Shown here in pieces: positions 1-64,000 of a stretch of 64,000 nucleotides of DNA. Positions within the stretch are counted from its first letter, which is position 1. The number at the start of each line of letters is the position of its first letter. The translations under genes and the position numbers were made by a program. The stretch is from Bacilli bacterium. Its GTDB lineage: Bacteria > Bacillota_I > Bacilli_A > RF39 > UBA660. The stretch lies in contig JAFQSD010000002.1 in the NCBI GenBank assembly GCA_017409785.1, positions 162,597-226,596 on the forward strand, read 5' to 3'. Under the pieces are notes generated by a model that searched no databases, had not been told where the DNA came from, and worked only from the letters and a program-made list of their open reading frames with translations.

Positions 1-2
1 TG

Positions 3-221
3 GTCGCTTGGATTTTTGATCCTCGCGATGCTCATGAATATGTTACTTTATTAGGAATTGAAAGATTCACTCTAACTAGAGATGAAAGTACAAACTATAT
101 TTATGCAGATGATGATAATCAACCAGAAGAAATAACACAAGAAGATGCAAAAAAACTATATAGTCTAATGAAAGCTCATGTCGAAGAAAAAGCTAGACCA
201 ATTCAAAAAGTAAATAAATAA
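3..221 (+). CDS. 3' end of a hypothetical protein gene whose start lies upstream of the window. Open frame reads …VAWIFDPRDAHEYVTLLGIERF…ARPIQKVNK*.
   Basis: Frame 3 is open from the window edge to a TAA at 219-221 and has no start codon inside the window. It is followed 10 nt later by the RBS and start of the next gene. Confidence 0.35.
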   Translation, partial: VAWIFDPRDAHEYVTLLGIERFTLTRDESTNYIYADDDNQPEEITQEDAKKLYSLMKAHVEEKARPIQKVNK

Positions 222-231
222 TTTAAAGGAG

Positions 232-1314
232 ATGAACAAAATGTTAAAAGATTTATGCTTTGAAGTAATAAAAACTTGTCCAAACAATTGTCTATTTTGT
301 TCATCATGTTCATCTATTGATGCAACTACAATAATACCCTTTGAATTATTTAAACAAGCTATTGATCATTTTATTTCATTAGGTAGTATTGAAGAAATAT
401 CACTTTCTGGTGGAGAACCACTTCTCCACCCTGATATCTTTAAAATGATTGCTTATTGTAAAGAAAAAGGAATAAGAACTGTTTTATTTACTAGTGGCAT
501 CAAAAGAAAAAACTCATTATCTAATGAAGAATATAGTCAAATTATTTCTGCACTTCAAGATAAATATGCACGATATCAAGAAGAAGGTCTTGATCCAAAC
601 AAAGCAAAAAAACTATATGAAAAAGAACTTGCTATTTTAACTGGTAACAATACATCATTCACATGTATTAGTACTGAAGAAATAAAAAGATTAAAAGAAC
701 TAGGTCTTGATAAAATAGTCTTTGACTTCCAAGCTGGTAATGAAGAAACCTATAATAAAATAATGGGAACTAAAAACTATTTTACTCTACTAGCTCAGTC
801 CCTTATAAAAGCAACATCACATGGTCTAAGAACAGATGTCCATTTTATTCCTACAAAAATTAATTATCAAGAATTACCAGACTTAATTGAATTACTAAAC
901 ATTGCTAATTGTGAAAACTTAAGTATTTTAAACTTTGTTCCCCAAGGACGTGGAGAAATAAATAAAGATTCTCTTTTACTAACAACTGAAGAAATGCAAG
1001 AATTTGCAAAAATCTACGAACAAGTCTTATCCCAATATAATGGTACAATACGTGTGGGTATCCCACTTATTAAAAGTGATACCCACCTTTGTACAGCCGG
1101 ACTATCAAAACTAGTAATAAAATATGATGGAACTGTTCTACCATGTCCTGCTTTTAAAGAATATGACTTACCTACTCTAAATAAATTAGGAATTAAAACT
1201 CCAAATATTCACACTGACTTAGAAAGTGTAAAAGTCTATCCTGGAAGTCGAAAAGACCCATTATGTAAAAAATTATATAACTTTCAAAACTATATAAAAC
1301 AAGAAAATGACTAA
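232..1314 (+). CDS. Radical SAM protein of unknown specificity.
   Basis: CPNNCLFC is a CxxxCxxC [4Fe-4S]/SAM cluster motif and SLSGGEPLL is a glycine-rich SAM motif. Additional C-terminal cysteines (CTAG…LPCP) could be an auxiliary or twitch-like cluster. A GGAGAT RBS lies upstream. Confidence 0.8.
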   Translation: MNKMLKDLCFEVIKTCPNNCLFCSSCSSIDATTIIPFELFKQAIDHFISLGSIEEISLSGGEPLLHPDIFKMIAYCKEKGIRTVLFTSGIKRKNSLSNEEYSQIISALQDKYARYQEEGLDPNKAKKLYEKELAILTGNNTSFTCISTEEIKRLKELGLDKIVFDFQAGNEETYNKIMGTKNYFTLLAQSLIKATSHGLRTDVHFIPTKINYQELPDLIELLNIANCENLSILNFVPQGRGEINKDSLLLTTEEMQEFAKIYEQVLSQYNGTIRVGIPLIKSDTHLCTAGLSKLVIKYDGTVLPCPAFKEYDLPTLNKLGIKTPNIHTDLESVKVYPGSRKDPLCKKLYNFQNYIKQEND

Positions 1315-1385
1315 TAAGTCATTTTTATTTTACATGAGATATTTGAATAATTATCATTTTATATTATAATTAACTTAATAGGAGG

Positions 1386-1934
1386 ATGATAATTATGCGT
1401 ACTATTAATGAAGTTGCTACTTGGTTTAAAGAAAATAATCTTCTTGCTAGTAATGATGACTTACGAGTAAAAGTATTAAGTCTTTATGCAAAAGCAGCAT
1501 ATACTATCTCTAATAAAGAATTAAAATGTAGTGAATTAAGTTTTGAAAAACAAGATATGAATTTAGGAATAACAGATATGTCTACTTATACAGACTTTCC
1601 TGCTGATGAACTACAAATTCTAAATACCATTAATCACATCTATGGTTATGAAGAATTAAAATATTTAATATTACATTTAACACATATTCAAAATGTAAAC
1701 ATTGAAAACATTACAAGTTATTTAAAAGATGAACTAGTATCTAATCTAGAAGGTTATCAATATTATGACTTTGATGAATATGTTTTACTACTAGGAAATA
1801 ATGTTTTCTTCATAAATAATAATACTGTTCTAACTAATGAAGAAAAAGAACGACTAAAAGCATACAATAAACCAGATCAAGATTCATTTGTTGTATTTAG
1901 AAATGAAGAAAATGGAAAGTTGGTGGTTTACTAA
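1386..1934 (+). CDS. Hypothetical protein, probably co-transcribed with the upstream radical SAM gene.
   Basis: A strong RBS (taggaggatgataattATG) is present. The stop overlaps the start of the next ORF (ATG at 1934). Confidence 0.5.
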   Translation: MIIMRTINEVATWFKENNLLASNDDLRVKVLSLYAKAAYTISNKELKCSELSFEKQDMNLGITDMSTYTDFPADELQILNTINHIYGYEELKYLILHLTHIQNVNIENITSYLKDELVSNLEGYQYYDFDEYVLLLGNNVFFINNNTVLTNEEKERLKAYNKPDQDSFVVFRNEENGKLVVY

Positions 1935-2827
1935 TGCCAACACATCCATCTGAAATATTTATCTATGATAATATCCATTTTGAAAATGGTAGACGTGATC
2001 AAAACGAACATCCAGTTATCATTGCCGGTGTTGATGAAGAAAATGCCTATTGTTTCGCAATGACATCACAAACAAAGCATCTTGGAAAAAATAGTATAAC
2101 TAGAAATCAATATAACACTACAATAAAATATGCCGAAACAATCCCTGGAAAAAACTGTACTACAAATAATTTTATGCGTGGTTTAGTAAATACTTCTCAT
2201 TGCATAGTTGTTCCTCTAGAGCAAGCTAAACAATATCCAAAATTCGGTATTGCCTCAGGTAAACTACTTGAAGATATTATTGCCAAATGGGCATTCCAAC
2301 AAAATGAAATTGTTGATAAAAAAGATTTTAATTACGAACTAATTCGTTCTGCTTTTGGCATAACAGACTCTATTAAATTGCATCCTGCTTATAGAGCATG
2401 CCAATATTTCGCTGATCAAAATCCTAGTGAAATAACACTACAAAGAGAATACTATACCGATTTAAGAAAATATCGTGAAGAATGTATAAAAATAAGAAGA
2501 CAAAATACAAATAATTATTATCGAGGAGAATCTCCTCTACCATATCCGAAAGAACCAAAATTAAAAGATGATAAAAGTATGTATGAAATGTATTCAACAC
2601 GACCTTTATCAGAAGAAGAACAACTTGCTAATAGTCCATTTGCTGGACTTGCTGATAAATTATTTGGTACAGAATCAAATAATAGAAATGAACCACATAA
2701 TGTAATAGACTTTGACTCAAGAAAAAAAGAACTATTAGATTTAAAACAAATGCTTCAAGAATCACAAGTTCAAGAACTACAGCAAGAAAATACACAAGAA
2801 TCCCATCATGGAAGACGAGCAGCATAA
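1934..2827 (+). CDS. Hypothetical protein with a Q/E-rich C-terminal tail.
   Basis: The start overlaps the previous stop (TAATG). There is no recognisable catalytic motif. The C-terminus is low-complexity and Q/E-rich. Confidence 0.45.
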   Translation: MPTHPSEIFIYDNIHFENGRRDQNEHPVIIAGVDEENAYCFAMTSQTKHLGKNSITRNQYNTTIKYAETIPGKNCTTNNFMRGLVNTSHCIVVPLEQAKQYPKFGIASGKLLEDIIAKWAFQQNEIVDKKDFNYELIRSAFGITDSIKLHPAYRACQYFADQNPSEITLQREYYTDLRKYREECIKIRRQNTNNYYRGESPLPYPKEPKLKDDKSMYEMYSTRPLSEEEQLANSPFAGLADKLFGTESNNRNEPHNVIDFDSRKKELLDLKQMLQESQVQELQQENTQESHHGRRAA

Positions 2828-2857
2828 AAAAAAGAAGTTCACTATCGAACTTCTTTT

Positions 2858-4189
2858 TTATGGAGCTAAACAATTTGTAGTACCATAATTTCCTGCTTTA
2901 TCATAGAATCCAATATTTATCTGAATTCCTGGAGATAATCTTCTAGTTATAGTTATAACATTTCCTGTATAAGCATCACCAGAGTATATATATTTATCTA
3001 TTCCACTCTCATCAGTAGCAGTTACTGTTACATAACTTTCATTTTGTCCATGTGTAATTACACATTTTCCTTTAGGTTTATTCTTATCAATATTACTTAC
3101 TACCATTGTTGCTTTTCTAGATAATCCAGCAGTATTAAATACCACAAACTCATAAGTACCATTAGTTGTTACTTTATATGTATATGTCTTATTTGGTACT
3201 TTAGTACCATTTGGTAACATTAATCTATCAAAGTTATCAACATTTGTACTAACGTAAATATTAACTGCTTTATTAGTAGGATTACTATTATCAAGAGTTA
3301 ATGTAATACCCATTGCTTGAACAATAACATTTCTAACTACAGTTAAGACTTCTCCATTATAATTAGTAATACTATATGTAATTTTATATGTTCCAGCTAC
3401 ATTTGGATTAACACTTCCACTAACACTAATTTGACCAGAAACATTATTACCATTTGTATCAATAGCAGTTGCTCCAGCATCACTATAGCTACTTCCTTCT
3501 GTTATATAAACTGTCGCTTCTCCATTAAGTTTTAAATTAATATTACCTTTTGGCTTACTTGGAGTAACAGGTTCACTTGGAGTAGTTGGTTCTGTTGTAC
3601 CAGGCTTATTATTGTTATTATTATTGTTATTGTTAGTTGAAGGTTTACTAGAATTATTATCTTTATCAGCTACTTTCTTTTCAGAAACTTTAACTAATCT
3701 TGTTAACTTAGGTTTTATTCCTCTATAAGAAAGTGTATAAGTTATTCTATAAGATCCAACAGTATTTGTATCAACTTTTCCTGAAACAATTACTTTATCA
3801 CTAATGTCACCCTTTAAATCACTAGTTGCTGTATATCCAGGTTCAACATACTTATCTCCTACTTCTAATTTAACAACTAAATCACCATTTAAATGTAAGT
3901 TAACTCTTTCTGCTTGTTTTTCTTCATCAGAACTACTAACAACTTCTATTACTTCATTATCATCTGGTTCCTTATAATTTATTCCCTTAAAAGTAAAACT
4001 ACTAGTAACAATCCAATTAATCACAAAAACCATAATTAAAATACAAACACAACTAGTTAGTAATTTTACTAAACTCTTATATTCTTGTTCTTGTCTTTCT
4101 TTTCTTGTTAATCTACGAGCTTCGCCAATCTTTTCACCATTAATAGTTCCTTCTTTATATGTTGGCTTTTTTCTTTTCTTAGTACTCAT
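2858..4189 (-). CDS. Membrane-anchored surface protein with bacterial Ig-like domains and a poly-Asn linker.
   Basis: It has a K-rich cytoplasmic N-terminus and one TM helix (LLTSCVCILIMVFVINWIV). There are two Ig-like segments (…GDISDKVIVSGKVDTNTVGSYRITY…, …GQISVSGSVNPNVAGTYKITY…). An N9 linker is also present. Confidence 0.55.
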   Translation of the reverse strand: MSTKKRKKPTYKEGTINGEKIGEARRLTRKERQEQEYKSLVKLLTSCVCILIMVFVINWIVTSSFTFKGINYKEPDDNEVIEVVSSSDEEKQAERVNLHLNGDLVVKLEVGDKYVEPGYTATSDLKGDISDKVIVSGKVDTNTVGSYRITYTLSYRGIKPKLTRLVKVSEKKVADKDNNSSKPSTNNNNNNNNNKPGTTEPTTPSEPVTPSKPKGNINLKLNGEATVYITEGSSYSDAGATAIDTNGNNVSGQISVSGSVNPNVAGTYKITYSITNYNGEVLTVVRNVIVQAMGITLTLDNSNPTNKAVNIYVSTNVDNFDRLMLPNGTKVPNKTYTYKVTTNGTYEFVVFNTAGLSRKATMVVSNIDKNKPKGKCVITHGQNESYVTVTATDESGIDKYIYSGDAYTGNVITITRRLSPGIQINIGFYDKAGNYGTTNCLAP

Positions 4190-4242
4190 TATCTCACCAC
4201 TCTATTCTTCTACTATAATTATACAATTAACTACAAAACAAG

Positions 4243-4276
4243 TCAAAAAAAAGATACTGATTTTTCAGTATCTTTT
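4243..4276 (-). terminator. Rho-independent terminator downstream of glmS.
   Basis: Hairpin aagatactgaTTTTTcagtatctt followed by a T-run on the minus strand. Confidence 0.6.
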
Positions 4277-4280
4277 ATAA

Positions 4281-6044
4281 CTATTCTACAGTAACACTTT
4301 TAGCTAAATTCTTTGGTTTATCAATATCGCATCCTCTAAGTTTTGCAACTTCATATGCAATTAATTGTAAACATGGAACTACAACTAATGGTTGGAAGAA
4401 ATTACTCATTTCAGGAACTTGAATTAAATGATCATAACCAGTAATTTCTTCATTACTAATAATGATACATTTAGCTCCTCTAGCCTTAACTTCTTGTACA
4501 TTAGAAATAGTTTTTTCACGTATATCCTTATCAGTAATAATTGAAATAACTGGAGTACCATCATCAACTAATGAAATAGTACCATGTTTTAATTCTCCTG
4601 CCTGATAAGCTTCACTATGTATATAAGAAACTTCTTTTAATTTTAAACTTCCTTCCATAGAAACAGCATAATCAATCTTTCTACCAATAAAGAAGATATC
4701 TTCACGTTTATAAATGGCTTTAGCAATTTCTAAATAGTCATCTCTTCTATCTAATATTTCTCTTACCATTCTTGGTATTTTTTTAATTTCAGCCATTACA
4801 TTCTTATCATCAAGACCACTACTTAATGCAGCTTTATAAGCAAGAAGTGAAAGAATCGCTACTTGTAACATATAAGCTTTTGTAGTAGCAACTGCAATTT
4901 CTGGTCCGGCTTCTATAAAGATTTGACTACCACTTTCTCTAGCAATAGTTGAACCAACAACATTAACAATAGCAAGTGTTTCAATTCCAGCCATCTTAGC
5001 TTTTCTCATAGCTGCAATTGTATCTGCAGTCTCTCCAGATTGACTAATTAAAATTACTAAAGTCTTTCTATCATAAATAACTTTTTTATAACGGTATTCA
5101 CTAGCAACTTCAACAGTTACTCGTAAATTAGCATTTTCTTCAATTAATGTTTTACCAATCATTCCTGCATACATCGCAGATCCACATGCTACTATATGAA
5201 TTTCTTCATATTCAGTTAAATCTGGTAACTTATCTAAATTATCTACATATGGTTTAAGTGTTTTCTCTAACACAACAGGTTCTTCCATTATTTCTTTCAA
5301 CATATAATGTTCATAACCACATTTATCTTTAGAATCAGCACTTATAGTAGCAGTTAAAATTTCTTTTTTAACTTTCTTACCATTAAGAGTAACTTTAACA
5401 TCTTTATCAATTTCACAAACTTCATTTTCTTCTAATAATGAATATTGATTTGTATAATTAATAATTGCAGCTATATCACTAGCAACATAAATTTCATCAT
5501 CTCCATAACCTACAATAAGTGGAGAATCCTTTCTAACTGCATATAACTTATCACTATCTTCAAAGAAAATACAAAAAGCATAAGAACCTTTTAATTCTTT
5601 AATAGCTTTATTAATAGCTTTAACAGCATCACCTTCATAATACTTATTTATAACAGCACAAGCAACTTCAGTATCTGTTTCACTATTAAATACTACTCCT
5701 TCTTTTAATAATTTTTCTTTTAATTCGCTTGCATTTTCAATAATACCATTGTGTACTAAAGTAACTTTTCCTACTCTATGAGGATGAGCATTCTCTACAC
5801 TAGGTACACCATGAGTAGCCCATCTTGTATGAGCAATACCCATTCTTGCATCAAGTAATTTTTCACTATTAACTTTTTCTTCTAAACAAGAAATTTTTCC
5901 TACACTTCTAATTACCTGAATTTCATTTCCGTCTTTTAAAGCGATTCCCGAAGAATCGTATCCTCTATATTCTAAATTTTTTAACCCCTCTATTAATATT
6001 TCTTTTGGTTGTTGTTTTCCTTTATATCCAACAATTCCACACAT
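4281..6044 (-). CDS. glmS: Glutamine--fructose-6-phosphate aminotransferase (isomerising).
   Basis: The N-terminal MCGIVGY carries the Ntn-hydrolase Cys. The protein has two SIS domains and ends in the canonical …AKSVTVE. Length is 587 aa. Confidence 0.97.
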   Translation of the reverse strand: MCGIVGYKGKQQPKEILIEGLKNLEYRGYDSSGIALKDGNEIQVIRSVGKISCLEEKVNSEKLLDARMGIAHTRWATHGVPSVENAHPHRVGKVTLVHNGIIENASELKEKLLKEGVVFNSETDTEVACAVINKYYEGDAVKAINKAIKELKGSYAFCIFFEDSDKLYAVRKDSPLIVGYGDDEIYVASDIAAIINYTNQYSLLEENEVCEIDKDVKVTLNGKKVKKEILTATISADSKDKCGYEHYMLKEIMEEPVVLEKTLKPYVDNLDKLPDLTEYEEIHIVACGSAMYAGMIGKTLIEENANLRVTVEVASEYRYKKVIYDRKTLVILISQSGETADTIAAMRKAKMAGIETLAIVNVVGSTIARESGSQIFIEAGPEIAVATTKAYMLQVAILSLLAYKAALSSGLDDKNVMAEIKKIPRMVREILDRRDDYLEIAKAIYKREDIFFIGRKIDYAVSMEGSLKLKEVSYIHSEAYQAGELKHGTISLVDDGTPVISIITDKDIREKTISNVQEVKARGAKCIIISNEEITGYDHLIQVPEMSNFFQPLVVVPCLQLIAYEVAKLRGCDIDKPKNLAKSVTVE

Positions 6045-6069
6045 AATCTAAAATTCCTCCATGACAAAA

Positions 6070-6230
6070 AAATGTGTGATGATATATTCTTTGTTATAAT
6101 CTTGATTTTACTTTTTACAAATATATCTAACGAATCACATTTATCCGTAGTGGCACCCGCCGAATCTTTCGAAAACCACTAACCTCGTCAACTCTAGGAG
6201 TCCAGGCGCTCTGTTGGATCTACAACCTTT
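6070..6230 (-). promoter_or_regulatory. glmS ribozyme (GlcN6P-responsive self-cleaving riboswitch) in the glmS 5' leader.
   Basis: The minus-strand reading contains AGCGCC…GACGAGGttagtggttttcGAAagattCGGCGGgtGCCac. This matches the conserved glmS ribozyme core (AGCGCC cleavage-site region and the GACGAGG…CGGCGG…GCC pseudoknot core). It lies immediately upstream of glmS, as is typical in Firmicutes. Confidence 0.8.
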
Positions 6231-6260
6231 CTGATCATCAACATAATACTATTATATACA

Positions 6261-6296
6261 AAAAAAAAGAATCTGACAAATTCAGACTCTTTTTTA
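6261..6296 (-). terminator. Rho-independent terminator after the AAA+ ATPase gene.
   Basis: Hairpin agaatctgacaaattcagactct flanked by A and T runs. Confidence 0.55.
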
Positions 6297-6310
6297 GACA
6301 CAATTAGACA

Positions 6311-7276
6311 TTAATTTCCTAATCTATCATACGTTACTTGATTAGCCATATTCATTTCCATAATTTGTTCTGCAAATATTTTATCAAATTCTGGAATAGC
6401 TTTTTTAATAACATCTGGATAAACATGTTTACAACTTATAATAGCTGTTCTAACATCTAATATATTAACATCTCTACGATTATTAAATAATGCATTTGAA
6501 AATGCTTGTTGAACAATTGTCAATGAAACATCTGGATATCTAGAACCAATTTCATATATTCTCTTATACTCACTAGTAATATCTGTAATAAACTCCATTA
6601 TTCTACTTTTAATAAATGAAGTATACATCATTCTAGCCCCAGTTCTTTTTTCAATCTTAGGTAATGTTCCCATTAATATTTCTATATTTTCTTCTCTAGT
6701 TGGTTCAAATATTTCAACTTTTTGGAAACGTCTAACAAATGCTTTATCTCTTAAAATATATCTTTCATATTCATCACTTGTAGTAGCACCAACTACTTTA
6801 ATATCTCCACGGTCTAACGCTGGTTTAAATGCATTGGCAAAATCCATTGCTTGACCATCTCCCATTAAAGTATGAACCTCATCTATAAATAAAATTAAAT
6901 TAGTTTCATTCTTTAACTCATCAAGTAAAATTTGAATCTTAGCTTCACCAGTAACAGGATCAACACCTATCATTGCTGATGTACTTAATTTAATAACTCT
7001 ATAACCTTTTAATACATCAGGTACATCATTATTTTGAATGCGATAAGCCAGACCTTCAACAGTTGCAGTTTTACCAACACCAGGTTTACCAACTAAACAA
7101 CAAGATTTATCCGGAGTAAGTAAAATTAAAATCATTTGTTTAATTTGTTCATCTCTTCCAATAGCCGGATTAGTAATATAAGTTTTCTCAGATAAATTTT
7201 CACCATAAGTCTTTAATACACTTATACGCTTTGATTTAATATTTTCTCCAGTTAATTGTTCATTCACTTTAACCAA
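6311..7276 (-). CDS. Stand-alone AAA+ ATPase homologous to the first nucleotide-binding domain (AAA1) of ClpA/ClpB/ClpC.
   Basis: IGRDEQIKQMILILL…LVGKPGVGKTATVEGLAYRI, LILFIDEVHTLMG, KVVGATTSDEYERYILRDKAFVRRFQKVEI and EPT all match the Clp/Hsp100 AAA1 domain. It is only 321 aa and lacks the N-domain, middle domain and AAA2. Confidence 0.75.
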   Translation of the reverse strand: MVKVNEQLTGENIKSKRISVLKTYGENLSEKTYITNPAIGRDEQIKQMILILLTPDKSCCLVGKPGVGKTATVEGLAYRIQNNDVPDVLKGYRVIKLSTSAMIGVDPVTGEAKIQILLDELKNETNLILFIDEVHTLMGDGQAMDFANAFKPALDRGDIKVVGATTSDEYERYILRDKAFVRRFQKVEIFEPTREENIEILMGTLPKIEKRTGARMMYTSFIKSRIMEFITDITSEYKRIYEIGSRYPDVSLTIVQQAFSNALFNNRRDVNILDVRTAIISCKHVYPDVIKKAIPEFDKIFAEQIMEMNMANQVTYDRLGN

Positions 7277-7306
7277 CTCCTTAACTTCTATAATTATAAC
7301 ATATCT

Positions 7307-7948
7307 TTACTTATTTTGAGAATTAATAATATATAAAATATCTTCAATTGACTTATCCATATTAAATCTACCATTACCTACTGGATAATAAACCGAATAA
7401 CATTTAAATTTCTTCTTTAATGTAAATTCTTGTTTACGAACTTGTGATACTGAAATCTTTTCTCCTAATACTACAGAAGATACTTGATTACCAAATAAAA
7501 TTATAACTTTAGGATTAACAATTTCCATTTCTTTCATAAATAAATTTAAATAATCTTTATAAACACTATCAGGCAATGGCCTAGCATCTATTTGAGTACA
7601 TTTAGCTAAATTAGTAATATAAAATTTATTCTTAGCAACTTGACCATATACTTCTTCAGCAAATTCATAAGTCCATTCACTACCCTTAATACTCTTAATC
7701 TTAGAGTAAATATCATTATCAATTAATCCTAATTTATTAAATAAATCCCATACATTTTTAGTACCAACCCAAGGTGATTTAATACCTTTCCACTCTTTAC
7801 TAGAAGTAATATTTCTAGCAGTTGGATTCATAAATACAAAACAAACGTCTGGATTATCAGTACAACCACCAAAATTAATTGAATCTAGTTTTGGATCTCC
7901 ATATTTCTTTTGCATCTTATCATACTTTTTAACTAATTCTTCTAACAT
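7307..7948 (-). CDS. Uracil-DNA glycosylase superfamily (UDG-like) protein.
   Basis: GGCTDNPDVCFVFMNPTARN and a C-terminal YYPVGNG-type motif resemble the family 4/5-like UDG fold. This is a weak motif-level call. Confidence 0.45.
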   Translation of the reverse strand: MLEELVKKYDKMQKKYGDPKLDSINFGGCTDNPDVCFVFMNPTARNITSSKEWKGIKSPWVGTKNVWDLFNKLGLIDNDIYSKIKSIKGSEWTYEFAEEVYGQVAKNKFYITNLAKCTQIDARPLPDSVYKDYLNLFMKEMEIVNPKVIILFGNQVSSVVLGEKISVSQVRKQEFTLKKKFKCYSVYYPVGNGRFNMDKSIEDILYIINSQNK

Positions 7949-7977
7949 CTAATCACCTCAAGTATTTATATTATAGC

Positions 7978-8006
7978 AACAAAAAAGACTATTTAAAATA
8001 GTCTTT
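7978..8006 (-). terminator. Rho-independent terminator.
   Basis: Hairpin aagactatttaaaatagtctt with a flanking T-run. Confidence 0.55.
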
Positions 8007-8010
8007 AATA

Positions 8011-8415
8011 TTATTGTTTTCTACCACATGCTTTACAGAATGTAGAGTCACTATCAATACTAGCTCCACAATGTTTGCAATAAACATCTGACTCTTCTTC
8101 AGTTAACCCTTTCTTAATTGCTCTTGTAGTAGTTGTAATTGCATCTTTACTCATATCAGCACTCTTTGAAACAACATGTCTAATATCATCTTCATTTTCA
8201 TCAATTACACCTTTAGCAGTCTTAACACCAATTTCACCAGTAATTTTACCAATATCAGTCATAACATCTTTATTATCTTCTAACATTCTCTTTTGCATTC
8301 TTAATTGATGTCCCATAAACTTAGATCTTAAACTAGGTACAAACATCATTCCTATTACAAAAGCAAATACTCCAATAGCTAGAATTGGTACTAAAACAAA
8401 TATTAAATCAAACAT
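8011..8415 (-). CDS. Small membrane protein with a C-terminal zinc ribbon.
   Basis: It has an N-terminal TM helix and a C-terminal CKHCG…CKACG double CxxC motif. Confidence 0.5.
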   Translation of the reverse strand: MFDLIFVLVPILAIGVFAFVIGMMFVPSLRSKFMGHQLRMQKRMLEDNKDVMTDIGKITGEIGVKTAKGVIDENEDDIRHVVSKSADMSKDAITTTTRAIKKGLTEEESDVYCKHCGASIDSDSTFCKACGRKQ

Positions 8416-8443
8416 AAATACACCTCCTCTTTATATAACCAAA

Positions 8444-8917
8444 TTATAACATTAATTTATCATCTTTAACAACAATTATCTTATCTTTATATTTAAATAA
8501 CTTTTCTTCAAAACTATTCTTTTCTTTTTCAAAATCATTAGTCCACTTATACATAAGCTTTAACATTTTCAAGTTCACGGTATAATTACATTTCTCAATT
8601 CCAAAAAGTTGTCTAACAAATCTAGTAAATATTCTTTTCTTTCTAACCTTTACTGGTATATCTAAATAAATAATCTTATCAGCCATACCACATAAATAAA
8701 ATAAATGTTTTCTTAAAGTTCCTTCAATTATCCAATTACTATTTTTATCAATTTTTTTAAATATTTTTTTCTGTTCAGCTTCACTTCTTTTTACATTATT
8801 TATATCATCATGAACAACACTATCAATTTCATAATGTTTTATATCTAATAATTTAGAAAGTTTTCTTGCTAATGTGGTTTTACCACTTGCTACAATTCCT
8901 ACAATTAATATTTTCAT
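8444..8917 (-). CDS. P-loop NTPase / topology-modulation-protein-like nucleotide kinase.
   Basis: Walker A motif MKILIVGIVASGKTTLARKL. The size and architecture are adenylate-kinase-like. Confidence 0.6.
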   Translation of the reverse strand: MKILIVGIVASGKTTLARKLSKLLDIKHYEIDSVVHDDINNVKRSEAEQKKIFKKIDKNSNWIIEGTLRKHLFYLCGMADKIIYLDIPVKVRKKRIFTRFVRQLFGIEKCNYTVNLKMLKLMYKWTNDFEKEKNSFEEKLFKYKDKIIVVKDDKLML

Positions 8918-8918
8918 T

Positions 8919-9332
8919 TTACTTATTCATATCGTATTTAATCCATTCTAACATATGACCAATACTACCTTCTCCAGCATATTTATTCATATCAAAGAAA
9001 TCATCATCAGCATCAATCCATTCAAGTTTATTAACTTCTTCAATTAACTGAACCTCATGTTTTAAAACACCATAAAACACCTCTAATTCAAAATCTGCTT
9101 TATAGTACGTAAGTCTCATTACATGAGTTAATTCAATATCTTCTTTCCCAATATTAGTTTCTTCTTTTAATTCACGATATGCCTCATTTAAATCATCGTT
9201 TTCTACTTCAATCTTTCCACCAACTAAATTATATAATCCTTTATAAGGATTCTTAGCTCTTTTACACATTAATAACTTAGACATATCAGGATTATATACA
9301 GCAATAACATTCATTCTTTTCATGATAATCAC
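8919..9332 (-). CDS. NUDIX hydrolase.
   Basis: Nudix box GGKIEVENDDLNEAYRELKEETN (GX5EX7REUXEEXGU). Confidence 0.75.
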   Translation of the reverse strand: MIIMKRMNVIAVYNPDMSKLLMCKRAKNPYKGLYNLVGGKIEVENDDLNEAYRELKEETNIGKEDIELTHVMRLTYYKADFELEVFYGVLKHEVQLIEEVNKLEWIDADDDFFDMNKYAGEGSIGHMLEWIKYDMNK

Positions 9333-9349
9333 CTCAACACTATAATAAC

Positions 9350-9380
9350 ATAAAAAAAAGACTATTTCTTAGTCTTTTTT
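9350..9380 (-). terminator. Rho-independent terminator overlapping the CDF gene stop.
   Basis: Hairpin aagactatttcttagtctt followed by a T-run. Confidence 0.5.
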
Positions 9381-10273
9381 ACATCCATAGGATTAACATG
9401 AATAACTGCCAAATAAATACTATCTACTCTTTTAATAATTTCTTTTTCTAATTTATTCGCAATCTCATGACTTTCAAATGTTGATAAATTTCCATCAACA
9501 AATATAGTTAAAGAAATTTGATATTTATATCCAACCGGAGTTGAATTAAAATGATTAGTTTTAATTATTTCCTTATGTTCTTTAACTATCTCATAAACTT
9601 GATTTTTTGTTTCTTCATCCATTGCTTTATCCATTAATACATGATAACTCTCAATAAATATTTTTGTATATGTAAATAACATCCATAAACTAATTGCAAT
9701 ACCTACAATACCATCAAATATATAAACACCAATTAAAGTCATTAAACATGAAATAAGGTTTGCCCCTGTCACAAAACAATCAGCTATATGATCTTTTGAA
9801 TTAGCTTTAATAAGTAAATTATTATATTTTTTTGAAAGTTTATATGTGTATATAAATAATCCTATCTTAGTTATAATTGTAATTAAACAAACTATTACTA
9901 ACCAAATAGAAAAATTATACTTATCATTATTTACAATAACCATAATTGAATCTTTTAAAATAATTAATGCTGTTGCTAACATCGCAACACTTATAAGCAT
10001 TGAATAAATATATTCAGCCTTTCCATGTCCTAAATTATGATCATCATCACTAGGAATAGAAGCTATTCTATTTCCAACATATGTCATTACAGAAGATAGT
10101 ATATCTCCAGCACTATTAACACTATCCGCAATCATTGCTTGACTATTAGTTATAAATCCTACTATTGCTTTAATAATAAGTAAAAATATATTACCTATTA
10201 TTCCAAATATACTTGCTCTTTTTATATCCTTAAATTTCTTTTCTTCTCTATCTAATTTCATTCTATTCACCAC
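9362..10273 (-). CDS. Cation diffusion facilitator (CDF) family divalent-metal efflux transporter.
   Basis: It has six predicted TM helices and H/D-rich motifs (HNLGHGKAEY, DHIAD). It also has the C-terminal cytoplasmic domain typical of CzcD/ZitB-like proteins. Confidence 0.8.
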   Translation of the reverse strand: MVNRMKLDREEKKFKDIKRASIFGIIGNIFLLIIKAIVGFITNSQAMIADSVNSAGDILSSVMTYVGNRIASIPSDDDHNLGHGKAEYIYSMLISVAMLATALIILKDSIMVIVNNDKYNFSIWLVIVCLITIITKIGLFIYTYKLSKKYNNLLIKANSKDHIADCFVTGANLISCLMTLIGVYIFDGIVGIAISLWMLFTYTKIFIESYHVLMDKAMDEETKNQVYEIVKEHKEIIKTNHFNSTPVGYKYQISLTIFVDGNLSTFESHEIANKLEKEIIKRVDSIYLAVIHVNPMDVKKTKK

Positions 10274-10675
10274 TTAATCATATTCGCTAGAAAAGTATAA
10301 CATATAAAAAAATTATTTTAAAGACTAAACATTCATCTTTGACATCTATATCAATTCATACTATAATTAAATCAAGGAAACATTCAGTTATCTGAATGTC
10401 TACCTTTTAGTGGTTAGACATTTGTCCATTGGACGAGTGTCATTTTTTTATTACTATTATAATAAGGAGTACTAGTAATAAAATGAGTGATATGTATCTT
10501 AATACATTTATGACAAATATTCTTTTCTTCAACACTCAAACCTCCTTTCTTTTTAAAGTAAGAAGGTAGACACTTTTTAACTGAATGTTCCGGCTAATTA
10601 ATCTAACACAATACTAAAACTTATGCAAACGACAAAAAAGCAAATTCACAACACTTTGAACTTGTTTTTTATTTT

Positions 10676-11185
10676 TTAATTTTGTCTTAAATATTCACTT
10701 ACTGCATCAATTGTATCTCTAACTACATTCTTCTTAGTACAAACATCAAGTGATTTTTCTAATACATTCATAACTTCATCTTTATGAAAATAAGTAAGTT
10801 TAAAATTACCTTCTTTTTCACTCTCAGTAAATTTAACATTTTCTAAATTAGGAGTTTCATCACATTTAACAACATAGTAGTTTGCAACATAATTAGTATT
10901 ATCACCCTTATTAGGATAATCTTTACATAAATATTCAACTACAAAGTAAGGTTTTAAATCATTAATTTCTAAATCAATACCCGTCTCTTCTAAAATTTCT
11001 CTATGCAAACACACTTCATCACTTTCATTATCCTCTACATGTCCACCCACTAAATAATAATTATTATTTGTACTCGCAAGTAATATTTCATCTTTTGAAT
11101 TAATAATTATTGCTTTCGCACGTCCAACCACTTTATTAATATCATCTCTATCTAAATAATCATCATTATAAATTATCGTTTTCAT
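10676..11185 (-). CDS. NUDIX hydrolase.
   Basis: Nudix box GGHVEDNESDEVCLHREILEETG. Confidence 0.7.
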   Translation of the reverse strand: MKTIIYNDDYLDRDDINKVVGRAKAIIINSKDEILLASTNNNYYLVGGHVEDNESDEVCLHREILEETGIDLEINDLKPYFVVEYLCKDYPNKGDNTNYVANYYVVKCDETPNLENVKFTESEKEGNFKLTYFHKDEVMNVLEKSLDVCTKKNVVRDTIDAVSEYLRQN

Positions 11186-11844
11186 TTAACACTTTCCTTT
11201 CTTCTCACAGTTACATATAATTTTGTTTCAACACCTTCATACTCAGTCCAAATCTCAATATAATAATATCCCTTTTCTTTTACATACTGACTTATATCAC
11301 TAATATATTCTCCATCATACATAACTTTTTCTTTTCTACCATTCTTACGAATAAATAATCTTGTAAACTTAGGTTTTATCTCCTTACGAATTAATTTTTC
11401 ATCAAACGAATCACAATTAATTCTTATATTATCAGTATGTGTATAACATTCATTAACTTTAAAATCAAAAATAATTTTTTCATCTTCAAAAAATAAATTT
11501 TTATCATAAGCTTCTACGTTATACCAACCACCTAAATTTATTCTTCTAAAATATAACACTCCAGGAATAACTGGTACATCTTTATAATCTTCAAAACTAA
11601 TATTTTCATGTTTCCCATTAACATAAAATATATATTCATTACTCTTATTATAATAAGTATATGGTAAAGAAAAATAAAGTCTTCCAAAAATAATTCTAAT
11701 AAAAATCAAAATAACTAAAATAATTCCAAATAGAATTAATATAATTTTAATTTTTCTTTTCTTTTTATTTATTAACTCATTCTTAGCCTTATTATAATCC
11801 TCTAAAGCTTCTTTCTTTTTTCTTTTAATTTCCTCTTCTGTCAT
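11182..11844 (-). CDS. Membrane-anchored hypothetical protein.
   Basis: K/E-rich N-terminus followed by a TM helix (IILILFGIILVILIFIRIIF). It overlaps the downstream gene by 4 nt. Confidence 0.45.
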   Translation of the reverse strand: MTEEEIKRKKKEALEDYNKAKNELINKKKRKIKIILILFGIILVILIFIRIIFGRLYFSLPYTYYNKSNEYIFYVNGKHENISFEDYKDVPVIPGVLYFRRINLGGWYNVEAYDKNLFFEDEKIIFDFKVNECYTHTDNIRINCDSFDEKLIRKEIKPKFTRLFIRKNGRKEKVMYDGEYISDISQYVKEKGYYYIEIWTEYEGVETKLYVTVRRKESVK

Positions 11845-11900
11845 ATAATCACTTCTCTATTCTTATTAACTCTATCATAACACATAAAAAGAGGTATTTT

Positions 11901-12965
11901 CTACCCCTTTAAACTACTACTATCATTAATAAATAAAGTACTATACATAAATAATATATCTTGATTATTAAATTCTATTAAATCTTTAAAATTATCACTA
12001 CTAATATATCTATTATCAATTAATGTAATTTTTTCATAATATTTAACAAGTAATGGACTTAAACTACTTCCAAAACTATCTCTAAATATTACTAATTCTT
12101 TATCAGTAATAGAATTATTATTAGTAATCTCAATAAATGAACTAGCCCCATCTAAATAAACATCATAACTATCCATTCCATCTAATTTATCTACATTATA
12201 AATACCAGTTAATTTATCATTTTCTAAATACTTAACAGTAACATTATCAAGAACATCATTAGTTAAATAAACTAATTCTTCTGGTTTTCTATTTATCGCA
12301 CTTTCTCCATAGTAAACACCATAAAATTTATCATATTTATTTTCTTTATATTTAGTTTTTTCATAATTAAAGTCTAAACTATCATCCATTCTATTTACTA
12401 CTTTATCTAACTTTTCTTGTCTCCAATGAGTATCAGTTTCATAATAATCAGAAAGTTCTAATATATCTCTTAATTCAATATTTCTAAAACCAAGTTTATT
12501 AACTTCTTTATAAATATAATCATAATCTATTCCTAAGAAATCATCACTTTCTAAATAATAATTCTTATCAGGAATAATCATCATATAAGCTTTATTATCT
12601 TTACTTAATAAACTATTTAATTTATTAATTTTATCTATAAAATTATTAATAGACTTTTTATTAGTTGGATAATTACTTTTAAATATATAGTTATCCTTTA
12701 AATAAATACCATTATTATCAAGTTGTCCTAATACTTTAAAATTATACAAAGCTTTAATACTTCTAAATTCATCTCTTAATACAAAATGATCTAATAAATA
12801 CCCATCTACTTCACTAATCCATTCTGAATTAAATTCAAATTCTGGAAAAGTCTTTAATTTTCTTCTTTCACTATTACTAATTTCCTTATCAGGAATTAAA
12901 ATACCTAGTACTGAGAATATTCCAATATACGCAACAAATATTATTACTAAAATTTTATTCTTCAT
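11901..12965 (-). CDS. DHHW-family protein, an extracytoplasmic partner of the MBOAT acyltransferase (AlgJ/DltD-like).
   Basis: It has an N-terminal signal anchor and a DTHW motif (YYETDTHWRQ). It sits immediately downstream of the MBOAT gene, which is the classic pairing. Confidence 0.65.
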   Translation of the reverse strand: MKNKILVIIFVAYIGIFSVLGILIPDKEISNSERRKLKTFPEFEFNSEWISEVDGYLLDHFVLRDEFRSIKALYNFKVLGQLDNNGIYLKDNYIFKSNYPTNKKSINNFIDKINKLNSLLSKDNKAYMMIIPDKNYYLESDDFLGIDYDYIYKEVNKLGFRNIELRDILELSDYYETDTHWRQEKLDKVVNRMDDSLDFNYEKTKYKENKYDKFYGVYYGESAINRKPEELVYLTNDVLDNVTVKYLENDKLTGIYNVDKLDGMDSYDVYLDGASSFIEITNNNSITDKELVIFRDSFGSSLSPLLVKYYEKITLIDNRYISSDNFKDLIEFNNQDILFMYSTLFINDSSSLKG

Positions 12966-12973
12966 AATATCAC

Positions 12974-14353
12974 CTAAAATCTAAAGTATAAGAATGGATT
13001 AAATGAAGCATCTATTAAGAATGCTGTTGTTAAAACTAGTAATGCCATACATCCAACTACTTCTAAACATTCTACTACTTTTCCATACTTTCCTTTTTTT
13101 ATCTTTACTAATATATTCTTCATTAATGGTGTTGCTCCAATAATAGAAATAATTAATAATACTAAATAACTTTTTAAATAATAAATGGTTGTACCACTAG
13201 TTAAAGGAATATCATTTATCATAAACATATTACCCAAACTAGTAAATATTTCATTAACACTATTACTATTAAATATTAAGAAACTAATAACAACAATTAA
13301 ACTTGTATAAATATATTTAAATACTTTTGTCTTATCAATATATTTCTTTAAGAATAATTTTTCAATAACAAGTAACACACCAAAGTATAATCCCCATATT
13401 ATAAAATTCCAACTAGCTCCATGCCAAAATCCTGTTAAGAACCAAACAACAAATATATTTCTAATTTGTTTAACTATTCCTTTTCTATTTCCACCTAGTG
13501 GAATATAAACATAATCTCTAAACCAACTAGAAAGTGACATATGCCATCTTCTCCAGAAGTCAGTAATACTACTTGCAATTAAAGGATAATTAAAGTTTTC
13601 TAAGAATCTAAATCCAAACATTAATCCAAGTCCTATAGCCATATCACTATACCCACTAAAATCAAAATAAATTTGTAATGTAAATAGAATTGGTTTTAAC
13701 CAACTAGCTAATAAATCAACTTCAATTAAATTACTTGCAAACTCTCCTAATACATTAGCAAGTAATACTTTCTTAGAAAGACCAATAATAAATCTAGTTA
13801 TTCCCTCACCAAACTTATCAAAATTACTTTCTCTTTTAACTAATTCTTTTTCAATATCAATATATCTAACTATTGGCCCTGCCACCAGTTGCGGGAATAA
13901 AGATATGTATGTCATAAAATCAAGTAGTTTCTTTGCTGGTTTATGTTTACCCATATAAACATCAAATACATATCCCATTGCTTGAAATGTAAAGAAACTA
14001 ATACCTATAGGCATTACTATATATAAATAATTTATATTACTATTAAAAATACTATTAATATTTTCAATAAAAAAATCAGTATATTTAAATATAAGTAATT
14101 GTCCTACATTATAAATAATTGAAATAATTAACCAAAACTTCTTATTCTTACTCTTACTTATTTTATTTCCAAAGAAATAGTTAAGTAAACAAGAAAGAAT
14201 TAGTATTACTATATATTTAGGTTCTCCTAAAAAATAAAAAATTAAACTAAATATTAGTAATACTAAATTCTTATATTTTTTAGGAACTAAAAAATATATA
14301 AGTAATAGTATTGGTAAAAAATAATAAATAAATGTAATACTAGAAAATAGCAT
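12974..14353 (-). CDS. MBOAT family membrane-bound O-acyltransferase (AlgI/DltB-like).
   Basis: It is polytopic, and the conserved MBOAT histidine region is present (WRRWHMSLSSWFRDYVYIPLGG). Confidence 0.85.
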   Translation of the reverse strand: MLFSSITFIYYFLPILLLIYFLVPKKYKNLVLLIFSLIFYFLGEPKYIVILILSCLLNYFFGNKISKSKNKKFWLIISIIYNVGQLLIFKYTDFFIENINSIFNSNINYLYIVMPIGISFFTFQAMGYVFDVYMGKHKPAKKLLDFMTYISLFPQLVAGPIVRYIDIEKELVKRESNFDKFGEGITRFIIGLSKKVLLANVLGEFASNLIEVDLLASWLKPILFTLQIYFDFSGYSDMAIGLGLMFGFRFLENFNYPLIASSITDFWRRWHMSLSSWFRDYVYIPLGGNRKGIVKQIRNIFVVWFLTGFWHGASWNFIIWGLYFGVLLVIEKLFLKKYIDKTKVFKYIYTSLIVVISFLIFNSNSVNEIFTSLGNMFMINDIPLTSGTTIYYLKSYLVLLIISIIGATPLMKNILVKIKKGKYGKVVECLEVVGCMALLVLTTAFLIDASFNPFLYFRF

Positions 14354-14365
14354 ATTCCACCTCTA

Positions 14366-14396
14366 CTAAAAAAAGGTCCTAAGACCTCTTTTTTTA
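14366..14396. terminator. Bidirectional hairpin terminator.
   Basis: Hairpin aggtcctaagacct flanked by A- and T-runs. Confidence 0.55.
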
Positions 14397-14870
14397 TTTT
14401 AATTTTTCAAAAGCATCTTCTATTTTTTCACGAGTAGTTTCGTCTTCAATCATAATTAAAGCAATTAAGTTACCCTTGTCTTCAACGATAACATCATCTT
14501 CTTCAACACCTACACAAACCCATTTTCTTGGATTAATAGAGTTTTCAATCTTTTCTTCAATTGCTTCTATATTAGCATTATCTTTAACTCTAACTAAAAC
14601 TACTGAGTGAGCAATAGAACCAATTCCTGGTTCACTAGCTAAAGCTTCTTCAAACTCAATATCTTTACTTCCTAAAAAATATTCAACATTTTCATCAGTT
14701 ACTTCAGTATTCATTAACATCATTGGTCTTTGATCCTCAGGAATTTCAGCATATAATTTAGTCATTATATCTTCTAAAGATCCTTCGATATTCTTATTTC
14801 CACATCCAGTTAATACAACTGCTGCAACTAACATAATTATAATTAAACTTAACTTTTTAAATACTTTCAT
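14394..14870 (-). CDS. Lipoprotein (DUF4358-like).
   Basis: Signal peptide with an LTGC lipobox. The soluble domain is acidic. Confidence 0.5.
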   Translation of the reverse strand: MKVFKKLSLIIIMLVAAVVLTGCGNKNIEGSLEDIMTKLYAEIPEDQRPMMLMNTEVTDENVEYFLGSKDIEFEEALASEPGIGSIAHSVVLVRVKDNANIEAIEEKIENSINPRKWVCVGVEEDDVIVEDKGNLIALIMIEDETTREKIEDAFEKLK

Positions 14871-14963
14871 ATTCTCCTCCTAAAGAAATCATATCATATC
14901 TATAAATATAATCAAGTACCAAAATTTCGACATCTATATATACCAATAAAAAAAGATTTATCT

Positions 14964-15410
14964 CTAAATCTTTTTCTTTCTTAATGCAATAATTCTATTT
15001 CTTTTACCACAATTTGGACATGTGGTATGTTTAATACCACACTTCTTAGGTAAAGGTGTCTTTATCGTTGTACCACAACTACATTTTTTATATAAATGTT
15101 TTCTATCTTTAATTCTTCTAATAATATTTTTAAAAGGACTAATTAATCCATATCTAATATTATTAAATATTTGATTTTCTTTAACTCTCTTATACATATC
15201 TTTAGACATAAATCTATATCCGATAATAATCATTGTTATTAACTGTAATAATCCAACTATATAACTATCTAAGAATATATCTAAAATAACTAAAATAATT
15301 AAGAAATAAAATTGAAATTTAATTAAATCATCAATTCCATTTCTCCCCATAATTGCTCTATTATATAAACTCTTAAAAATGTCTTTATAATTAATCATTT
15401 CTTCTACCAA
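14964..15410 (-). CDS. Membrane protein with a C-terminal zinc ribbon.
   Basis: Two TM helices, then CSCG…CPNCG. Confidence 0.45.
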   Translation of the reverse strand: MVEEMINYKDIFKSLYNRAIMGRNGIDDLIKFQFYFLIILVILDIFLDSYIVGLLQLITMIIIGYRFMSKDMYKRVKENQIFNNIRYGLISPFKNIIRRIKDRKHLYKKCSCGTTIKTPLPKKCGIKHTTCPNCGKRNRIIALRKKKI

Positions 15411-16092
15411 TCATTAACACTAATCTTAATATTTGAATTAAAGTAGATGCAACTGAAGCAACATATGTCATAGCAGCAGCACTTAACATAACTTTTCCTT
15501 GTCCTAACTCTCTACTAGTAAAAAAGTTATATTCTTTAACTAGTTTTAATGCTCGACTACTAGCATTTAACTCAACAGGTAATGTAATAATTTGAAATAA
15601 TAAAATAGCAATTTCAAATAAGATACCTAACCATACTAAATTAAGGGCTCCGAAGGCAAAACCAATCACAATTGCAATATATCCTGCATAAGATGAAAAG
15701 TTAACAATAGGTATTAAACTAGCTCTAATTCTCATAAAGAAATATCCATCTTTATCTTGTATAGCATGTCCACATTCATGAGCAGCAACACTAATTCCCG
15801 CAACACTTGTACCATGATAAATCTCACTAGATAAAGCAACGGCTCTACTTCTAGGATCATAATGATCACTTAGTGTACCTCTAGTTTCAACTACTTTAAC
15901 ATCATTAAGACCATTTCTATCTAAAATCTCTCTAGCAGCTTCTCTACCAGTAATACCTTTTTGATTTCTAACTTTCTTATATTTACTATAACTTCCATTA
16001 ACAAAAAGTTGTGCGCCTAAAGTTATAATTAATGAAATAAAAGTTAATCCATATACTATAAAAAAATCCATATTTTTATTTCCTCCTATCAA
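15391..16092 (-). CDS. Membrane-associated zinc metallopeptidase (Zn_peptidase_2 family).
   Basis: HECGHAIQ is an HExxH motif. There is an N-terminal TM helix and C-terminal hydrophobic segments. Confidence 0.75.
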   Translation of the reverse strand: MIGGNKNMDFFIVYGLTFISLIITLGAQLFVNGSYSKYKKVRNQKGITGREAAREILDRNGLNDVKVVETRGTLSDHYDPRSRAVALSSEIYHGTSVAGISVAAHECGHAIQDKDGYFFMRIRASLIPIVNFSSYAGYIAIVIGFAFGALNLVWLGILFEIAILLFQIITLPVELNASSRALKLVKEYNFFTSRELGQGKVMLSAAAMTYVASVASTLIQILRLVLMIGRRND

Positions 16093-16129
16093 TATTTATA
16101 TTATAACATATATAAGATTATATACTACC

Positions 16130-16768
16130 TCAAGCTTTTTCTTCAACTATCATTGAATTAGCATAAATCTTCTTTAAATATTCATCTGGAAATTTATTAT
16201 CCAACCAAATCTCAAATTTATTCTTTGGTAACCATCCTTTTCTTCTGTTTTTTTGACGAATCATAGCCACTAAAGAAATAAACAAATCATATACAATAAA
16301 TACAAACATACAATAAGTAATTACTTTAAATATATTTTCATTGTAAAACAATATAGTTAATAACTCTAAAAATTTAGGATATAAACTACACCAAACAATA
16401 CCAAATAAACCAAACCCTAATAAATATACTAAATTAATTCTACCATGCAAATTATATTTCATATTTGAATAATCCCATGAAATAGTACCAGTTACCTTTT
16501 CTTGAAATAGACTCGAAAAATATTCAACAATAGCTCCTATAAAAAAAGTAACTAAAAATATAGTATGTTTCTTTTTTATACTTAGTAATTCAATGATTAC
16601 CACTACAAACATTCCTGCAAGCCCATATATAGGAATTAAATGACCATAAATAAGTCCTTTCCTACTTTCAATTTTTCTCCATCGAATCATACACCATATT
16701 GTTTCAAGTAAAAAACCAAAAAAACTTCCAAAAACAAATAGCCAAAAAAATTTATAGAATTCTTCCAT
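16130..16768 (-). CDS. Polytopic membrane protein (putative ABC-transporter type IV / DUF1113-like).
   Basis: Five to six TM helices, with FGSFFGFLLETIW at the N-terminus. Confidence 0.45.
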   Translation of the reverse strand: MEEFYKFFWLFVFGSFFGFLLETIWCMIRWRKIESRKGLIYGHLIPIYGLAGMFVVVIIELLSIKKKHTIFLVTFFIGAIVEYFSSLFQEKVTGTISWDYSNMKYNLHGRINLVYLLGFGLFGIVWCSLYPKFLELLTILFYNENIFKVITYCMFVFIVYDLFISLVAMIRQKNRRKGWLPKNKFEIWLDNKFPDEYLKKIYANSMIVEEKA

Positions 16769-16859
16769 ACAAAATCTCCTCTAAAAAATACTACTATAAA
16801 ATTATGTGTAAAATATGTAATTCATTAAAAAAACATATAACAAATGTTATATGCTTATA

Positions 16860-17360
16860 TTATTTTTTATCTTTAGTACTACAAATCCAACCAGCTTCCA
16901 TCCAATCATTTTCATATTTTCTATAAACATCATTTTGCGATAAGTTATGCACATACCACATTGGATCACTACTATCAGAAATTAAAAATGTATCTGTACC
17001 AATTACTCTAACATTATTTCTGCCTTCTTCACTAATTAATCTATCACGTTCTGACTCAGCAATTTCAACACTACTACATTTAATTAATCTTTCAAATCTA
17101 ACAGCCTTATAATTATCATAATAATATTTCATATAAGAACCATCTTTACTATCACATACTATTACTTGGTCATAATTAGTAAATTCTTCAACTCTTTCAT
17201 TTTCAATTTCTTCTTTAACTTCTTCTTCAATAACTTCATCATTATTTTTTGGAGAAGCTGTAGTAACCTTACCACTTCTAGCACATCCACTAACACTAAC
17301 CACTAACATCAAACATAAAATTAAACCTAAAATTTTCTGCATAGTAAATCTCCTTACCAT
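16860..17360 (-). CDS. Lipoprotein.
   Basis: Signal peptide with a VSGC lipobox. Confidence 0.5.
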   Translation of the reverse strand: MVRRFTMQKILGLILCLMLVVSVSGCARSGKVTTASPKNNDEVIEEEVKEEIENERVEEFTNYDQVIVCDSKDGSYMKYYYDNYKAVRFERLIKCSSVEIAESERDRLISEEGRNNVRVIGTDTFLISDSSDPMWYVHNLSQNDVYRKYENDWMEAGWICSTKDKK

Positions 17361-18289
17361 TTCTTTGTACTTTTCTTTTCTTCTTTTTTTCTTCGTCTAA
17401 TTTCTTCTTTTTCTGCTAAAATCTTTTCTCTTGCTTCAGCTTTAGTTTTTTTCCAATACTCTTTATTATAAATTTCATAAGTATCTCCGTTTTGAATAAC
17501 TTTCATACCTTTACATTCTTTAACTAATAAAACAGTAAATGCAAGTCTACCATTTTCATCAAGTAAAGCATAACCTTTACTCATAAAATCTAAAAGTTTA
17601 TCTCTACCAGAAAAATAATCAATATAAACATCTTTATTACTTACAACAATCTTTCTAATATTATCATCACTAGTGCCTCTAATACTTTCCATTGTCTCAT
17701 TATAGAAATCACTTCTTTTAATTCTATTTGTTTTACTTATAAATTTAATTGTTATAATTATTATCTTTGTTATAGCAACCATTAGTCCTACAATAAATAT
17801 TCCAACAATTCCTGTAACAATGGCCCATATGGCCATAAATATTAATGATAAAGCCATTGCTATAATAAACCATAATGCATTTAAGAAATTATCAAATGCT
17901 CCATTCCAGCCAATATCAACTATTGCAATAGCAATTAAACTAAAAACATATGTACCAAGAAAAATAGTAGGTAATGCCATACCGATTGCTTCACCAAAAT
18001 TTTCTTTTTTAGCAAACACTAATATTAAGTAAGAAATTAACCAAGCAATTCCCGTTGCAATAACAATCCCTAAGACTTCAAAAGATAACATATCTCCTTC
18101 CATTACTCCAGGTAATTGTCTTAATAATAATGACACCATATTAATTGAACCATAGACAACTAACCCTAAACCACCTACTATTAAAAATGGCATAAATGGT
18201 AATAATAATATTCCAATTAATCCAGCTCCACCGTCATCAACTTCTATACTCCCAAGAAATTCTCCCGCAGCATCAAAAACTTTAAACAT
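17354..18289 (-). CDS. Polytopic membrane protein with a cytoplasmic C-terminal domain.
   Basis: Multiple hydrophobic helices, then a soluble K/E-rich C-terminus. Confidence 0.5.
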   Translation of the reverse strand: MFKVFDAAGEFLGSIEVDDGGAGLIGILLLPFMPFLIVGGLGLVVYGSINMVSLLLRQLPGVMEGDMLSFEVLGIVIATGIAWLISYLILVFAKKENFGEAIGMALPTIFLGTYVFSLIAIAIVDIGWNGAFDNFLNALWFIIAMALSLIFMAIWAIVTGIVGIFIVGLMVAITKIIIITIKFISKTNRIKRSDFYNETMESIRGTSDDNIRKIVVSNKDVYIDYFSGRDKLLDFMSKGYALLDENGRLAFTVLLVKECKGMKVIQNGDTYEIYNKEYWKKTKAEAREKILAEKEEIRRRKKEEKKSTKKW

Positions 18290-18301
18290 CTAACTTACCT
18301 C

Positions 18302-19054
18302 CTAATTACAAGATTGACCTTGACTCATTAATTTAGCATTTTTAACTTCCTCAGGCATAACTATTTTTTGTTCACCAATTTTATCAAATGTTACAGTACG
18401 TTTACCTGTACCATATAAACTTGTATAATTAATTACTAATTCTTTAACTTTATTTTTTTCTAATCTAACAGCAACACTTACATTACCATCTTTTGTTGGA
18501 AATATTTCTCCAGTTACTTCTTTTATTTTATCTTCAGTTAAATTAAAATTATAAGTGTCTTTCTCTATTGTTCCTTCAAGATCTTTAGTCATCATTACTA
18601 TCATTCCATAAACACTATCAACATCAGTATAAGTACCTTTTACTCTTTCATAATAATTCCAACCACTACCACATTGAAAATCATAAGCAAATGATTTATT
18701 AGTAGAAAAATCATTATATGAAAGTCTTGTTTCTTCAGTACCTGCTAAACTATCAACACTATAGTCACTCATCGCACTAGTCTTATATTTTGAAGAAGTA
18801 ATTTTTGATGTAACAAGTTTACTATCTTTATCAACTACATATTTATATTCAACAATATCAGAATAATAAGTTTCATAACTTTCAGATAATACAGTATGTG
18901 TATAATCATTTTTCTTTAAATTATCTAACGCAACATCATACTTTTCTTCTGGAGTTAAACTCTTTTCACTAGATGATTGCTTTTCTCTAGTACTACACCC
19001 TGTTATATTAATAATCATTAATAAACTAAGCATAATTAACAAAAGTTTTTTCAT
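18302..19054 (-). CDS. Lipoprotein. The start is trimmed to the internal Met preceded by a good RBS.
   Basis: MKKLLLIMLSLLMIINITGC forms a signal peptide and lipobox. An aagaggtg RBS lies 8 nt upstream of the ATG at 19054. The longer track ORF (to 19174) lacks an RBS. Confidence 0.5.
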   Translation of the reverse strand: MKKLLLIMLSLLMIINITGCSTREKQSSSEKSLTPEEKYDVALDNLKKNDYTHTVLSESYETYYSDIVEYKYVVDKDSKLVTSKITSSKYKTSAMSDYSVDSLAGTEETRLSYNDFSTNKSFAYDFQCGSGWNYYERVKGTYTDVDSVYGMIVMMTKDLEGTIEKDTYNFNLTEDKIKEVTGEIFPTKDGNVSVAVRLEKNKVKELVINYTSLYGTGKRTVTFDKIGEQKIVMPEEVKNAKLMSQGQSCN

Positions 19055-19160
19055 ATAAACACCTCTTATATGATTATATAAAACTAAAAATTTAAATAAC
19101 ATATTGTTGTAACCAACAACATATTTTTTGTAAAAAAAAACATAACTTTCGTTATGTTTT

Positions 19161-19583
19161 TTATTTAATCTCACATGTATATTTAAATAAACTTAATTCA
19201 TTATCTTCTAAAGAAGCACGAATAGTTTCAATCATATCATCTGATTCCATATTTTCATAATAGTTTTTAGGATCTACATAAATATTTTTAATTGTATTTG
19301 AATCAACTTTTTCAACTTTAAAAGAATCATCACTTCTATATATCTCTAATACATTATCAATAGATGTTCTCTTTAAATATTCTTCATCAAAATCTAAAAT
19401 ATTATATTTAGAAAATTCAACTACCTTATTATTTTCAACTACATACTCTTCATAAGAAGTAATTACTGGATTATTTCCTCTAGCCTCACTCTTACAAATA
19501 ATTGTTCCACTATTTGAACTACTACATCCACTTAATAAAAGTACTACAAATAAAATTGAAATTAAACTAATTATCTTTTTCAT
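19161..19583 (-). CDS. Lipoprotein.
   Basis: Signal peptide with an LSGC lipobox. Confidence 0.5.
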   Translation of the reverse strand: MKKIISLISILFVVLLLSGCSSSNSGTIICKSEARGNNPVITSYEEYVVENNKVVEFSKYNILDFDEEYLKRTSIDNVLEIYRSDDSFKVEKVDSNTIKNIYVDPKNYYENMESDDMIETIRASLEDNELSLFKYTCEIK

Positions 19584-19619
19584 ATATACTCTCCTTATTA
19601 TTAGTATAACATTTAATAA

Positions 19620-19652
19620 TAAAAAAGAAGAGAAAAATTTTTCTCTTCTAAG
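19620..19652 (-). terminator. Rho-independent terminator after aspS.
   Basis: Hairpin agaagagaaaaatttttctcttct followed by a T-run. Confidence 0.6.
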
Positions 19653-20966
19653 TTATGGTGTCAATCTACTTGGTCCTCTAAATAAGAACATAGTTTCTTT
19701 TAATGATCCAGTTTCAAGTAATAACATAGTAATTCTATCTACTCCAAGACCAAACCCTCCATGAGGTGGGCACCCATACTTGAAAAATTCTAAATAAAAT
19801 TCTACGTCTTTTCCTAAACCTTTTTCTTTTGCTTGTTCAACTAATACTTCATAACGATGTTCTCTTTGAGCTCCTGTTGTAATTTCACAACCTTTCCAAA
19901 TAAGGTCGTATCCTTGTGGTATACCATTTTCTCTCATATGATAGAATGCTCTCTTTTTAGCACTAAAGTCAGTTATAAATACAAACTCATGTCCATATTT
20001 TTCCATAACATAACGACTAGCTAATTTCTCTGCTTCACTATTCATATCACCAACATCTTCAAAATTCATTTTGAATCCATAATTTGCCTCAAGTTCCTTA
20101 TATAAATCTTCTAATTTAATTCTAGGAAAAGGTCTAGTTGGTACAACAACTTCTATACCAAATAATTCTTTAATTATTTCTCCATACTTTTCCTTAACAG
20201 CACTTAATGCATAAACTAAGATTTCTTCCTCAAAGTCCATAACATCAACATATGACTTTATATAACTCATCTCAATATCGAATCCAGTAAATTCTGTCGC
20301 ATGTCTATAAGAGTTAGAATTTTCTGCTCTAAAAACTGGTCCTGTTTCAAATACTTTTTCCATTCCACTAGCTAAAGCCATTTGTTTATAAAATTGTGGA
20401 CTTTGTGCTAAATATGCTTTTTCTCCAAAATATCCAACTTCAAAAACATCAGAACCAGATTCACTCGCAGCCCCTATTAATTTAGGTGTATGAATCTCTA
20501 AAAAATTCTCTTTAATACAAAATTCTCTCATCGCATTAACTAAACAAGTTTGTACTTGAAAAAGTAATAAATTCTTTTCATTTCTTAAGTCTAAGAATCT
20601 ATAATTTAATCTAGTATCGATAGTTGCGGACTTACTATCTTTATAGTTCAAAGGTAATTCACCTAAACATTTACTAGTAACAATTATTTCTTTTGGAATA
20701 ATTTCCATACCATTAAGTTTAACTTTTTCATTTTCTAATAAAACACCATTAACTTTAACAGTACTTTCTACAGTTAAATTAGAAACAATATTATTAAGTT
20801 CAATATTATCTTCATTCTTCTCAATCGTAACTTGAACCTTTCCAGTTATATCTCTAATAACCATAAATTGTACATATTGTAGATCACGAATACTTTCAAC
20901 AAATCCCTCTATAGTTATTTCTTGATTAAAGTATTCTTTTAAATTTTTAAAATATATTTTTTTCAT
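19653..20966 (-). CDS. aspS: Aspartate--tRNA ligase, archaeal/type-2 form (probably non-discriminating Asp-tRNA(Asp/Asn) ligase).
   Basis: It has an N-terminal OB anticodon-binding domain. The class II motifs FRAENSNSYRHATEFTGFDIE and GGFGLGVDRITMLL are present. The …FRGPSRLTP C-terminus is characteristic of 437-aa archaeal-type AspRS. AsnRS ends differently. Confidence 0.8.
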   Translation of the reverse strand: MKKIYFKNLKEYFNQEITIEGFVESIRDLQYVQFMVIRDITGKVQVTIEKNEDNIELNNIVSNLTVESTVKVNGVLLENEKVKLNGMEIIPKEIIVTSKCLGELPLNYKDSKSATIDTRLNYRFLDLRNEKNLLLFQVQTCLVNAMREFCIKENFLEIHTPKLIGAASESGSDVFEVGYFGEKAYLAQSPQFYKQMALASGMEKVFETGPVFRAENSNSYRHATEFTGFDIEMSYIKSYVDVMDFEEEILVYALSAVKEKYGEIIKELFGIEVVVPTRPFPRIKLEDLYKELEANYGFKMNFEDVGDMNSEAEKLASRYVMEKYGHEFVFITDFSAKKRAFYHMRENGIPQGYDLIWKGCEITTGAQREHRYEVLVEQAKEKGLGKDVEFYLEFFKYGCPPHGGFGLGVDRITMLLLETGSLKETMFLFRGPSRLTP

Positions 20967-20984
20967 ATGATACCTCCTCTTAAA

Positions 20985-21245
20985 AATATAAAATAAAAAA
21001 ACAGTTTATTATCCACAAAGGGACGAATAACTGTTTAATATCCGCGGTACCACCCAATTTATTATAAAACATTTATAATCACTCGAAGAATAACGGTTCT
21101 TTTCCGACTTACTCTACTCTTAGTTCAAGTAAGTAGCTCGTAGGTGTCTTTCATTTAAATTTTATGTTATTTTTCACCAACCAATAACTCTCTAAAATAA
21201 AATCTTCAACTACTCTTCCTAGTCATCACTGATGCGCTAATTATA
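20985..21245 (-). promoter_or_regulatory. T-box riboswitch leader controlling aspS.
   Basis: On the minus strand, AATTGGGTGGTACCGCGG (reverse complement of 21042-21059) is the T-box consensus. It is followed by the terminator hairpin acagttattcgtccctttgtggataataaactgt and a T-run. Upstream stem-I elements are present: an AGAGAG bulge, a GGTGAAA distal loop, and a candidate specifier …aaaGACAcc (GAC for Asp plus a purine). Confidence 0.75.
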
Positions 21246-21250
21246 ACATA

Positions 21251-21868
21251 CTACTGAAAAAAATTCAAGTTTTCTACATTAACTAATGTTTTATCTTCAA
21301 ATTCTAATTTAAAACACTCTAAATAATTCCATCTACGATTAAAGAATACTTTATCATTAAACTTATACTCTCCACCATAGTTTATACTACACCAATTACT
21401 AAGTAAACTAGCAATAGCAGTTCCATGACTAACTACTAAAATATTATTAAAATCTTGTTCAAGTAATAAATCTAATCCCTTTAGCATTCTTTCCTTAACT
21501 TCATTTAAACTTTCTCCAGTTCCTACCTTAAAGTTAAAATCTTCGAATTGCTTTCTTTCAAAGTCTTCTGGTAATTCATCCCAAGAATTAATACCATGTT
21601 TTCTTTCTCCAAATAAATCACTAACTACAAAATTAATTTCATCTTTTACAAAATATTTCGCAGTAGCCATTGCTCTAACATAGTTACTAGAAACAACTAA
21701 ATCAAGATTACTAAATTCATCAAGTTTTGAAACCTGACTTGCCATATTTTCTCCATTAATAGATAAAATACTCTTCATATTATTCTCTAATAAACTATCA
21801 CTATTATAATTATGATTAATTCCTTTATATACTTCTGAATGTCTCATAAAATAAATAATCTTTTTCAT
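21251..21868 (-). CDS. Histidine phosphatase (phosphoglycerate-mutase-like) family protein.
   Basis: N-terminal RHS motif in IIYFMRHSEV. A downstream HG is present (VSHGTAIASL). Confidence 0.65.
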   Translation of the reverse strand: MKKIIYFMRHSEVYKGINHNYNSDSLLENNMKSILSINGENMASQVSKLDEFSNLDLVVSSNYVRAMATAKYFVKDEINFVVSDLFGERKHGINSWDELPEDFERKQFEDFNFKVGTGESLNEVKERMLKGLDLLLEQDFNNILVVSHGTAIASLLSNWCSINYGGEYKFNDKVFFNRRWNYLECFKLEFEDKTLVNVENLNFFQ

Positions 21869-22458
21869 AAATTCTCCTTATAATATTCTTCTATTTCTCT
21901 ACTAAGTTTTCCTTCTCTTAAAACAACTAATTTATTATCTTCTATCTTAATTATAGTTGAAGATTCACTATCCACTTCTCCACCATCTTCAATATAATCA
22001 ATATTATCTATTAAATCCTTTTCAAGTAACTGAGTATTAGTAATTACTTCAGTTCCAGTGATATTAGCACTTGTGCTAATAACTGGTCTATTTAATCGTC
22101 TAATAATTTCTAGTAAATCTTTATTATTAGGAATTCTTATTCCTACTGTATCATTACCAGAAGTAATTAATTCATTTACTTTATCATTCTTCTTCAAAAT
22201 AAATGTCACAAGTCCTGGCCAATATCTATCCATTAATAATCTTTCCTTTTCAGATATCTCTTCAGTATATTGTTCCACCATTTCAAAACTATCCATAAGT
22301 AGTAATAACGGTTTATTAAATGGTCTTTTCTTTATTTCAAACACTTTTCTAATTACATCTTCATTTAGACTATCACCCATAATACCATAGATTGTATCTG
22401 TAGGAGTAATAACAATTCCTCCATTATTTATAACTTCACATATTTTATCAATATTCAT
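21865..22458 (-). CDS. tsaC: L-threonylcarbamoyladenylate synthase (YrdC/TsaC/Sua5 family), a t6A biosynthesis enzyme.
   Basis: It has a YrdC domain (IVITPTDTIYGIMGD…VISTSANITG) and is 197 aa. Confidence 0.75.
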   Translation of the reverse strand: MNIDKICEVINNGGIVITPTDTIYGIMGDSLNEDVIRKVFEIKKRPFNKPLLLLMDSFEMVEQYTEEISEKERLLMDRYWPGLVTFILKKNDKVNELITSGNDTVGIRIPNNKDLLEIIRRLNRPVISTSANITGTEVITNTQLLEKDLIDNIDYIEDGGEVDSESSTIIKIEDNKLVVLREGKLSREIEEYYKENL

Positions 22459-22487
22459 GAATCTTCACCTATTTAAATTATAACATA

Positions 22488-22514
22488 CAAAAAAAGAACT
22501 TTCGTTCTTTCTTT
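22488..22514 (-). terminator. Rho-independent terminator.
   Basis: Hairpin agaactttcgttct flanked by A- and T-runs. Confidence 0.5.
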
Positions 22515-22515
22515 A

Positions 22516-24084
22516 TTATAGTTCTTCAACTTGTTCTTCTTTAACTTCAGAAATAATAACTGGTTCTTCAGTTTTTTCAACTACTGTAGTACTATCAAGT
22601 TTCTCTAATTTCTTTGTCTCCGCAATTACTTCTTCCTTCTTAGAAACATCGTCTTTAATAGTTTCTTCTTTTACTTTCTCAGTATTCTTAGTATCAGTTA
22701 TTTCTACTGTATCATTCTTTTTCTCTACTTGAACAGAATCTTTATTCGTAATATTTTCTTCTTTAGATTTTTTCAACTTAGTTCTTAATGAAATAAACAT
22801 AAAGAATAAACATGCTGAAACAACTGCTAAAATAATTGAAACAATAAACCATATATTTATATCATTTTTCTTAACTTCAGCATTTAAAACTTTAGCTTTA
22901 CTAATTAAATGTCTTACATTATCTTCAATACCAAATTCAATATAGCCATCTTTTACTTCTATATTTTCTTTTAATTGAATAACTTTACTACCATCATATG
23001 AATATAAGTTAACTTTATCATTATCCTTATATTTATCACCAACAAAGTATCTTAACACAATACCTTTTGGTATATCACCACATTTACTAAAATCTAAATA
23101 AATTCCATCAGCATAGTTAATTGCTTCTTCCATATCAGAATTATCTTCAACTACAAGAACAATATTTGGATTAAATTCATTACTACTTTTTATATTGTTT
23201 CCATCAAGAATTAAACTATATAAAGTTTTCTTAGTTTCAGGATCAACTTTAGTTAAAGTAACTTTCTTCTTGCTACTAATAATCTTATCGATTTGATCCT
23301 TTGTTAACTTATCATTTTCATTAATTTGAATAGATGCATCACCATTTTGTTTAAGTACTTCATCTAAATCACTTAAAACATTAGCATCTTTTCTAATAAC
23401 TTTTACTACATAAGTAGTAGTATTTCCTCTTTCAGCAGTAACAACAACATTAAAACTATTTTCTCCTACTTTTAAATCCATAGTACCTGTTCCGGTAACT
23501 TTAGATTTAGAATCTGCAACTACTGCCGCAATATTAGCTTTATCAACATAGTTTGAAACTTCTAATGTAAATACATTCCCTGAATTAGTAAGTTCCTTAC
23601 CATTAACTGTTAATTTACTTAATCCTGTATTTGTACTTCTTGTATCTGCAGGACCACTAGGTGCTGGTGTACTTGGAGTAGGATTTGATGGAGTTGGTGC
23701 TACTGGTCTAGCAATAACATTAACTGTTATGTTTCTTCTCATTCCTTCTAAAGAAACCATATCACTATAAGATGCATAATTATCACTTCCAACTACTGAT
23801 ATAGTAGCACTACCAACACTTCCACTAGTAATAGTAAATGATTTACTAGCACCAACTGTATCAATAAATACACTACCTGTACTAACAGCAGCAACACCAC
23901 CATTTGATGAAGAAATATTTAGTCTTCCAACTGAATCACTAGATGAAATTGTTATTGTTCTAGACTCTCCCGGATACATTGTAATACTAGATGTCGAAAG
24001 ACCAAAACTACCAGATGCATTAACCTTAAATGGTAATAGCATCAATGCAAATAATATAATTATTAAATTTTTCTTTTTCATCAA
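22516..24084 (-). CDS. Cell-surface protein with a cadherin-like beta-sandwich domain, a C-terminal TM anchor and a K/E-rich tail.
   Basis: It has a signal peptide, an S/T-rich Ig-like region, a P/T/S linker (PVAPTPSNPTPSTPAPSGP), an LSKLTVNGKEL cadherin-like motif, and a TM helix WFIVSIILAVVSACLFFMFI. Confidence 0.5.
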   Translation of the reverse strand: MMKKKNLIIILFALMLLPFKVNASGSFGLSTSSITMYPGESRTITISSSDSVGRLNISSSNGGVAAVSTGSVFIDTVGASKSFTITSGSVGSATISVVGSDNYASYSDMVSLEGMRRNITVNVIARPVAPTPSNPTPSTPAPSGPADTRSTNTGLSKLTVNGKELTNSGNVFTLEVSNYVDKANIAAVVADSKSKVTGTGTMDLKVGENSFNVVVTAERGNTTTYVVKVIRKDANVLSDLDEVLKQNGDASIQINENDKLTKDQIDKIISSKKKVTLTKVDPETKKTLYSLILDGNNIKSSNEFNPNIVLVVEDNSDMEEAINYADGIYLDFSKCGDIPKGIVLRYFVGDKYKDNDKVNLYSYDGSKVIQLKENIEVKDGYIEFGIEDNVRHLISKAKVLNAEVKKNDINIWFIVSIILAVVSACLFFMFISLRTKLKKSKEENITNKDSVQVEKKNDTVEITDTKNTEKVKEETIKDDVSKKEEVIAETKKLEKLDSTTVVEKTEEPVIISEVKEEQVEEL

Positions 24085-27000
24085 ATCACCTCCATTATTC
24101 TTTTCATAATCGTAATATAATCAAATATATTTACTTTATTATCCAAATTAATATCTGCTGCTTTAGTTAACAAATTATTTAAATCTATTTCTTCCATGAT
24201 ATATTTCATAATATAAATATAATCAAATATATCCACTTTAGCATTACCATTAACATCACCACGAACTATATTAGTAAATTCTACATATAATTCACCATTT
24301 TTATAAATCTTGGTTTTACCACCAGTATAAATTAATTGTTTACCATCTACAGTCTTAGAATCAACTTCTACTGAATAATTTGTACCAAGTTCAATATTCT
24401 TCTTAAAATCACTAACTGTAGTACTAATAGGAATCATATCAATTGTCTTATTATCTATATCAACTGTATATTCTTTTATTTCATACTCAATAGGTTCACC
24501 CCATTGTGCATATAAAGTAATACTTCCACTAGAAACTAAATTTTTAACATTTGCTTTATTATTATAACTAGTACCAGTACCATCTTTCTTAGTATTCCAT
24601 TTTTTAAATTCTAATCCAGAATATGTAAATTTATTCTCACTAAGAGTTTGTTCTTTATCATAAGTTAATGTTTGATTTGTCATAGTACCACTTCCACCAT
24701 TAGCATCAAACTTAACTGTATAATTATTTGGACTCCATTGTGCATATAATGTGATTGTTTCAACATTACTAGTTATATCAACAACACTTTGTTGATCAGT
24801 ATAACTTGTACCAGTACCATCTGCTTTAGTATTCCATCCACTAAATGTATAACCAACTCTAGTAAATGTATTTGCATTTATCTTATCACTAATAGTATGT
24901 TCAAATGTTTGTTGAGCCATTGAACCACTACCACCATTAGAGTTAAAACTAACTTTATATTCTGTATGTTTCCATTGTGCATATAAAGTTAAATTTTCAG
25001 TTGTCTTAATAAGACCATTATTATAATACTTCGTACCTGTTCCATCACTTTTTGTATTCCAACTATCAAAACTAGCTTTATCTTTTGTAAATAAATTTCT
25101 CTTTATACGAGCATATTTATCTGTTTCTACATTAATACTAGACATTGTACCAGTACCACCATTAGCATCAAAACTAATAGTTTTATAATCATCACTCCAC
25201 ACAGAATAAATATATTTATTTTCTGATTTATTATATGGTGTATCTTCATCACCAATATCAACAACTTCCTCTTCTGGATAATAAATAGTTCCATCTATTG
25301 TCCAATGTAAGAATGTCTTCCCATCATCTTCAACAAATGTATTTTCAGCTAGACTAAACTTTTCACCATATGATACAAGTTTTTTATTACTATAAACATC
25401 TGAACAATTACTACAATAATAATTAACATAGTATTGATGTCCATCAGCCCATTGAGCATATAAATGATTAGCCCCATGTACATATAATTCATTTGAAGTA
25501 TAAGTAGTACCAGTACCATCACTCTTTGTATTCCATCCGGTAATATGTTTATCAGCTTTAAATAAAGCCTTACCAGCAGTACTATCAATACTATATCCTG
25601 TACCATCAGTATTTAAGAATTTAACGTTACTTAAATCTCTTGCTGTAGTACTTGTCTTAATATTTCTTTCATCATTAGAATAAAGATAAAGATTTGAATA
25701 TGTCGTATTAGAACCATCACAATGTCTCTTTAATGGAAATTCATCTAAAACTTCACCATTATATAAAACTTGAACATTAAATGTAACACCACATATAACT
25801 TTATCAGACCAATACATAGTACCAGCTGTAAAGTTATTAGAAATAGTACCATCTAATGGTACACTTTCATAATCAACTGATGCAGTAGCACTAGTTCTAC
25901 CAAAGAAATATCCAGTATACTCTTCATCGCCTTTAAATAATTTATATTCTAATTCTGCACCTGCAGGTATATTTTTTGTAAAATGTGTTAATGTAACATA
26001 ATTACTCAAATCAACAACATATAATGGATTTTCTTCACTAACGACATCACTTACTTTTGTTTTATTTGATGCTACAGTTTCAATCATTGGTTTATCATCA
26101 ACATTTGATGTAAATAATGAAATCGTATCATAAATAATTTTTGCAGAATTTAATCCTGTAACAGTAACTGTTGCAGTTGAATCAGTAATCACTGCATTAA
26201 CATCACTAAAATCAACTGTATATATTCCCACTTCACTAGTTGTTATTGTTTTATTATATGATTTACCACCAACATTTACAGTAACCTTATAACTACCATC
26301 AACTGTAAATGAATGGAATTTAACTTGTTCTACTTTTTCTTCCATATCCATCTTTGTATCTAATGTTAAAGACTGAGTACCAATCGAATACATAGAACCA
26401 TCAGCTAAAGGATTTATATAATAATTATTATCCCATTTTCTTTCAGCTTTTGAAGCTACCTTCTTAGTAAATCCAATTGAAACTCTAGTAGAATCATATG
26501 TTAAATAAACATATTTGTATGCAGTGCCATCTCCCCAAGAATTTCTAAGTATCCATGCTCCTTTACCAGTGGTTTTAGTACCACTTGTACATGTACCATT
26601 ATAATTACTATGACTTGTACCATTATCACAATAAGTATATTCATAATTGTCATCCCAACCAATTAATTGCATAGCATGTCCCATAGTAGTATTAGCACTA
26701 TAACAATCATCCACTTTCAAACCATAAGTACCATCAGTATTTTTAAAACCACATGTTGATTGTGGAGAAAGCGTACCAGCAAATAACCCACCATACTCAT
26801 ATACATAATTTTTAACTAAATTAGTATAACTAGCAATTGTAGATGCATCGGCTGTATCCTCATTAATCATTGGTAATAAAGCTGTTTCTAAAGCCTCATA
26901 TTCACTATTAGCTAAATTTAAAACTTCTTCAGGCTTTTTTGAAGTTAAATATTCATTCCAAGGCATAACAGAAGAATCAGTTAAAACAACACCATTTCCC

Positions 27001-27686
27001 ATTGCAAATGCCGCTAAGTAGAAGTTTCCTCCTCCACCTAATTCTCTATATCCGTTTTTTGAATTATTCCAAACATAATTACTATTAGATGATGACGATG
27101 TATAATACATTCCATCAGTTGATGTAGCATAATCAAATTGTCTTGATGAAAAAACTGCTGATTCATTACTAAAAGGTTGTTTATTCTTCCACATTAATAA
27201 TGTTTCTACATTTTCTACTGCTGAAATAATCCAACAAACTCCAAGACTTCCTTGATCTGTTGTTCCAGAAACATAACTATTTCCATTATTGTTAGCTAAA
27301 TTAAAATAACTAGGTAATGCTGCTTCATAATTCTCTGTTTCTACATAATCAATAACATAAGCATCAGGTACATATCCAACATCTTTCTTTTCTTCAGCAG
27401 ATAATTCCAAATAATTGATATACTGACTATTTAAATAAGGCATATTTACTTGTTTATTCTTTTCAGTAAGAACAATATCCCCTGTTGTTTCATAAACTTC
27501 TTTAATATAATTCTTTGCTTCAACTGGTAAATATGAATAACTCTTACTAGCTAAAACTCTATCAATCTTAGTAGCATCTAACCATGTAATTCCACCAACT
27601 ACAAATAAAGAAACAAATAAAACTACTGCCATTACTAGCATTAGTTTTTTTACACGTTTATTAAGTTTTAGTCTCTTTACTTTCAT
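24081..27686 (-). CDS. Large cell-surface papain-like (C1) cysteine peptidase with Listeria-Bacteroides (Flg_new) repeats and a C-terminal dockerin.
   Basis: It has an N-terminal signal anchor. The C1 catalytic triad context is present (DQGSLGVCWIISAVEN for Q/C, GHAMQLIGWDDNY for H, LRNSWGDG for N). There are at least four repeats of …GWNTKxDGTGTxY…LYAQW, which is the Flg_new pattern. The C-terminus is a dockerin duplication (DVNGNAKVDIFDY… and DINLDNKVNIFDY…). Confidence 0.65.
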   Translation of the reverse strand: MKVKRLKLNKRVKKLMLVMAVVLFVSLFVVGGITWLDATKIDRVLASKSYSYLPVEAKNYIKEVYETTGDIVLTEKNKQVNMPYLNSQYINYLELSAEEKKDVGYVPDAYVIDYVETENYEAALPSYFNLANNNGNSYVSGTTDQGSLGVCWIISAVENVETLLMWKNKQPFSNESAVFSSRQFDYATSTDGMYYTSSSSNSNYVWNNSKNGYRELGGGGNFYLAAFAMGNGVVLTDSSVMPWNEYLTSKKPEEVLNLANSEYEALETALLPMINEDTADASTIASYTNLVKNYVYEYGGLFAGTLSPQSTCGFKNTDGTYGLKVDDCYSANTTMGHAMQLIGWDDNYEYTYCDNGTSHSNYNGTCTSGTKTTGKGAWILRNSWGDGTAYKYVYLTYDSTRVSIGFTKKVASKAERKWDNNYYINPLADGSMYSIGTQSLTLDTKMDMEEKVEQVKFHSFTVDGSYKVTVNVGGKSYNKTITTSEVGIYTVDFSDVNAVITDSTATVTVTGLNSAKIIYDTISLFTSNVDDKPMIETVASNKTKVSDVVSEENPLYVVDLSNYVTLTHFTKNIPAGAELEYKLFKGDEEYTGYFFGRTSATASVDYESVPLDGTISNNFTAGTMYWSDKVICGVTFNVQVLYNGEVLDEFPLKRHCDGSNTTYSNLYLYSNDERNIKTSTTARDLSNVKFLNTDGTGYSIDSTAGKALFKADKHITGWNTKSDGTGTTYTSNELYVHGANHLYAQWADGHQYYVNYYCSNCSDVYSNKKLVSYGEKFSLAENTFVEDDGKTFLHWTIDGTIYYPEEEVVDIGDEDTPYNKSENKYIYSVWSDDYKTISFDANGGTGTMSSINVETDKYARIKRNLFTKDKASFDSWNTKSDGTGTKYYNNGLIKTTENLTLYAQWKHTEYKVSFNSNGGSGSMAQQTFEHTISDKINANTFTRVGYTFSGWNTKADGTGTSYTDQQSVVDITSNVETITLYAQWSPNNYTVKFDANGGSGTMTNQTLTYDKEQTLSENKFTYSGLEFKKWNTKKDGTGTSYNNKANVKNLVSSGSITLYAQWGEPIEYEIKEYTVDIDNKTIDMIPISTTVSDFKKNIELGTNYSVEVDSKTVDGKQLIYTGGKTKIYKNGELYVEFTNIVRGDVNGNAKVDIFDYIYIMKYIMEEIDLNNLLTKAADINLDNKVNIFDYITIMKRIMEVI

Positions 27687-27747
27687 TGACTACACCACAC
27701 TACTCTATCATTATCTAAATTATATCATAAAGTAAATTATAAACAAA

Positions 27748-27778
27748 CAAAAAAAGAACTAATTTAAGTTCTTTTTTA
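27748..27778 (-). terminator. Rho-independent terminator ending the defence operon upstream.
   Basis: Hairpin aagaactaatttaagttctt flanked by A- and T-runs. Confidence 0.55.
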
Positions 27779-28759
27779 TAAATGTAATTTAGGTGGTTTT
27801 GTCATCTTTCTAAGTTGTTTAACACTCTTAACTTTATCAGTACATGCTTCATCTAAAATAGTAGAAACATCTTTTCTTTCATCCCATTTATGTAATGTTT
27901 CAGCATACATAAATGATTCTAATATAGTATCAAGATTTCCACCGCTTCGTTCAATTAGACTACTAAAATCTAGAGAAGTAACATCTTCAATTGGAAATCT
28001 TGGACGAGTTTCTTCATCAAGTTCAAATCTTCTATTAGCAATATCAGTAACTGTATCTAAATCACTAGAATATGTAGCAGTAACTATTTCATAACCTTTA
28101 CTATCTAAATCAGTTTTTCTCTTCTTATCTGTAATAGTAGGATCATCACTTGTAATAATTACTTTTTCAAACATACTAAAGTAATTCTTTAAAATTTCTT
28201 GTACTCTTGGATCACTATTATGAGTCCAATCAAATCTATCTATCATTAAAGTTAAAGACTTAGCTCCAGTACCACTTCTAAAAGTTGAAACTATTTCACT
28301 TAGTAATTCTCCACTAAATAACTTGTGGTTAATATCACCACCTGTATACATAGCAGTATTAATATATCTATCAATTTCAGCTACTCTATTATTTGTAACT
28401 TCTTCTAACCTACCAAATCTTCTTTGATATAACTCTGGATAATACTCTTTTATATAATCTAAAAACTTTCTACACATTACTACTTCATAATAATGTTGCA
28501 TAATTGCTTTATTAAAATATTTATTATCCTTTGTTCCAAATAAACCAGCACCTTCAAAACGTGTTAATATAGCTGGATGTTCTGTATTTAAACTATCTAT
28601 TTCTCTTTTTCCTAAGATAGTACTTTTTCCACATCCTCTACTACCTGTTAAAATAAATTTTCCACGTTTATCAGCTAATCTACCATTAACTTCATCAACT
28701 GGTTCCTTAACTAGTAAATCAGAAAATAATAACTGATTTACATTTACATTTTTAATCAT
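27776..28759 (-). CDS. P-loop NTPase of unknown family.
   Basis: Walker A motif LTGSRGCGKST. A Walker B-like LTLMIDRFD is present. It overlaps the upstream gene by 8 nt, which suggests translational coupling. Confidence 0.5.
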   Translation of the reverse strand: MIKNVNVNQLLFSDLLVKEPVDEVNGRLADKRGKFILTGSRGCGKSTILGKREIDSLNTEHPAILTRFEGAGLFGTKDNKYFNKAIMQHYYEVVMCRKFLDYIKEYYPELYQRRFGRLEEVTNNRVAEIDRYINTAMYTGGDINHKLFSGELLSEIVSTFRSGTGAKSLTLMIDRFDWTHNSDPRVQEILKNYFSMFEKVIITSDDPTITDKKRKTDLDSKGYEIVTATYSSDLDTVTDIANRRFELDEETRPRFPIEDVTSLDFSSLIERSGGNLDTILESFMYAETLHKWDERKDVSTILDEACTDKVKSVKQLRKMTKPPKLHL

Positions 28760-29429
28760 TTTGTTTTACACCTTTAGCTTTCTTAATCTTTTGTGCTGCT
28801 CTATATTCCGCTTCAGCTTCATTAGCATCACATCTTCTAAAACAAGCACTTTGTCTGTAACTATCAAAACATTGACCAGGATTTTCTGCCTCTTTTTGAT
28901 CAGCTAATGCTTCTAGTTGTTCACCTTGATCAAATAAATATCTTGCTCTTACAGAAGTAAATCCACACATTCTTTCATTTTTTCTAATAACGTCTTCTAA
29001 AATATCACTATATTTAGCAGCATAATCATCCATACGAGTAAGTTTACCATCTACCCATGCAATTTCGCATACTGGTGGAATAGTATTACCAAGTAATAAA
29101 TTAAACCATGCAGCAACAACATGTCTATGACAAAAATCTTCTGGATCTTCATAACATAATAATGTTGAATGTTCTAATTCTCTATATACTCTAGCTGGAT
29201 CTAATTTAGATAAAACTTGTTTGTAATATTCCTCTATATAATATCTAGTATTTTCCTCTTCTGAAATTTTTCCAATATTATCGTGCCATACTTGCCAAAA
29301 CTCACGTTTTGGAGCAAGTGCTGGATAGGAATCTCCTTCATATCCTACGCCTTTACCTCTATCTCCTGATATAGAACAACGTCTATACATTCCTGTTTCA
29401 AAATTTTTATAACTACTTGTACTAATCAT
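28752..29429 (-). CDS. Hypothetical protein (225 aa).
   Basis: No diagnostic motif. Its GC content is slightly higher than its neighbours. It is preceded by a hairpin terminator (29468-29494). Confidence 0.4.
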   Translation of the reverse strand: MISTSSYKNFETGMYRRCSISGDRGKGVGYEGDSYPALAPKREFWQVWHDNIGKISEEENTRYYIEEYYKQVLSKLDPARVYRELEHSTLLCYEDPEDFCHRHVVAAWFNLLLGNTIPPVCEIAWVDGKLTRMDDYAAKYSDILEDVIRKNERMCGFTSVRARYLFDQGEQLEALADQKEAENPGQCFDSYRQSACFRRCDANEAEAEYRAAQKIKKAKGVKQND

Positions 29430-29467
29430 ACTGAACCCTCCGTATAAGATATTATACTAAAACAAAA

Positions 29468-29494
29468 ATAATCTAGCAATACTAGATTATTTTT
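29468..29494 (-). terminator. Intrinsic terminator-like hairpin between the small ORF and the 225-aa gene.
   Basis: On the minus strand, aataatctagTATTGctagattatt forms a 10-bp perfect stem and is followed by tttgtttt. Confidence 0.5.
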
Positions 29495-29495
29495 T

Positions 29496-29696
29496 CTAAC
29501 TTAAAGAAGTTTCTTCTTCTTTTTCTTTTTTCATTTGTTTTTCCATTTCATATAAATCATTAATAATTTCATCAAAGTAAGCTTTTACTTGTGGAATAGT
29601 CAAATCTTGCATAATAGATATTTGTGTTAATTTTAATAAAGATATTTGTAAACACTCATCAAACCAACTTACTTTAGGCTTTCTTTTTTCTTCCAT
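29496..29696 (-). CDS. Small (66 aa) acidic helical protein, translationally coupled to the radical SAM/SPASM gene.
   Basis: Its AGGAGGA RBS overlaps the TAG stop of the rSAM gene (tAGGAGGAtttATG). It has a single Cys and an E/K-rich C-terminus. Confidence 0.45.
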   Translation of the reverse strand: MEEKRKPKVSWFDECLQISLLKLTQISIMQDLTIPQVKAYFDEIINDLYEMEKQMKKEKEEETSLS

Positions 29697-29704
29697 AAAT
29701 CCTC

Positions 29705-30889
29705 CTATTCAAAAACAAATTTATCTTCTTTTTCATTTTTCTTTTTTGTATTTTTCTTAGTTTTCTTTTTACTAGGATCTTTTTCTTCTTTATAAATTTT
29801 CTTAATACAAATATTAGGTTTATTGTCATCAAAATTAAATGTGTGGAATGAATCTCCTCCACAATATTTCCAATGACTACAACTTAAACATTCTTTACAA
29901 GAAGTTCTTCTTTCGTGTCTAAACTCTTTAAATTTATTTTCCCATACTTCAACAAAACTATCATTATTAATATTTCCTTGAATTAATTCTGGTCTTCTTT
30001 CAACATTAGGGCATACAAAAATGTCCCCATTACTTAAAATACTTCCTACGTAAAGACCTGTCATACAGAAGAAATAATGACTACGTAATTCTTTCTCAGT
30101 ATTAAGACCTAAATAATGACTACAACCATAATCAACTACTATTTTTCCTTCATTTCTCTTTTCATAAATAAATTTAAATAAGTCTCTATATCCTTTTGGA
30201 TCAAGTAAAATTTCATCATTATTTTTAGCTCTACCAATCGGATCACAGTTAACAACTCTCCAATATTTAACTCCAAGTTCTTGAACAATTTTATATAATT
30301 CTTCTAACTCATGCATATTCTTTTTATTAGCAACTGTTGTTACTTGAACACATTGAATACTTGGTTCTTTAAGCATTAACTTAATACCTTTAATAATCTT
30401 TTCCCAAGCACCAGGTACTTTTCTAAAAGACTCATGGGTTTCTTTCAACCCATCAATACTAATAGATATTGTACTCATTTTAGACTTAACTAATTTTTTA
30501 ACTAACTTTTCATCTATTAAAATACCATTAGAAGTTATTCCCCAATGAAAACCTAAACTTACAGCATAATCCATAATTTCAAATAAATCTTTTCTTAAAA
30601 ATGGTTCTCCACCAGTAACATTTAATAAGATTTTTGAAGCATCATAATGATCAGCTACTTCTTTTAAAGTTTCCATTAATTTTTCTTTACTAATTTCATT
30701 TTTAGGTTTTTCATATCCACAACTACTACCACAGTGTTCACATCTAGCATTACATCTAGAAGTAACTTCTAAAAACAAATGACGTAACTGTGGCTTATCA
30801 TATAAACTTTTTCTATATTCAAACAATTCTTCCATGTTTTCTTTTCTAATTTCTTTTAATTCATCGCTTGCTTTTGATACTACTGCCAT
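29705..30889 (-). CDS. Radical SAM / SPASM-domain enzyme (peptide- or protein-modifying maturase type).
   Basis: CNARCEHC is a CxxxCxxC motif and TGGEPFL is a SAM-binding motif. The C-terminal Cys-rich SPASM region is present (CMTGLYVGSILSNGDIFVCPN…CKECLSCSHWKYCGGD). Confidence 0.85.
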   Translation of the reverse strand: MAVVSKASDELKEIRKENMEELFEYRKSLYDKPQLRHLFLEVTSRCNARCEHCGSSCGYEKPKNEISKEKLMETLKEVADHYDASKILLNVTGGEPFLRKDLFEIMDYAVSLGFHWGITSNGILIDEKLVKKLVKSKMSTISISIDGLKETHESFRKVPGAWEKIIKGIKLMLKEPSIQCVQVTTVANKKNMHELEELYKIVQELGVKYWRVVNCDPIGRAKNNDEILLDPKGYRDLFKFIYEKRNEGKIVVDYGCSHYLGLNTEKELRSHYFFCMTGLYVGSILSNGDIFVCPNVERRPELIQGNINNDSFVEVWENKFKEFRHERRTSCKECLSCSHWKYCGGDSFHTFNFDDNKPNICIKKIYKEEKDPSKKKTKKNTKKKNEKEDKFVFE

Positions 30890-30939
30890 ATTTTACACCT
30901 CTATAATCATTCTAACATAAAAAAGAGTAAAACTAAAAA

Positions 30940-33120
30940 TTATTTACTCTTTTCACTAACATCACTAAGAACTTCACCCTTTTTATCTAATTCATTCTTA
31001 AAGACTGGATTTCCAAAGAATTGAATCATACTAGATAAATCAGTTTTAACAACTCCACTTAAATTTCCATTCTCATCATAATATGTTAAAACTAATTTTA
31101 CTTCTCCTCCAGGTTCTCTTCCTTCAACAAATATTCTACCACTATGTGCAAAACAATTTCTTATTGTTGTTGCACACTCTAAATTTGTTAAACTTGTCAT
31201 TTGAACATTACCAAACGTTTCATCAACTCTTCCAGCTAAATAAGCATTTAAAACTTGATTATCATTAACAGCAGCTTGTCTAGCAACTAACATCTCTGCA
31301 ACTTGATTTCTCTTTTTAGCAACTTCACTTAAATCACTAGAAATAGATATACCATGATTAATCCCTGGTAAAGTTCTATCAATTCTTTTAATGACCTCAT
31401 TATTCTTTTTTCTAGCATTTCTTCTTTGACTACACTCAGAATATACATCTTTAGAATAACCAGTTATGTTTAATCCATCCATAAAACTATAATCAGTAGA
31501 AGTTAACTCATCAAACTTTGTTTCTTTATTAACAACATAAGTGTTAATACCAAGTGTATATAATAATCCAACTACTATTTCATTCATTTGATTATTAATT
31601 ACTCCCTTAGCATTACATAATCTATATAAATCTCCTTCGTTATAAACGCTTAAAACTTGATCACTTGGAAGTCCTTGACTTCTCATTTCATTAGAAACAT
31701 TTTCATAAATATCAGGAAATTCACTTTTTAATATTTCACCAATCTTAGTTCTTTCCTCATCATCTATATCATCAGTATTATCAAATAATTCTCTACATCT
31801 TACACAAATAGCATCCTCATAATACTTACTACATCTAATAATCTCATCAGTAATTTGTTTATCATATGTATGAACAATTCCTTCTTCACTCATTCCATCA
31901 TAAATAGAATTCATATATTCACTTTGTAATTGACTACTATCTTTAAACTTTCTTCTTAATACTTTATCCATAAAACTAGATAAACCATATTCATCTTTAA
32001 CAGCATCTTTATGCATATCATACATAGTAAATAAATATTGTAATGAGTTTAAATAATCAACTCTATCATAATTAACCATTCTACTCATTTGTAATGCTAT
32101 TTCAGTTCTTTGAAATACAGGATGTGTGTTAAAGAAAAATTTTCTCTTCTTTGCATAAGTAGGAAATAATTGTTTTTCTAATTCATTATTTTCCATACCT
32201 GAAACAACCATATTAAGTCTAGGTGATTTTCTATCGAAATCAGATATTCTAATATTATAATTTGGATACTTATTCTTAAACTCTTCAGTAAACCAATAAT
32301 TAAACAGTTTACTATAATATCTCTTATTATATTCTTCTTCACTAATACTTGTCTTTTCACTAGCAAGTTCTGCTTCAACTACACTCTTATGTTTTTCTAA
32401 TCTAGCAAGTTCTTCTTGACTTAAATCTTCTGGAGTATTTTGTAATTTCCAAAATAATGTTTCTCTATCTCCACAAAATAAAATAAATTCTTCTCTACCA
32501 ATTTTAGTAGTATCACCATGTTCTTCATCAAAGAAAACTTCAACATCATATGCTGGTAAATCTTTTTCTATAAAATCTCTAATATCATTAAATGTATTTA
32601 AATGCTTAGCACTTTCTGGTTTAATAAATGGATTTAAAACAATCGTATATTTGTAAGTATCAAAACTTCTATCTAACAATAAATCATCCATTATAAACTT
32701 CTTAAACCAATCAAATGTAACACTACAATCTAATTTATTAAGAGCTCCATTATTTAATACATTAATAACTCTATTCTCATAATCAACTGTAAATCCATTA
32801 TGAATAATACCATTTCTTAAAGCAGCTAAAAACCATTCAGGAGTATTGCCATCAACTTCTTTATCACGAATATTAATATCTTCAGTTAATAAGTTTCTAA
32901 GTTTAGCATCAGAAACATGTTTTTTAAACCTAGTAGCAATATTAAAATCTTTACTATCTCTTTCCACAAGTAACTCTTCTGCTAAAGCAAAATAAGCTAA
33001 ACTAATTGCTAACTCAAACTCATCAGATGGTCTAAAGAAATCAACAAACTTTTGATGTCTTAAACACATTAATCTATTAATAAGTTCATCTCTACTAACT
33101 TCATAATAATCTTTACTCAT
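30940..33120 (-). CDS. Large protein with two Abi_2/HEPN-type RNxxxH motifs (putative two-HEPN RNase). The start is trimmed to MSKDYY.
   Basis: The motifs are ALRNGIIHNGF (N-terminal) and TIRNCFAHSGRIF (C-terminal), both RX4H with Asn after Arg as in AbiD/AbiF. An aaggagag RBS lies 5 nt upstream of the ATG at 33120. This start also avoids overlap with the upstream gene. Confidence 0.5.
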   Translation of the reverse strand: MSKDYYEVSRDELINRLMCLRHQKFVDFFRPSDEFELAISLAYFALAEELLVERDSKDFNIATRFKKHVSDAKLRNLLTEDINIRDKEVDGNTPEWFLAALRNGIIHNGFTVDYENRVINVLNNGALNKLDCSVTFDWFKKFIMDDLLLDRSFDTYKYTIVLNPFIKPESAKHLNTFNDIRDFIEKDLPAYDVEVFFDEEHGDTTKIGREEFILFCGDRETLFWKLQNTPEDLSQEELARLEKHKSVVEAELASEKTSISEEEYNKRYYSKLFNYWFTEEFKNKYPNYNIRISDFDRKSPRLNMVVSGMENNELEKQLFPTYAKKRKFFFNTHPVFQRTEIALQMSRMVNYDRVDYLNSLQYLFTMYDMHKDAVKDEYGLSSFMDKVLRRKFKDSSQLQSEYMNSIYDGMSEEGIVHTYDKQITDEIIRCSKYYEDAICVRCRELFDNTDDIDDEERTKIGEILKSEFPDIYENVSNEMRSQGLPSDQVLSVYNEGDLYRLCNAKGVINNQMNEIVVGLLYTLGINTYVVNKETKFDELTSTDYSFMDGLNITGYSKDVYSECSQRRNARKKNNEVIKRIDRTLPGINHGISISSDLSEVAKKRNQVAEMLVARQAAVNDNQVLNAYLAGRVDETFGNVQMTSLTNLECATTIRNCFAHSGRIFVEGREPGGEVKLVLTYYDENGNLSGVVKTDLSSMIQFFGNPVFKNELDKKGEVLSDVSEKSK

Positions 33121-33136
33121 ACTACTCTCCTTATAG

Positions 33137-34510
33137 TTAAGCTTTACTTGAATTTCTTTGTTTTTCAACTTCTCTTTGATAATATTTACTCATAGCATTA
33201 TATAAATCATCATCATTTATAACTTTACGGAAATTAAAGTCAAACTCATCAGCAACTTTCTTACTACCACAGTCATACAAATGCCAATCATTATCACTAT
33301 CAACAAACCATCTTCCATGTACAAATGAATTTCTTAATTTTTCACGAGGATATTGTTTTCCACCTATCTCAATAAATTCATCTTGTATAACACTATCTAA
33401 CATGTACCCATAAAAAACACTTTTATTTAAAATCTCTAAAAAAGAATCATCTAAAAGAGAAAGTCTAAACATATTTTCTTCTTCTGGTTCCTGATAACAA
33501 AAACGACTATAATAATTTCTTTCAAGACAATCAGGATTATCTCTAAAATTTAAAAAACTATTAAATAAATTATCACTAACACTTCTTGATGTATCACAAC
33601 AATTAATAAAAAGAATTGATGATAAATAGCCCTTATATTTTTCTCTAGAAATAGGAAGAGTTTTCAAAGCTTCATATTCAAACACATCAACAACACCAAA
33701 TAATCCATTACTTTTTTTCATCCAACTTCTTACATTATCTATTAATGTTCTTTTTTGCATTATACCAAGTTTTTTCTTTTTATTTTCTACAAATCTATTT
33801 CCAATAATACTTTTTATAGCATCTATATCATTTACTCCAGTAATACGTCTTTTCTCCATATCACTTAACTGTCTATATATTTCACTATGATAATAAGTAT
33901 TATCAACTAACATTTGTAGTTTTTGTTCATCACTTAATCCTACTGCATCTCTAGGAGATACTCCAATTTCAATACCACCAACATGCATATAATTAGCTGT
34001 AGCATATTGTGCTTGAATATGACCAATTTGTTCTAAACTAAGTTTAACTTCAAAAGGTACAACTTCCCCTTTCTTATCTCCCGCAGTTGCTTTTGTTTGA
34101 TTCAATTTAATATGTAACTTAACACCATCATCATCTTTATCAAACCAATATAAAGGATTATCCTTATCATTATGACATAAAGCATTTCTAATTAATAAAA
34201 TAGTAGATTTCTTCGTATAACTATTTTTAGTTTCCTCCGTACAAAAAATACTATCATCAAAATCAATTATATTTTTATCTAACATAGCAAAGAAAACATT
34301 ATCATTACAAGTAGCAATTATTTTAATTACATTTACAAACTGTCTATATATAAACATATCTTGAAAATCATCAAAAGTTATATCTGTTTTCCCATTACCT
34401 AATAAATTAACAAATGCCTCATTTAAAGAAATATTTTCTTTAAATGATAAACTAAACATATCAGCATAAGTTTTCAAATAGCATGCAATATCCGTTTTAG
34501 TTACTGGCAT
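33137..34510 (-). CDS. Protein with two Abi_2/HEPN-type RNxxxH motifs, partly homologous to the 742-aa neighbour.
   Basis: The motifs are LIRNALCHNDKD and KLRNSFVHGRWFVD. The C-terminal motif region aligns to the N-terminal HEPN region of the 742-aa protein (LRNxxxHxxFxVD…FDxFxKxIxDD). Confidence 0.45.
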   Translation of the reverse strand: MPVTKTDIACYLKTYADMFSLSFKENISLNEAFVNLLGNGKTDITFDDFQDMFIYRQFVNVIKIIATCNDNVFFAMLDKNIIDFDDSIFCTEETKNSYTKKSTILLIRNALCHNDKDNPLYWFDKDDDGVKLHIKLNQTKATAGDKKGEVVPFEVKLSLEQIGHIQAQYATANYMHVGGIEIGVSPRDAVGLSDEQKLQMLVDNTYYHSEIYRQLSDMEKRRITGVNDIDAIKSIIGNRFVENKKKKLGIMQKRTLIDNVRSWMKKSNGLFGVVDVFEYEALKTLPISREKYKGYLSSILFINCCDTSRSVSDNLFNSFLNFRDNPDCLERNYYSRFCYQEPEEENMFRLSLLDDSFLEILNKSVFYGYMLDSVIQDEFIEIGGKQYPREKLRNSFVHGRWFVDSDNDWHLYDCGSKKVADEFDFNFRKVINDDDLYNAMSKYYQREVEKQRNSSKA

Positions 34511-34571
34511 TTATAATCACCTCTACTATAAATAATATCATATAAAAAAATAAAAAGCATCATTGATGCTT

Positions 34572-35606
34572 TTATTTTACATTATCCAAAAAATTAGTCA
34601 TTGTCTTAGTTAACTTATTATTCTCATCATCTTCAACAATAACCCATTTAGAATTATTCTCCTCATCAAGTATATTTACCCACTTAATTTGTCCATCATC
34701 ATTAATAATTCCAAATACATCTTCAATCATACCTATAGAGAATACATAATTAATATTCATTAATTTATCAAACATATCTGCATAATTTCTCTTAGGCATA
34801 ATCTTATAAAAACTATTAAACTTCTTTTCTCTAATAGCCATTATTACAGCATATAAATGTTTACAAAATCCTTCATATGGGCAAGAACAATATACTTGCA
34901 TATCTTTACTAACTTCATCATATTTAATAATTACTACATAAAGTTCATTTCCATTTACAACAGCAAAGTATCTATCATCTACTTTTTCTAAAAATAATAC
35001 TCTACCTTCATCAAAATATCTAGTACCTCTAATAACAACAGGTATTTCAAATAATTTATCTAAATCATCTTTAAATAAATCAAATATAAAATTATTTTCA
35101 TACCTAAAGTTTCTAGAAGCATCACTATAAATATAACTAATTTCCTCAAAGAAAGGATTTAACTTCTTAGGTAAAATATCAAAAATAATTCCCATTATTG
35201 TACATAAAGCTTCATGATTTTCTGGAATATATTTATAAAATTTAATTTTAACTTCATCACTATTTTTACATTTAGCATCAATATAAATACCAACGTTATT
35301 TTCTTTACCCCAATAGTTCTTCTTTTGATCAATAGTTAAATTACTACATAATCTTTCTATTTCTAAAACAACATCTTCTTCTATATATTCATTACTCTCA
35401 TATACAGAAATCTTACTTGTTTTAACAAAATCCAAATCAAACCATCTAAGTTTATAACATTTCATCTTTTCAATATAATCAATTCTAATATAAATATGAA
35501 AACTATTATAATTATTTAAGTAGGCAGCAAAAAACAAAGTATCATCACTATAATACTTTTCAATGTAATTTAATTTCCCCTTATAATCCTTTTCATTAAA
35601 AGTCAT
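34572..35606 (-). CDS. SWIM zinc-finger domain protein.
   Basis: CSCPYEGFCKH is a CxCx5CxH SWIM motif near residue 235. No other domain is recognised. It is the first gene of the block. Confidence 0.5.
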   Translation of the reverse strand: MTFNEKDYKGKLNYIEKYYSDDTLFFAAYLNNYNSFHIYIRIDYIEKMKCYKLRWFDLDFVKTSKISVYESNEYIEEDVVLEIERLCSNLTIDQKKNYWGKENNVGIYIDAKCKNSDEVKIKFYKYIPENHEALCTIMGIIFDILPKKLNPFFEEISYIYSDASRNFRYENNFIFDLFKDDLDKLFEIPVVIRGTRYFDEGRVLFLEKVDDRYFAVVNGNELYVVIIKYDEVSKDMQVYCSCPYEGFCKHLYAVIMAIREKKFNSFYKIMPKRNYADMFDKLMNINYVFSIGMIEDVFGIINDDGQIKWVNILDEENNSKWVIVEDDENNKLTKTMTNFLDNVK

Positions 35607-35751
35607 TATTTCACCTACTTAGATTACTCTATTCTTCTACATTATACCACAAATTTTTATAAGTGAATAAAAATTATAAAATAATTATTAAACCTAATTG
35701 ACTTTTTCAATTACTAAAAGTATATTAAATATTACCAATATGGAGGATATT

Positions 35752-36915
35752 ATGAAAAATATAAGAAAAATAGTATTTTTATTTCTATTAATAGGAATAT
35801 TTAATATTAAAAATGTTTCAGCAGAAACAACATTAAATTGTAGTAAAACATTAAGATATGGTTCTAAAGGAGAACAAGTAAAACTATTACAAAAAGAACT
35901 TAATAAAGTTGCAAACTGTAATTTAACAGTTGATGGTTCATTTGGACCAGCAACTAAATCTTGTGTATTATCTTTTCAAAGAAATAATCAACTTTCTATT
36001 GATGCTATTGTAGGACCAAAAACATGTAAGAAATTAAATGAGTTATATTTAGATAATGATGATGATGAAATACCATCTACTCTTACTTTAACAGCAACAT
36101 CTACTCTAAGAAGAGGAAACAATAATAATCACGTAAAAACATTACAAACTATGTTAAACAATTTAACTCATTGTAATCTAGATGTTGATGGTGACTTTGG
36201 TTATAAAACTGAATGGTGTGTAAAAAAATACCAAGAAGAAAATAATCTTGATGTTGATGGTAAAGTTGGACCAATGACTAGAAACAGTTTAAATAAAAAT
36301 ATCAAAGTAACTGATAACTCAAAATATGTAATTGTTGCAAAAACATCTAATAAAAAGTTAAATGTAAGACAAGATGCCACTACATCATCTAAAGATATTG
36401 GTGATGTTTATACAAGTGACATTTATAAAGTTTTAGGAACTAAAACTACTAATGGAACACCATGGTATAAAGTTGAATATCAAACTAATAAATATGGTTA
36501 TATTAGTGGAGACTATGCTACTCAAGACTTTATTTATTTAGATATTTCTGATCAAACAATAAAATTATATAGAAATGGAAAAAATACTCTAACAGTTCCA
36601 ACTGTAACAGGAAATAAATCAAAAGGACATGATACTCCACTAGGTGTTTACTCCATTGGAACTAAACTAAGTATCGATAATATGGGTGGTAGAATTCATC
36701 TATCAAAATATAATGCTTATGTAGATTATTGGATGCCATTCATTGGTGGAAGTTATGGATTCCATGATGCTGATTGGAGAACATCATATCAACTAACAAA
36801 TAAGAAAACATATCTAACAAATGGATCTCATGGATGTGTAAATATGTTTACTGCTGATGCTAAAGCATTATATGACAATATCCATAAAGACTTAGCTGTA
36901 CATATAGTTGCATAA
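35752..36915 (+). CDS. Secreted L,D-transpeptidase with two peptidoglycan-binding (PG_binding_1) domains and an SH3-like domain.
   Basis: The start is trimmed to the Met after the GGAGGA RBS. It has a signal peptide and two PG_binding_1 repeats (LRYGSKGEQVKLLQKELN…DGSFGPATK and LRRGNNNNHVKTLQTMLN…DGDFGYKTE). The YkuD catalytic motif is GSHGCVNM. Confidence 0.8.
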   Translation: MKNIRKIVFLFLLIGIFNIKNVSAETTLNCSKTLRYGSKGEQVKLLQKELNKVANCNLTVDGSFGPATKSCVLSFQRNNQLSIDAIVGPKTCKKLNELYLDNDDDEIPSTLTLTATSTLRRGNNNNHVKTLQTMLNNLTHCNLDVDGDFGYKTEWCVKKYQEENNLDVDGKVGPMTRNSLNKNIKVTDNSKYVIVAKTSNKKLNVRQDATTSSKDIGDVYTSDIYKVLGTKTTNGTPWYKVEYQTNKYGYISGDYATQDFIYLDISDQTIKLYRNGKNTLTVPTVTGNKSKGHDTPLGVYSIGTKLSIDNMGGRIHLSKYNAYVDYWMPFIGGSYGFHDADWRTSYQLTNKKTYLTNGSHGCVNMFTADAKALYDNIHKDLAVHIVA

Positions 36916-36919
36916 AATT

Positions 36920-36960
36920 AGACATTAATAACTAAAATTATTAATGTCTTTTTCTTTTCT
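36920..36960 (+). terminator. Rho-independent terminator.
   Basis: Hairpin agacattaataactaaaattattaatgtct plus a T-run. Confidence 0.6.
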
Positions 36961-37000
36961 AAAATAATTTATGTTATACTTTAGATAATGAGGTGACGTT

Positions 37001-38329
37001 ATGATAATAAAACATGAAGAATTATATGAAACATTAAAAGAATATTGTCCAGGAAAATATTCAGTTGGACTACATGGAATAAATCTTAGTCGTGTTAGAG
37101 ACTTCTATGGTCTAGATATAACAAATAGAGATGAAGTTTCCGAAGCAATTGCTTCAAAAATTGTCCGTGAAGGTCTACGTGTAGAATCTGGTAGAACAAT
37201 AAATGGAACTGTTGCTTTCTATGGACGTTTAGATGATAGAAATAGTTTAAAAAGAACATTTGATGGATTAACATACTATTATTATTCTGGTGCAGATGAC
37301 TATATCATAGTAGCAACTCCAGTAGAATTAGTAAGTGAAAATGGAGATACACTATATGCCGGCGCAACAAATCTAGATAGTAAATATAAAAGTTTCTTTG
37401 ATACAACAGGTTGTCAAACTAGTACCATATTAGATCAAGTAATTCTAGCTAACGGTCAAAAAATCGATCCGAAATACATTCTTGGTAGATTTAAAACATT
37501 AGAAGATGGAAATATTGAACTACAACTTAATCCACAACATATAAGTAAAACTGGTGGAAAAGTATCACAAAAAGAATTTAATGACTATGTTCATAGGCTA
37601 CATTGCGATCTCTTCTTTGATTATCCTGGTTTAATTCAAACAATTCTAAAAAAAGACTATCAAGGATTAAAAGAATTTGTTCAAGATACATATTGTGATT
37701 CAAAAATAAGTGCTTATCTTTTAGAAACAATTGGACAATTAATTGAAGAAGATTATATCGAAGATCTTCGACCAGAAGACATAGAAACTCTAAAAGAATT
37801 AAAAGAACTATATAAGCAAAGACAAGAACAGAAAAAAAGAGATGATGAAGCAAAAAAACAAAAACTAGCTGCGATGGCTAACCCATCTTTCGAAGATATT
37901 CAAGAATTCGCTTTAACTCATCATCCCGCATACTTTCAAGAGTATCCATATACAGTTAGAAACAATGTTGAATTAATGCGTAGATTAACTAAAACGCCTA
38001 ATCTAAACTCCTTTATAGTTTATTATTTAGGTGAAGACGTAAAAAATGATTCAGAAACAATGATTAACTTGGTTAATAATTGTAGCACTAATAACTTTAG
38101 TGATTATTTCAGAGATGAATGGCAATATAAACCACCAAAACCAAATCAAAGTGACTTAGGATATGAAGTCATTGGATTAGATGTAAGAAGTAATCCATTA
38201 TTCTGGGAAAGTCTAAATGCAAGAGTACTAGAAATAAATAAAGAAGAAGGAACAAATTATCCATACTTCGATACAGAAAAAGAAATACGTCTAGCAACAG
38301 AAGAAAAATCTAGGAAAACACAAAAATAG
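37001..38329 (+). CDS. Hypothetical protein (442 aa).
   Basis: It has a GGTGA RBS and no recognisable motif. It is convergent with the HEPN paralog. Confidence 0.45.
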   Translation: MIIKHEELYETLKEYCPGKYSVGLHGINLSRVRDFYGLDITNRDEVSEAIASKIVREGLRVESGRTINGTVAFYGRLDDRNSLKRTFDGLTYYYYSGADDYIIVATPVELVSENGDTLYAGATNLDSKYKSFFDTTGCQTSTILDQVILANGQKIDPKYILGRFKTLEDGNIELQLNPQHISKTGGKVSQKEFNDYVHRLHCDLFFDYPGLIQTILKKDYQGLKEFVQDTYCDSKISAYLLETIGQLIEEDYIEDLRPEDIETLKELKELYKQRQEQKKRDDEAKKQKLAAMANPSFEDIQEFALTHHPAYFQEYPYTVRNNVELMRRLTKTPNLNSFIVYYLGEDVKNDSETMINLVNNCSTNNFSDYFRDEWQYKPPKPNQSDLGYEVIGLDVRSNPLFWESLNARVLEINKEEGTNYPYFDTEKEIRLATEEKSRKTQK

Positions 38330-38358
38330 AAATGAATTACTCATTTCTATTTTTTTAT
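38324..38358. terminator. Bidirectional terminator between convergent genes.
   Basis: Hairpin atagaaatgaattactcatttctat plus a T-run. Confidence 0.55.
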
Positions 38359-39723
38359 AGTTTCGCTTTTATTTACAGGTTTAACTTCTTCAGAAAACAT
38401 TTCATTTAATTCGCTATTATCTATTACTCTAAGAGAATCACTATTATTAACTGGTGAAGCTATGTTTTTTTCAAAAAATGGATGTGTAAAAAAGTCTATA
38501 AATGTATCTAAAGAAGCATTTAAACTTCCAGTTGGATTTCCAGATTTATCATAATCAGTCATTGTAACTTGATAATCAGTTCCATTCCAATTTACTTTTA
38601 TTCTTCCAAAATGCGATGAACAATTTCTTATAGTTCCAGGACAAGAAGTCTGACTCTTCACAAATCCCATTCTTCCAGGAATAGCATTACCATTACCCAT
38701 AAATTGACGAAGATTATTTCTTTCTCCACTCAAATCATCATTTGAAGTTGGAGAAAGTTTAGATTGAAAATACCCTTCATAATTAAGAACAAACATATTA
38801 ATACTTGCAACTGATAAAAGCGCAGCTAAAACATTTTCTTTATCTAGTTCAAGTTCCTCTTTCGTCTCAAATGCTCTTCTAATTTGTTCTTTAAGAGTTT
38901 TATCATCAACAACTTCATCTATAGTTTCAAATATTTCTTTCTTTTCTTTTTCATCTACTCCAGGTTTTAATAAATCCTTAACCAAACCAACACAATGTTC
39001 TTTTTTACAGTTAGATATTAAAAGTAAATTACTTGTATAAATTCTATATATCTTTCCTATAGCATCTAAAACACCATCTCCAGAAACATATACAGAAGTA
39101 TCTCCTCCCTCATAATTAAAACGTTCAGGAATACATAATGCATCAGCATAACTAACAAACCATTCAGCAGGAAGTTCATAATCACCAGCATTAGTATTTA
39201 CTTTAATAAGATCATTAGACATATCCATATCACTTCTACCATGATCCATATGATTTCTGGTAATCTTTTCATTCTTAATACCAAGAGAACTTGCCATATT
39301 AGTCATTTGTCTAATATTTGGACTCATTGCCTCTGAAATCATTCCTTGATTATCTACACCAGGAACAGAAATATTACGTCTTAAATCATTAAATCTCTGC
39401 ATATAATATTCAGACGATTCCCTCTTTAAAACCTCAAAATCATAACCACTTAAATCCGCTTCTGATAATACAGCATTACTTACTTTAACATCCAAATTCT
39501 CATCAAAAAAACATGCTAATCTATTCTTTATATCTTCGTTAGAAGAATTCCATATAGCATCATATGATAAAGTAAAATAAGCAATACAAAGAGATAACCA
39601 AAAATCACTCGAATAATCAAAAAACTCCGAATAATCTCCATCTTTTATTTTCTTTAATCTTTTGTCTAACACTTCTCTTTTACATGCATGCCAATGAGAT
39701 TTTTTATCATAAACATCTGCCAT
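38347..39723 (-). CDS. Diverged paralog of the 742-aa HEPN protein, with a C-terminal RNxxxH motif retained. The start is trimmed to MADVYD.
   Basis: The C-terminus …TIRNCSSHFGRIKVNW…TDYDKSGN…FIDFF aligns with …TIRNCFAHSGRIFVEG…TYYDENGN…MIQFF of the 742-aa protein. The N-terminus (FWLSLCIAYFTLSYD) aligns with FELAISLAYFALAEE. The N-terminal HEPN position reads RRNISVPG and has lost its His. A ggaggga RBS precedes the ATG at 39723. Confidence 0.45.
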   Translation of the reverse strand: MADVYDKKSHWHACKREVLDKRLKKIKDGDYSEFFDYSSDFWLSLCIAYFTLSYDAIWNSSNEDIKNRLACFFDENLDVKVSNAVLSEADLSGYDFEVLKRESSEYYMQRFNDLRRNISVPGVDNQGMISEAMSPNIRQMTNMASSLGIKNEKITRNHMDHGRSDMDMSNDLIKVNTNAGDYELPAEWFVSYADALCIPERFNYEGGDTSVYVSGDGVLDAIGKIYRIYTSNLLLISNCKKEHCVGLVKDLLKPGVDEKEKKEIFETIDEVVDDKTLKEQIRRAFETKEELELDKENVLAALLSVASINMFVLNYEGYFQSKLSPTSNDDLSGERNNLRQFMGNGNAIPGRMGFVKSQTSCPGTIRNCSSHFGRIKVNWNGTDYQVTMTDYDKSGNPTGSLNASLDTFIDFFTHPFFEKNIASPVNNSDSLRVIDNSELNEMFSEEVKPVNKSETIKK

Positions 39724-39832
39724 ATAAATCCCTCCATATAATAATAGAATAACATACAAATATTTTTATAATAATAATTTATATATGAAAATACATTAAT
39801 TGACATAAAAAAAGCATATTCCAAAATATGCT

Positions 39833-40159
39833 TTATTCTTCTACTGTCTCTAAATAAATTCTTTTTTCAAATCCACCACGTTTTAATTTCTTTTGTTTAG
39901 CTACTTCTACTACATCACCTAAAGTCTTACCTTCAAGTGCCGCAAGAGCATCAATTATTTCTAGCATATCAGCTAATTCTTCAATTCTTTCTTCAGTTGT
40001 AGTAGCACCTAAAACTTCATGATATTCTTCATTTAACTTAGTTTCTAATTCAGTTTTATATTCTGCTTCATCTAATATTCTAGTAATTGGTTTTTCACCA
40101 TTACCTTCAATAATTTCAGGTATTCTATCTCGTACTAATTTATTATAAGTTCTTGCCAT
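39833..40159 (-). CDS. MazG-like nucleoside triphosphate pyrophosphohydrolase domain protein (small, all-alpha).
   Basis: MARTYNKLVRDRIPEII…EELADMLEIIDAL matches the MazG/HisE-type EExxD motif. An aggagga RBS precedes this Met. The ORF-track start 51 nt further upstream lacks an RBS. Confidence 0.6.
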   Translation of the reverse strand: MARTYNKLVRDRIPEIIEGNGEKPITRILDEAEYKTELETKLNEEYHEVLGATTTEERIEELADMLEIIDALAALEGKTLGDVVEVAKQKKLKRGGFEKRIYLETVEE

Positions 40160-40253
40160 AACTATCTTCCTCCTATATACAATTATATCAAACAGAAGTT
40201 CGTAATACAATCGAACAAAGACAATTAATAATAAAAAAGAGACAAAGTCTCTT

Positions 40254-40580
40254 TTATTTAATTCTAAAAATAAATTTAAATAACTTACCTATTCCAATAA
40301 ATATCCATCTAATTAAATTATATACAAGTATAATTGGAGAAAGTAAAATCCACATAAAACATCCAAAGAAACTTACTTCATCATCTTTTCTAGGATTCTT
40401 TCTTGAATCAGTCCAATATAAACCTGTACCAGGTAAACCTACAGATGTAGTCTTTCTACCATCACTATTTACTGAAACTCTTGCTCCACGAGTACCAAAG
40501 CTTAACCCAATAGATTTCTTATTAAAGTTTAATTTAACTCCTGGAAATATCTTAATACTCTTTCTAAATCTTAATCCCAT
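40254..40580 (-). CDS. DUF4236 domain protein with a C-terminal TM helix.
   Basis: The N-terminus MGLRFRKSIKIFPGVKLNFNKKSIGLSFGTRGARVSVN matches the DUF4236 signature. Confidence 0.55.
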   Translation of the reverse strand: MGLRFRKSIKIFPGVKLNFNKKSIGLSFGTRGARVSVNSDGRKTTSVGLPGTGLYWTDSRKNPRKDDEVSFFGCFMWILLSPIILVYNLIRWIFIGIGKLFKFIFRIK

Positions 40581-40749
40581 AACTACACCTACGTTCTTTA
40601 TCTTACTGAATTAATTATAACATATAAAATAAAAATAATTATACAATTTTAAAATTTATAAAAGTATACGAAATATTTACTTCTGATAATTCATTTTATA
40701 AATTCTTTATTGTATAATATAATAAAGCGAAAGCAAAGACGGTGAAATT

Positions 40750-42012
40750 ATGAAAGAAAATAAAATTTATAAACAGTTAACCAACGTCGACATAGAAACT
40801 CAAAAACAATTATGGAATGACAGAGGAAAAGGCTATTACGGCGAATACTTAGTTTTCTGCGAATTATATAAGCACTTATCAGGAATGGGAAAAATATTAA
40901 TGAATATAAACATTCCAATAGAAAACAATAAAACAACAGAAATAGATCTATTATTAATTCATGAAACAGGTATATATGTTTTTGAAACGAAACACTATAA
41001 AGGTACAATTTATGGAAGAGATACAGATGCATTTTGGACACAATTTTTTAGAACTACAAAAAATGCACATTTTAAAAATCCAATATTACAAAATAGATAT
41101 CATATAAATGCATTAAGAAAAATGTTTCCAACACCACCCATCTATTCAATCATTGTCTTTACAAATGATGATTGTGTCGTAAAAGCTACTTTCGATACTA
41201 GAATCAATGATGTATGTACTCTTAATGACTTACCTAGAATTCTAAGAAATAGATTTAACAATAAACAATATTTTTTACCAGAACAAATTGATTATATTTT
41301 CTCAACTTTATCTCAATACTCTCCAATGCAAGAACCAGTATTAATTGATACTGAAGAGAAAGACTTCCTTACATGGATTCAACCAACAATTAACAATTTA
41401 AAAATCAAAAAACAAGAACTAGAAACTGAAAAACAAACACTAAAAATATTAGAAAAAGAATATAACCGAAATAAATTTATCTGTACTATAGGGACTGTAC
41501 TATTTGCAATATTATGCTTAGTTACACTGTATACATTAACAACAGCTAATAAAAATAATTATGAAAAAGAATTGAATAAATTTAAACAAAATTTTCAACA
41601 TGTAGATGAAATAGATGATGAATATATAAAATCATCTGAATACTATATAAAAGTGTCAAACCAAAAACTTAATAATTTAGAAAATAACACAGTAAGCTTT
41701 CAAGCAACTTTGTCCGCTAATACTGATGAATATGGTATTGTACTTAAAGAAAATACAAAATACATTGTAATGACTACATCAGGTAAAGCTTATGAATATG
41801 ATATGTTTGGAGCACATCTAAATTACAACAGATCAAATAATACAATTTTCAAAAAAACAAAAGCATCTGGCGAACTAAAACAAATAATATTTAAAGACAT
41901 TAATGTTGATGAAATCACATATATAAAAATAACAAACGTTGAACTATTTATATCTAATCCATATTATGAAAAAACAAAAGATGATTTTGAAATAGAATTA
42001 TATAAAAAATAA
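40750..42012 (+). CDS. NERD (nuclease-related domain) protein with a central TM helix and a C-terminal domain of unknown function.
   Basis: YYGEYLVFCELYK…EIDLLLIHETGIYVFETKHYKG matches the NERD core. It has a TM helix (FICTIGTVLFAILCLVTLY) and a TATAAT-like -10 element upstream. Confidence 0.65.
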   Translation: MKENKIYKQLTNVDIETQKQLWNDRGKGYYGEYLVFCELYKHLSGMGKILMNINIPIENNKTTEIDLLLIHETGIYVFETKHYKGTIYGRDTDAFWTQFFRTTKNAHFKNPILQNRYHINALRKMFPTPPIYSIIVFTNDDCVVKATFDTRINDVCTLNDLPRILRNRFNNKQYFLPEQIDYIFSTLSQYSPMQEPVLIDTEEKDFLTWIQPTINNLKIKKQELETEKQTLKILEKEYNRNKFICTIGTVLFAILCLVTLYTLTTANKNNYEKELNKFKQNFQHVDEIDDEYIKSSEYYIKVSNQKLNNLENNTVSFQATLSANTDEYGIVLKENTKYIVMTTSGKAYEYDMFGAHLNYNRSNNTIFKKTKASGELKQIIFKDINVDEITYIKITNVELFISNPYYEKTKDDFEIELYKK

Positions 42013-42035
42013 AAAGAGCTTATAGCTCTTTTTAA
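42013..42035. terminator. Bidirectional terminator.
   Basis: Hairpin aagagcttatagctctt flanked by A- and T-runs. Confidence 0.55.
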
Positions 42036-42619
42036 TATTTACTAACTATTCTTTCTAATACTTCTTCCCTATCATACGAAGTATCATAAGAAGTAATTTT
42101 ATACTCTTTAAACTTATCATTAAAGAATTTATTTCTTTCCACAAAGTATGTGGAGTTTCCTCTTAATTCTTCATCACTACACCAATAAGTCCAATCATCT
42201 TCAGTATCATACTTCTTCATATTATTATATAAATCATCACTATTAATATCATTATAAGTTAAACCAATAATTTCATACTTATCTTTAAACTTATCACTAC
42301 GTAAGAATGGTATTAACTTTTCAAAATCAATATGAGTACCTTCAATAACAAATTTAACACCATCATAAAATGCATTACCTTCACTTAGTTCAGTAAAGAA
42401 CTTTTCTAAGAAAGGTACTAATCTTGAAGCAGTATCAAATTCATCACCATCATGATGAATTTGTAGTTCAGGATAAGCAGATAATCCACTAATAATATTA
42501 TCAAGACTAATCATACTATAACCTTTTTCTTTAACAAACTTCTTAGCTAAAGTAGTTTTACCACTTCTAGCAGCACCTATAATTAATATATTTTTATCCA
42601 TAGAATCACATCCGTTCAC
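42032..42619 (-). CDS. Small P-loop kinase-like NTPase (zeta-toxin/adenylate-kinase-like fold). It lies downstream of the OLD-family nuclease.
   Basis: Walker A motif NILIIGAARSGKTTLAKKF. Its length is about 190 aa. The start could be M1 or M7 (MDKNIL). Confidence 0.5.
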   Translation of the reverse strand: MNGCDSMDKNILIIGAARSGKTTLAKKFVKEKGYSMISLDNIISGLSAYPELQIHHDGDEFDTASRLVPFLEKFFTELSEGNAFYDGVKFVIEGTHIDFEKLIPFLRSDKFKDKYEIIGLTYNDINSDDLYNNMKKYDTEDDWTYWCSDEELRGNSTYFVERNKFFNDKFKEYKITSYDTSYDREEVLERIVSKY

Positions 42620-42639
42620 ATCAATTTTAGCATAGCTGT

Positions 42640-42700
42640 GAAGTACTAGGATGGTTAATTGTAGTTGTTAAACTTGTACCGTAGTTATATATTAAATGTA
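42640..42700. repeat. Copy 3 (degenerate) of the conserved intergenic element CTAG…TTGTACCNTAGTTA.
   Basis: aagtaCTAGgatggttaattgtagttgttaaaCTTGTACCgTAGTTAtat compared with CTAGTTAGAGATATCATTGTA…TTGTACCCTAGTTA at 45666-45710. Confidence 0.5.
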
Positions 42701-42758
42701 GGAAGAATCATATGAAGAGATAATCAGAAGAAAAAGTACAATTACTTGTACTTTTAAA

Positions 42759-44678
42759 TTACAAATTATTTTCATCAATAAAATCAGATAATAAAATTAT
42801 CAATTTTCTAAATTCAGCCGGCATATTAATAAAAATTTCTTTTTGCTCCTCCCAAGAAACATTTTTTATAAAATTATCAAAATAAACAGCAAGAGATGCT
42901 TTATTAGATGACCAAATGTTTTTACAATATTTATGAGCTTCGAACATATCCGATTTCAATTTTTTTTCAAATAAGCATAAGCTCATCTTTTCAACAAAAT
43001 CCAATTGTGAATATTCTGTTGTTTTATAACTTGGGTATAAACCATCAAAAAAATTTAAAAAAGCCCTTTTAATAGCTGCTGGACGTGAATTAAAATTTTC
43101 TTCATAATACTTTCTTAAAATAAATGGCGGAATAATATTTTCAATTGTCTTAATATTTTTACACACAAAACTTCTTTTGCCCATAATATCCATAACACAC
43201 TTTATCTTTTTCCAATTAGCATTTTCATGATTAAGGTTATCAGAATCAAAAATAATAAAATTATTCTTTGATAACTTATTAAGTTTTACAGCAGGATCAT
43301 CAGTATTTAAATAATCAAATTTATATGCAATATTTATACTACCATTAAATGCATAGTTATAATTATAACCTAGAATAACCTGTTTTTTGTGTTTTATTCT
43401 ACGATAAATATTTAACAAGCTATCTATATAATATATATCTGTAGGTCCTTCTACCCATATTGTACAATTGGATAAAATAATAGATGATGCTCTTTGACCC
43501 AATAGCTGATATAAATTCATATTATCATATATAGAGTTATAAGCAATCTTTTGCGTATCATTTTTATCAACACAAATAATTGCCGTATCAGCGTCGTATT
43601 CATCACATATATCAATCATACTAGAAGAATGTGTTGAAATAAAAATTTGACAATTTTTATATTCTTGTAACTGAGAAACCAATAATCTTTGTAAACCTGG
43701 ATGCAAGTGAATTTCTGGTTCATCAATAAAGATTTTCAACGGACTATCATTATTCATAAATAGGTAAAAGGTGATTGTAATTAATGTTTGTAATCCATCA
43801 CCCAAATTATAAATAGCATATGGCTCTTCATTTGATTCCTTAATATAAATATTAGAATCATCATCTTTTATAAAAATACTTATATCCTTTCCATTGAAAA
43901 AATGATTTGCCACAAATTCTTCATACATAAGAAAACGTTCTCTATCTTTATTTAATCCTAATAACAGTTTTTTCATATCATGATATACTTCTTGTCCTGT
44001 CTTTATTTCTAATGCGCTTAAATTAGGTGAAAAAAAATACTCATTTCTAAACATATTTGACAAACTAACATGATAATCATTACCTTCCGCCCCTAGTTTT
44101 CTCAAACTTAATAAAGAAGGTACAAAAATTGTTTTAGGTGTTTCTATCGTCATTGTATTAATAATAGACTCATATACAATTCTTAAATGTTCTTGTTTAG
44201 TTCTAAGTTCGGCTGTATCATTTAAATATCGAATCGAATCATTTTTCGAAAAAGAATAAGGTGATTTAATTATTTTTTTTGTTTGACAAAGTCCATACAA
44301 ATTACTAGCTCTAAAAGAATATACAAGATTGCAAATAAACAAAGCCAACATTTCTTCATCACGTTCATCCCTATATACTTTTTCTCTTATATTTTCATTA
44401 TACAAATATACTTTTTTAAATTCATTCTTAGAACTTTCATTAAAATAGTTTAATAAATCTACAATAGTCTCTTTAAGTTCTTTAAAAAGAGCGCCATCAC
44501 TAACATAATATTTTTTATCAAATTCACTAGTTAACACTTTTCTCATTAATCTACTTTTTCCACTATTATTTTTTCCAATAAAAACATTCATTTTCTCCAA
44601 ATATAATTTCTTTTCTTCATTTAAAGACACATATTCACTATAATTCGAATCAAGTAAATCAATATATTTTATATACAT
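42759..44678 (-). CDS. OLD-family ATP-dependent endonuclease (fused ABC-type ATPase and Toprim). It may be a class 1 OLD or a fused PARIS (AriA-AriB)-like protein.
   Basis: The ATPase motifs are Walker A GKNNSGKS, signature-like LGDGLQ, Walker B/D-loop KIFIDEPEIHLHP and H-loop ISTHS. The Toprim motifs are IWVEGPTD and IIFDSDN. Confidence 0.75.
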   Translation of the reverse strand: MYIKYIDLLDSNYSEYVSLNEEKKLYLEKMNVFIGKNNSGKSRLMRKVLTSEFDKKYYVSDGALFKELKETIVDLLNYFNESSKNEFKKVYLYNENIREKVYRDERDEEMLALFICNLVYSFRASNLYGLCQTKKIIKSPYSFSKNDSIRYLNDTAELRTKQEHLRIVYESIINTMTIETPKTIFVPSLLSLRKLGAEGNDYHVSLSNMFRNEYFFSPNLSALEIKTGQEVYHDMKKLLLGLNKDRERFLMYEEFVANHFFNGKDISIFIKDDDSNIYIKESNEEPYAIYNLGDGLQTLITITFYLFMNNDSPLKIFIDEPEIHLHPGLQRLLVSQLQEYKNCQIFISTHSSSMIDICDEYDADTAIICVDKNDTQKIAYNSIYDNMNLYQLLGQRASSIILSNCTIWVEGPTDIYYIDSLLNIYRRIKHKKQVILGYNYNYAFNGSINIAYKFDYLNTDDPAVKLNKLSKNNFIIFDSDNLNHENANWKKIKCVMDIMGKRSFVCKNIKTIENIIPPFILRKYYEENFNSRPAAIKRAFLNFFDGLYPSYKTTEYSQLDFVEKMSLCLFEKKLKSDMFEAHKYCKNIWSSNKASLAVYFDNFIKNVSWEEQKEIFINMPAEFRKLIILLSDFIDENNL

Positions 44679-44754
44679 AGCACCACTACTCCTTACTACT
44701 AAATCAAATCGATTTATACCTCCACTATATCATTTTATTCCTCGAAAAAAATAT

Positions 44755-44803
44755 AACTTCCCTGAATGCCCTATTTTACTTCCTTGAATTGTACTTAATG
44801 CCC
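44755..44803. repeat. Copy A of the conserved intergenic element …CTTYCCxGAA…ATTTACTTCCTTGAATxGxACTTxAA….
   Basis: aacttccctgaatgccctaTTTTACTTCCTTGAATtGtACTTaAatgccc. The near-identical core is at 50391-50440. Confidence 0.55.
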
Positions 44804-44813
44804 TTTCTAGACA

Positions 44814-44845
44814 CAAAAAAAGAACTATTTCTAGTTCTTTTATTC
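44814..44845 (-). terminator. Rho-independent terminator after the 225-aa gene.
   Basis: Hairpin aagaactatttctagttctt followed by a T-run. Confidence 0.5.
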
Positions 44846-44916
44846 TGCCCACATTAAACTTTCTAACCATTTTAGAAACTTAACTATCTTATTAAATATA
44901 TTCTTCATACATAATC

Positions 44917-45594
44917 CTAAAAAGGCAACTCATCATCATCCGCATCAGCATCACTAAAGAAGTTCGGATTCTCTCTTTGTAACTTCTTAACTAGTTGAGT
45001 CATCTCAGTCTCAGTAGCTTGTATTACTCTATCATTAATAGGACCTACTTGATTTGCTATAGCAACCATTTCTTCTTCAGTATATCCTCTACCTTCATAA
45101 CATCTTAAGATGTTATCACAAAGTACATTTCTCATAGCCATACTATTATCATAGAAACTTCTTCCAGCATCATCCATTAAAAATACTTTATAAGCTTCTA
45201 TTCTTCTCTTAACATCATCTATTTCTGCTTGTTCCTCATCCTTACCAAGAACTACTTCCTCTGGAATAATACGAGATACTCCATAAGGCATACTTCCCAT
45301 AAGACCTATAACTTCAAATTCTCCTTGGTATCCAACTTCACTCTTATTACCATGGAATACAAATGGACTACTAAAACTAGTTGGAGTCCATTTAAATAAC
45401 TCAATAACCTTACCAGGATGATATACACCAAATACAAATCTATCTTCTTGATAAGAACTACTTACATCTTTAACAACACCTTCAAACCATCCATCATCTT
45501 CTAATAATATCTTACCTTCCCACATATCTCTATCATTAAATTGATATTCATAAGAAGAATCAAAATAACCTTTAATATCAAATAATTTACTCAT
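44917..45594 (-). CDS. Hypothetical protein with an SSB-like acidic C-terminal tip (…DADADDDELPF).
   Basis: No catalytic motif. The last residues DDDELPF resemble the SSB C-terminal DDDIPF interaction tip. Confidence 0.45.
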   Translation of the reverse strand: MSKLFDIKGYFDSSYEYQFNDRDMWEGKILLEDDGWFEGVVKDVSSSYQEDRFVFGVYHPGKVIELFKWTPTSFSSPFVFHGNKSEVGYQGEFEVIGLMGSMPYGVSRIIPEEVVLGKDEEQAEIDDVKRRIEAYKVFLMDDAGRSFYDNSMAMRNVLCDNILRCYEGRGYTEEEMVAIANQVGPINDRVIQATETEMTQLVKKLQRENPNFFSDADADDDELPF

Positions 45595-45661
45595 AAAAAG
45601 AACCTCCCTTAAATTTAGTTATTATTATAACATAGAAATGATAAATTAAAAGAAGTTTTTT

Positions 45662-45725
45662 AGGGCTAGTTAGAGATATCATTGTATATAGTATATTTGT
45701 ACCCTAGTTAAAAGTTACCTAACCA
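45662..45725. repeat. Copy 1 of the conserved intergenic element CTAGTTAGRGATATCATT-N14/15-TTGTACCCTAGTTA-N4/5-TTACYTAAC.
   Basis: ggCTAGTTAGaGATATCATTgtatatagtatatTTGTACCCTAGTTAaaagTTACcTAAC, near-identical to 50611-50669. Confidence 0.6.
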
Positions 45726-45741
45726 GAATCGCACTACAAAA

Positions 45742-47079
45742 CTATTTCTGCTGAGTAATATAAGTATCAATTTCGTCAGAAAATTTAGATAACATTTTTA
45801 TATAATTTTCATAATCAGATTTATCACCTAAAATTCTTGGTGACAATTCTAAATAACTAAATATAGTTCCATTATCTATTCTGGTTTTAAATTCTGAATA
45901 ATACTGCAAAAGAGACTTTTTCTCGATAAACTTATATAAAGAAATATTCTCAACTATTTTACCACTTTTTTGGACACCATTTAATTTTTCATATTTTACA
46001 ATTTCATCATATGAAGAAATATTATAAGGCAATATATATTTACAATCTAAACTATTTTTTAAAGAACTACAAATAGAAATTTGTCTTAAAATACAGGCGG
46101 TACATATTCCACAATGACAAACACCAGATTTTTCTCTATTCTGAAATCCCTTAGAACCCGGCATTTTTGAACAAGTTTTTGAATTTTTTAATAAATCTAT
46201 CCATTCATTAGGAATTAAATCAATAACTTCCGCCTTTGTCATAAAACAAAAAGGATTAATAACTGTAATATTTATTCCTACAGTTTTTAAAATATCATTA
46301 ATATAAAATAAAGTTCTTGGATGAGTAGTTTTAGTTACTTTTCTTCTAAACTCAAATGTAGGATTTAAAGACATAATTCCATTTTCATATATTTTTATTA
46401 TAGGCACTTCATAATAATCAGCATATAACAAAGCAGACCCCAAAAAAATTAGTGAGCGAGTTCTTTGCGTAGAATGCTTCTTTATAGCAAATTGTTTTTT
46501 TTCTACAATAACATGTTCTGAATTTGGACTACTTTTTTTAATAACATCAAATGTCTTTTTTGCTTTGCTTACCTCAGGATCATTAGTTGCATAAGTAACA
46601 TATAAAGTATTATTATTTAGTTCTTGTGAAGCACCTGCCATAGCATCTAAACCACCAGATAATAATGCTACGCTATTAAATTCACTTTTAAATAACCCCA
46701 ACTGTTTCATATTTATATCTAAATGCTTTTTTTCTGTTTGCTTAAACTTAATTTCCCAGTTTTCTCCATTTGTCATAAATCTTATTAAATTTGAAAGTTT
46801 GTCCTCAATCAATTTCATGATTTCAATATTAACAACCTCAACTTCAACTTCAATAGTTTTATAACTATCTTCATTTCTTTTATTATAAAAGTCAATATAA
46901 CAAATAGAAGCAAAAGTATCAAACAAATCAAGTATAAGCGTATTATCATATCGAACAATATCTAATGAATTCTTATCATCATAATGAACTTCACACGGGA
47001 ATTTTTTACTTAAGTCAAAAAAAGATTTAATCATATAGAAATTCCTTTCAAAATAAGTGGAATATGTTCCGTCATCCAC
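45742..47079 (-). CDS. QueC-like PP-loop ATPase (7-cyano-7-deazaguanine synthase-like) with an extra ~140-aa N-terminal domain.
   Basis: VALLSGGLDAMAG is the PP-loop SGGxDS motif. The zinc cysteines are CHCGICTAC…C. It is 445 aa, versus ~220 aa for housekeeping QueC. Confidence 0.7.
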   Translation of the reverse strand: MDDGTYSTYFERNFYMIKSFFDLSKKFPCEVHYDDKNSLDIVRYDNTLILDLFDTFASICYIDFYNKRNEDSYKTIEVEVEVVNIEIMKLIEDKLSNLIRFMTNGENWEIKFKQTEKKHLDINMKQLGLFKSEFNSVALLSGGLDAMAGASQELNNNTLYVTYATNDPEVSKAKKTFDVIKKSSPNSEHVIVEKKQFAIKKHSTQRTRSLIFLGSALLYADYYEVPIIKIYENGIMSLNPTFEFRRKVTKTTHPRTLFYINDILKTVGINITVINPFCFMTKAEVIDLIPNEWIDLLKNSKTCSKMPGSKGFQNREKSGVCHCGICTACILRQISICSSLKNSLDCKYILPYNISSYDEIVKYEKLNGVQKSGKIVENISLYKFIEKKSLLQYYSEFKTRIDNGTIFSYLELSPRILGDKSDYENYIKMLSKFSDEIDTYITQQK

Positions 47080-47687
47080 CCTTCAACATAATTCTCATTA
47101 CCTATATTTAAAACCAATTTATCATAAGCATTTTGAGATATAATTGAATTGGTAATTATCTCAGTAACTGAATTTATTTTTGAATAAATATCTTCATCAG
47201 AAATAGTCTCATATTTTTCTGACAACATTTCAAAAATTGTTCCCTCTATTTTATGTTCAACATAAATAGATATAATCTTTTTAAACATCATAAATCCATT
47301 AGCAAAAGTACCATCAATTCCATTTTCTAATAAAATATCTTTTATAGTTTGCTTTAAAATTGGATCTTCATAATCAACAAAATAATCTGCAATTAGGTCT
47401 ACTTGTTCATTAAAACTATATGAGTCAAATTCTGAAATACCAAATGACAAGGTACCAGATGAAACATAGTTTTCGCTAGTTCTAATTACTTTTTTTATAG
47501 TTCTAATAAAATTAGGACTAGAAAGTGATTTAATTATATGATTTGAAGTATAACTTTCTCGATTATTAGGATATAATAAGGAACCCAGTAATTTCTTTAA
47601 ATCATGAGTATTTATATTAGATGAAGAATTAAGTTCCTCTATTTTTTTCTTAAGTCTTGGAAGTGTATTTCTAGTAGATGTACCCAT
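47031..47687 (-). CDS. Hypothetical protein, operon partner of the QueC-like gene (49-nt overlap).
   Basis: No recognisable motif. It is co-directional and overlapping. Confidence 0.4.
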   Translation of the reverse strand: MGTSTRNTLPRLKKKIEELNSSSNINTHDLKKLLGSLLYPNNRESYTSNHIIKSLSSPNFIRTIKKVIRTSENYVSSGTLSFGISEFDSYSFNEQVDLIADYFVDYEDPILKQTIKDILLENGIDGTFANGFMMFKKIISIYVEHKIEGTIFEMLSEKYETISDEDIYSKINSVTEIITNSIISQNAYDKLVLNIGNENYVEGWMTEHIPLILKGISI

Positions 47688-47769
47688 ATTATCACCTCAT
47701 TTAGCAGATATAATAACATATTTTTTAATTTTTTCAAATATATGGTAAAATAATTGTGGTGATGTACTT

Positions 47770-48756
47770 ATGTTTTGTCATACTATTTCAAAAACATATT
47801 TAGAAAAATGGAAAATAAAAGATAAAAAAGATAGTATATATGTATTTAACAAAAATAATTTATCAAACCAAGGAGAAATAAGAGACTTAACTAATTTAAC
47901 AAAAACAGAATTAGGATATACAAACTATTATTACTTAAAAATTGAAGATTGTGATCATAAAATTTTTGATAATATGTTTCAGGATTTAATAGATGAAATC
48001 AACAAACAATATATATTAAAATTCAACAAATTAGAAATAAAAACAGCTACTCAGTTTAGATTAGCTTATTTAAAACATGAAGACAAATTAAAAATATATA
48101 GGCGCGATAATAATGTAGAAATAAAACTTTCAAGAATAAATAAATTAATTCTAGATAGTTGGAATATATCTAAAAAAAGATATATTGAAGACTTTTTTTC
48201 AAAAGAAATAGAAAATGATTGGCAAAAAGTTGTAAATGAATTTGAAACAATAATTAAAACAAAAGCAAAATTATCAAAATTTGCAAGAGAAAAACTAATT
48301 TTATTTATAGCTACACAAATAAACCGTAATCATAAAAAGCACAACGAAAAGATCAAAATAACACAAAATGACGAAATACTAAAAAAAATACTCATAGTAT
48401 CAATTTACGAATTTATCAAAATATATAATCACGAACAAGAAGACAATAATGACAATTACATATTCGAAACATATAAACAATTAAAAAAAACAAATTTACA
48501 TATTACCATACTACATACAGAATCCTCGTTTATTACTACGGACAATCCAATAATTACTTACAAGCATAACCATAAAGATAGTATACTTATCCCAATAACA
48601 CCAAATATCTGTTTAATTATACAAAATAGTTTAATAGAAAGTCTTTCTATTAAAAAAATTAATAGTATAGAAACAAAAAAAATAAATAATGAATTAATAA
48701 ACAATGCCATAAACAACATAGTATACTTTGATAAAATAATTACTGAGCTTTATTGA
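47770..48756 (+). CDS. DUF4238 domain protein.
   Basis: The N-terminus CHTISKTYLEKWK matches the DUF4238 HxxxxxYLxxF/W signature. Confidence 0.55.
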   Translation: MFCHTISKTYLEKWKIKDKKDSIYVFNKNNLSNQGEIRDLTNLTKTELGYTNYYYLKIEDCDHKIFDNMFQDLIDEINKQYILKFNKLEIKTATQFRLAYLKHEDKLKIYRRDNNVEIKLSRINKLILDSWNISKKRYIEDFFSKEIENDWQKVVNEFETIIKTKAKLSKFAREKLILFIATQINRNHKKHNEKIKITQNDEILKKILIVSIYEFIKIYNHEQEDNNDNYIFETYKQLKKTNLHITILHTESSFITTDNPIITYKHNHKDSILIPITPNICLIIQNSLIESLSIKKINSIETKKINNELINNAINNIVYFDKIITELY

Positions 48757-48769
48757 ATTTATAGTAAAG

Positions 48770-48796
48770 AAAAAGAAAAGCAAATTGCTTTTCTTT
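48770..48796. terminator. Bidirectional terminator.
   Basis: Hairpin aaagaaaagcaaattgcttttcttt. Confidence 0.55.
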
Positions 48797-48856
48797 TTAC
48801 ACTTACAATTTTAATAAATGATTAAAACAGAATAATATTCTATTAACAACGCACTT

Positions 48857-50320
48857 CTAATAAGCAATCTCTAGAAGTTTTTTTGAAACTCTTGCTTGAA
48901 CTTTTGCATAATACGCTGCTTCTACAGAATTTAAACTATCATCTTCCCACTTTTCAAAAGATTTAACTGCCTTTGCATATTTGCTCATGTATGTACCATA
49001 ATCTTTTAGCAATTCAACATCAGTACCATCAGACTTAGAATATTTCTCCATAAAACTAATATACTCATTCATAAATTCTTCATAATTGTCCATAGCTTCC
49101 TTAAACTCTTTTCTCATACCATCTACCATATTAGAAGAATTTTCATTTTTAGTTTCTTTTTTAGACTCTTTTTCAGGAATGACATCTTCGTCATCTTCAT
49201 CATAATCTTCTGGAACATTTAATGCAATTTCAATAACATTTGCACCAGAATATCTTACTGTTAGTTTATAACCATCTTTATTTTCTGCGGAATAATATTT
49301 TTTATCTTTACTATAATCAACCATGAATCCCTTATCTTCACAATCCTCTACATAATCACTATAGTCATCAATAGTCATATTTCCAATATATACAATAAAT
49401 GTTTCACTATTATTCCAAGAAATATTTCCTAAGTTTGATTTTGGCTTAGGGAGTTTACTACCAAGTCCACTCTTTGGCCATTCAATTTCTTCCATTTTTT
49501 TAGGAGCTTCCAAAGTAATATCCATTGTTTTTCCATCTTCATCATAATCACTAAATAAAATTCTAATTGAATATCCTTCTTTATTAAATGCACCATATAC
49601 ATCATCCCATTCTTCATATTCAAGATCTATTGTATACCCAGCAGCAATTACTTTATTAACATAAGTTTTATACTCTTTTTTTGTAATATCATAAATCTCA
49701 ATAGATAACATATCTTTGCTATCAACACTAATTACTCCATACAACTTATCTGGTACTGGAAAATAATCTATTAATTCTACATCAGAAACATCTAATTTAG
49801 TTGGTTTTTCATTATATGACGTAGTATCTCCATTTGTAGTAATTATAGGTATAATAAGTACAAAACCTAAAATAGCTAAAATTATTTTTAATCCTTTAAA
49901 TGGTTCCTTTAAAATCTTCATTCCCATTAACCAAGCACTTATAAATGCTATTGCTTGAATTAAAGTTAAAAATTTTGTTAAAAATCCAGTACATACAAAG
50001 AAAAATAAAACTGCTATTGCAAAGAATACTAATAATACTTTACTAAACTTCCCCTTTTTAAAATTTTCAACCGAATTTAATTCTTCTTTTACTTTCTTTT
50101 CTTTTACTTCTTGTTCTAAAATATCATTTCTTTCTTTTAATGCTTGTTCGTGATTATCTTTACGAGCCTTTAATTTGGCATCCTCTACTCTTTTAATTTT
50201 TGTTGCCTCATCATCTATTAGTATCTCAGCACCACAATAATTACATGTTATTTTTTCTAGATTTTTGTTTGCATCTAAAGTAGCACCACAATTTTCACAT
50301 TTCAATTTTACTAATTTCAT
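48857..50320 (-). CDS. Membrane protein with two N-terminal zinc ribbons, two to three TM helices and an acidic C-terminal domain.
   Basis: CENCG…CNYCG is a double CxxC. The TM helices are LLVFFAIAVLFFFVCTGFL and IILAILGFVLIIPIIT. Confidence 0.5.
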   Translation of the reverse strand: MKLVKLKCENCGATLDANKNLEKITCNYCGAEILIDDEATKIKRVEDAKLKARKDNHEQALKERNDILEQEVKEKKVKEELNSVENFKKGKFSKVLLVFFAIAVLFFFVCTGFLTKFLTLIQAIAFISAWLMGMKILKEPFKGLKIILAILGFVLIIPIITTNGDTTSYNEKPTKLDVSDVELIDYFPVPDKLYGVISVDSKDMLSIEIYDITKKEYKTYVNKVIAAGYTIDLEYEEWDDVYGAFNKEGYSIRILFSDYDEDGKTMDITLEAPKKMEEIEWPKSGLGSKLPKPKSNLGNISWNNSETFIVYIGNMTIDDYSDYVEDCEDKGFMVDYSKDKKYYSAENKDGYKLTVRYSGANVIEIALNVPEDYDEDDEDVIPEKESKKETKNENSSNMVDGMRKEFKEAMDNYEEFMNEYISFMEKYSKSDGTDVELLKDYGTYMSKYAKAVKSFEKWEDDSLNSVEAAYYAKVQARVSKKLLEIAY

Positions 50321-50390
50321 AACTACACCTCTCTTACAAAACGTTATTTAATACACTAATTATACCACTAACTTTCCCAAAACAAAAACA

Positions 50391-50440
50391 ACTTTCCCGA
50401 ACCACCCCATTTACTTCCTTGAATAGCACTTCAAGTACAT
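50391..50440. repeat. Copy B of the TTTACTTCCTTGAAT element.
   Basis: actttcccgaaccaccccATTTACTTCCTTGAATaGcACTTcAAgtac. Confidence 0.55.
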
Positions 50441-50605
50441 AAATCCACTAAAAAGAGAAAAATCCCTTACTTTTCTCTTTCTCTTCTTCTTACTCCTCTT
50501 CCCATTCCTCATTACTAAATAAATTAATCTTCCTATCCCCTTTAACAACAATAACCTCTTCTTTAGTACAAAGAATATCATCTACATACTTTTTCAGTAT
50601 ATTTG

Positions 50606-50672
50606 GGGAACTAGTTAGGGATATCATTTTAAAAGTTACAATTGTACCCTAGTTAGTAAATTACTTAACTAT
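50606..50672. repeat. Copy 2 of the CTAGTTAG…TTGTACCCTAGTTA…TTACYTAAC element.
   Basis: aaCTAGTTAGgGATATCATTttaaaagttacaatTGTACCCTAGTTAgtaaaTTACtTAAC. Confidence 0.6.
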
Positions 50673-50717
50673 AACAATAAACAAATATAGTATAATATTG
50701 TTAGTGGAGGAATTTAT

Positions 50718-51995
50718 ATGAAACTTAGAATTGGAGAAATATTCAGATTATCAAACGATTATAGTACAGATACACAAGAATTTATTGATGGAGTTAAAAA
50801 TTTTATATATTATACAAAATCAAAAAACATTGAATCAACATTCAGATTTGAAAGAGGAATACATAAAACCAAAAAGATCGATGCTATTGATTTTGATAGA
50901 AACCCTATAATAATAGTATCAAGCTCTCCACACAAAGCTGGAACAGATAATACACCATGGAAAGACAGATATGATCCAGATAACGGAACAGTAATATACT
51001 ATGGTGATTGTAAAAGTAATGAAACAAATCCAGCGGATGCAAGTGGAAATAAAATATTAATGAAAGAATGGGAAAATCATAGTTCAAATGATACAAAAAA
51101 AAGAGAAAAGGCAACTCCTATCGTTTTTTTTGAAAGAATAAAAATGGGATACTTACAATTTCATGGTATTGGAGTATTAGAAAAAGTAAGTCTTATTACA
51201 CAAAAAGGAAAAGAAAATGAATTTACTAATTTTGAATTTGAGTTCTGCATATTAGACTTATCAAGAGAAAATAATTTACTTGATTGGGAATGGATATCTG
51301 ATAGATGTGATAAAGAGAAAAATATTACTGAAGCAAACCAAAAAGCTCCTAATTCATGGAAATATTGGATAAAAAATGGTAACGATAAAATTGAAAAAAT
51401 AAGAAGACATGTTTTAAAATCTAAAATAGTAAAAGAAAAAGAGCAAAAAATTCCTAATGGTTCTTTTGAAGAAAAAATATTAAAAAAAATTGAAAATCAT
51501 TATAAAGGAAAAGAACTAAAATTCGAATTGTTCGCATTACAGATAACGCAATTCTTTTTCGCAGATAATAATATCAAATATTTAGATGGATACATTACAA
51601 AAGGCTCAGGAGATAAAGGAATAGATTTTATATCTAGAATTGATATTGGACAAGATATTTCAGGAATAAAATTAATTGTAATCGGACAAGCAAAATGCCA
51701 AAATAGTACTATTAGTAGCAAAGATATAGCAAGAACTATTGCAAAATTAAAAAGAAACTATGTAGGAGTATTTGTGACCAATTCGACGTTTTCACAACAA
51801 ACACAAGAAGAAATCCTGGAAGATCAATATCCATTAATTATGATAAACGGAAAGAAAATAGCAGAATTAACAAATAAATATATTCTTGGTAGTTCTAAAG
51901 ATTTAAATAAACTACAAGAGTATCTCAATAATCTTGACGTACAATATGAAACATATAAAAGTAATATTAGACCAGATGATATAATATATAAATAA
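50718..51995 (+). CDS. Mrr-catalytic-domain restriction endonuclease with an N-terminal ~250-aa putative modified-DNA sensor domain (type IV-like).
   Basis: The C-terminus GDKGIDFISRIDIG…LIVIGQAKCQ…GVFVTNSTFS matches the Mrr_cat PD-(D/E)XK pattern (GxxGxD…GQxK). The N-terminal domain is uncharacterised. Confidence 0.6.
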   Translation: MKLRIGEIFRLSNDYSTDTQEFIDGVKNFIYYTKSKNIESTFRFERGIHKTKKIDAIDFDRNPIIIVSSSPHKAGTDNTPWKDRYDPDNGTVIYYGDCKSNETNPADASGNKILMKEWENHSSNDTKKREKATPIVFFERIKMGYLQFHGIGVLEKVSLITQKGKENEFTNFEFEFCILDLSRENNLLDWEWISDRCDKEKNITEANQKAPNSWKYWIKNGNDKIEKIRRHVLKSKIVKEKEQKIPNGSFEEKILKKIENHYKGKELKFELFALQITQFFFADNNIKYLDGYITKGSGDKGIDFISRIDIGQDISGIKLIVIGQAKCQNSTISSKDIARTIAKLKRNYVGVFVTNSTFSQQTQEEILEDQYPLIMINGKKIAELTNKYILGSSKDLNKLQEYLNNLDVQYETYKSNIRPDDIIYK

Positions 51996-52021
51996 AAAAG
52001 AAAATTTTAAAATTTTCTTTT
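51996..52021. terminator. Bidirectional terminator.
   Basis: Hairpin aaagaaaattttaaaattttcttt. Confidence 0.55.
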
Positions 52022-54115
52022 TTATTTTATACCATTTTCTTCTAATTTTTGTTTAATCTCAAAAATAATTCTTGTTTGAGCTGGAGACATTCCCATTACA
52101 AGACCATTACAATATTTAATAGCAAAATCAATAAATTCAATGTCCTTACCATTGACAATTCCTTGTTCAATACCTATTTTTTTTACTCTATTCCAATATT
52201 CAGTCCCTAACTGAAATATCTCAACTTCTTGCATTACTGAATTATTAAGTTTTTCATCTTTTTTTGCACTAAGCGCTTCAATCTTTTTTTCTTCTTTAGA
52301 AATCAAAGAGTCTAAAGTCTCCTCTGATAATGTATAATTTTTGTCTTTTATAGTAAGCCAACAATCCTTTCTCTTAGTGTACTCGCCAATATTATTAAAT
52401 GTTCTATTTGGATCATTAAATGAATCAAAACATAATTTTGATATATTAATTATTTCGTCAATTAAATATTTCGGAACACTTTGTTTATCCCAAATAGTCT
52501 TATAATCTAATTCCATATTGCCATTTTTCTTTACCTCATATATTAATTTTGAAAATGAATATGTTACTAATTGTGCTCTGTATGCTTTATTCTCAATATA
52601 CCAATCTTGCTCTGAAATGACTTTTTCAATTGTTTTAAATAATATAGCCTTGGATATTAAATCCTTATAAAATAATTCATTAAACCTTAATTTATCTTTA
52701 TTCCATTGATTTTCAAGATCAGTTTGAAAATCAACTAAGTTAAGTTGAGCACCTTTAGAAACAGCATATGGTTTCATAGCTGCAGAGTTTAAATATTTTG
52801 CTAAATCTGTCTTAGTAAACTTTTGATTTTTAGGATTTAATTTAGTATATTTTTCTCTTTCAGCTTTTGACATGCTCATTTTAGGTTGATCATATTGACC
52901 TCTAGCCCTTTCAAAGAACCATAAAGTTTGATAAGGTTGATTATTAACAGGTGGTGCATATGTTTTTCGCGAAAATTCCTCCATTTTGACATAGAACGGA
53001 TGATTTGAATTTAAATCAGCAGCAGTTACTTTATTCTGACTATTTGCAAATTTAGAAATACTGTGAACAAATTCCGGATCATCTTCTTTAACAATAGTTA
53101 ATTTCATTTGTACATAAATATTATCTAGTGAAGCTTTATCTTTTATATCTGCTGACGCCAAAGATGCTGTTGTTTGACCACCATTTATAATTTGAAAATC
53201 ATTAAATTCTGTAATATATAATCCTTCATTTGGAACAATATCTGTTTTTATATCTTTAGCAATTGTAGAAATTCCATTATTGTAAGTAAAAAATTTATTT
53301 CGTTCATTTAATATAGTTCCACGAATTCCTTTATTGACAGCACCTTTTGCATTAAGAAAAGATCTAACGTTTGATTCAAGTAATCTTGGACCATATTTTT
53401 TGTAAATATCGCATAAAAATTTCCCAGGTACAATTGCTAAATAAGCTTCATATTCGCTAGTACCTATATCCGCCTTTATACATTGAATACCTTTAAATCC
53501 AAAATCGGATGTATTAATAACTACAGGTTCCTTTTTAAAATCTTTTAATCTAGAGTTATAAATCATTTGAATATCAATAACGTCTAATTCAACTTTAAAT
53601 TTTCTATTATTGTAAATAAAATCTGGAAAGTCTATTGTTTTAACCCGAGTACTTAATTTATTGGTTGATATTATTATTAAATGGATTTTATTAATAGAAT
53701 CAATATTATTTAAAATACTATATGCTAATTGAACAGCCTCATTACTATCTTCTGCATAAGCAAAGTATCCTTTTAAAACATTTTCAAAATAATTTATCAT
53801 TAATTGTGATTTTGAATTAATAAACTCATTTGTTATTGTTGAAACAGCATCTGGATTATAATCAGATATTAATAAATCAACAACGTTTGCCGGCAAATCT
53901 AAATATCCAGCGTCAATCTGCATGTTTTTAAAAGCTTTTGTTCCTTTATTAAAAGAATAAAAGCATTTTTCAAGCCCATTAATAATAGAAAAATCTTCTA
54001 TTAATGTGTCAGACATTTCATCTATAAACGCATCTGGTTGATGTTCACTGTTTTCTACAGCAGTTAAGTTTATTTCATTAATATAATCTTCTCTAAATTC
54101 TTCTAAACTAATCAT
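52022..54115 (-). CDS. AIPR-like (abortive-infection phage-resistance) protein, last gene of the methyltransferase-linked operon.
   Basis: At 697 aa it has the size of AIPR-family proteins. It is called from its position in a Z1/GHKL/Dcm operon. Its start overlaps the upstream stop (ATGA). Confidence 0.45.
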   Translation of the reverse strand: MISLEEFREDYINEINLTAVENSEHQPDAFIDEMSDTLIEDFSIINGLEKCFYSFNKGTKAFKNMQIDAGYLDLPANVVDLLISDYNPDAVSTITNEFINSKSQLMINYFENVLKGYFAYAEDSNEAVQLAYSILNNIDSINKIHLIIISTNKLSTRVKTIDFPDFIYNNRKFKVELDVIDIQMIYNSRLKDFKKEPVVINTSDFGFKGIQCIKADIGTSEYEAYLAIVPGKFLCDIYKKYGPRLLESNVRSFLNAKGAVNKGIRGTILNERNKFFTYNNGISTIAKDIKTDIVPNEGLYITEFNDFQIINGGQTTASLASADIKDKASLDNIYVQMKLTIVKEDDPEFVHSISKFANSQNKVTAADLNSNHPFYVKMEEFSRKTYAPPVNNQPYQTLWFFERARGQYDQPKMSMSKAEREKYTKLNPKNQKFTKTDLAKYLNSAAMKPYAVSKGAQLNLVDFQTDLENQWNKDKLRFNELFYKDLISKAILFKTIEKVISEQDWYIENKAYRAQLVTYSFSKLIYEVKKNGNMELDYKTIWDKQSVPKYLIDEIINISKLCFDSFNDPNRTFNNIGEYTKRKDCWLTIKDKNYTLSEETLDSLISKEEKKIEALSAKKDEKLNNSVMQEVEIFQLGTEYWNRVKKIGIEQGIVNGKDIEFIDFAIKYCNGLVMGMSPAQTRIIFEIKQKLEENGIK

Positions 54116-55071
54116 AATTCCTCCACTTTGAATCTATCAATACCAGAAAGATTAATAGTATATGTAACATTTTCTATTTCATTAAAGCTTATAGTACTCT
54201 TTGTTAATCTAGGAAAATTATTTGAAACTTCATACAAAATTATATTTTTCATATCATATCTTCTAGATCCGAAATTATTTTCAGGACCAACACCAGATTC
54301 TATTAATTTATTTAAAAAATCATCTTGAATTCTAATACTTGTTATTTCATTCATAATAACTTGAATTAAATCAAATATCGATGATAACTTTCCCTTATAT
54401 TCTGGGGACATTTTTTCAACTTTAACCACACTTAAATAGCCTGTTTTATTTGAATCTAATTGATTAATTGATCTTATTTCAATTGTTGTAGCATTAACAC
54501 TTGATGTTTTTAATTCATACCAGGTCTCATCCACAGAAAAATCTTTATTAAATTTATGTGGTCCAGCCCATGATGTAACTGCTACATCAACACCATATTT
54601 TGGCATCATATACTTATACAGAAAATATAATTCACCATATAAACCTTGTTCTTTTTCTTCAGATAATTCTTTAACAGAAACATTTTGAAACATTTTTTTC
54701 CAATTATAAAATCTCTTTTTCAAATAATTTAACTCCTGCTCTTCATCATTTAAATTACCTAGCGAATTAACTATATCAGAACAAAAAGTATAAAATAAAT
54801 TTGAAAAATTATTATTTTCTAAATCAAAACTTAACCAATTTAAATTTTCGTTATCTTTGTAATAACTAACACTAATCATTTTTGTAGATTCTATTTGTTC
54901 TGGTACTAATGTAGATAAAAAAGCTAGTCTTTTTTTTCCTTCCTTGGATAAGCCATAAAAGATTTTTACCTTGTTAGTACTTTCAACTTTCTTTAATATA
55001 TCACTAATTGAATTCAATTCTTTGAACTTGTCTTCAAAATTAATCTTCATTTGGATCATACTCCTCTTCAT
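54112..55071 (-). CDS. PD-(D/E)XK-like hypothetical protein of the methylase-linked operon.
   Basis: GELYFLYKYM…VDETWYELKTSS is a candidate E…D…ExK motif. The ORF-track start at 55077 is a TTG, and the first ATG is at 55071. Confidence 0.35.
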   Translation of the reverse strand: MKRSMIQMKINFEDKFKELNSISDILKKVESTNKVKIFYGLSKEGKKRLAFLSTLVPEQIESTKMISVSYYKDNENLNWLSFDLENNNFSNLFYTFCSDIVNSLGNLNDEEQELNYLKKRFYNWKKMFQNVSVKELSEEKEQGLYGELYFLYKYMMPKYGVDVAVTSWAGPHKFNKDFSVDETWYELKTSSVNATTIEIRSINQLDSNKTGYLSVVKVEKMSPEYKGKLSSIFDLIQVIMNEITSIRIQDDFLNKLIESGVGPENNFGSRRYDMKNIILYEVSNNFPRLTKSTISFNEIENVTYTINLSGIDRFKVEEL

Positions 55072-57838
55072 ATTCAAAATCTAACGATAATTGTTCTATT
55101 TTTACTTTATTTAAAACATATGTAACTCTTTCCTCGGTTTTAATTCCAGGAAAACCAAGTGCAATTCCAAACAATGGAGTTCCATAATTAAAATTTTGAA
55201 TTGCAGACATTTCATATTCATTAATAGATGCAACATCTTTCTTTTTTAGCCTAATAGGATATATAACCAATAAAGGTCTTCTATTTATATTTAAATAATC
55301 ACTTGCAATAAGATCTTTACCATTTCGGTTAGTCATATTAACTTTAGCTTGTGCAATTTGTTCTTCTGTCAAACCACTATTGAATATTCCTGGTTCATAT
55401 AATCTATTCTTATTACCAGATATTCTTATAATGCTATCTGAATCATTCATATCAAAAGAACGGCTAACTAATGGTATTTCATAATCTTCAACTTTCCAAA
55501 AACTATTTTCATTTTGATTTACCATAATATTTTGTGAACCAGTCGCAATAACTAAATCCCATTCCTGCATTGATACCGAATTTTTAATATAGTCCGATAA
55601 GCTTTCTGTATCAAAACTTTTATTTAAATATGGTAATTTAAATTTACTAACAAAATCCGCAATTAAACTTTTAGGAATTCTTTGGATCATTAATCTATTA
55701 TTAATTTCTGAGAATTTTAAGTCTTTTTCTTTTAAAACATTCAATAACAAATTAATTGTATTCTTATTATCCTCATTAATTTTTTTGTCATTATATATTT
55801 TAGAAGTATCAGTAGCCGAACCACTATAATTTAATGTAATAGTTTTAGCCTCTGTACTCCTCATTTTATTCTTAGCTGTAACATTCATCTTTTCATATTT
55901 TTCAAGTTCCTCACCACTTGATATAAACATTTGCATATTTAATCTTGCAGGAGATTGTTTAACCATCAATCCAAAATCTTCAGGAGTTTTATTTTCAATA
56001 TTCATTTGTTTAAATTGTGCTTTTAAATTAGAAACAGCATCAATTACATCTTCAAAATTATCAACATTTTCTTGTGTCATATAAATTCTACATAAATCTT
56101 CATAACCAGGTCTATAGCCAAACCAACGACACATTTGTAAAACAGTATCATAGGCATTAGCTTTTCTATTAAAATAGCTTATCATTAGTCCTTCTAAAGT
56201 TAATCCTCTTGATAAAATAAATCCTCCTATTGCAATAACTCTGGCACCCTCAGTTTCATAATCATCATAATTAAATCTATTTTTCTTATTATTATTATTT
56301 ACCACCGTAACGATAAATTGTTGAATTTCATCATTTAATCCTGCTTGAATCTGATCCCATGTGAATTCAGCTCTAATATCGGAGAAAAAATCATCATTAT
56401 ATTCTTCATACAAATCGTTCATATATGGGTCTCTAATAAAGCTATTAAAGTCTGATTTATATGTTTGCGAAATTGTATTTTTCATCAAATCTATATATTC
56501 ATTTATTTTATCAAATATTTTATATTGAATAGAATTAAATCTAGATATATTAATCATCATAGTTCTATGTTTAAATTTTTTTCCTCTTAATGTTCTTATA
56601 ACATTTACTAAAATAAAATCATTAATTGATTTTTTCAAACTATTTGGTAAAACAGAAAAAATATCATCATCTTTCTTATGCGTTAATAATAAGAAATTAT
56701 TTTCATGTGGATCAAGTATTTCAATATGCTCGTATTTTGATTCTTCAATACTTCCAACATTATTAAACACTTTATTTGCACCAAAATATGAAGATGGTTC
56801 CCTTAATTGAACAATAAAATCTGATGGAAATAAATCTTTATTTGCTTCATCATCATATGGATTAATAAAAATATTAGCAAATGGTGTAGCAGTAAACCCA
56901 ACATAAGAAGCAATAGTAAAATTATTAAATAAATCTCTTATTAACTTATTAATAATAGATGGATCTTCAGTATTTTTTGTATTAACAGACCCATTATCCG
57001 CTTCATCATCTATAATTAAAATATTTTCAGATGTTATACCATGAATTCCTGGTTTTAAGTAATCTTTAACTTGTGTTAAAACGCTTTTATTCTTCTTGAC
57101 AACTAATATTAATGGTTTATTAAAATCACTAGAATTAGTATTTTGATTTTCTCTTACTTCTTTCCCAAAATCAGAATTAACATTTGTCAAAGGAATAGCA
57201 TAATATTTATTTTCTTCCGCTCCAACTCCGACAAACTCAATATTCGAACTACTAATAGTGTCACTCTTTGCACCTATAAATCCAGAATCAACACGTTTTT
57301 GTGTTTGTTCTCTTAAAGAATCTGTCATTCCTGCTAATAAAACAATTACTTTATAACCATAATCAGCTGCCAAATTAATAAGCGCTGTGTAATTTGCAGT
57401 TTTTCCTGATTGAATATCACCCATTACTAACCCTTTTTTCTTTGAATTTTTTACGTCACTCAAATTATTTGGATCAGCACATCTCACTAATATATCATTT
57501 GTAGCTTTAGTCATTTTTTCAAGAGAATCTTCCGGAAAATCTTGCTCTCTTAAATAATCTATATATCTATCAAAATAATTTGCAGAAACATTTGAAGATT
57601 TCATCCAATTGTTAAAATCCTTATCTTTTACTAAAAACTCTGCATCCGGATTAACAATGCCAATATTTGTTATATATTCGTCATATATTTTATTCTTAAT
57701 ATCATCTTTGTTAGAATCTTTAAATATACTCATTTCTAAAACAATATCAATTGCTTCTCTAATTTTTTCGATTGATTTATTTTCTCCTCTTAAAAATTCT
57801 TTTAACATTCGATATGCTTTTTTTTCTAAATCAGACAT
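55040..57838 (-). CDS. Z1-domain P-loop ATPase.
   Basis: GDIQSGKTANYTALINLAADYGYKVIVLLAG is the Z1-type Walker A block. The start is trimmed to MSDLEKK, which is preceded by an aaagga RBS. There is an 8-nt overlap with the upstream GHKL gene. Confidence 0.65.
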   Translation of the reverse strand: MSDLEKKAYRMLKEFLRGENKSIEKIREAIDIVLEMSIFKDSNKDDIKNKIYDEYITNIGIVNPDAEFLVKDKDFNNWMKSSNVSANYFDRYIDYLREQDFPEDSLEKMTKATNDILVRCADPNNLSDVKNSKKKGLVMGDIQSGKTANYTALINLAADYGYKVIVLLAGMTDSLREQTQKRVDSGFIGAKSDTISSSNIEFVGVGAEENKYYAIPLTNVNSDFGKEVRENQNTNSSDFNKPLILVVKKNKSVLTQVKDYLKPGIHGITSENILIIDDEADNGSVNTKNTEDPSIINKLIRDLFNNFTIASYVGFTATPFANIFINPYDDEANKDLFPSDFIVQLREPSSYFGANKVFNNVGSIEESKYEHIEILDPHENNFLLLTHKKDDDIFSVLPNSLKKSINDFILVNVIRTLRGKKFKHRTMMINISRFNSIQYKIFDKINEYIDLMKNTISQTYKSDFNSFIRDPYMNDLYEEYNDDFFSDIRAEFTWDQIQAGLNDEIQQFIVTVVNNNNKKNRFNYDDYETEGARVIAIGGFILSRGLTLEGLMISYFNRKANAYDTVLQMCRWFGYRPGYEDLCRIYMTQENVDNFEDVIDAVSNLKAQFKQMNIENKTPEDFGLMVKQSPARLNMQMFISSGEELEKYEKMNVTAKNKMRSTEAKTITLNYSGSATDTSKIYNDKKINEDNKNTINLLLNVLKEKDLKFSEINNRLMIQRIPKSLIADFVSKFKLPYLNKSFDTESLSDYIKNSVSMQEWDLVIATGSQNIMVNQNENSFWKVEDYEIPLVSRSFDMNDSDSIIRISGNKNRLYEPGIFNSGLTEEQIAQAKVNMTNRNGKDLIASDYLNINRRPLLVIYPIRLKKKDVASINEYEMSAIQNFNYGTPLFGIALGFPGIKTEERVTYVLNKVKIEQLSLDFEYEEEYDPNED

Positions 57839-59285
57839 AAGCACCGATCCTTTCAATTATTAACTCCCTTTTATCGGAAATACTCTTATAAACATCAGTC
57901 TTTAATAATTCTTCTAAAATTGCTTCTTTTTTGCGATCTGGTATACATTCTAAATCTTTGCACACTTGTTCAATTAATTCTTCCTGAGAACTACTATCAC
58001 TATCATTAACTATTTTCAAATCATCTAAAGTATCATTTTGAATAGAATATTTTGGCAATCCCATTTCAATCTGAAATATAAATGAATCTAATAATTTTTT
58101 ATCATTTTCTGATAGATTCTCAGACAACAATTTATATATAGGATTGTCTTTGTTTAATTCATATTTAACAAATCCGTCTCTTAAATTAATTCTGTTCCAA
58201 ACTTTATCTTCAAATTGTTGTTCCTTTACACCTCTAAAACGAGTGGTTCTTTTACTCCTATGAACCGAATCTTCTAACGAAGCTTTGATTGAATCCTTAA
58301 TTTTATCAGGTATTTTTGCCGTAGATTTTTTTACATCCAAGCTCCATTCTTTATCCAATGTAGATGGAATTTCAATTTTAACACGAGCTAATTTGCTCAA
58401 TTCACTTCTAACATTCATATGAAGCCAACTACCCCAAATAATAAGGCGCTTATTTCTATATATATAAAATCCTTGTTCATCATAAATATTTGTATTTCCT
58501 AATAATTTTTTTTCCTCAATAGTTAATGTATTAGCAAATGGTAACGTATAGGGAGTAATTGTAATAATTGAACCATCCATATGAATAAAATCTGTTCTAC
58601 CAGTTTGTTGTCTTGGGGCTGAGTTAATTAAAAATGGATCTCTTTTTTCTATTCTATCATTATTAAAATAAATATTAACTGAATCATAATAATAATGGAA
58701 AACCAACTCCACATGCCTTTTAGCATCCGCGACAGCATTACGAAATGACGTCACGAAATTTGTTGCTAAAGCATCTAATTTATCAAATTCTTGCCAAATA
58801 ACTAGCGTACCTGTTTCGTATTTAGTTAATTGGTCATAACACGGCATTTTAACGAACTCTTCTTCAGTTAAAACTTCTAATCTCCAATCATTTTGTTCTT
58901 CAATATCATCTAAATCATAGCACATAGCATTTATACAACTTTTAGCTTTACTAATGACAGTCATTTTTCGACACTGAGATAACGAAGCTGATTTCAAACC
59001 TAATCCAAATCTTCCAAGATCCAATTCATTATCAATCTTTTGGCTTCTATCGGACCCAAAAGTCATAGCATTTTTTAATTCTTTATAATCCATACCTAAA
59101 CCATTATCTAAAATAGCAAAATAAGGTACATCTAAAGGATCAGCATAAATATTTATTTCTGTAGCTTTAGCCGTAATACTATTATCAATTATATCTGCTA
59201 CAGATGCAGCAAAACTATAGCCTATTGATCTAATCCCAGCAATTAACGATTTAGCTGGAGGAATTTGTATTATATATTGTCCCAT
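57831..59285 (-). CDS. GHKL-superfamily ATPase (HATPase_c_3, MutL/MORC-like).
   Basis: The Bergerat fold motifs are ADIIDNSITAKATEI (N-box), ILDNGLGM (G1) and GRFGLGLKSA (G2). Confidence 0.75.
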   Translation of the reverse strand: MGQYIIQIPPAKSLIAGIRSIGYSFAASVADIIDNSITAKATEINIYADPLDVPYFAILDNGLGMDYKELKNAMTFGSDRSQKIDNELDLGRFGLGLKSASLSQCRKMTVISKAKSCINAMCYDLDDIEEQNDWRLEVLTEEEFVKMPCYDQLTKYETGTLVIWQEFDKLDALATNFVTSFRNAVADAKRHVELVFHYYYDSVNIYFNNDRIEKRDPFLINSAPRQQTGRTDFIHMDGSIITITPYTLPFANTLTIEEKKLLGNTNIYDEQGFYIYRNKRLIIWGSWLHMNVRSELSKLARVKIEIPSTLDKEWSLDVKKSTAKIPDKIKDSIKASLEDSVHRSKRTTRFRGVKEQQFEDKVWNRINLRDGFVKYELNKDNPIYKLLSENLSENDKKLLDSFIFQIEMGLPKYSIQNDTLDDLKIVNDSDSSSQEELIEQVCKDLECIPDRKKEAILEELLKTDVYKSISDKRELIIERIGAYV

Positions 59286-59289
59286 ACAT

Positions 59290-60318
59290 TTAATCCTTTC
59301 TTAGCATTAATGAATTTATACTTTTAGAAAATTTCAAAATATCATCAACACTATATCTTTGTATTTTTTCTTTACTAAGAACATTCGTAATCATTAATAC
59401 TTCAACATCATCCTTAAAATCATTAATAAACTTTAATTTTTTTGATGAAATATTAAAATACTCATTATTTGATGTTGTATAGAAAACTAATATATATTTT
59501 AGCCTATAACCATATCTACATTCAAAATCATATAATGAATACGGATACATAGAAGAAATATTAATAACTTCATTTTTATACTCATCTTTTAGCTCTAATT
59601 CAATTAATGAAATAGCCTTATCTTTTGCAATTTCCATATATTCCAAATAATTATCAGGGCCAATTAGTTGACCATATTTTTGCCTTAGTGAAACAATTTC
59701 CATATCATATGATTCAGCAAATTCATTAAATATACTTGTAAATTTATTACCCACGCCTTTATTGTTTATAAAAACTTTTGAATAAGGAATATGATTTTCG
59801 CCAATAATAGTTACATTAAAATTCAGTATGTCTAAATCAAAATCATACTCAAAACTATTTACAATAAAAGCATAATCATTTAATTTTTTTGAAATTAAAC
59901 TCATAATATATTTATTATCTATAACAATATCGTCATCTTCAAATTTTAAGCTCAACGGATAATGAAGTTTTATTCGTCCAAATTGAGCTTTAGTTGGATC
60001 AACTTCTTCTTTTATATACATGCAAAACATAGTACCATCATTTTCAATTAAATAACCATTTACAGATATTTTATCGAACAAAAAAACATTATTGATTTTT
60101 ATTCGCGATTTTGAATTTTTTATTAATTCATCTATAAGCTTAGGTTTAAAATTAAAATTAATTTGCTTAGGTATTTTAAATATTTGCATTAATCTCTCAT
60201 TAGTTGAATTCCCCTGTTTTATAGGAGTTGAAACTGTCGCAGTATGCCCCGATTCATTATCATTAAATATATTTAAAAATAAAGATTTAGTATCAATGGG
60301 TAATGTTATTTTTTGCAC
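59290..60318 (-). CDS. Hypothetical protein (342 aa), between the methyltransferase and the GHKL ATPase genes.
   Basis: No motif. It overlaps dcm by 1 nt and is followed 4 nt later by the GHKL gene. Confidence 0.4.
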   Translation of the reverse strand: MQKITLPIDTKSLFLNIFNDNESGHTATVSTPIKQGNSTNERLMQIFKIPKQINFNFKPKLIDELIKNSKSRIKINNVFLFDKISVNGYLIENDGTMFCMYIKEEVDPTKAQFGRIKLHYPLSLKFEDDDIVIDNKYIMSLISKKLNDYAFIVNSFEYDFDLDILNFNVTIIGENHIPYSKVFINNKGVGNKFTSIFNEFAESYDMEIVSLRQKYGQLIGPDNYLEYMEIAKDKAISLIELELKDEYKNEVINISSMYPYSLYDFECRYGYRLKYILVFYTTSNNEYFNISSKKLKFINDFKDDVEVLMITNVLSKEKIQRYSVDDILKFSKSINSLMLRKD

Positions 60319-61460
60319 TAGTCTTCCATCTCCTTTATCATTTGTTTAAAAATTTTTTCTAAGATTGGAACTATAATAGAATTTCCAATTAATTTATTAA
60401 TTTTTCTATAACTTAATCCTAAACTTCTAACCTTTTCATAATCTTCTTCAGAAAAGCCCATCATCAAGAATGCCTCTCTCATAGTAAGCAATCTATAAGA
60501 CTCTCCTTTTGGCCCATCATATGCTATCATCCCAGAATTATTTTGTCTATCCATATTACAAGTTATCGTATTAAAATATGTAATTTCGTTTATATCTCTT
60601 TTATTTGTATTCCACATTTTTTCTCTTGAAACCGTTCTAGGTAATTGTGCTTCATCAGCTTCAGACTTATACACCGGATTAGAATAATCTAATCTTAAAA
60701 AATTATATATTTCTTTTCGTTTTAATCGTTTCTTTGGAATTTGAGAAAGAATATCTTCTTTTCCATTTAAAACACTAAGCATAAAACATCTTTCTCTATC
60801 TTGTGGAACACCAAAATCGATACCAGAAAAAACCATAACTTCGTTTCTATATCCTAACTTTTTCAAAAAACTCTTCCACATTTCAAAATCTTCAGCATTT
60901 GAGGGAGCAAGAATAGCTTTTACATTTTCCATAAGTAAAAACTTAGGTAATCTGTTTTCCTTAGACAATCCATTTAAAATTCTTTCTATTTCCCACAACA
61001 AACCAGATCTAGTACCTGAACCTTTTTTCATTCCTTGTGTTTTTCCACCTGTAGATAAATCTTGACACGGAAAACTATAAGTTAGCAAATCATGGTCAGG
61101 TATTTCTGACGAATCAATATCGATTATAGAACCAAGATTTTTAGATCTTTTATTTGCAACATATAATCTTTCTATTTCACCCTTTGTTAAACCTTTTAAA
61201 CTATTACATGGCTTTACAGAATCTTTACTAAAAGTAAAATTACTTAAATATTTAATTTGCTCTTCATATGATGGTATTTCAATTATTTCATCACTACAAT
61301 TAATCGCATCATAAGATAAAATTGCATTAATAAACCAATCACTTGTTGCAACAATTTCATGTTTTATTTTAGAATTCTTCAGTGCTTTGGCCTGAGCGCC
61401 AATACCAGAAAAAGTTTCAAATACTTTTAATTTTCTTGTCATACTTCGTACCCCCATCAA
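60318..61460 (-). CDS. dcm: DNA (cytosine-5)-methyltransferase.
   Basis: Motif I is FETFSGIGA (FxGxG). Motif IV is SFPCQDLS (PCQ). Motif VI is ENV. Motif VIII is QDRERCF. Confidence 0.85.
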   Translation of the reverse strand: MMGVRSMTRKLKVFETFSGIGAQAKALKNSKIKHEIVATSDWFINAILSYDAINCSDEIIEIPSYEEQIKYLSNFTFSKDSVKPCNSLKGLTKGEIERLYVANKRSKNLGSIIDIDSSEIPDHDLLTYSFPCQDLSTGGKTQGMKKGSGTRSGLLWEIERILNGLSKENRLPKFLLMENVKAILAPSNAEDFEMWKSFLKKLGYRNEVMVFSGIDFGVPQDRERCFMLSVLNGKEDILSQIPKKRLKRKEIYNFLRLDYSNPVYKSEADEAQLPRTVSREKMWNTNKRDINEITYFNTITCNMDRQNNSGMIAYDGPKGESYRLLTMREAFLMMGFSEEDYEKVRSLGLSYRKINKLIGNSIIVPILEKIFKQMIKEMED

Positions 61461-61802
61461 TTATAATTATTTATCATTATATCTATAAGATATATTTTCA
61501 ATTTTTGATTAAAATCTAAACATATATGATTTAATGTATTTAACAATTTTTCTAAATTAATTTAATAACATCTTATATACAATAAGATTATATCATATAA
61601 AGAACCAAATTCCCTACGATTTAAAGAAAAAAGCTAAAATATAAACAAACAATAAAAAAAGATGTAATCTAAATTACAACTTAGAAATTTTAATATATTA
61701 TTTGTTACCAAAGTATTCATAAAATTAAATGCTAGAAAAAATGAATATAAACTAAATTGGGAGACTTAATATCTATCAAAATGGTAAGACAGAACAGCTG
61801 TC

Positions 61803-62663
61803 TTAAATATCCTCACCATAATAATCATCATCTTCAAACTCTTCTTCAGAAAATTGAATAGGTTCATATTCACCTGATTCTACTAAATCTATTTCATACT
61901 CAGATAATCCCCAAGTGTTTCTTAATTTGTCTCTATACTCTTCTCTTTCTTTTTCTTCTCTTGATTTCTTACGATTTTTATAAATACTGTATCCTACAGC
62001 ACCTACTGCCATAGCATCACCAATACTAATTCTATCACCAGGTTTTACCTGTTTAAAAGCATCATCACTTGTTAATAAATTAAAGTCATCATATAACTCT
62101 AAAAAATGATTATAAGAATTTCTAACTATCTCTAATAAATCATCATTTAAATCTATTAGTTTTATATTTCTAAATGACTCAATAGTTTCTTCATATTCTT
62201 GTAATTCAAAATACAAAGAATCTAATTCATCATTATCTTCTTCTACTTCTGCATAAGACATTTCTACTTCTAATAATTTATTTTCTATATCATCACATAT
62301 ACTAAGTATTTCATTAAAAGAAAAAGTATTATCTTTAACTTCACTTTTATTATTAGAAATAATAGGTTCTATTTTTAATTTATCATTATTAGGAGTTGGT
62401 TCATAATTCCATTTTATACTAGTATGAGTACTATTTCTTTTAAGCACATTTCTTCTAGAATTTTCTTCTTGAAATTGCTTTTCAGCTTTCTTAATTTTAT
62501 GTTGTTCTACCATCTTAATAATATCAGCAGTAATCCACAATACAACACCAATAACAATAGGTACTAATAATATAGGAAAAGCACATACTACAGCAACAGG
62601 TACAACTAATGCAACTAAACATCCATCTACTTTTTCCGAATTTCTTTTTCTGTTTCTTCCCAT
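61803..62663 (-). CDS. Membrane-anchored hypothetical protein with an acidic C-terminus.
   Basis: N-terminal TM helix (LVALVVPVAVVCAFPILLVPIVIGVVLW). Acidic tail …EEEFEDDDYYGEDI. Confidence 0.4.
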   Translation of the reverse strand: MGRNRKRNSEKVDGCLVALVVPVAVVCAFPILLVPIVIGVVLWITADIIKMVEQHKIKKAEKQFQEENSRRNVLKRNSTHTSIKWNYEPTPNNDKLKIEPIISNNKSEVKDNTFSFNEILSICDDIENKLLEVEMSYAEVEEDNDELDSLYFELQEYEETIESFRNIKLIDLNDDLLEIVRNSYNHFLELYDDFNLLTSDDAFKQVKPGDRISIGDAMAVGAVGYSIYKNRKKSREEKEREEYRDKLRNTWGLSEYEIDLVESGEYEPIQFSEEEFEDDDYYGEDI

Positions 62664-62675
62664 ATTATCAGCTCA

Positions 62676-63296
62676 CTACTTTCTTTTTTTTACTTCTTCT
62701 AACCACAAACGAAACTCTGCATCAAGTGGAATTTCATCTTTATATTTTTCTCTAAACCATTTTTGATATTCTAAATAATCATCATAATTATCCAACTTAC
62801 TCCAAGATGTATTTAACTTAGAATATTTAGTAATAGATAACATATAACTATCAATAGGAATATGACAATACTCATAGACAGCATCTATTCTAGAATATTC
62901 TAACAAATGTAAATTTTTAAAGGTCATATTAATCCATTTTTGAGCTTGACCAATTGTAAATTCTTGTTCACCAAATATTTCTATTAGCTTGTAGCATTGC
63001 TCTCTATGCAATTTATCAAATAATTCTTGATTCATATTACATTCCACAATATACTCAATGTATTTTTTTATACTTTCCCTTGCATTAGTTTTAATAACAT
63101 TATTATTTTTATTAGATGCAAAACCACGAATAGTTCTCATTAAATCTCTATATGCTTTGCCAATAGCTAATTCAACAACATCATCTTCAAATAAAGTTCC
63201 ATTCCACCATTTATTTTTTTCTTCAGTTGTTATTACACTTTTTCTCATTAAATACACCACACTTATATATAAATTATAACATAAAAGAAGTCTCAC
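62676..63296 (-). CDS. Hypothetical protein.
   Basis: No diagnostic motif. The start may be the internal MRKSVITT (63248). Confidence 0.35.
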   Translation of the reverse strand: MRLLLCYNLYISVVYLMRKSVITTEEKNKWWNGTLFEDDVVELAIGKAYRDLMRTIRGFASNKNNNVIKTNARESIKKYIEYIVECNMNQELFDKLHREQCYKLIEIFGEQEFTIGQAQKWINMTFKNLHLLEYSRIDAVYEYCHIPIDSYMLSITKYSKLNTSWSKLDNYDDYLEYQKWFREKYKDEIPLDAEFRLWLEEVKKRK

Positions 63297-63304
63297 GACT
63301 TCTT

Positions 63305-64000
63305 TTACTTATTATTAACAATTTGAATAATTAACTCACCATGAGTTTTCACTTTTATAGGAGCAAGTATATTAGAATTCTTTAATTCTTCTAATGTTTT
63401 TGGTCTAAGTTCTACTAACTTATCTAATTCTTCATTATTAAAAACATAGTAAGCAGGATAATTCATTTCTTTAGATCTAGCTACTCTAAAGTCTAATAAT
63501 CTTTTCTTTAATTCATCATCACTTATTTCTTTAACTACTTCTTTACCAACAAACTTATCTTTATAGTATTCATAATAATTAATATTATTAACTACATTCA
63601 TATTTAAAAATGTATTAGCCCAATCTTCTAATTCTTTTCTACTATACCATATAGTTTTATCAGACTTATCTAAATCATATTGTATTTTTCTAACTAAAGC
63701 ATCTGCTTTAATAACTTTATCTTTAATATCTTTGGGAGCATACTTTGTATTTAATATAGTTTCATTATTGGCAGCTACTACTAATACTCTATGAGTATCA
63801 GTAAAGTTGTTTTCTGATAAAGCTCTTTTAATAAAATTAATTACTTTATTAGAACTTAATCTGTTATTCCAAATCTTTTTATATACATCTCTTTGAGCTT
63901 CTACTTGTCTTAATGGAGAATACATACCTTTCTTAATCTTTTTATTATTAATATTATATTCTCTAATAAAGTCACCATTTTCATTAACTGTAATATTACC
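63305..64000 (-). CDS. Hypothetical protein. The gene probably extends beyond the window end.
   Basis: The reading frame is open upstream of the first ATG (63925) all the way to position 64000. No RBS precedes that ATG. Confidence 0.35.
   Translation of the reverse strand, partial: GNITVNENGDFIREYNINNKKIKKGMYSPLRQVEAQRDVYKKIWNNRLSSNKVINFIKRALSENNFTDTHRVLVVAANNETILNTKYAPKDIKDKVIKADALVRKIQYDLDKSDKTIWYSRKELEDWANTFLNMNVVNNINYYEYYKDKFVGKEVVKEISDDELKKRLLDFRVARSKEMNYPAYYVFNNEELDKLVELRPKTLEELKNSNILAPIKVKTHGELIIQIVNNK

Follow-up and report, generated by a model that had tools for sequence, protein, structure and literature searches.

A repeated, promoter-like intergenic element of mosaic structure in the variable anti-phage defence island of an uncultured gut Bacilli bacterium

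The window analysed in this study, a DNA stretch of 64,000 nucleotides, comes from an uncultured gut Bacilli bacterium and carries an anti-phage defence island of highly variable content. A gene encoding a 225-aa protein with a beta-barrel, a helical domain and a DDDELPF tail serves as the island's constant anchor. Three copies of an intergenic repeat, here termed element A, punctuate the surrounding array, together with terminator-like hairpins, extended −10 promoters, a gene remnant and a second repeated module, element B (Table 1).

Table 1. Positions of element A, its boxes and neighbouring features in the window
Feature	Position	Strand	Remarks
Element A copy 1	45653..45720	-	Heads 225-aa gene; HMM E = 1.1e-12
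Copy 1 upstream box, type ii, GGTTAGGTAAC			TTACCTAAC of the first-pass annotation, on the opposite strand
Copy 1 box 1, TAGGGTACAA	45706-45697	-
Copy 1 variable spacer	45696-45687	-
Copy 1 −10-like TACAAT	45686-45681	-
Copy 1 box 3, TCTAACTAGCCC	45674-45663	-
Element A copy 2	50598..50674	-	Towards gene remnant and DUF6591 gene; HMM E = 1.5e-15
Copy 2 box 1, TAGGGTACAA	50651-50642	-
Copy 2 spacer	50641-50632	-
Copy 2 −10-like TAAAAT	50631-50626	-
Copy 2 box 3, CCTAACTAGTTCC	50619-50607	-
Element A copy 3	42627..42713	-	Heads P-loop kinase gene; HMM E = 2.6e-11
Copy 3 box 1, TACGGTACAA	42683-42674	-
Copy 3 −10-like TACAAT	42663-42658	-	Followed by TAACCATCCTAGTACTTCA
225-aa gene	44917..45594	-	Beta-barrel, helical domain, DDDELPF tail
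Extended −10 promoter of 225-aa gene, TGTTATAAT	45624..45632	-	51 nt downstream of element A TAnAAT
Extended −10-like TGCTAAAAT	42624..42632	-	Between copy 3 and kinase start; read directly from sequence
Terminator-like hairpin AAAGTACAA-GTAA-TTGTACTTT and T-run	42725..42755	-	dG −7.7 kcal/mol
Gene remnant, last 31 codons and stop	50490..50585	-	Fused directly to 3′ end of copy 2
Terminator-like hairpin AGAGAAAA...TTTTCTCT and T-run	50450..50478	-	Just past gene remnant
Element B, second repeated promoter module	50359..50431	-	Before DUF6591 gene; TATAAT at 50364-50359
Element B′, diverged copy of B	44724..44796	-	After 225-aa gene terminator, before OLD-like gene; extended −10-like TGATATAGT, TATAGT at 44729-44724
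Variable cargo slot, element B to copy 1	45742..50320		From cargo comparison across relatives

Copies 1 and 2 (45666–45723 against 50611–50669) were 79.7% identical over 59 alignment columns with one 1-nt gap, and 82% identical over 45 nt. In the self-alignment of the window this pair was the third-best match, and the top one among non-coding matches (E = 3.7e-6 against the whole window). The core 14-mer TTGTACCCTAGTTA was found exactly at 45697 and 50642 and with one mismatch at 42674; at up to two mismatches, four occurrences were observed against 0.63 expected, a count reached in none of 100 shuffles. An HMM trained on 18 copies from nine loci of other assemblies, without any window sequence, detected exactly three sites in the window, all on the minus strand, the next match having E = 0.43. 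These three lines of evidence confirm the repeated intergenic element proposed in the first-pass annotation, and the copy described there as degenerate is a true member of the family, since this HMM recovered it at 42713–42627; its part downstream of TAnAAT is of a second type. No further copy was detected in the other 56 kb of the window or in the 8.6 kb past its end. Within the DNA surveyed, approximately 73 kb of this genome and 20 kb per relative, element A was confined to the island.

Element A is approximately 80–95 bp long. Its consensus, read on the minus strand, consists of an upstream box, box 1 (TAGGGTACAA), a variable spacer of 9–10 nt, the hexamer TAnAAT, and then either CTAACTAGTTCC or a second variant. 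Among the 21 copies of the family, box 1 was exact in 17, while TAnAAT was kept in all (TACAAT in 15, TAAAAT in four and TATAAT in two), its third base being the sole varying position, as in a −10 hexamer. The spacer was constant in length and free to vary in sequence. A −35 hexamer is missing from the element, as is a TG extension. The CTAG and GTAC palindromes previously suggested as operator sites were not conserved as units; the conserved boxes are instead the asymmetric TAGGGTACAA, TAnAAT and CTAACTAGTTCC, with TAnAAT at a fixed distance from TAGGGTACAA. A classical dyad operator matches this pattern less well than does a promoter carrying a box of the −30 type. A shared cis-regulatory site is plausible, though not in the form originally proposed.

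The element is directional: all three window copies share the orientation of the genes that follow them, and all 21 copies, from 10 loci (the window, L002–L005, L040–L043 and L132), are oriented like the 225-aa gene. It was found solely in close relatives, namely, metagenome-assembled genomes (MAGs) of uncultured gut and rumen Bacilli, where it lies directly upstream of every 225-aa orthologue but one (L042, in which an EamA gene intervenes). One or two extra copies per genome precede unrelated genes. The genes following element A comprise the 225-aa gene, the kinase gene, a DUF4236 gene, a 180-aa gene, an 85-aa gene and the EamA gene, and orphan copies also occur.

In the window, the earlier assignment of copies to genes is wrong for copy 2. 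Box 1 of copy 1 lies approximately 103 nt before the ATG (45594) of the 225-aa gene. Copy 3 was assigned to a kinase/OLD unit, which is imprecise, as it sits between the OLD-like stop and the kinase start and heads the kinase gene only. The Mrr-like gene starts at 50718 on the plus strand, so that the minus-strand copy 2 points away from it and is not its promoter-like module; the counterpart of copy 2 in L005 adjoins a different divergent gene. What copy 2 faces is, in order, the 31-codon remnant, a terminator, element B and the DUF6591 gene (50320). The remnant shares 30 of 31 residues with the C-terminus of an L040 protein, whose gene (L040:6335–6877) is the intact 180-aa version. Its only start codon is the ATG inside element A; in L002, L004 and L005 the corresponding gene has no canonical start, and that of L004 also carries a frameshift. 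Element B is laid out as TTCAAGGAAGTAAA, approximately 10 nt, TTCGGGAAAGTT, more sequence and TGGTATAAT.

Terminators and promoters are found close to many copies. The hairpin following the OLD-like gene ends 52 nt upstream of copy 3 box 1, and L004, L005 and L040 carry the same hairpin before element A, giving a composite terminator–promoter layout. Nine of the 21 copies have a hairpin and T-run (dG −7 kcal/mol or lower) ending 32–52 nt upstream of box 1, and two additional copies have a weaker or hand-read one, for a total of about half; window copy 3 is among those with an upstream terminator hairpin. Downstream, the hexamer-to-hexamer gap between element A and the next promoter is 28, 37 or 51 nt (57 nt start to start for the 225-aa gene). 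The L005 counterpart of TGCTAAAAT reads TGCTATAAT.

The cargo slot holds DUF6591, DUF4238, 218-aa and QatC-like genes here, and entirely different genes in L002, L004, L005, L040 and L132. In all, the cargo between copies of element A was different in every related genome. The element itself is mosaic: upstream types i and ii were combined with downstream types I and II in all four ways, and identical spacers were joined to different flanks. Copy 3, for example, combines upstream type i with downstream type II, the latter shared with L005:9959 (its positional counterpart in that relative), L002:7274, L004:8723, L041:14436 and L042:4407. In BLAST comparisons of the window with relatives, blocks of similarity started at 45704–45707 in six loci and at 50651–50669 in four, and others ended at 42686, 42641 and 50586–50588; all of these listed starts and ends fell within element A or at its border, a coincidence with the conserved boxes that is partly expected because BLAST blocks must end where similarity begins. 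Crossovers can be placed in at least two of the boxes, box 1 and TAnAAT, and on its left the cargo slot is bounded by another element, B, where homology to L002, L004 and L005 ends exactly at 50359. Searches of approximately 20 kb around the element in the 10 loci, and of the 45-kb island here, revealed no integrase, resolvase or transposase domain. The view of the copies as recombination scars delimiting cassettes is largely upheld by the varying cargo, the breakpoints within the element, the shuffled boxes and the fusion of copy 2 to a remnant, though nothing points to a dedicated site-specific system. As the first-pass annotation had noted for this locus, no regulator gene was obvious, and the islands examined all lacked both a regulator gene and a gene for a candidate binding protein.

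When the upstream regions of nine 225-aa orthologues were compared, the boxes were invariant, while the spacer and flanks had diverged more than the four-fold degenerate sites of the gene (mean pairwise identity 0.80). Copies at non-orthologous positions retained the same boxes and spacing.

Taking these observations together, we slightly favour, with a probability of about 0.55, the reading that element A is a clade-specific, mosaic, promoter-like cis-regulatory module that also joins unrelated cargo by homologous exchange. Judged from its sequence, element A most likely acts as a promoter, often as a composite terminator–promoter, punctuating an array of defence genes that mostly run in one direction. 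The −10 hexamer would be TAnAAT, the invariant TAGGGTACAA box would occupy about −32 to −23 in place of a −35 element, and the CTAACTAGTTCC box would fall within the first transcribed bases. With neither a −35 element nor a TG extension, element A alone would be a weak sigma-A promoter; the module therefore looks activator-dependent or alternative-sigma-dependent, and initiation may require such a putative factor. At the 225-aa, kinase and DUF4236 genes, an ordinary extended −10 promoter follows the module at a distance of 28–51 nt, and the module may provide a second, regulated input there. Since the same boxes recur at several sites of the island and in every related strain, they could also serve as short identity patches through which homologous recombination or gene conversion would join unrelated cargo, and this proposed joining would explain why element A marks cassette boundaries. 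The identity patches measure 10–27 bp, which is short for RecA-dependent recombination.

In several copies, however, the normal extended −10 promoter downstream could suffice, and element A could be purely an operator or upstream element. On this account, which is closest to the main idea of the first-pass annotation and which we regard as possible but rather unlikely, a shared regulator bound at element A modulates the promoters (TGnTAnAAT) located 28–51 nt downstream. Canonical extended −10 promoters do follow the element at the 225-aa, kinase and DUF4236 genes, and element A seems to be an add-on at the 225-aa gene because the proximal promoter TGTTATAAT is kept even in distant orthologues without it. 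The missing −35 hexamer and TG extension, and the repeat CTAACTAG shared by box 1 and box 3 at a 37-bp spacing in several copies, point the same way. Yet an operator hardly explains why TAnAAT varies at its third position only in 21 of 21 copies and keeps a fixed distance to box 1; moreover, the distance to the downstream promoter varies (28, 37 and 51 nt), window copy 2, L002:7274 and L004:8723 lack a good downstream promoter, and the islands yielded no regulator gene. It is less probable still that the copies are functionless leftovers of segmental duplication or gene conversion of the 225-aa upstream region, carried passively in a fast-rearranging island. Some conservation by descent is expected in so shallow a clade (four-fold-site identity approximately 0.8), and orphan or truncated copies exist, such as L041:14436 and the remnant-fused copy 2. 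Such leftovers would not be expected to keep invariant boxes beside a 10-nt spacer and flanks that diverge more than synonymous sites, to retain boxes and spacing at non-orthologous positions, or to preserve the orientation of the downstream gene in 21 of 21 copies.

A site-specific recombination site of the integron attC or Xer/pdif type, with its recombinase encoded elsewhere, appears improbable. The copies do form direct repeats between cassettes, with varying cargo between them and with homology breaks in the conserved core. However, recombinase domains were found neither in approximately 20 kb around the element in the 10 loci nor in the 45-kb island, and the element has no dyad symmetry or hairpin. 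Its GTTAG and CTAAC ends are reversed in order relative to attC core sites and are not kept in relatives, crossovers occur in at least two boxes rather than at a single fixed point, and the left slot boundary lies in element B. We give the least credence to a structured RNA, whether 5′ leader, riboswitch or small RNA, or to MISLTS as the opening of a short peptide. ATGATATCyCTAACTAG in window copies 1 and 2 does encode M-I-S-L-T-S, copy 2 opens a 45-codon ORF, and the conserved box 3 would fall in the transcript. Against this, Rfam gave no match at E <=1 save a spurious snoRNA one, fold z-scores were 0.0 to +1.7 on both strands, and the RNAalifold consensus of the 21 copies contained no base pair. 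A Shine–Dalgarno sequence is absent, the ATG frame is broken in L005 and frameshifted in L004, and type II copies have no ATG.

Among known systems, integron attC sites, including the Vibrio cholerae repeats, are direct repeats of 60–120 bp that separate single-gene cassettes in a one-directional array which includes defence genes, and integron cassettes are mostly promoterless. Element A likewise separates cassettes as direct repeats in a one-directional array with defence genes. It differs in having no hairpin-forming imperfect palindrome, no intI gene and no attI site, in core sites that are absent or in the wrong order, and in its promoter-like appearance and its place at the 5′ ends of transcription units.

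Putative mobile promoters (Matus-Garcia, Nijveen and van Passel 2012, PMC3575422) are, like element A, homologous sequences upstream of non-homologous genes in one genome that are not tied to a known mobile element or RNA family. Their operational cut-off, 80% or more identity across 50 nt or more, is only just missed or met by element A (79.7% over 59 columns, 82% over 45 nt), and they form a catch-all category without a defined mechanism. The architecture of T4 middle promoters, a MotA box centred at about −30 and a sigma-70 −10 element (PMC4122927), is similar in that a conserved box at approximately −30 replaces the −35 hexamer at a fixed short distance (9–10 nt in element A) from a TAnnnT-type −10. 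The likeness is to architecture only: the box is TAGGGTACAA in element A and TGCTT in T4, and MotA/AsiA-like genes were not seen in the islands.

PeSL and PmSL, the composite terminator–promoter motifs of T4-like phages (Arbiol et al. 2010; Comeau et al. 2014, PMC4122927), are, with the putative mobile promoters, the nearest counterparts of element A. They differ from it in lying in phage genomes and not in a bacterial chromosomal defence island. Element A shares no sequence similarity with them, no protein is known to bind its box TAGGGTACAA, a stem-loop accompanies only about half of its copies, and a Shine–Dalgarno sequence and start codon are not part of its repeat. Mini-circle excision has been shown for PeSLs. 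The two also have features in common: both are short repeated intergenic motifs that follow the direction of transcription and are concentrated in a hyperplastic region, with a stem-loop just upstream of the promoter and with intact and 'half' copies, and the PmSL subtype likewise combines a regulator box (the Mot box) with a −10 and no −35. Both are located where close relatives differ by insertions, deletions or replacements, and for both, modular shuffling via recombination between the repeats has been proposed.

Element A is a real, directional and functional-looking repeat. Copies 1 and 2 were aligned with 79.7% identity over 59 columns (E = 3.7e-6 against the whole window), which was the top non-coding self-match, and the 14-mer core had two exact matches and one with a single mismatch in the window, many more than shuffling predicts. 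An HMM constructed from 18 copies of other assemblies, with no window copies, detected exactly three window sites, all on the minus strand, with E values of 1.5e-15 to 2.6e-11, the next match having E = 0.43. Self-alignment, the core 14-mer against shuffles and the window-free HMM bear out the three related copies claimed in the first-pass annotation; the element had been described there on the plus strand, while the relatives show that it is directional and lies on the minus strand, in the orientation of the downstream genes. The top self-similarity of the window comes from tandem coding repeats of ~230-nt period inside a 1201-aa ORF and is unrelated to element A.

The three copies are contained within 8.1 kb of the defence island, with none in the remaining ~65 kb surveyed, including the rest of the window and the 8.6 kb past its end. 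In total, we identified 21 copies at 10 loci, in every case on the gene strand. The carriers were close relatives only, with protein identity of ~65% or more (related loci L002-L005, L040-L043 and L132), and collection scans found no others. L042 was the sole close relative without element A directly before the gene for the 225-aa protein, an EamA gene intervening. Extra copies, up to two per locus, were located before a kinase, DUF4236, 180-aa, 85-aa or EamA gene, or before nothing. More distant 225-aa orthologues keep the proximal extended −10 promoter and lack element A; some of them carry another conserved element with an inverted repeat, at roughly the position of element A in the close relatives. 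The two-box motif of the first-pass annotation (CTAGTTAG N28-32 TTGTACCNTAGTTA) gave 0 matches in genome, viral and metagenome collections, its first box being specific to the window's own copies, and a literature search with the box sequence returned unrelated primers only.

Positions of the features described (window positions unless a locus is named; L002-L005, L040 and L132, loci of related assemblies; L006, L008, L009 and L020, more distant loci; L133, DNA beyond the window end)
Feature	Position	Description
Island region described	about 34500-64000 plus L133:1-10000	
Element A, copy 1	45720-45653 (-)	type ii/I
Element A, copy 2	50674-50598 (-)	type ii/I
Element A, copy 3	42713-42627 (-)	type i/II
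Upstream box, two types		first part of element A; type i CTTCyTACAwTyAATATyT; type ii yAAGTAAyy
Box 1		TAGGGTACAA; after upstream box; exact in 17/21 copies
Spacer		between TAGGGTACAA and TAnAAT; 9-10 nt, length fixed, sequence variable
TAnAAT hexamer		after spacer; 21/21 copies, variation at third base only
Downstream box, two types		after TAnAAT; type I GATATCTCTAACTAGTTCC; type II wAACCATyyTAGTAsTTCA
Terminator hairpin	42725-42755; L004:13965-13990; L005:9905-9935; L040:9835-9865	stem AAGTACAA/TTGTACTT
225-aa gene	44917-45594 (-)	constant anchor
Element B	50322-50499 (-); 44717-44844 (-)	repeated intergenic module
Element B in relatives	L002:7443-7583; L003:11084-11216; L004:8891-9031; L005:2709-2849 and 6699-6806; L040:6868-7005 and 10688-10814	
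180-aa gene, intact	L040:6335-6877	
180-aa gene, remnant	50490-50585 (-); L002:7330-7450; L004:8790-8900; L005:2620-2715; L132:2590-2690	no start
DUF4236 upstream region	40665-40712 (-)	TATACAA, 11 nt, TAAAATGAATTATC
Other element 5' of 225-aa orthologues	L006:5830-5900; L008; L009; L020	ACACACTTGCAwATTGACA...GCGTGTG
Tandem coding repeats	24480-25570	in ORF 24081-27686

The consensus of element A was drawn from the 21 copies, in the minus-strand reading for the window. In all 21, TAnAAT conforms to the TAnnnT of sigma-70/sigma-A −10 hexamers. No −35 hexamer like TTGACA was found at the usual 16-18 nt upstream, the 17-nt spacing giving AACTAG or CAGTAG, which are unconserved; direct reading showed a TGn extension before TAnAAT in 0/21 copies, and a consensus promoter scanner did not list copies 1 and 2. 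A T-run hairpin was present 5' of TAGGGTACAA in about 11/21 copies, ending 32-52 nt upstream; nine of these hairpins fold at a dG of at most −7 kcal/mol, and the remaining two are weaker ones or were picked out by eye. In the window, such a terminator-like hairpin precedes copy 3 and is absent at copies 1 and 2. The stem of this hairpin, shared with three relatives, carries the GTACAA motif that is also present in box 1 of element A. The CTAG and GTAC palindromes, proposed in the first-pass annotation as part of operator sites, are pieces of asymmetric boxes without dyad symmetry.

To assess constraint, we compared the 225-aa gene and its upstream region among nine orthologues. Four-fold degenerate sites of the gene showed 80% mean identity. 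Upstream of the same orthologues, TAGGGTACAA, TAyAAT and CTAACTAG were invariant or nearly so, and the spacer and flanks of element A diverged more than the synonymous sites. The conserved islands thus stand in a fast-changing background, and these comparisons indicate that the boxes carry a sequence-specific function.

The window, part of a 751-kb metagenomic scaffold, has a G+C content of ~26%; among named relatives, the closest is a goat-caecum MAG of an uncultured Bacilli member (L005). The island, ~45 kb in length with genes mostly in one direction, extends from SWIM and YkuD genes at approximately window 34,500 to a class II aminoacyl-tRNA synthetase gene just past the window end. It encodes a type II methyl-directed Mrr/AspBHI-like enzyme, a QatC-like protein and an OLD/AriA/GajA-like ATPase, together with NERD, DUF4238, DUF6591, Z1, AIPR, DUF4420, HATPase and C5 methylase genes. 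Its 5' half (DUF3800, DUF5677, AAA_15 ATPase, NUDIX, NERD-HRDC, C5 methylase and HATPase-Z1-DUF4420-AIPR genes) contains neither element A nor element B. The 225-aa gene is a constant anchor amid variable defence islands in many uncultured Bacilli, among which its homologues are common (106 proteins, 35 genomic loci). In the AlphaFold model of its product (pLDDT 88), an eight-stranded beta-barrel is combined with four helices, and the acidic tail, which is disordered, ends in DDDELPF and so resembles the SSB C-terminal tip; the protein gave no Pfam, PADLOC, PDB-fold (E below 1e-3), phage or plasmid match. A role of this protein as the regulator of element A is conceivable but draws no support from the predicted structure, which contains no DNA-binding fold and has no PDB match with E below 1e-3.

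Copy 1 heads the 225-aa gene (ATG at 45594), and copy 3 is located between the terminator of the OLD-like gene and a P-loop kinase gene. Copy 2 had been assigned to the Mrr-like gene; it points away from that gene, and its counterpart in L005 adjoins a different divergent gene, so that the Mrr-like gene is not its partner. Instead, copy 2 is joined to the last 31 codons of a 180-aa gene that is intact in L040 (30/31 residues match, 93% nucleotide identity), followed by a terminator, element B with TGGTATAAT and the DUF6591 gene. A small-protein start at MISLTS was rejected, as this downstream ORF is the 3' end of the deleted 180-aa gene. The 180-aa gene is intact in L040 only, and its start-less 3' end is kept in five genomes with different truncation points, that of L004 being frameshifted; remnant, terminator and element B share 80-93% nucleotide identity between genomes. 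The kept remnant may matter as terminator and promoter, or as a recombination substrate. The DUF4236 upstream region looks like a decayed copy of element A; as a fourth copy, at window ~40665-40712, it was rejected, only TAAAATGAATTATC matching, at a non-significant −0.7 bits. A real copy is present at the DUF4236 position in L004.

Element B is made up of a terminator hairpin, followed by two direct repeats ~24 nt apart, TTCAAGGAAGTAAA and TTCrGGGAAGTT, and an extended −10 (TGGTATAAT or TGGTATAGT), and it heads different cargo genes in different genomes. The tandem direct repeats look like a binding site for a response-regulator-type protein. In the window, the slot from element B to copy 1 contains DUF6591, DUF4238, a 218-aa gene and the QatC-like gene. 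L005 has three other genes there and L002 yet another three; L004 has a DUF6414 gene, L132 a 342-aa gene in reverse, and L040 a Shedu-like (SduA_C) gene plus two others. Behind the 225-aa gene, the cargo varies just as much: the window has the OLD-like gene in that slot, L040 a KAP NTPase, L041 McrBC and L002 leucyl-tRNA synthetase. When the window was compared with its relatives by BLAST, some homology blocks started at 45704-45707 (six loci) or 50651-50669 (four loci) and others ended at 42686 or 42641, all inside element A, as was the case for most of the eight relatives compared; at the opposite border of the first slot, blocks in three loci stop exactly at 50359, the last base of the element B −10 hexamer. 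All four combinations of upstream and downstream box types were observed, and the spacer TTGTAACTT is joined to a type I box in the window and L041, and to a type II box in L002. Such identical spacers with different flanks indicate that exchanges occurred on both sides of the spacer. The suggestion that the copies are recombination scars, with varying cargo between them, is largely borne out: the cargo differs in every genome and the blocks break inside the element.

Taken together, element A looks like a promoter module that would need an activator or an alternative sigma factor, based on the −10-like hexamer, its fixed spacing to an invariant box at approximately −30, the terminator often present upstream, the orientation strictly shared by all copies and a location heading transcription units. 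The main rival holds that element A is an operator only, serving ordinary downstream promoters. A conserved extended −10 promoter (TGTTATAAT) does lie between copy 1 and the 225-aa ATG, and TGCTAAAAT likewise follows copy 3; given the hexamer and spacing of element A itself, we regard this rival as unlikely. Less likely again is an RNA element: the copies gave fold z-scores of 0.0 to +1.7 and 0 consensus pairs across the 21 copies, and the sole Rfam hit, SNORD78, was spurious (29 bits against a gathering threshold of 38, E = 0.15), so that an RNA motif or riboswitch was rejected. Passive leftovers are also less likely than the operator, given the constrained boxes. Readings of box 1 and the spacer as sigma-54, sigma-B, sigma-H/ComX-like or cre sites, judged against consensus sequences, misfit in spacing or key bases; for example, the G of GAAT occurs in no copy.

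A dedicated site-specific system, to which breakpoints inside a repeat might point, is likewise less probable than the operator, and none of the islands examined had an integrase, resolvase or transposase domain. The attC sites of integrons form an imperfect inverted repeat hairpin with core sites RYYYAAC ... GTTRRRY in that order. The fold z-scores and lack of consensus pairs speak against such a hairpin, the GTTAG-like and CTAAC-like ends stand in reverse order and are not conserved in relatives, and there was no sign of the adjacent tyrosine-recombinase gene (intI) and attI site of integrons, the integrase Pfam domain occurring in none of the islands examined. The type i upstream box (CTTCCTACATTTAATAT) resembles the left arm of Bacillus dif; a dif/Xer site was rejected by eye only, since element A lacks the conserved XerD arm and some copies do not have this box. 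A MITE or insertion-sequence remnant was excluded by the absence of inverted repeats in or around the copies and by differing flanks with no target duplication. A phage origin, or mimicry of phage promoters, was rejected: scanning viral sequences with TAGGGTACAA N9-10 TAHAAT yielded 87 single hits of seed-only similarity, at chance level; neither element A nor the 225-aa protein had phage or plasmid relatives, phage records and IMG/VR being at chance.

We conclude that element A is a lineage-specific form of repeated promoter or terminator-promoter module at the joints of variable gene arrays; its promoter activity, binding factor and recombination mechanism we infer from sequence comparison. 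Recurring both inside the island and between strains, the boxes of element A could provide short identity patches at which unrelated cargo is joined. A bolder possibility, to which we assign roughly one chance in five, is that TAGGGTACAA is recognised by a dedicated factor, be it an activator acting across the island, an alternative sigma factor or a protein encoded by phage, that unrelated defence genes form one co-induced 'defence regulon', and that the modules are standardised joints at which cargo is plugged in under that control. If true, this would be a promoter-based, recombinase-free counterpart of the integron for immune genes.

Defence islands swap cargo quickly, and the lineage belongs to the little-studied reduced-genome gut Bacilli. 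Apart from integrons, prophage hotspots and mobile elements, little is understood, to our knowledge, about the insertion and transcriptional control of new defence systems. In the island described here, slots with strain-specific cargo are framed by element A, element B and the constant 225-aa gene, with no recombinase present. If the modules are active promoters with a common factor, they would allow cargo to be plugged in and would also place unrelated defence genes under a shared regulatory input, and interest would increase if a common regulator were found or if the modules carry out the exchange of defence cargo. The HMM of element A provides a specific marker for finding slots and their cargo in metagenomes.

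Among known systems, PeSL elements in hyperplastic regions of T4-like phages have been proposed to join unrelated cargo at short identity patches, and the PmSL variant of these terminator-promoter repeats, with T4 middle promoters, has the same layout as element A (PMC4122927). Like PeSL/PmSL, element A is a repeated intergenic motif, its copies co-oriented and clustered in a hypervariable region, and it is located at insertion, deletion and replacement breakpoints between close relatives; a stem-loop just 5' of the putative promoter is present in about 11/21 copies. In contrast to PeSL/PmSL, which reside in T4-like phage genomes, element A resides on a bacterial chromosome scaffold of 751 kb (ENA ERZ28653878). 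Element A may also belong with the putative mobile promoters (PMC3575422), a broader concept whose working threshold is an identity of 80% or more across 50 nt or more, 5' of non-paralogous genes of a single genome; its copies show 79.7% over 59 columns, or 82% over 45 nt, and their downstream genes are unrelated.

Follow-up and report, generated by a model that had tools for sequence, protein, structure and literature searches.

Introduction

At least a dozen enzymes of replication, repair and recombination dock on the C-terminal tip of bacterial SSB, which is being pursued as an antibiotic target. SSB tips are also known for folding back against the OB domain, and the ssb gene has a housekeeping context of the rpsF-ssb-rpsR type. 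To our knowledge, all natural proteins that carry such a tip are SSBs, and in the literature searched no non-SSB family bearing it has been described. The tip reads DISDDDLPF in Staphylococcus aureus and Bacillus subtilis and DDDIPF in Escherichia coli (PMC5531588), and DDDLPF recruits PriA, RecG, RecQ, RecJ, RecO, DnaE, Ung and others (PMC3000357, PMC5531588). Efficient annealing by the Sak annealase of phage 80alpha needs the last seven residues of SSB (PMC11846896). The isolated SaSsbA tip peptide is not bound by SaPriA in vitro, so that tip-only interactions in Gram-positives can be weak (PMC5531588). The same C-terminus can also act as a degradation signal. In Streptococcus mutans UA159, the terminal LPF of SsbA is enough to make GFP a ClpXP substrate in vivo, an effect that is lost when L or P is changed; recognition of LPF depends on the strain, and neither E. 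coli nor three of the six S. mutans strains examined showed it (PMC5143411).

Here we describe a protein of 225 amino acids (aa), encoded within a stretch of 64,000 nucleotides from an uncultured member of the Bacilli that was analysed as a whole (the window), which is no SSB in its fold and ends in a tip of the SSB type.

A 225-aa acidic protein and its family

The sequence-only reading that singled out this gene had its position and length right; the correction needed is that the ORF lies on the minus strand, with the start codon ATG at 45594-45592 and the stop codon TAG at 44919-44917. The gene and the parts of its product are as follows.

44917-45594, minus strand: coding sequence, 225 codons plus the stop codon (ORF and translation)
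45256-45594, minus strand: N-terminal beta domain, residues 1-113, with eight antiparallel strands in succession (AlphaFold2 model)
44971-45243, minus strand: helical domain of four helices, residues 118-208 (secondary structure of the model, family alignment)
44920-44970, minus strand: disordered linker and SSB-like acidic tip, residues 209-225, NPNFFSDADADDDELPF (model, tail logo, DNA reading)

The family to which the protein belongs has no name and is founded here on this member. A first search returned 106 homologues and an exhaustive profile search 288 representative clusters, and dN/dS values of 0.22-0.34 against close relatives indicate purifying selection on the gene. The protein is strongly acidic (pI 4.39; 44 acidic versus 23 basic residues), as is each of its domains (pI 4.58 for the beta and 4.69 for the helical domain). 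It had no significant match in Pfam, PADLOC, NCBIfam or PHROGs and none in a sequence and profile search of the PDB. When 62 members of the alignment were compared with Pfam at E-values up to 1, scattered noise alone emerged (Apolipoprotein, Phage_TAC_1), and none of ten longer superfamily members, which might have been domain fusions, contained a Pfam domain. No enzymatic, nucleic-acid-binding or membrane effector domain was recognised in the 225-aa protein. An identity as a phage or plasmid gene was discarded, there being no match among 50,697 phage records, 72,556 plasmids and the IMG/VR viral contigs.

Fold of the body

The AlphaFold2 model has an overall pLDDT of 91.3, with block means of 91-98 over the N-terminal beta domain. 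This domain carries most of the invariant residues of the family (W25, G27, F37-E38-G39, F55-G56, L66, K68, P77, Y89, G91 and G105). The helical domain is closed by a conserved basic motif, VKKLxK, directly before the linker, and many relatives that have no tip terminate at this motif or shortly past it. The earlier reading had seen no OB-fold signature in the body, and structure prediction agreed: the body consists of eight antiparallel strands followed by helices, and neither Foldseek nor Pfam nor the PDB profile search yielded an OB-fold or SSB match. As both domains are acidic, binding of ssDNA is not predicted for this protein. The tail is modelled with little confidence (mean pLDDT 50-55 over the blocks covering residues 211-225, below 50 at 217-223) and is not docked onto the body.

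The tail ends in a conserved SSB-type tip

The last seven codons (GAT GAT GAT GAG TTG CCT TTT, 44920-44940) encode DDDELPF, and the translation of 44917-45594 ends in DADADDDELPF exactly as had been claimed. An acidic run followed by [LF]PF forms the C-terminal end in 83 of the 92 near-full-length homologues of the first search. A logo of 87 distinct tails gave D, D, D, D or E, L, P and F for positions -7 to -1; P and F are present in all 87 tails and L in 82, and the four acidic positions are D or E in 75-90%. Positions -8 to -14 drift among the same tails, the linker thus being variable. The family consensus is the Gram-positive DDDLPF of S. aureus and B. subtilis, from which DDDELPF of the window copy is one conservative change away. 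The proposal that the protein mimics the SSB tip was borne out in the sense that this is a true, conserved SSB-type tip (87-tail logo compared with the tips in PMC5531588). A search of PDB sequences with a 21-residue tail peptide gave no match, probably as an effect of composition filtering.

The window and 46 loci together have about 1,200 ORFs, and among these the tip was confined to members of the family. A chance origin was ruled out by the logo of 87 tails together with this absence from neighbouring ORFs. The tip is kept at identities as low as 38% (L032), occurs in very divergent members (P0133, P0197, P0210 and P0131) and is present in tandem in P0231 (DDDLPFYDDDDLPF). A tree built from the core alone requires at least 23 gains or losses of the tip, which argues that it is a modular, selected feature. 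The core occurs with and without it and has gained or lost it many times; under the possible reading of the family as a new kind of mimic, considered below, the tip would be a swappable address label. A few members have degenerate tips (DLLF, GILF, DLPYN) and others stop inside the acidic run; these count against the mechanism proposed below.

Expression signals and flanking elements

The following elements were found around the gene.

45624-45632, minus strand: predicted extended -10 promoter element TGTTATAAT (direct sequence reading; a sequence match only)
45603-45610, minus strand: ribosome-binding site AAGGGAGG, located 8 nt before the start codon (direct reading)
44815-44845, minus strand: intrinsic terminator, made up of a hairpin with the core AAAGAACUAgaaaUAGUUCUUU and a U-run behind it (RNA fold)
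45666-45710, minus strand: 45-nt repeat (TAACTAGGGTACAA...CTCTAACTAG) (repeat finding, pattern search, alignment of three copies)
44717-44844, minus strand: conserved 128-nt downstream element with the terminator at its start (BLASTN)

With a promoter, a ribosome-binding site and a terminator of its own, the gene is predicted to be an autonomous one-gene transcription unit. The promoter element TGTTATAAT also lies upstream of the family gene in the mobilizable-element locus L010, and TGATATAAT is found in L009. Related loci keep the ribosome-binding site, which falls in the stretch 77-116 of the upstream element. The promoter looks strong, and the ribosome-binding site is strong. The terminator folds with -17.8 kcal/mol (z = -5.66; equally good folds in none of 200 shuffles) and had been overlooked by a consensus scan because its stem is AT-rich.

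The gene had been described as flanked by two repeat families, and this was confirmed in part. The 45-nt repeat has two further copies, at 42643-42687 and 50611-50655, a count that was reached in none of 100 shuffles. Of the 128-nt element, only the hairpin has a look-alike within the window (27747-27775). This element has BLASTN matches in L008 (8686-8813), L045 (11100-11235), L046 (10698-10822) and L004 (7702-7786), and it recurs in related islands, in some cases behind other genes. It had no family match in Rfam, and no known RNA family was found near the gene; a T-box and a glmS ribozyme lie elsewhere in the window. The 45-nt repeat forms the upstream edge of the segment common to related genomes, DNA homology with L044, L008, L045 and L004 beginning at 45704-45706. 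What flanks the gene is a promoter-proximal repeat and a terminator-containing element, and the two do not form a clear pair of element ends.

Defence islands, mobilizable elements and paralogues

The neighbouring genes confirm that the gene lies inside a defence island. Immediately upstream is a minimal QatBC pair, the QatB-type MGTS motif being carried by a separate 218-aa ORF (47031-47687), while the 225-aa protein begins MSKL. Relatives with 68-96% protein identity have entirely different neighbours, mostly of defence type, and with relatives of 69-96% identity DNA homology does not reach beyond the gene and the elements that flank it. The gene moves as a cassette between contexts. In other loci the neighbours match MADS, AriA, AbiLi, REase, DpdE/ZorD, PbeA and PD-T4-6 models.

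In at least nine other loci (L009-L013, L015, L016, L028 and L055), the family gene directly follows a Mob_Pre relaxase, with a large serine recombinase ahead in every case in which the contig reaches far enough. In these integrative mobilizable elements (IMEs), the family gene heads a variable defence cargo (SMODS+SLATT, Abi_2, kinases) and has Mob_Pre on its other side. Remnants of recombinase and Mob genes adjoin the family gene in L005, L006, L022 and L019, and L016 also has gene fragments. No homologue of the serine recombinase or Mob was found in the window or in L004, L008 and L044-L046. The suggestion that this is a mobile-element protein thus holds for the nine or more IME loci elsewhere; the window contains no mobility genes. 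The carriers of the family are IMEs and defence islands of uncultured gut Bacilli.

Paralogues that have no tip occupy housekeeping contexts and co-occur with tip-bearing members in the same metagenome-assembled genomes. One tip-bearing lineage, P0092, has a stable and ordinary chromosomal locus beside GlmS and TilS, and the contexts of several other members are not obviously related to defence or mobility.

How the tip may act

We put at nearly an even chance the proposal that the protein is a mobile mimic of the SSB tip which docks into the pockets of SSB partners as a decoy or adaptor. We infer that the tail would dock where genome-maintenance proteins recognise SSB; in B. subtilis these clients comprise PriA, RecG, RecQ, RecJ, RecO, DnaE, SbcC, RarA, XseA, Ung and others (PMC3000357), and phage-encoded SSB clients such as annealases would be equivalent targets. 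As its body is predicted not to bind ssDNA, the protein would act off DNA. It could be a competitor or decoy for SSB clients, or else an adaptor joining an SSB client to a ligand of the conserved beta/helical core, and it would travel as cargo of IMEs and defence islands. The role that we consider most likely is a single-gene, decoy-type defence that would interfere with replication or recombination of invading DNA. Such a decoy is plausible because the 80alpha Sak annealase depends on the last seven residues of SSB (PMC11846896). A point against such a role is that neither an effector nor an enzymatic domain is recognised in the protein, which could then take part in defence only by stoichiometric action.

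Several alternatives have to be weighed against this proposal. That the protein is a highly divergent but genuine ssDNA-binding SSB is hardly credible: the tip and the disordered linker before it point that way, whereas an uninterrupted series of eight antiparallel strands with a helical domain behind it is not the five-strand barrel of an OB fold, the pI of 4.4-4.7 extends across both domains, and Pfam, the PDB profile search and Foldseek gave no SSB or OB match. On these grounds of fold, charge and missing match a divergent SSB was rejected. Very improbable, too, is a fourth Qat component, that is, a QatD substitute acting with the QatB-QatC pair. The gene does lie 147 bp downstream of the QatC-like gene on the same strand, in the usual position of QatD. 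Yet QatC is a neighbour in none of more than 50 other loci (called-gene tables and neighbour clustering), a promoter of its own is predicted for the gene, and neither TatD nor Qat was matched in Pfam, PADLOC or NCBIfam; moreover, QatBC by itself suffices for defence against some phages (PMC13279940). Homology with relatives begins only 36 bp past the QatC stop codon, indicating that the cassette is an independent insertion. Membership in a Qat operon was rejected because of this boundary and because the genes do not co-occur elsewhere. The tip itself could have other meanings. It is unlikely, though deserving of attention, that LPF at the C-terminus serves chiefly to mark the protein for degradation by ClpXP and the resemblance to SSB is incidental or a shared degron, in which case the protein would be kept low and build up only under saturation or inhibition of ClpXP. 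No positions of the family tail vary less than L, P and F, and LPF alone is sufficient in SsbA of S. mutans UA159; on the other hand, its recognition is strain-dependent (PMC5143411), and a degron needs only LPF, while the family also keeps the four acidic residues upstream that are the hallmark of an SSB tip. Docking and degradation could go together, as they do in SSB itself.

A generic acidic tail or DNA mimic acting outside the SSB hub is likewise improbable, if a little easier to entertain. Such a tail would bind a basic DNA-binding surface, with the terminal PF as a mere anchor; candidate partners are restriction enzymes, nucleoid proteins and the basic VKKLVKK helix of the same chain, and in the last case the tail would be an autoinhibitory latch. 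The overall pI of 4.4, the conserved basic motif just before the linker, at which tip-less relatives commonly end, and the known folding back of SSB tips on their OB domain are all in keeping with it. A hexapeptide match to the SSB tip that stays invariant while the linker drifts is nevertheless more specific than such a tail requires, AlphaFold leaves the tail undocked (pLDDT about 50), and Pfam, PDB and Foldseek revealed no likeness to ArdA, Ocr or other known mimics. The most probable of the alternatives, though still unlikely, is a helper for establishment or anti-defence that serves IMEs rather than the host. Its tip might keep RecJ, RecQ, SbcC and Ung off the transferred single strand or, alternatively, recruit PriA and DnaE for complementary-strand synthesis, and the copies in chromosomal islands would be remnants of such elements. 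In the IMEs the slot is always directly after Mob_Pre, across two Mob families that are 24% identical, and the phylogeny of the family is decoupled from that of the backbone: the family proteins of L009 and L010 are 83% identical and their Mob proteins 24%, while those of L010 and L028 are 53% and their Mob proteins 92% identical. Fragments of recombinase and Mob genes adjoin the gene in L005, L006, L022, L019 and L016, the protein is strongly acidic, and conjugative plasmids often carry ssb and ardA, the latter an acidic DNA mimic, for early establishment (PMC8744291). Against a helper of this kind, the window and five related islands have neither relaxase nor recombinase, and the gene is nonetheless intact there, with a predicted promoter of its own and under purifying selection; its transcription unit appears separate from mob, and searches of sequenced plasmids, phages and IMG/VR contigs turned up no member of the family.

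The decoy or adaptor mechanism is argued from the identity of the motif. An unregulated competitor of the SSB tip should cost its host, yet the promoter looks strong. That SaPriA did not bind the isolated SaSsbA tip peptide in vitro (PMC5531588) is another point against it. The ordinary chromosomal locus of P0092, like the other contexts not obviously linked to defence or mobility, does not favour a role as cargo or in defence, and the fixed slot right after Mob in the IMEs fits an element-serving role equally well.

With some reserve, we regard it as possible that, with this family, a mimic of the SSB tip outside SSB is described for the first time. It would be a mobile module of a single gene that displays the short linear motif of the bacterial ssDNA hub on a scaffold which does not bind DNA, and that titrates or redirects SSB clients; this would be a new, enzyme-free mechanism of conflict among bacteria, phages and mobilizable elements. 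If so, the SSB hub would be a target of motif mimicry in genetic conflicts, the protein could be used as a tool, being by nature either a competitive inhibitor of the SSB interactome or an adaptor for it, and it might represent a new enzyme-free class of defence or counter-defence. Should the tip be a ClpXP degron only, the finding would be much less remarkable.

Comparison with known systems

Eight consecutive antiparallel strands, as in the N-terminal domain, are also found in the avidin, lipocalin and nitrobindin barrels, and the best local Foldseek matches were wilavidin (probability 0.99, TM-score 0.6 normalised to the target), lipocalins and nitrobindin. These matches reach E-values of only about 0.02-0.1 and identities of 8-14% and include none at the family level, and the 225-aa protein differs from the barrels in the extra helical domain packed after the strands.

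Single-gene defence cassettes resemble the gene in being autonomous one-gene units that stand among known defence genes in many arrangements, and the family is carried as IME cargo beside CBASS-like, Abi_2 and kinase systems. In contrast to them, the 225-aa protein has no effector domain and matches no PADLOC model. In the literature searched, no defence system is described that acts, as is proposed here, by mimicking a short linear motif of a hub protein of the host.

Plasmid SSB, PsiB and ArdA are small, often acidic, element-borne proteins that manipulate host ssDNA and repair pathways (PMC8744291), as the family may do by analogy, and the relaxase-adjacent position of its gene in IMEs fits leading-region or establishment proteins. 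There is, however, no sequence or fold similarity of the 225-aa protein to plasmid SSB, PsiB or ArdA, and overall acidity was all that it had in common with ArdA and Ocr when Pfam, PDB sequences and Foldseek were searched. Unlike leading-region proteins, the family is not found on sequenced plasmids and is also kept in chromosomal islands that have no transfer genes.

With SSB/SsbA of Firmicutes the protein shares a disordered C-terminal segment that ends in an acidic-hydrophobic tip. It differs from SSB in lacking an OB fold and predicted ssDNA binding, in its linker of about 10-15 residues where SSB has a long Gly/Pro/Gln-rich one, and in the location of the family genes in islands and mobilizable elements as opposed to the rpsF-ssb-rpsR type of housekeeping context. 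The ClpXP degron of S. mutans SsbA and SsbB has the C-terminal LPF that is also present in the 225-aa protein, and L, P and F are each required in it (PMC5143411). That degron is strain-specific and three residues are enough for it, whereas the family conserves four more, acidic residues.

A conserved gene ending in an SSB-type tip

The open reading frame proved to be real. It lies on the minus strand, runs from an ATG at 45594 to a TAG stop at 44919-44917 and encodes 225 aa, the C-terminal end of the translated product being ...NPNFFSDADADDDELPF. Two expression signals were read from the sequence:

45624-45632, minus strand: extended -10 box TGTTATAAT, the gene's own signal
8 nt 5' of the ATG, minus strand: strong ribosome-binding site AAGGGAGG

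RNA folding revealed a hairpin followed by a U-run 3' of the gene (-17.8 kcal/mol, z = -5.7), which none of 200 shuffles equalled. Among close relatives dN/dS is 0.22-0.34, indicating that the family gene is under purifying selection.

A first search returned 106 homologues, none of them named or carrying a Pfam domain. The SSB-like end remarked on in the sequence-only reading turned out to be conserved: an acidic run plus [LF]PF closes 83 of 92 near-full-length members and, when roughly 1,200 ORFs from the window and the other loci retrieved were compared, this tip was confined to the family. The last seven positions (-7 to -1) of 87 distinct tails are D, D, D, D/E, L, P and F, with P and F invariant and L present in 82, while positions -8 to -14 vary, which argues for selection on the tip itself. 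Gram-positive SSB ends in DISDDDLPF as compared to DDDIPF in E. coli SSB (PMC5531588). With Gram-positive SSBs as the lineage reference, the family consensus DDDDLPF is thus a copy of the tip found on SSBs of the host's own lineage, and DDDELPF, the version in the window, departs from it by one conservative change.

The protein body

The 225-aa protein had no significant match in Pfam, PADLOC, NCBIfam or PHROGs, and a profile search of PDB sequences gave no meaningful match. A Pfam scan of all 62 aligned members at E-values up to 1 yielded noise only. An AlphaFold2 model built from the 62-sequence alignment was confident (pLDDT 91.3, pTM 0.83) and comprises the following parts:

Residues 1-113: eight consecutive antiparallel strands
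Residues 118-208: four helices
Residues 211-225: disordered tail (block-mean pLDDT 50-55)

The body is thus predicted to be a novel, acidic two-domain structure other than an OB fold, in agreement with the earlier claim that an OB fold is lacking. The protein has a pI of 4.39 and contains 44 D/E to 23 K/R, an acidity that extends to both domains. On account of the fold and of this acidity, DNA binding is unlikely. A true SSB is effectively excluded by the strands and helices of the model, the low pI and the lack of any library match.

Recurrent gain and loss of the tip

An exhaustive profile search gave 288 representative clusters. The majority of the distant clusters (155-200 aa) lack the tip and retain the conserved N-terminus (MxKLxDIKGYW) and the core; many distant tip-less members stop at or just past a basic motif, VKKLVKK, or have a basic tail. 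The tip is also found in very divergent members, namely P0133 (ending in ...KRVRSSDDDLPF), P0197, P0210 and P0131. In P0133 (189 aa) it has been added after the basic KRVR tail typical of tip-less relatives, and the 113-aa fragment P0231 ends with a tandem tip, ...DDDLPFYDDDDLPF; both suggest that the motif was acquired as a module. On a core-only tree of 213 sequences, a simple neighbour-joining tree of divergent sequences, at least 23 gains or losses of the tip are needed. Tip-bearing and tip-less paralogues occur in the same metagenome-assembled genomes (MAGs; locus L031 with L032, L021 with L036), and neighbours in the tip-less subclade are housekeeping genes (GlmM, SpoVAD, dUTPase, ABC transporter). 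Because of its recurrence in divergent members, the number of gains and losses and the co-occurrence of paralogues, the tip appears from these sequence comparisons to behave as a modular address label on a conserved core.

A cassette in a defence island

The gene had been placed in a defence island, and this was borne out by defence-type genes on both sides of it between 40 and 61.5 kb. Besides the gene itself, the island holds a NERD protein, an OLD/Gabija/AriA-like ATPase, a QatB-QatC pair, DUF4238 and DUF6591 proteins and an Mrr/AspBHI-type enzyme. The features closest to the gene are:

42759-44678, minus strand: AAA_21/AAA_15 ATPase, 639 aa, best PADLOC matches AriA, Old, GajA and PtuA
45742-47687, minus strand: QatB-QatC pair, a minimal Qat system, 5' of the gene
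44717-44844: 128-nt intergenic element beginning with a strong terminator hairpin, a separate homology block
45666-45710, 50611-50655 and 42643-42687: 45-nt repeat (TAACTAGGGTACAA...ATGATATCTCTAACTAG), three copies in one orientation

No obvious partner gene (GajB, AriB, PtuB) lies beside the ATPase. In the Qat pair, a 218-aa ORF (47031-47687) opens with the MGTS motif that is conserved at the QatB N-terminus; this ORF extends into the 5' end of the gene for a 445-aa protein matching QatC (PADLOC, 1.8e-38; NCBIfam, 2.5e-45). The NCBIfam score of 155 bits is under the 280-bit equivalog cutoff, so that the protein is a divergent QatC version of low-GC Bacilli. QatA (KAP NTPase) and QatD (TatD) are absent from the pair; QatBC by itself is sufficient against some phages (PMC13279940). 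That our gene is a fourth Qat component is effectively excluded, since no QatC-type neighbour occurs in the other loci examined.

DNA homology to four loci with family proteins 69-96% identical to ours (L044, L008, L045, L004) covers the gene and about 112 bp upstream (45706 to ~44917); in L046 the match begins at 45630. Copies of the 128-nt element lie in L008 (8686-8813), L045 (11100-11235), L046 (10698-10822) and L004 (7702-7786), sometimes 3' of another gene in related islands. Past the hairpin it has a conserved stretch with two GGGCATT motifs, and it has no match in Rfam. The remaining neighbours differ among these five loci (Shedu, GmrSD, KAP NTPases, RM systems, SNF2/MutH-like genes). 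The gene moves like a cassette. In a bulk PADLOC scan, 144 neighbours of tip-bearing members matched models for MADS components, AriA, AbiLi, ATPase-Toprim, REase, DpdE/ZorD, PbeA and PD-T4-6.

Two copies of the 45-nt repeat stand immediately 5' of minus-strand genes, and that at 50611-50655 is intergenic between divergent genes (48857-50320, minus; 50718-51995, plus). The copy ending at 45710 coincides with the upstream limit of the DNA that related genomes have in common. The repeat might serve as an operator or a promoter module, or else be a recombination junction at which cassettes are exchanged.

When window positions 42032-44678 were compared with L046, L008 and L044, a variable slot emerged, bounded on one side by the family gene and on the other by a 195-aa AAA_33-like P-loop gene (42032-42619). 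The window has the OLD/Gabija-like ATPase in this slot, L046 has a KAP NTPase, and L008 has genes for 257 and 775 aa. The arrangement resembles a defence hot spot flanked by conserved anchor genes. Elsewhere in the window, a T-box leader (21016-21235, 149.9 bits) and a glmS ribozyme (6072-6221, minus strand, 72.2 bits), ordinary Firmicute cis-regulators, confirm a chromosomal Bacilli background.

Mobile elements and other contexts

Genome matches stem almost entirely from MAGs of uncultured Bacilli, Erysipelotrichaceae or 'Tenericutes' from the guts of goats, rabbits, humans and other hosts, a distribution with which the window GC of ~26% is in keeping. Searches of sequenced plasmids, phages and IMG/VR contigs yielded no family member. 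In L009-L013, L015, L016, L028 and L055-L058 the gene lies directly 3' of a Mob_Pre (MobV) relaxase gene, itself preceded, wherever the contig reaches, by a large serine recombinase (Resolvase, Recombinase and Zn_ribbon_recom domains). Variable defence cargo follows 3' of the gene in these integrative mobilizable elements (IMEs): SLATT_4 with SMODS/AGS_C, Abi_2, Ser/Thr kinases and a 929-aa protein without Pfam domain. Small IMEs of gut Bacilli MAGs with two to four defence cargo genes are:

L010, 265-7340
L028, 2661-9575
L055, 975-6641

Table. Identity of relaxases and family proteins between IMEs
Pair; Mob; family protein
L009 vs L010; 24%; 83%
L010 vs L028; 92%; 53%

The slot after Mob stays constant while the modules reassort. 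IME copies likewise have their own extended -10 promoter, and in L009 a hairpin terminates mob just 5' of the gene. Fragments of recombinase and Mob genes flank the family gene in L005, L006, L022, L019 and L016; the window has neither recombinase nor relaxase.

Other tip-bearing members reside in an HTH-rich islet with an AAA_5 protein and DUF7192 and, in one case, beside GlmS and TilS in a stable, ordinary chromosomal locus. An identical tip-bearing gene (P0037) with its downstream block of small genes lies immediately 3' of recG in two contigs that come from uncultured microbiomes (L001 and L002), and of mfd in L003. Both helicases have a RecG_dom3_C domain, and this adjacency could reflect an insertion-site preference. 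RecG is a known client of the SSB tip (PMC3000357).

Proposed function

The analysis shows a conserved, lineage-matched tip carried by a disordered tail, expression signals of the gene's own, selection of the purifying kind and residence in defence islands and IMEs. We infer that the tail would dock in the SSB-tip pockets of genome-maintenance proteins. Displayed off ssDNA, the tip would compete with SSB for its partners, or else it might bridge them to whatever the conserved core binds. Given the gene's genomic setting, we tentatively favour a decoy or adaptor interfering with invading DNA, a reading to which we assign slightly less than an even chance. The fixed slot after Mob favours an establishment or anti-defence factor serving the element; against this stand intact copies, under selection, in islands that have no transfer genes, and we consider it unlikely. 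A generic acidic tail or DNA mimic appears rather more improbable still. Least probable of these three rivals is a ClpXP degron: in some strains of S. mutans LPF suffices to trigger degradation (PMC5143411), but the conserved acidic run would be left unexplained. Were the tip a degron only, the finding would be ordinary.

Phage proteins, too, take hold of SSB by its tip: the Sak annealase of phage 80alpha anneals efficiently only with the last seven SSB residues present (PMC11846896). In full-text literature on the motif, SSB-Ct mimicry and SSB tails in defence or conjugation, we found no non-SSB tip-bearing family described. The present family, without name, Pfam model or structural relative and with its function inferred, is rated as standing outside the known kinds.

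Follow-up and report, generated by a model that had tools for sequence, protein, structure and literature searches.

What is the role of a QueC-like PP-loop ATPase that is encoded together with a small partner protein in a bacterial defence island, and does this gene pair act on its own? The question arose from a 64,000-nucleotide stretch of DNA from a member of the Bacilli (hereafter the window, to whose numbering all positions refer), in which the surroundings of the locus form a dense defence island. A preliminary description, made from the sequence alone, had proposed that the pair may be a minimal or new QueC-like defence module. [quoted passage not shown] Here we examine the enzyme, its partner and the genes around them, and place the locus among its relatives.

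Results

Gene starts and layout of the locus

Open reading frames on one strand extend over 45742-47079 (-) and 47031-47687 (-). Both frames and their overlap are as first described, but the length of 445 aa given for the enzyme had to be revised. We consider the enzyme almost certainly to be 430 aa long, not 445 aa, because its homologues measure 427-433 aa (430 aa for the one that is 98% identical), the homologue alignment opens at MIKS, and the ATG at 47034 overlaps the stop codon of the partner gene as ATGA. With this start the two genes therefore overlap by 4 nt, not 49 nt. The ATGA junction indicates that qatB and qatC are translationally coupled, and gene callers give a matching end-to-start arrangement of the two genes in relatives. 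The features of the locus are as follows.

45742..47034 (-): qatC-like gene, 430 aa from the ATG at 47034, QueC-family PP-loop ATPase
47031..47034 (-): ATGA stop/start overlap of qatB and qatC, read from the sequence
47031..47687 (-): qatB-like gene, 218 aa, MGTS tail and all-alpha-helical domain
47688..47769: divergent promoter spacer of 82 nt between qatB and the DUF4238 gene
47770..48756 (+): DUF4238 gene, 328 aa, divergent from qatBC, Pfam PF14022
48770..48798: palindromic terminator-like hairpin just past the DUF4238 stop codon

The PP-loop ATPase as a divergent QatC

The enzyme matches the NCBIfam QatC model NF041925 at E 2.5e-45 (155 bits, where the equivalog cut-off is 280), the PADLOC QatC model at E 1.8e-38 and, by phmmer, the PDB QatC chains 9vlk_A/9zee_B at E about 1e-16. 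Its AF2 model (pLDDT 88.3) superposes on QatC 9y02_B (427 residues) over 433 columns with a TM of 0.67 and an E of 2e-15; this superposition spans the full length of the crystallised protein, N- and C-terminal extensions included, at an identity of only about 18-19% over the fold alignment. The next structural match after QatC is Cap9, which covers the core only (TMq 0.29), and other PP-loop enzymes likewise cover only the core of the model. The Pfam QueC family PF06508 reaches 15.7 bits, under its cut-off of 22, and the QueC model TIGR00364 gives no match to the enzyme. The comparison of profiles and structures that had been suggested as a check thus points to QatC along the entire protein. 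The 140-aa N-terminal extension that had been remarked upon is present, but it corresponds to an N-terminal domain common to all QatC proteins and is not peculiar to this enzyme. We regard the enzyme, on both sequence and model, as a divergent QatC that falls clearly within the family though below the NCBI equivalog criterion.

Three sites of the enzyme were read from the translation.

46642-46659 (-): PP-loop SGGLDA, residues 126-131
46318..46338 (-): VTKTTHP, two QatC-specific threonines followed by the conserved HP
46093..46173 (-): zinc site C288-(x19)-C308-G-x-C311-x-x-C314

The PP-loop had been recognised correctly from the outset. In the homologue alignment S126, G128 and D130 are invariant and the last position is S or A; the enzyme and several of its homologues have Ala there, the canonical QatC motif being SGGxDS. 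The last Ser of the QatC PP-loop touches the ATP phosphates, and an S156A/S161A double mutant is dead (PMC13279940). VTKTTHP aligns with the sTRTTHP of QatC 9vlk/9zee, and T236 and T237 are invariant among the homologues while T234 is at least 90% conserved. The threonines of this motif are the equivalents of Pa T278/T280 and Ec T276/T278, and the Thr-x-Thr of QatC stands where QueC and Cap9 have the Tyr/Asp that recognise 7-carboxy-7-deazaguanine (CDG). At the zinc site C288, C308, C311 and C314 (430-aa numbering) are all invariant, and their pattern is that of the QatC motif C(x)19CGxCxxC and of the Pa C334/C354/C357/C360 site. A Cys4 zinc site had been placed within CHCGICTAC; the site is real, but only three of those cysteines are invariant, together with one further upstream. 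The published list of QatC motifs comprises C(x)19CGxCxxC, RxRxxxF/Y, ExG and P(x)4TK (PMC13329287), and the enzyme keeps the others as RTRSLxF (R191/R193/F197), ENG (E217-N-G219) and NPFCFMTK, each invariant or present in the alignment.

A different identity for the enzyme would be that of a housekeeping or DNA-modifying QueC, which makes preQ0 for queuosine or Dpd, or that of Cap9 from type IV CBASS. Membership of the QueC superfamily, with its PP-loop and zinc site, agrees with this, as does the PHROGs label of a related family, 'QueC-like queuosine biosynthesis'. We judge it extremely improbable, given the sub-threshold Pfam score and the missing TIGR00364 match, the replacement of the CDG-recognising Tyr/Asp by Thr-x-Thr as in QatC, and the structural match that is full-length to QatC and confined to the core in Cap9. 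Moreover, canonical QatC fails to complement a queC deletion (PMC13329287). Among the neighbours of the locus we recognised no QatA (KAP NTPase), QatD (TatD), TGT/DpdA, CD-NTase, Cap10 or queF, and within the 64-kb window no second queC, queD or queE. Two points made beforehand are borne out: the locus has none of the canonical partners QatA, TatD, TGT and CD-NTase beside it, and the enzyme is a defence-type relative of QueC, not the housekeeping enzyme.

A QatB-like partner with a conserved N-terminal tail

The 218-aa protein, to which no function had been assigned, begins with MGTSTR and so carries the QatB signature MGTS. Its AF2 model (pLDDT 86.6) has QatB 9y01_A/9y02_A as its top two Foldseek matches in the PDB, at prob 1.00, TM 0.53 and a moderate E of 0.05, and no other match exceeds a TM of 0.26. 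An MG[TS]S protein is encoded directly upstream of the qatC-like gene in 35/35 loci with a readable upstream gene, out of 37 genome loci; the two others are L036, which has an unclustered 306-aa gene at this position, and L037, which begins inside qatC. The co-occurrence of the partner with QueC-like genes, raised earlier as a point to be checked, was therefore confirmed. All 43 members of the partner family share G2, and conservation of M1 and of S4 reaches 90% or more.

The globular domain has no sequence similarity to PDB QatB by phmmer, by a 20-sequence profile or by a 43-sequence profile, and the protein has no match in Pfam. When the family was compared by hhalign with a bona fide Vagococcus QatB, which itself matches PDB QatB at 2.4e-12, only the first 17 residues aligned (prob 1.9%). 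In the model about 26 residues, with a pLDDT of 50-76, precede the first confidently packed helix. This tail has Pro10 and Arg6 and no Trp; the QatB tail criterion is 30-90 aa with Pro16/Trp18. From its motif, its position before qatC and its predicted fold we regard the 218-aa protein as QatB-like, and it is presumably the protein substrate and partner of QatC. Since the partner has both the MGTS motif and a QatB-like fold, the pair corresponds to the published QatBC core, and the locus appears to be the known QatBC system in a new architectural variant and not, as had been proposed, a new QueC-like module.

A divergent DUF4238 gene is linked to qatBC

The pair had also been called minimal, a view that overlooked the divergent DUF4238 gene co-inherited with it. 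The 328-aa product matches Pfam PF14022 at E 2.1e-20 (73.7 bits, cut-off 27) over profile positions 3-278 of 281; it has no PADLOC or NCBIfam match, and a PDB search with the DUF4238 profile found nothing. The gene is divergent from qatB and adjoins it in L001-L007, L038-L043 and L046-L056, and this adjacency recurs in about ten lineages and at least eight different flanking contexts. DUF4238 has diverged in step with both proteins of the pair: its pairwise identities correlate with the QatC values at a Mantel r of 0.94 and with the QatB values at 0.91 (p 0.0002 for each), a trend that extends to about 30% identity. Within the qatBC clade DUF4238 is always paired with qatBC, and a reverse metagenome search with the DUF4238 profile found qatBC at 3/3 informative loci, in what was a small test with 5 loci returned.

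The spacer between qatB and DUF4238 measures 74-82 nt in 13 loci. It contains, toward qatB, an extended -10 element TGnTATTAT and a ribosome-binding site and, toward DUF4238, ATTATAnCA (TGnTATAAT on the other strand) and a ribosome-binding site, and both extended -10 elements are invariant in a spacer alignment of 10 loci. A promoter scan of the spacer returned TTGAAA-16-TATTAT with TG at 47737-47710. On the DUF4238 side the hairpin marks the end of the module, and synteny with L038, the 98%-identical relative, stops at 48761. Taken together, DUF4238, qatB and qatC are inherited as one unit, DUF4238 is the sole neighbour that is stably inherited with qatBC in the clade of the window, and we infer that it cooperates with QatBC.

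Exchange of the third gene in related loci

Sister loci encode other proteins in place of DUF4238. In L016 and L018-L035 the arrangement is QatB-QatC-TatD, with a QatD-like TatD as the third gene (NF041926, E 1.6e-62), and in L008-L015 and L017 it is QatB-QatC-c5, where c5 denotes an unrelated protein of 205 aa in which an R-x4-H motif is conserved. Like the window, these Firmicute loci have the short MG[TS]S family of QatB and the same QatC subfamily, without QatA; in them the third gene follows qatBC on the same strand, whereas DUF4238 in the window lies upstream and is divergent. In the QatC tree the DUF4238 type is monophyletic, its sister being the c5 type, and it falls inside the TatD-type loci; the three types of third gene never co-occur. 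No remote homology was found by hhalign among DUF4238, c5, TatD and the 225-aa protein encoded next to qatC in the window, all probabilities being below 2%. The tree thus suggests that the third gene is one that was exchanged at least twice in this branch of low-GC Firmicute Qat loci, with TatD followed by c5 and then by DUF4238.

Alternatively, qatBC and DUF4238 could be two independent systems that travel together, their linkage being due to co-transfer or to a shared promoter region. DUF4238 alone is a validated defence gene that protects E. coli against T7 (PMC9122126), and surveys treat it as stand-alone. QatBC alone suffices against lambda-vir, and its G2D and PP-loop mutants are dead (PMC13279940). 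Each could act autonomously because each alone defends in these published assays. In addition, DUF4238 is on the opposite strand and outside the qatBC operon, and the locus lies where unrelated systems abut, tight linkage of independent defence genes being common in such islands. However, neither chance nor island-level linkage predicts co-divergence down to about 30% identity, and the fixed spacer with both its promoters conserved, the survival of the triad with eight or more different flanks, and the mutually exclusive, clade-specific replacement of TatD or c5 by DUF4238 also argue against independence. We therefore consider two separate systems unlikely, and favour the cooperation of DUF4238 with QatBC.

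Flanking genes and an intergenic repeat

The genes and repeats that surround the triad bear on where the module ends.

42759-44678 (-): AAA ATPase gene, two genes downstream of qatC
45666..45710 (-): repeat copy 1, 32 nt beyond the end of qatC
50611..50655 (-): repeat copy 2, beyond the DUF6591 gene

The locus could in principle be part of a larger Qat-like operon, in which the 225-aa protein and the AAA ATPase would serve as analogues of QatD and QatA. Both genes are on the same strand as qatC and directly downstream of it, the ATPase (639 aa, AAA_15/AAA_21) resembles defence ATPases of the AriA/Old/GajA type, and L038 has at the matching position a KAP-family NTPase, which belongs to the Pfam family of QatA. 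We rejected this assignment, which is very improbable, on several grounds. The 37 related genome loci contain no homologue of either protein. Synteny with L038 breaks off precisely where the 225-aa gene ends, and the ATPases beyond it in the two genomes are non-homologous. While the triad is 96-98% identical between the window and L038, the 225-aa protein is 62% identical, and its gene has its own promoter-like extended -10 element behind repeat copy 1. Finally, the KAP protein of L038 matched no QatA model, and its likeness to bona fide QatA is found only around a 38-residue stretch. On the other side of the triad, comparison with L038 shows the DUF6591 gene to be inserted. All three flanking genes (those for the 225-aa protein, the AAA ATPase and DUF6591) thus appear to be unrelated island neighbours, and we retain a module of qatB, qatC and DUF4238.

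Over 45 nt repeat copies 1 and 2 share 82% identity, their alignment can be lengthened to about 69 nt, and a degenerate copy at 42643-42687 brings the total in the window to three. With up to 2 mismatches the 14-mer of the repeat occurs 4 times against 0.57 expected, a count reached in 0/100 shuffles. The repeat is found in L038, and other lineages with the triad have no comparable repeats around it. Rfam holds no family for it, the sole match being a sub-threshold snoRNA artefact. With three copies in the window, no Rfam family and other lineages devoid of it, we discarded the notion that it is a known RNA or delimits a mobile cassette. The repeat looks like a lineage-specific intergenic element of promoter or operator type, with a near-palindromic GTACAATTGTA core, and copy 1 would mark the module boundary in the lineage of the window only. 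The two copies had been described as enclosing the gene pair; they do exist, but they bracket four genes (qatC, qatB, DUF4238 and DUF6591) and are a trait of the lineage, not of the module.

Discussion

A probable Qat core with another third gene

In summary, we believe that the locus is probably a Qat-type anti-phage module of which the catalytic core alone is left, now combined with another third gene, DUF4238. Sequence and comparison show qatB and qatC to be coupled in translation and transcribed from a compact promoter that stands back-to-back with the DUF4238 promoter. Against this reading weigh the Ala that closes the PP-loop, the QatC score below the equivalog cut-off, the globular domain of the partner with its moderate fold match and no sequence similarity to canonical QatB, and the lack of a recognised queD or queE in the window. 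By analogy with published work on QatBC and Cap9, removal of Met1 from QatB would expose Gly2 as the tip of a flexible tail reaching into the PP-loop active site of QatC. QatC would then spend ATP to activate a carboxylate, which in the current model is CDG, and would couple the activated group to the Gly2 amine of QatB, after which the QatBC complex may restrict the phage. An NDG-modified GTSKAY peptide has been detected for E. coli QatB; QatC activity has so far been described without in vitro reconstitution and its chemistry is unsettled, the CDG-binding Tyr/Asp being replaced by Thr (PMC13279940). QatB also binds QatD. DUF4238 would take the place that QatD has in canonical and sister loci, and that the 205-aa protein has in another sister clade, and could be an accessory or effector component acting together with modified QatB.

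A broader reading is that QatBC is a portable 'protein-tagging switch' that has been wired to unrelated outputs, namely TatD (QatD), the 205-aa protein with its HEPN-like R-x4-H motif and DUF4238, with DUF4238 being controlled by N-terminally modified QatB or acting through it. We offer this tentatively, as a possibility that we lean somewhat against. If true, it would link two defence systems that are both poorly understood, and would suggest the modified QatB tail as a common signal for interchangeable effectors. If DUF4238 is independent, the locus would be an ordinary QatBC-only system beside another defence gene.

[quoted passage not shown] A whole branch of Qat systems in low-GC Firmicutes has no QatA and has kept the MG[TS]S tail and the QatC active site, while the globular domain of the partner has diverged beyond sequence recognition. 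These Firmicute QatBC loci support a core-plus-accessory model, point to the N-terminal tail of QatB as the constrained element, and put forward DUF4238 and c5 as candidates for partners that act downstream of QatBC.

Comparison with known systems

The locus shares with the QatBC core of QatABCD (Gao et al., 2020; structures 9y01/9y02, 9vlk/9vll and 9zee/9zef; PMC13279940, PMC13376578, PMC13639016) the N- and C-terminal extensions found only in QatC, the Thr-x-Thr, the zinc site and the other QatC motifs, as well as an upstream MGTS partner whose helical domain has QatB as its best PDB match, and a position in a defence island. It differs from QatABCD in having neither QatA (KAP NTPase) nor QatD (TatD), and in having a divergent DUF4238 gene as its conserved third component. 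The QatB of the window has 218 aa compared with about 240-290 aa in canonical systems, and its globular domain is without detectable similarity to canonical QatB/DUF5610; in addition, the PP-loop of the enzyme ends in Ala, where QatC normally has Ser.

The Cap9-CD-NTase pair of type IV CBASS (9nto), a system of N-terminal deazaguanylation, likewise combines a QueC-fold enzyme with a protein substrate, and the N-terminal Met-Gly tail of that substrate enters the active site, which makes it a mechanistic template for the proposed modification of Gly2. Cap9 is, however, a minimal form of QueC (about 185 aa) in which the Tyr/Asp CDG site is retained, and its partners are a CD-NTase and the TGT-like Cap10; the locus has none of these features.

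Finally, the single-gene DUF4238 system from a P2-prophage hotspot (Rousset et al., 2022; PMC9122126) resembles the third gene of our locus in its full-length PF14022 domain and its location in a defence island. Whereas the DUF4238 gene described there is a lone gene, that of the window stands in fixed divergent linkage with qatBC, with which it shares a spacer and co-diverges.

The enzyme is a divergent QatC

The enlarged QueC-like enzyme of the preliminary description is QatC, not QueC. Both minus-strand open reading frames reported there are present (45742-47079, 445 aa from a GTG, and 47031-47687, 218 aa), as are the SGGLDA PP-loop (46642-46659) and the cysteine cluster (46093-46173), but the length of 445 aa holds for the reading frame and not for the gene. 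We place qatC at 45742-47034 because its homologues are almost all 427-433 aa long (among the 120 matches listed; a 98%-identical one has 430 aa), because our 20-sequence alignment of the enzyme family (A1, numbered on the 430-aa protein) starts at MIKS, and because the ATG at 47034 and the upstream stop codon overlap in the sequence ATGA. Gene and partner are translationally coupled, and the apparent 49-nt overlap of the two reading frames is an ORF-calling artefact. Together with a divergent gene, the two form a triad:

45742-47034, minus strand, qatC, 430 aa
47031-47687, minus strand, qatB-like gene, 218 aa
47770-48756, plus strand, DUF4238 gene (PF14022, 73.7 bits), divergent from qatBC

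In the profile and structure comparison with QatC, Cap9 and QueC that had been proposed beforehand, QatC was the best match. Pfam QueC scored 15.7 bits, under its threshold of 22, PADLOC QatC reached E 1.8e-38, and NCBIfam QatC E 2.5e-45 and 155 bits; as this lies under the equivalog cut-off of 280 bits, we assign the enzyme to a divergent QatC subfamily. The sole phmmer matches in the PDB were crystallised QatC (9vlk_A and 9zee_B, E about 1e-16). Of the QatC signature motifs listed by Libby et al. (PMC13329287) and Gao et al. (PMC13279940), RTRSLxF, ENG, P(x)4TK, the zinc site C288-x19-C308-G-x-C311-x-x-C314 and the Thr-x-Thr-Thr-His-Pro stretch are kept in A1 (n=20), the one deviation being a PP-loop that ends in Ala, where the signature has Ser, in this enzyme and several homologues. 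Two threonines of this stretch stand in QatC where QueC and Cap9 have the Tyr/Asp that bind 7-carboxy-7-deazaguanine (CDG) (PMC13329287, PMC13279940). Moreover, the AF2 model of the enzyme (pLDDT 88.3) and P. aeruginosa QatC can be superposed across 433 columns (TM 0.67, E 2e-15), and the next structural match, Cap9, covers the core alone (TMq 0.29). The large N-terminal extension noted earlier is thus real, but is the normal N-terminal domain of QatC; the C-terminal helical extension of QatC is likewise present in the model.

A QatB-like partner with a divergent domain

The 218-aa partner, previously regarded as of unknown function, resembles QatB in its MGTS start, its position upstream of qatC and its fold. 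It begins with MGTSTR (MGTS at 47676-47687), and the MGTS N-terminus of QatB is highly conserved and functionally essential, a G2D mutant being dead (PMC13279940). A QatC-profile scan recovered 37 genome loci, and an MG[TS]S protein, counted after trimming over-extended ORF starts, lies directly upstream of qatC in 35/35 loci with a readable upstream gene. In the other two, L036 has an unclustered upstream gene of 306 aa and L037 starts inside qatC. The AF2 model of the partner (pLDDT 86.6) is all-helical, and its two meaningful PDB fold matches are both QatB chains of QatBC crystal structures (prob 1.00, TM 0.53), every other match having a TM of 0.26 or less.

Past the first 17 residues, phmmer, two profiles and hhalign matched nothing of canonical QatB to the globular domain. 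Sequence methods do work for canonical QatB, since the QatB of a Vagococcus plasmid QatABCD (PGAP context) reaches PDB QatB at 2.4e-12. We therefore call this protein QatB-like: it has the tail motif, the position, the partner and the fold of QatB, but not its domain sequence. The short family is small, with 58 representatives when 1.84 billion proteins are clustered at 50%, each of about 200-228 aa.

DUF4238 is the third gene of the module

The DUF4238 gene belongs to the module. It recurs in the same position in L001-L007, in the further loci L038-L040 and in three additional QatC lineages on long contigs, and a search with DUF4238 itself (L041-L043) found qatBC in 3/3 informative loci. The triad flanks differ from locus to locus: type III-like R-M genes in L001; type I R-M, PIN and NUDIX in L040; DpnII R-M and AIPR in L046; Metallophos, AAA_14 and SLFN-helicase in L050; McrBC and NERD in L054. 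Across eight lineages, down to about 30% identity, pairwise DUF4238 identities track those of QatC (Mantel r 0.94, p 0.0002) and QatB (r 0.91, p 0.0002). The DUF4238-qatB spacer measures 74-82 nt in 13 loci and contains two invariant extended -10 boxes, one toward each gene, each followed by an RBS.

In a QatC NJ tree, DUF4238-type loci are monophyletic, and their sister clade has an unrelated 205-aa protein (c5) as its third component; the two clades lie nested among loci that carry a QatD-like TatD (NF041926, E 1.6e-62) as third gene. No locus combines two of these types, QatA is absent from all three, and no homology was found among DUF4238, c5, TatD and a 225-aa protein encoded near the triad. 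The c5 protein (202-211 aa, no Pfam or NCBIfam match) is conserved directly downstream of qatC in L008-L015 and L017 (e.g. L011:11271-11888); its R-[NH]-[DE]-x-F-H (R-x4-H), kept in 9/9 members, resembles the HEPN RNase motif at motif level alone. Four of the c5-type loci also have a Fic-domain protein (c9) close by.

A possible mode of action

At the triad, gene order, translational coupling, a shared promoter region and co-inheritance are established, and the QatC catalytic residues and the QatB Gly2 tail are conserved. Experiments on the E. coli and P. aeruginosa systems showed a 1:1 QatB-QatC complex in which the tail of QatB occupies the active site of QatC; mutants of the PP-loop, Thr-x-Thr and G2 lose defence, and QatBC alone protects against lambda-vir (PMC13279940). 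QatD is a further binding partner of QatB, and LC-MS/MS detected an N-terminal QatB peptide with the NDG modification. By analogy, Met1 would be removed from QatB, QatC would adenylate a carboxylate (CDG or, given the Thr substitutions, another) and couple it to Gly2, and the modified QatB or QatBC complex would trigger restriction. From genomics only, we infer that DUF4238 may have taken over the accessory or effector role played elsewhere by TatD. The main rival reading is that DUF4238 acts independently of qatBC and is merely tightly linked, since DUF4238 has itself been validated as an anti-T7 defence gene (PMC9122126). The triad offers a way to ask what reads out QatB modification, with DUF4238 as a putative functional partner of qatBC.

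A rearranging defence island

The triad lies in a defence island:

40750-42012, plus strand, NERD nuclease
42759-44678, 639-aa AAA_15/AAA_21 ATPase, OLD/AriA/GajA-like (L038 position: KAP NTPase, 5791-8628)
44917-45594, unannotated 225-aa gene (L038 homologue: 4970-5641)
50718-51995, plus strand, AspBHI/Mrr-type restriction enzyme (AspBHI_N + Mrr_cat; modification-dependent type)

The 225-aa and ATPase genes were rejected as module parts, having no homologue in any of the 37 loci. In L038, a metagenomic relative with triad proteins 96-98% identical to ours, nucleotide synteny covers DUF4238, qatB, qatC and the 225-aa gene and ends exactly there; a non-homologous 945-aa KAP NTPase, rejected as QatA by NCBIfam and BLAST, replaces the ATPase. 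The 225-aa proteins, 62% identical, thus precede different NTPases, and may be small adaptors pairing with these or simply products of a variable island gene. The DUF6591 gene (48857-50320) was likewise rejected, being an insertion relative to L038: the inserted stretch, 48762-50449, lies between DUF4238 and the upstream repeat and holds this gene for a zinc-ribbon/TM/DUF6591 protein. Conversely, the window has lost, between about 50587 and 50607, the greater part of an L038 gene of 180 aa, so that rearrangement of the island is under way here.

The two repeat copies reported previously are real (45666-45710 and 50611-50655, 82% identical), and a degenerate third lies at 42643-42687; allowing up to 2 mismatches, a 14-mer of the repeat was counted 4 times where 0.57 would be expected. 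On the gene strand, this intergenic repeat of 45-70 nt reads TAACTAGGGTACAATTGTAAC...AATGATATCYCTAACTAG, then TGnTATAAT and an RBS, with TAACTAG direct repeats flanking a near-palindromic GTACAATTGTA core. L038 has copies at 1098-1142 and 4838-4904, and every copy lies upstream of the extended -10 and RBS of a defence-island gene. At the repeat, the 96-98% identity of the triad to L038 drops to 62%. No Rfam match was found, nor any copy around the triad in other lineages. The repeat is an intergenic element specific to this lineage and does not define the module; it could be an operator for a shared regulator.

The NERD and AspBHI/Mrr genes flank the region, and both coincide with local GC-skew reversals. 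Window GC is 21-31%. Nearly all of the 64 kb has a strongly negative skew (-0.2 to -0.6), and almost every gene is on the minus strand, a pattern typically seen when a low-GC Firmicute replichore is viewed in the lagging orientation. The window has no tRNA genes, and neither a second PP-loop protein nor a recognisable queD or queE. A plus-strand trio at 232-2827 encodes a radical SAM protein of 360 aa, a 182-aa protein whose AIG1 GTPase-like match is weak and a 297-aa protein without annotation; another radical SAM/SPASM protein is encoded at 29705-30889.

Relation to known systems

The relatives are MAGs of low-GC Bacilli and Clostridia from the gut. A QatC-like protein with 33% identity across residues 122-428 is also encoded in two Listeria phage records that lack annotation (OR848142.1, 1695-2543; OR846725.1, 22949-23797), which suggests that Firmicute Qat-type cores can be phage- or prophage-borne. 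As the QatBC core is already known, the proposal of a new QueC-like module is not supported as stated. In the literature searched, we found no description of a fixed triad of DUF4238 and qatBC, of a Firmicute branch without QatA, of the short QatB family with its divergent sequence or of third-gene exchange by clade. Compared with QatABCD, the triad keeps QatC with both extensions and a QatB-like MGTS partner and is without QatA. Its enzyme differs from both Cap9, which fits the core alone, and QueC, whose Pfam profile stays sub-threshold, in having Thr-x-Thr where these have the CDG-binding Tyr/Asp.
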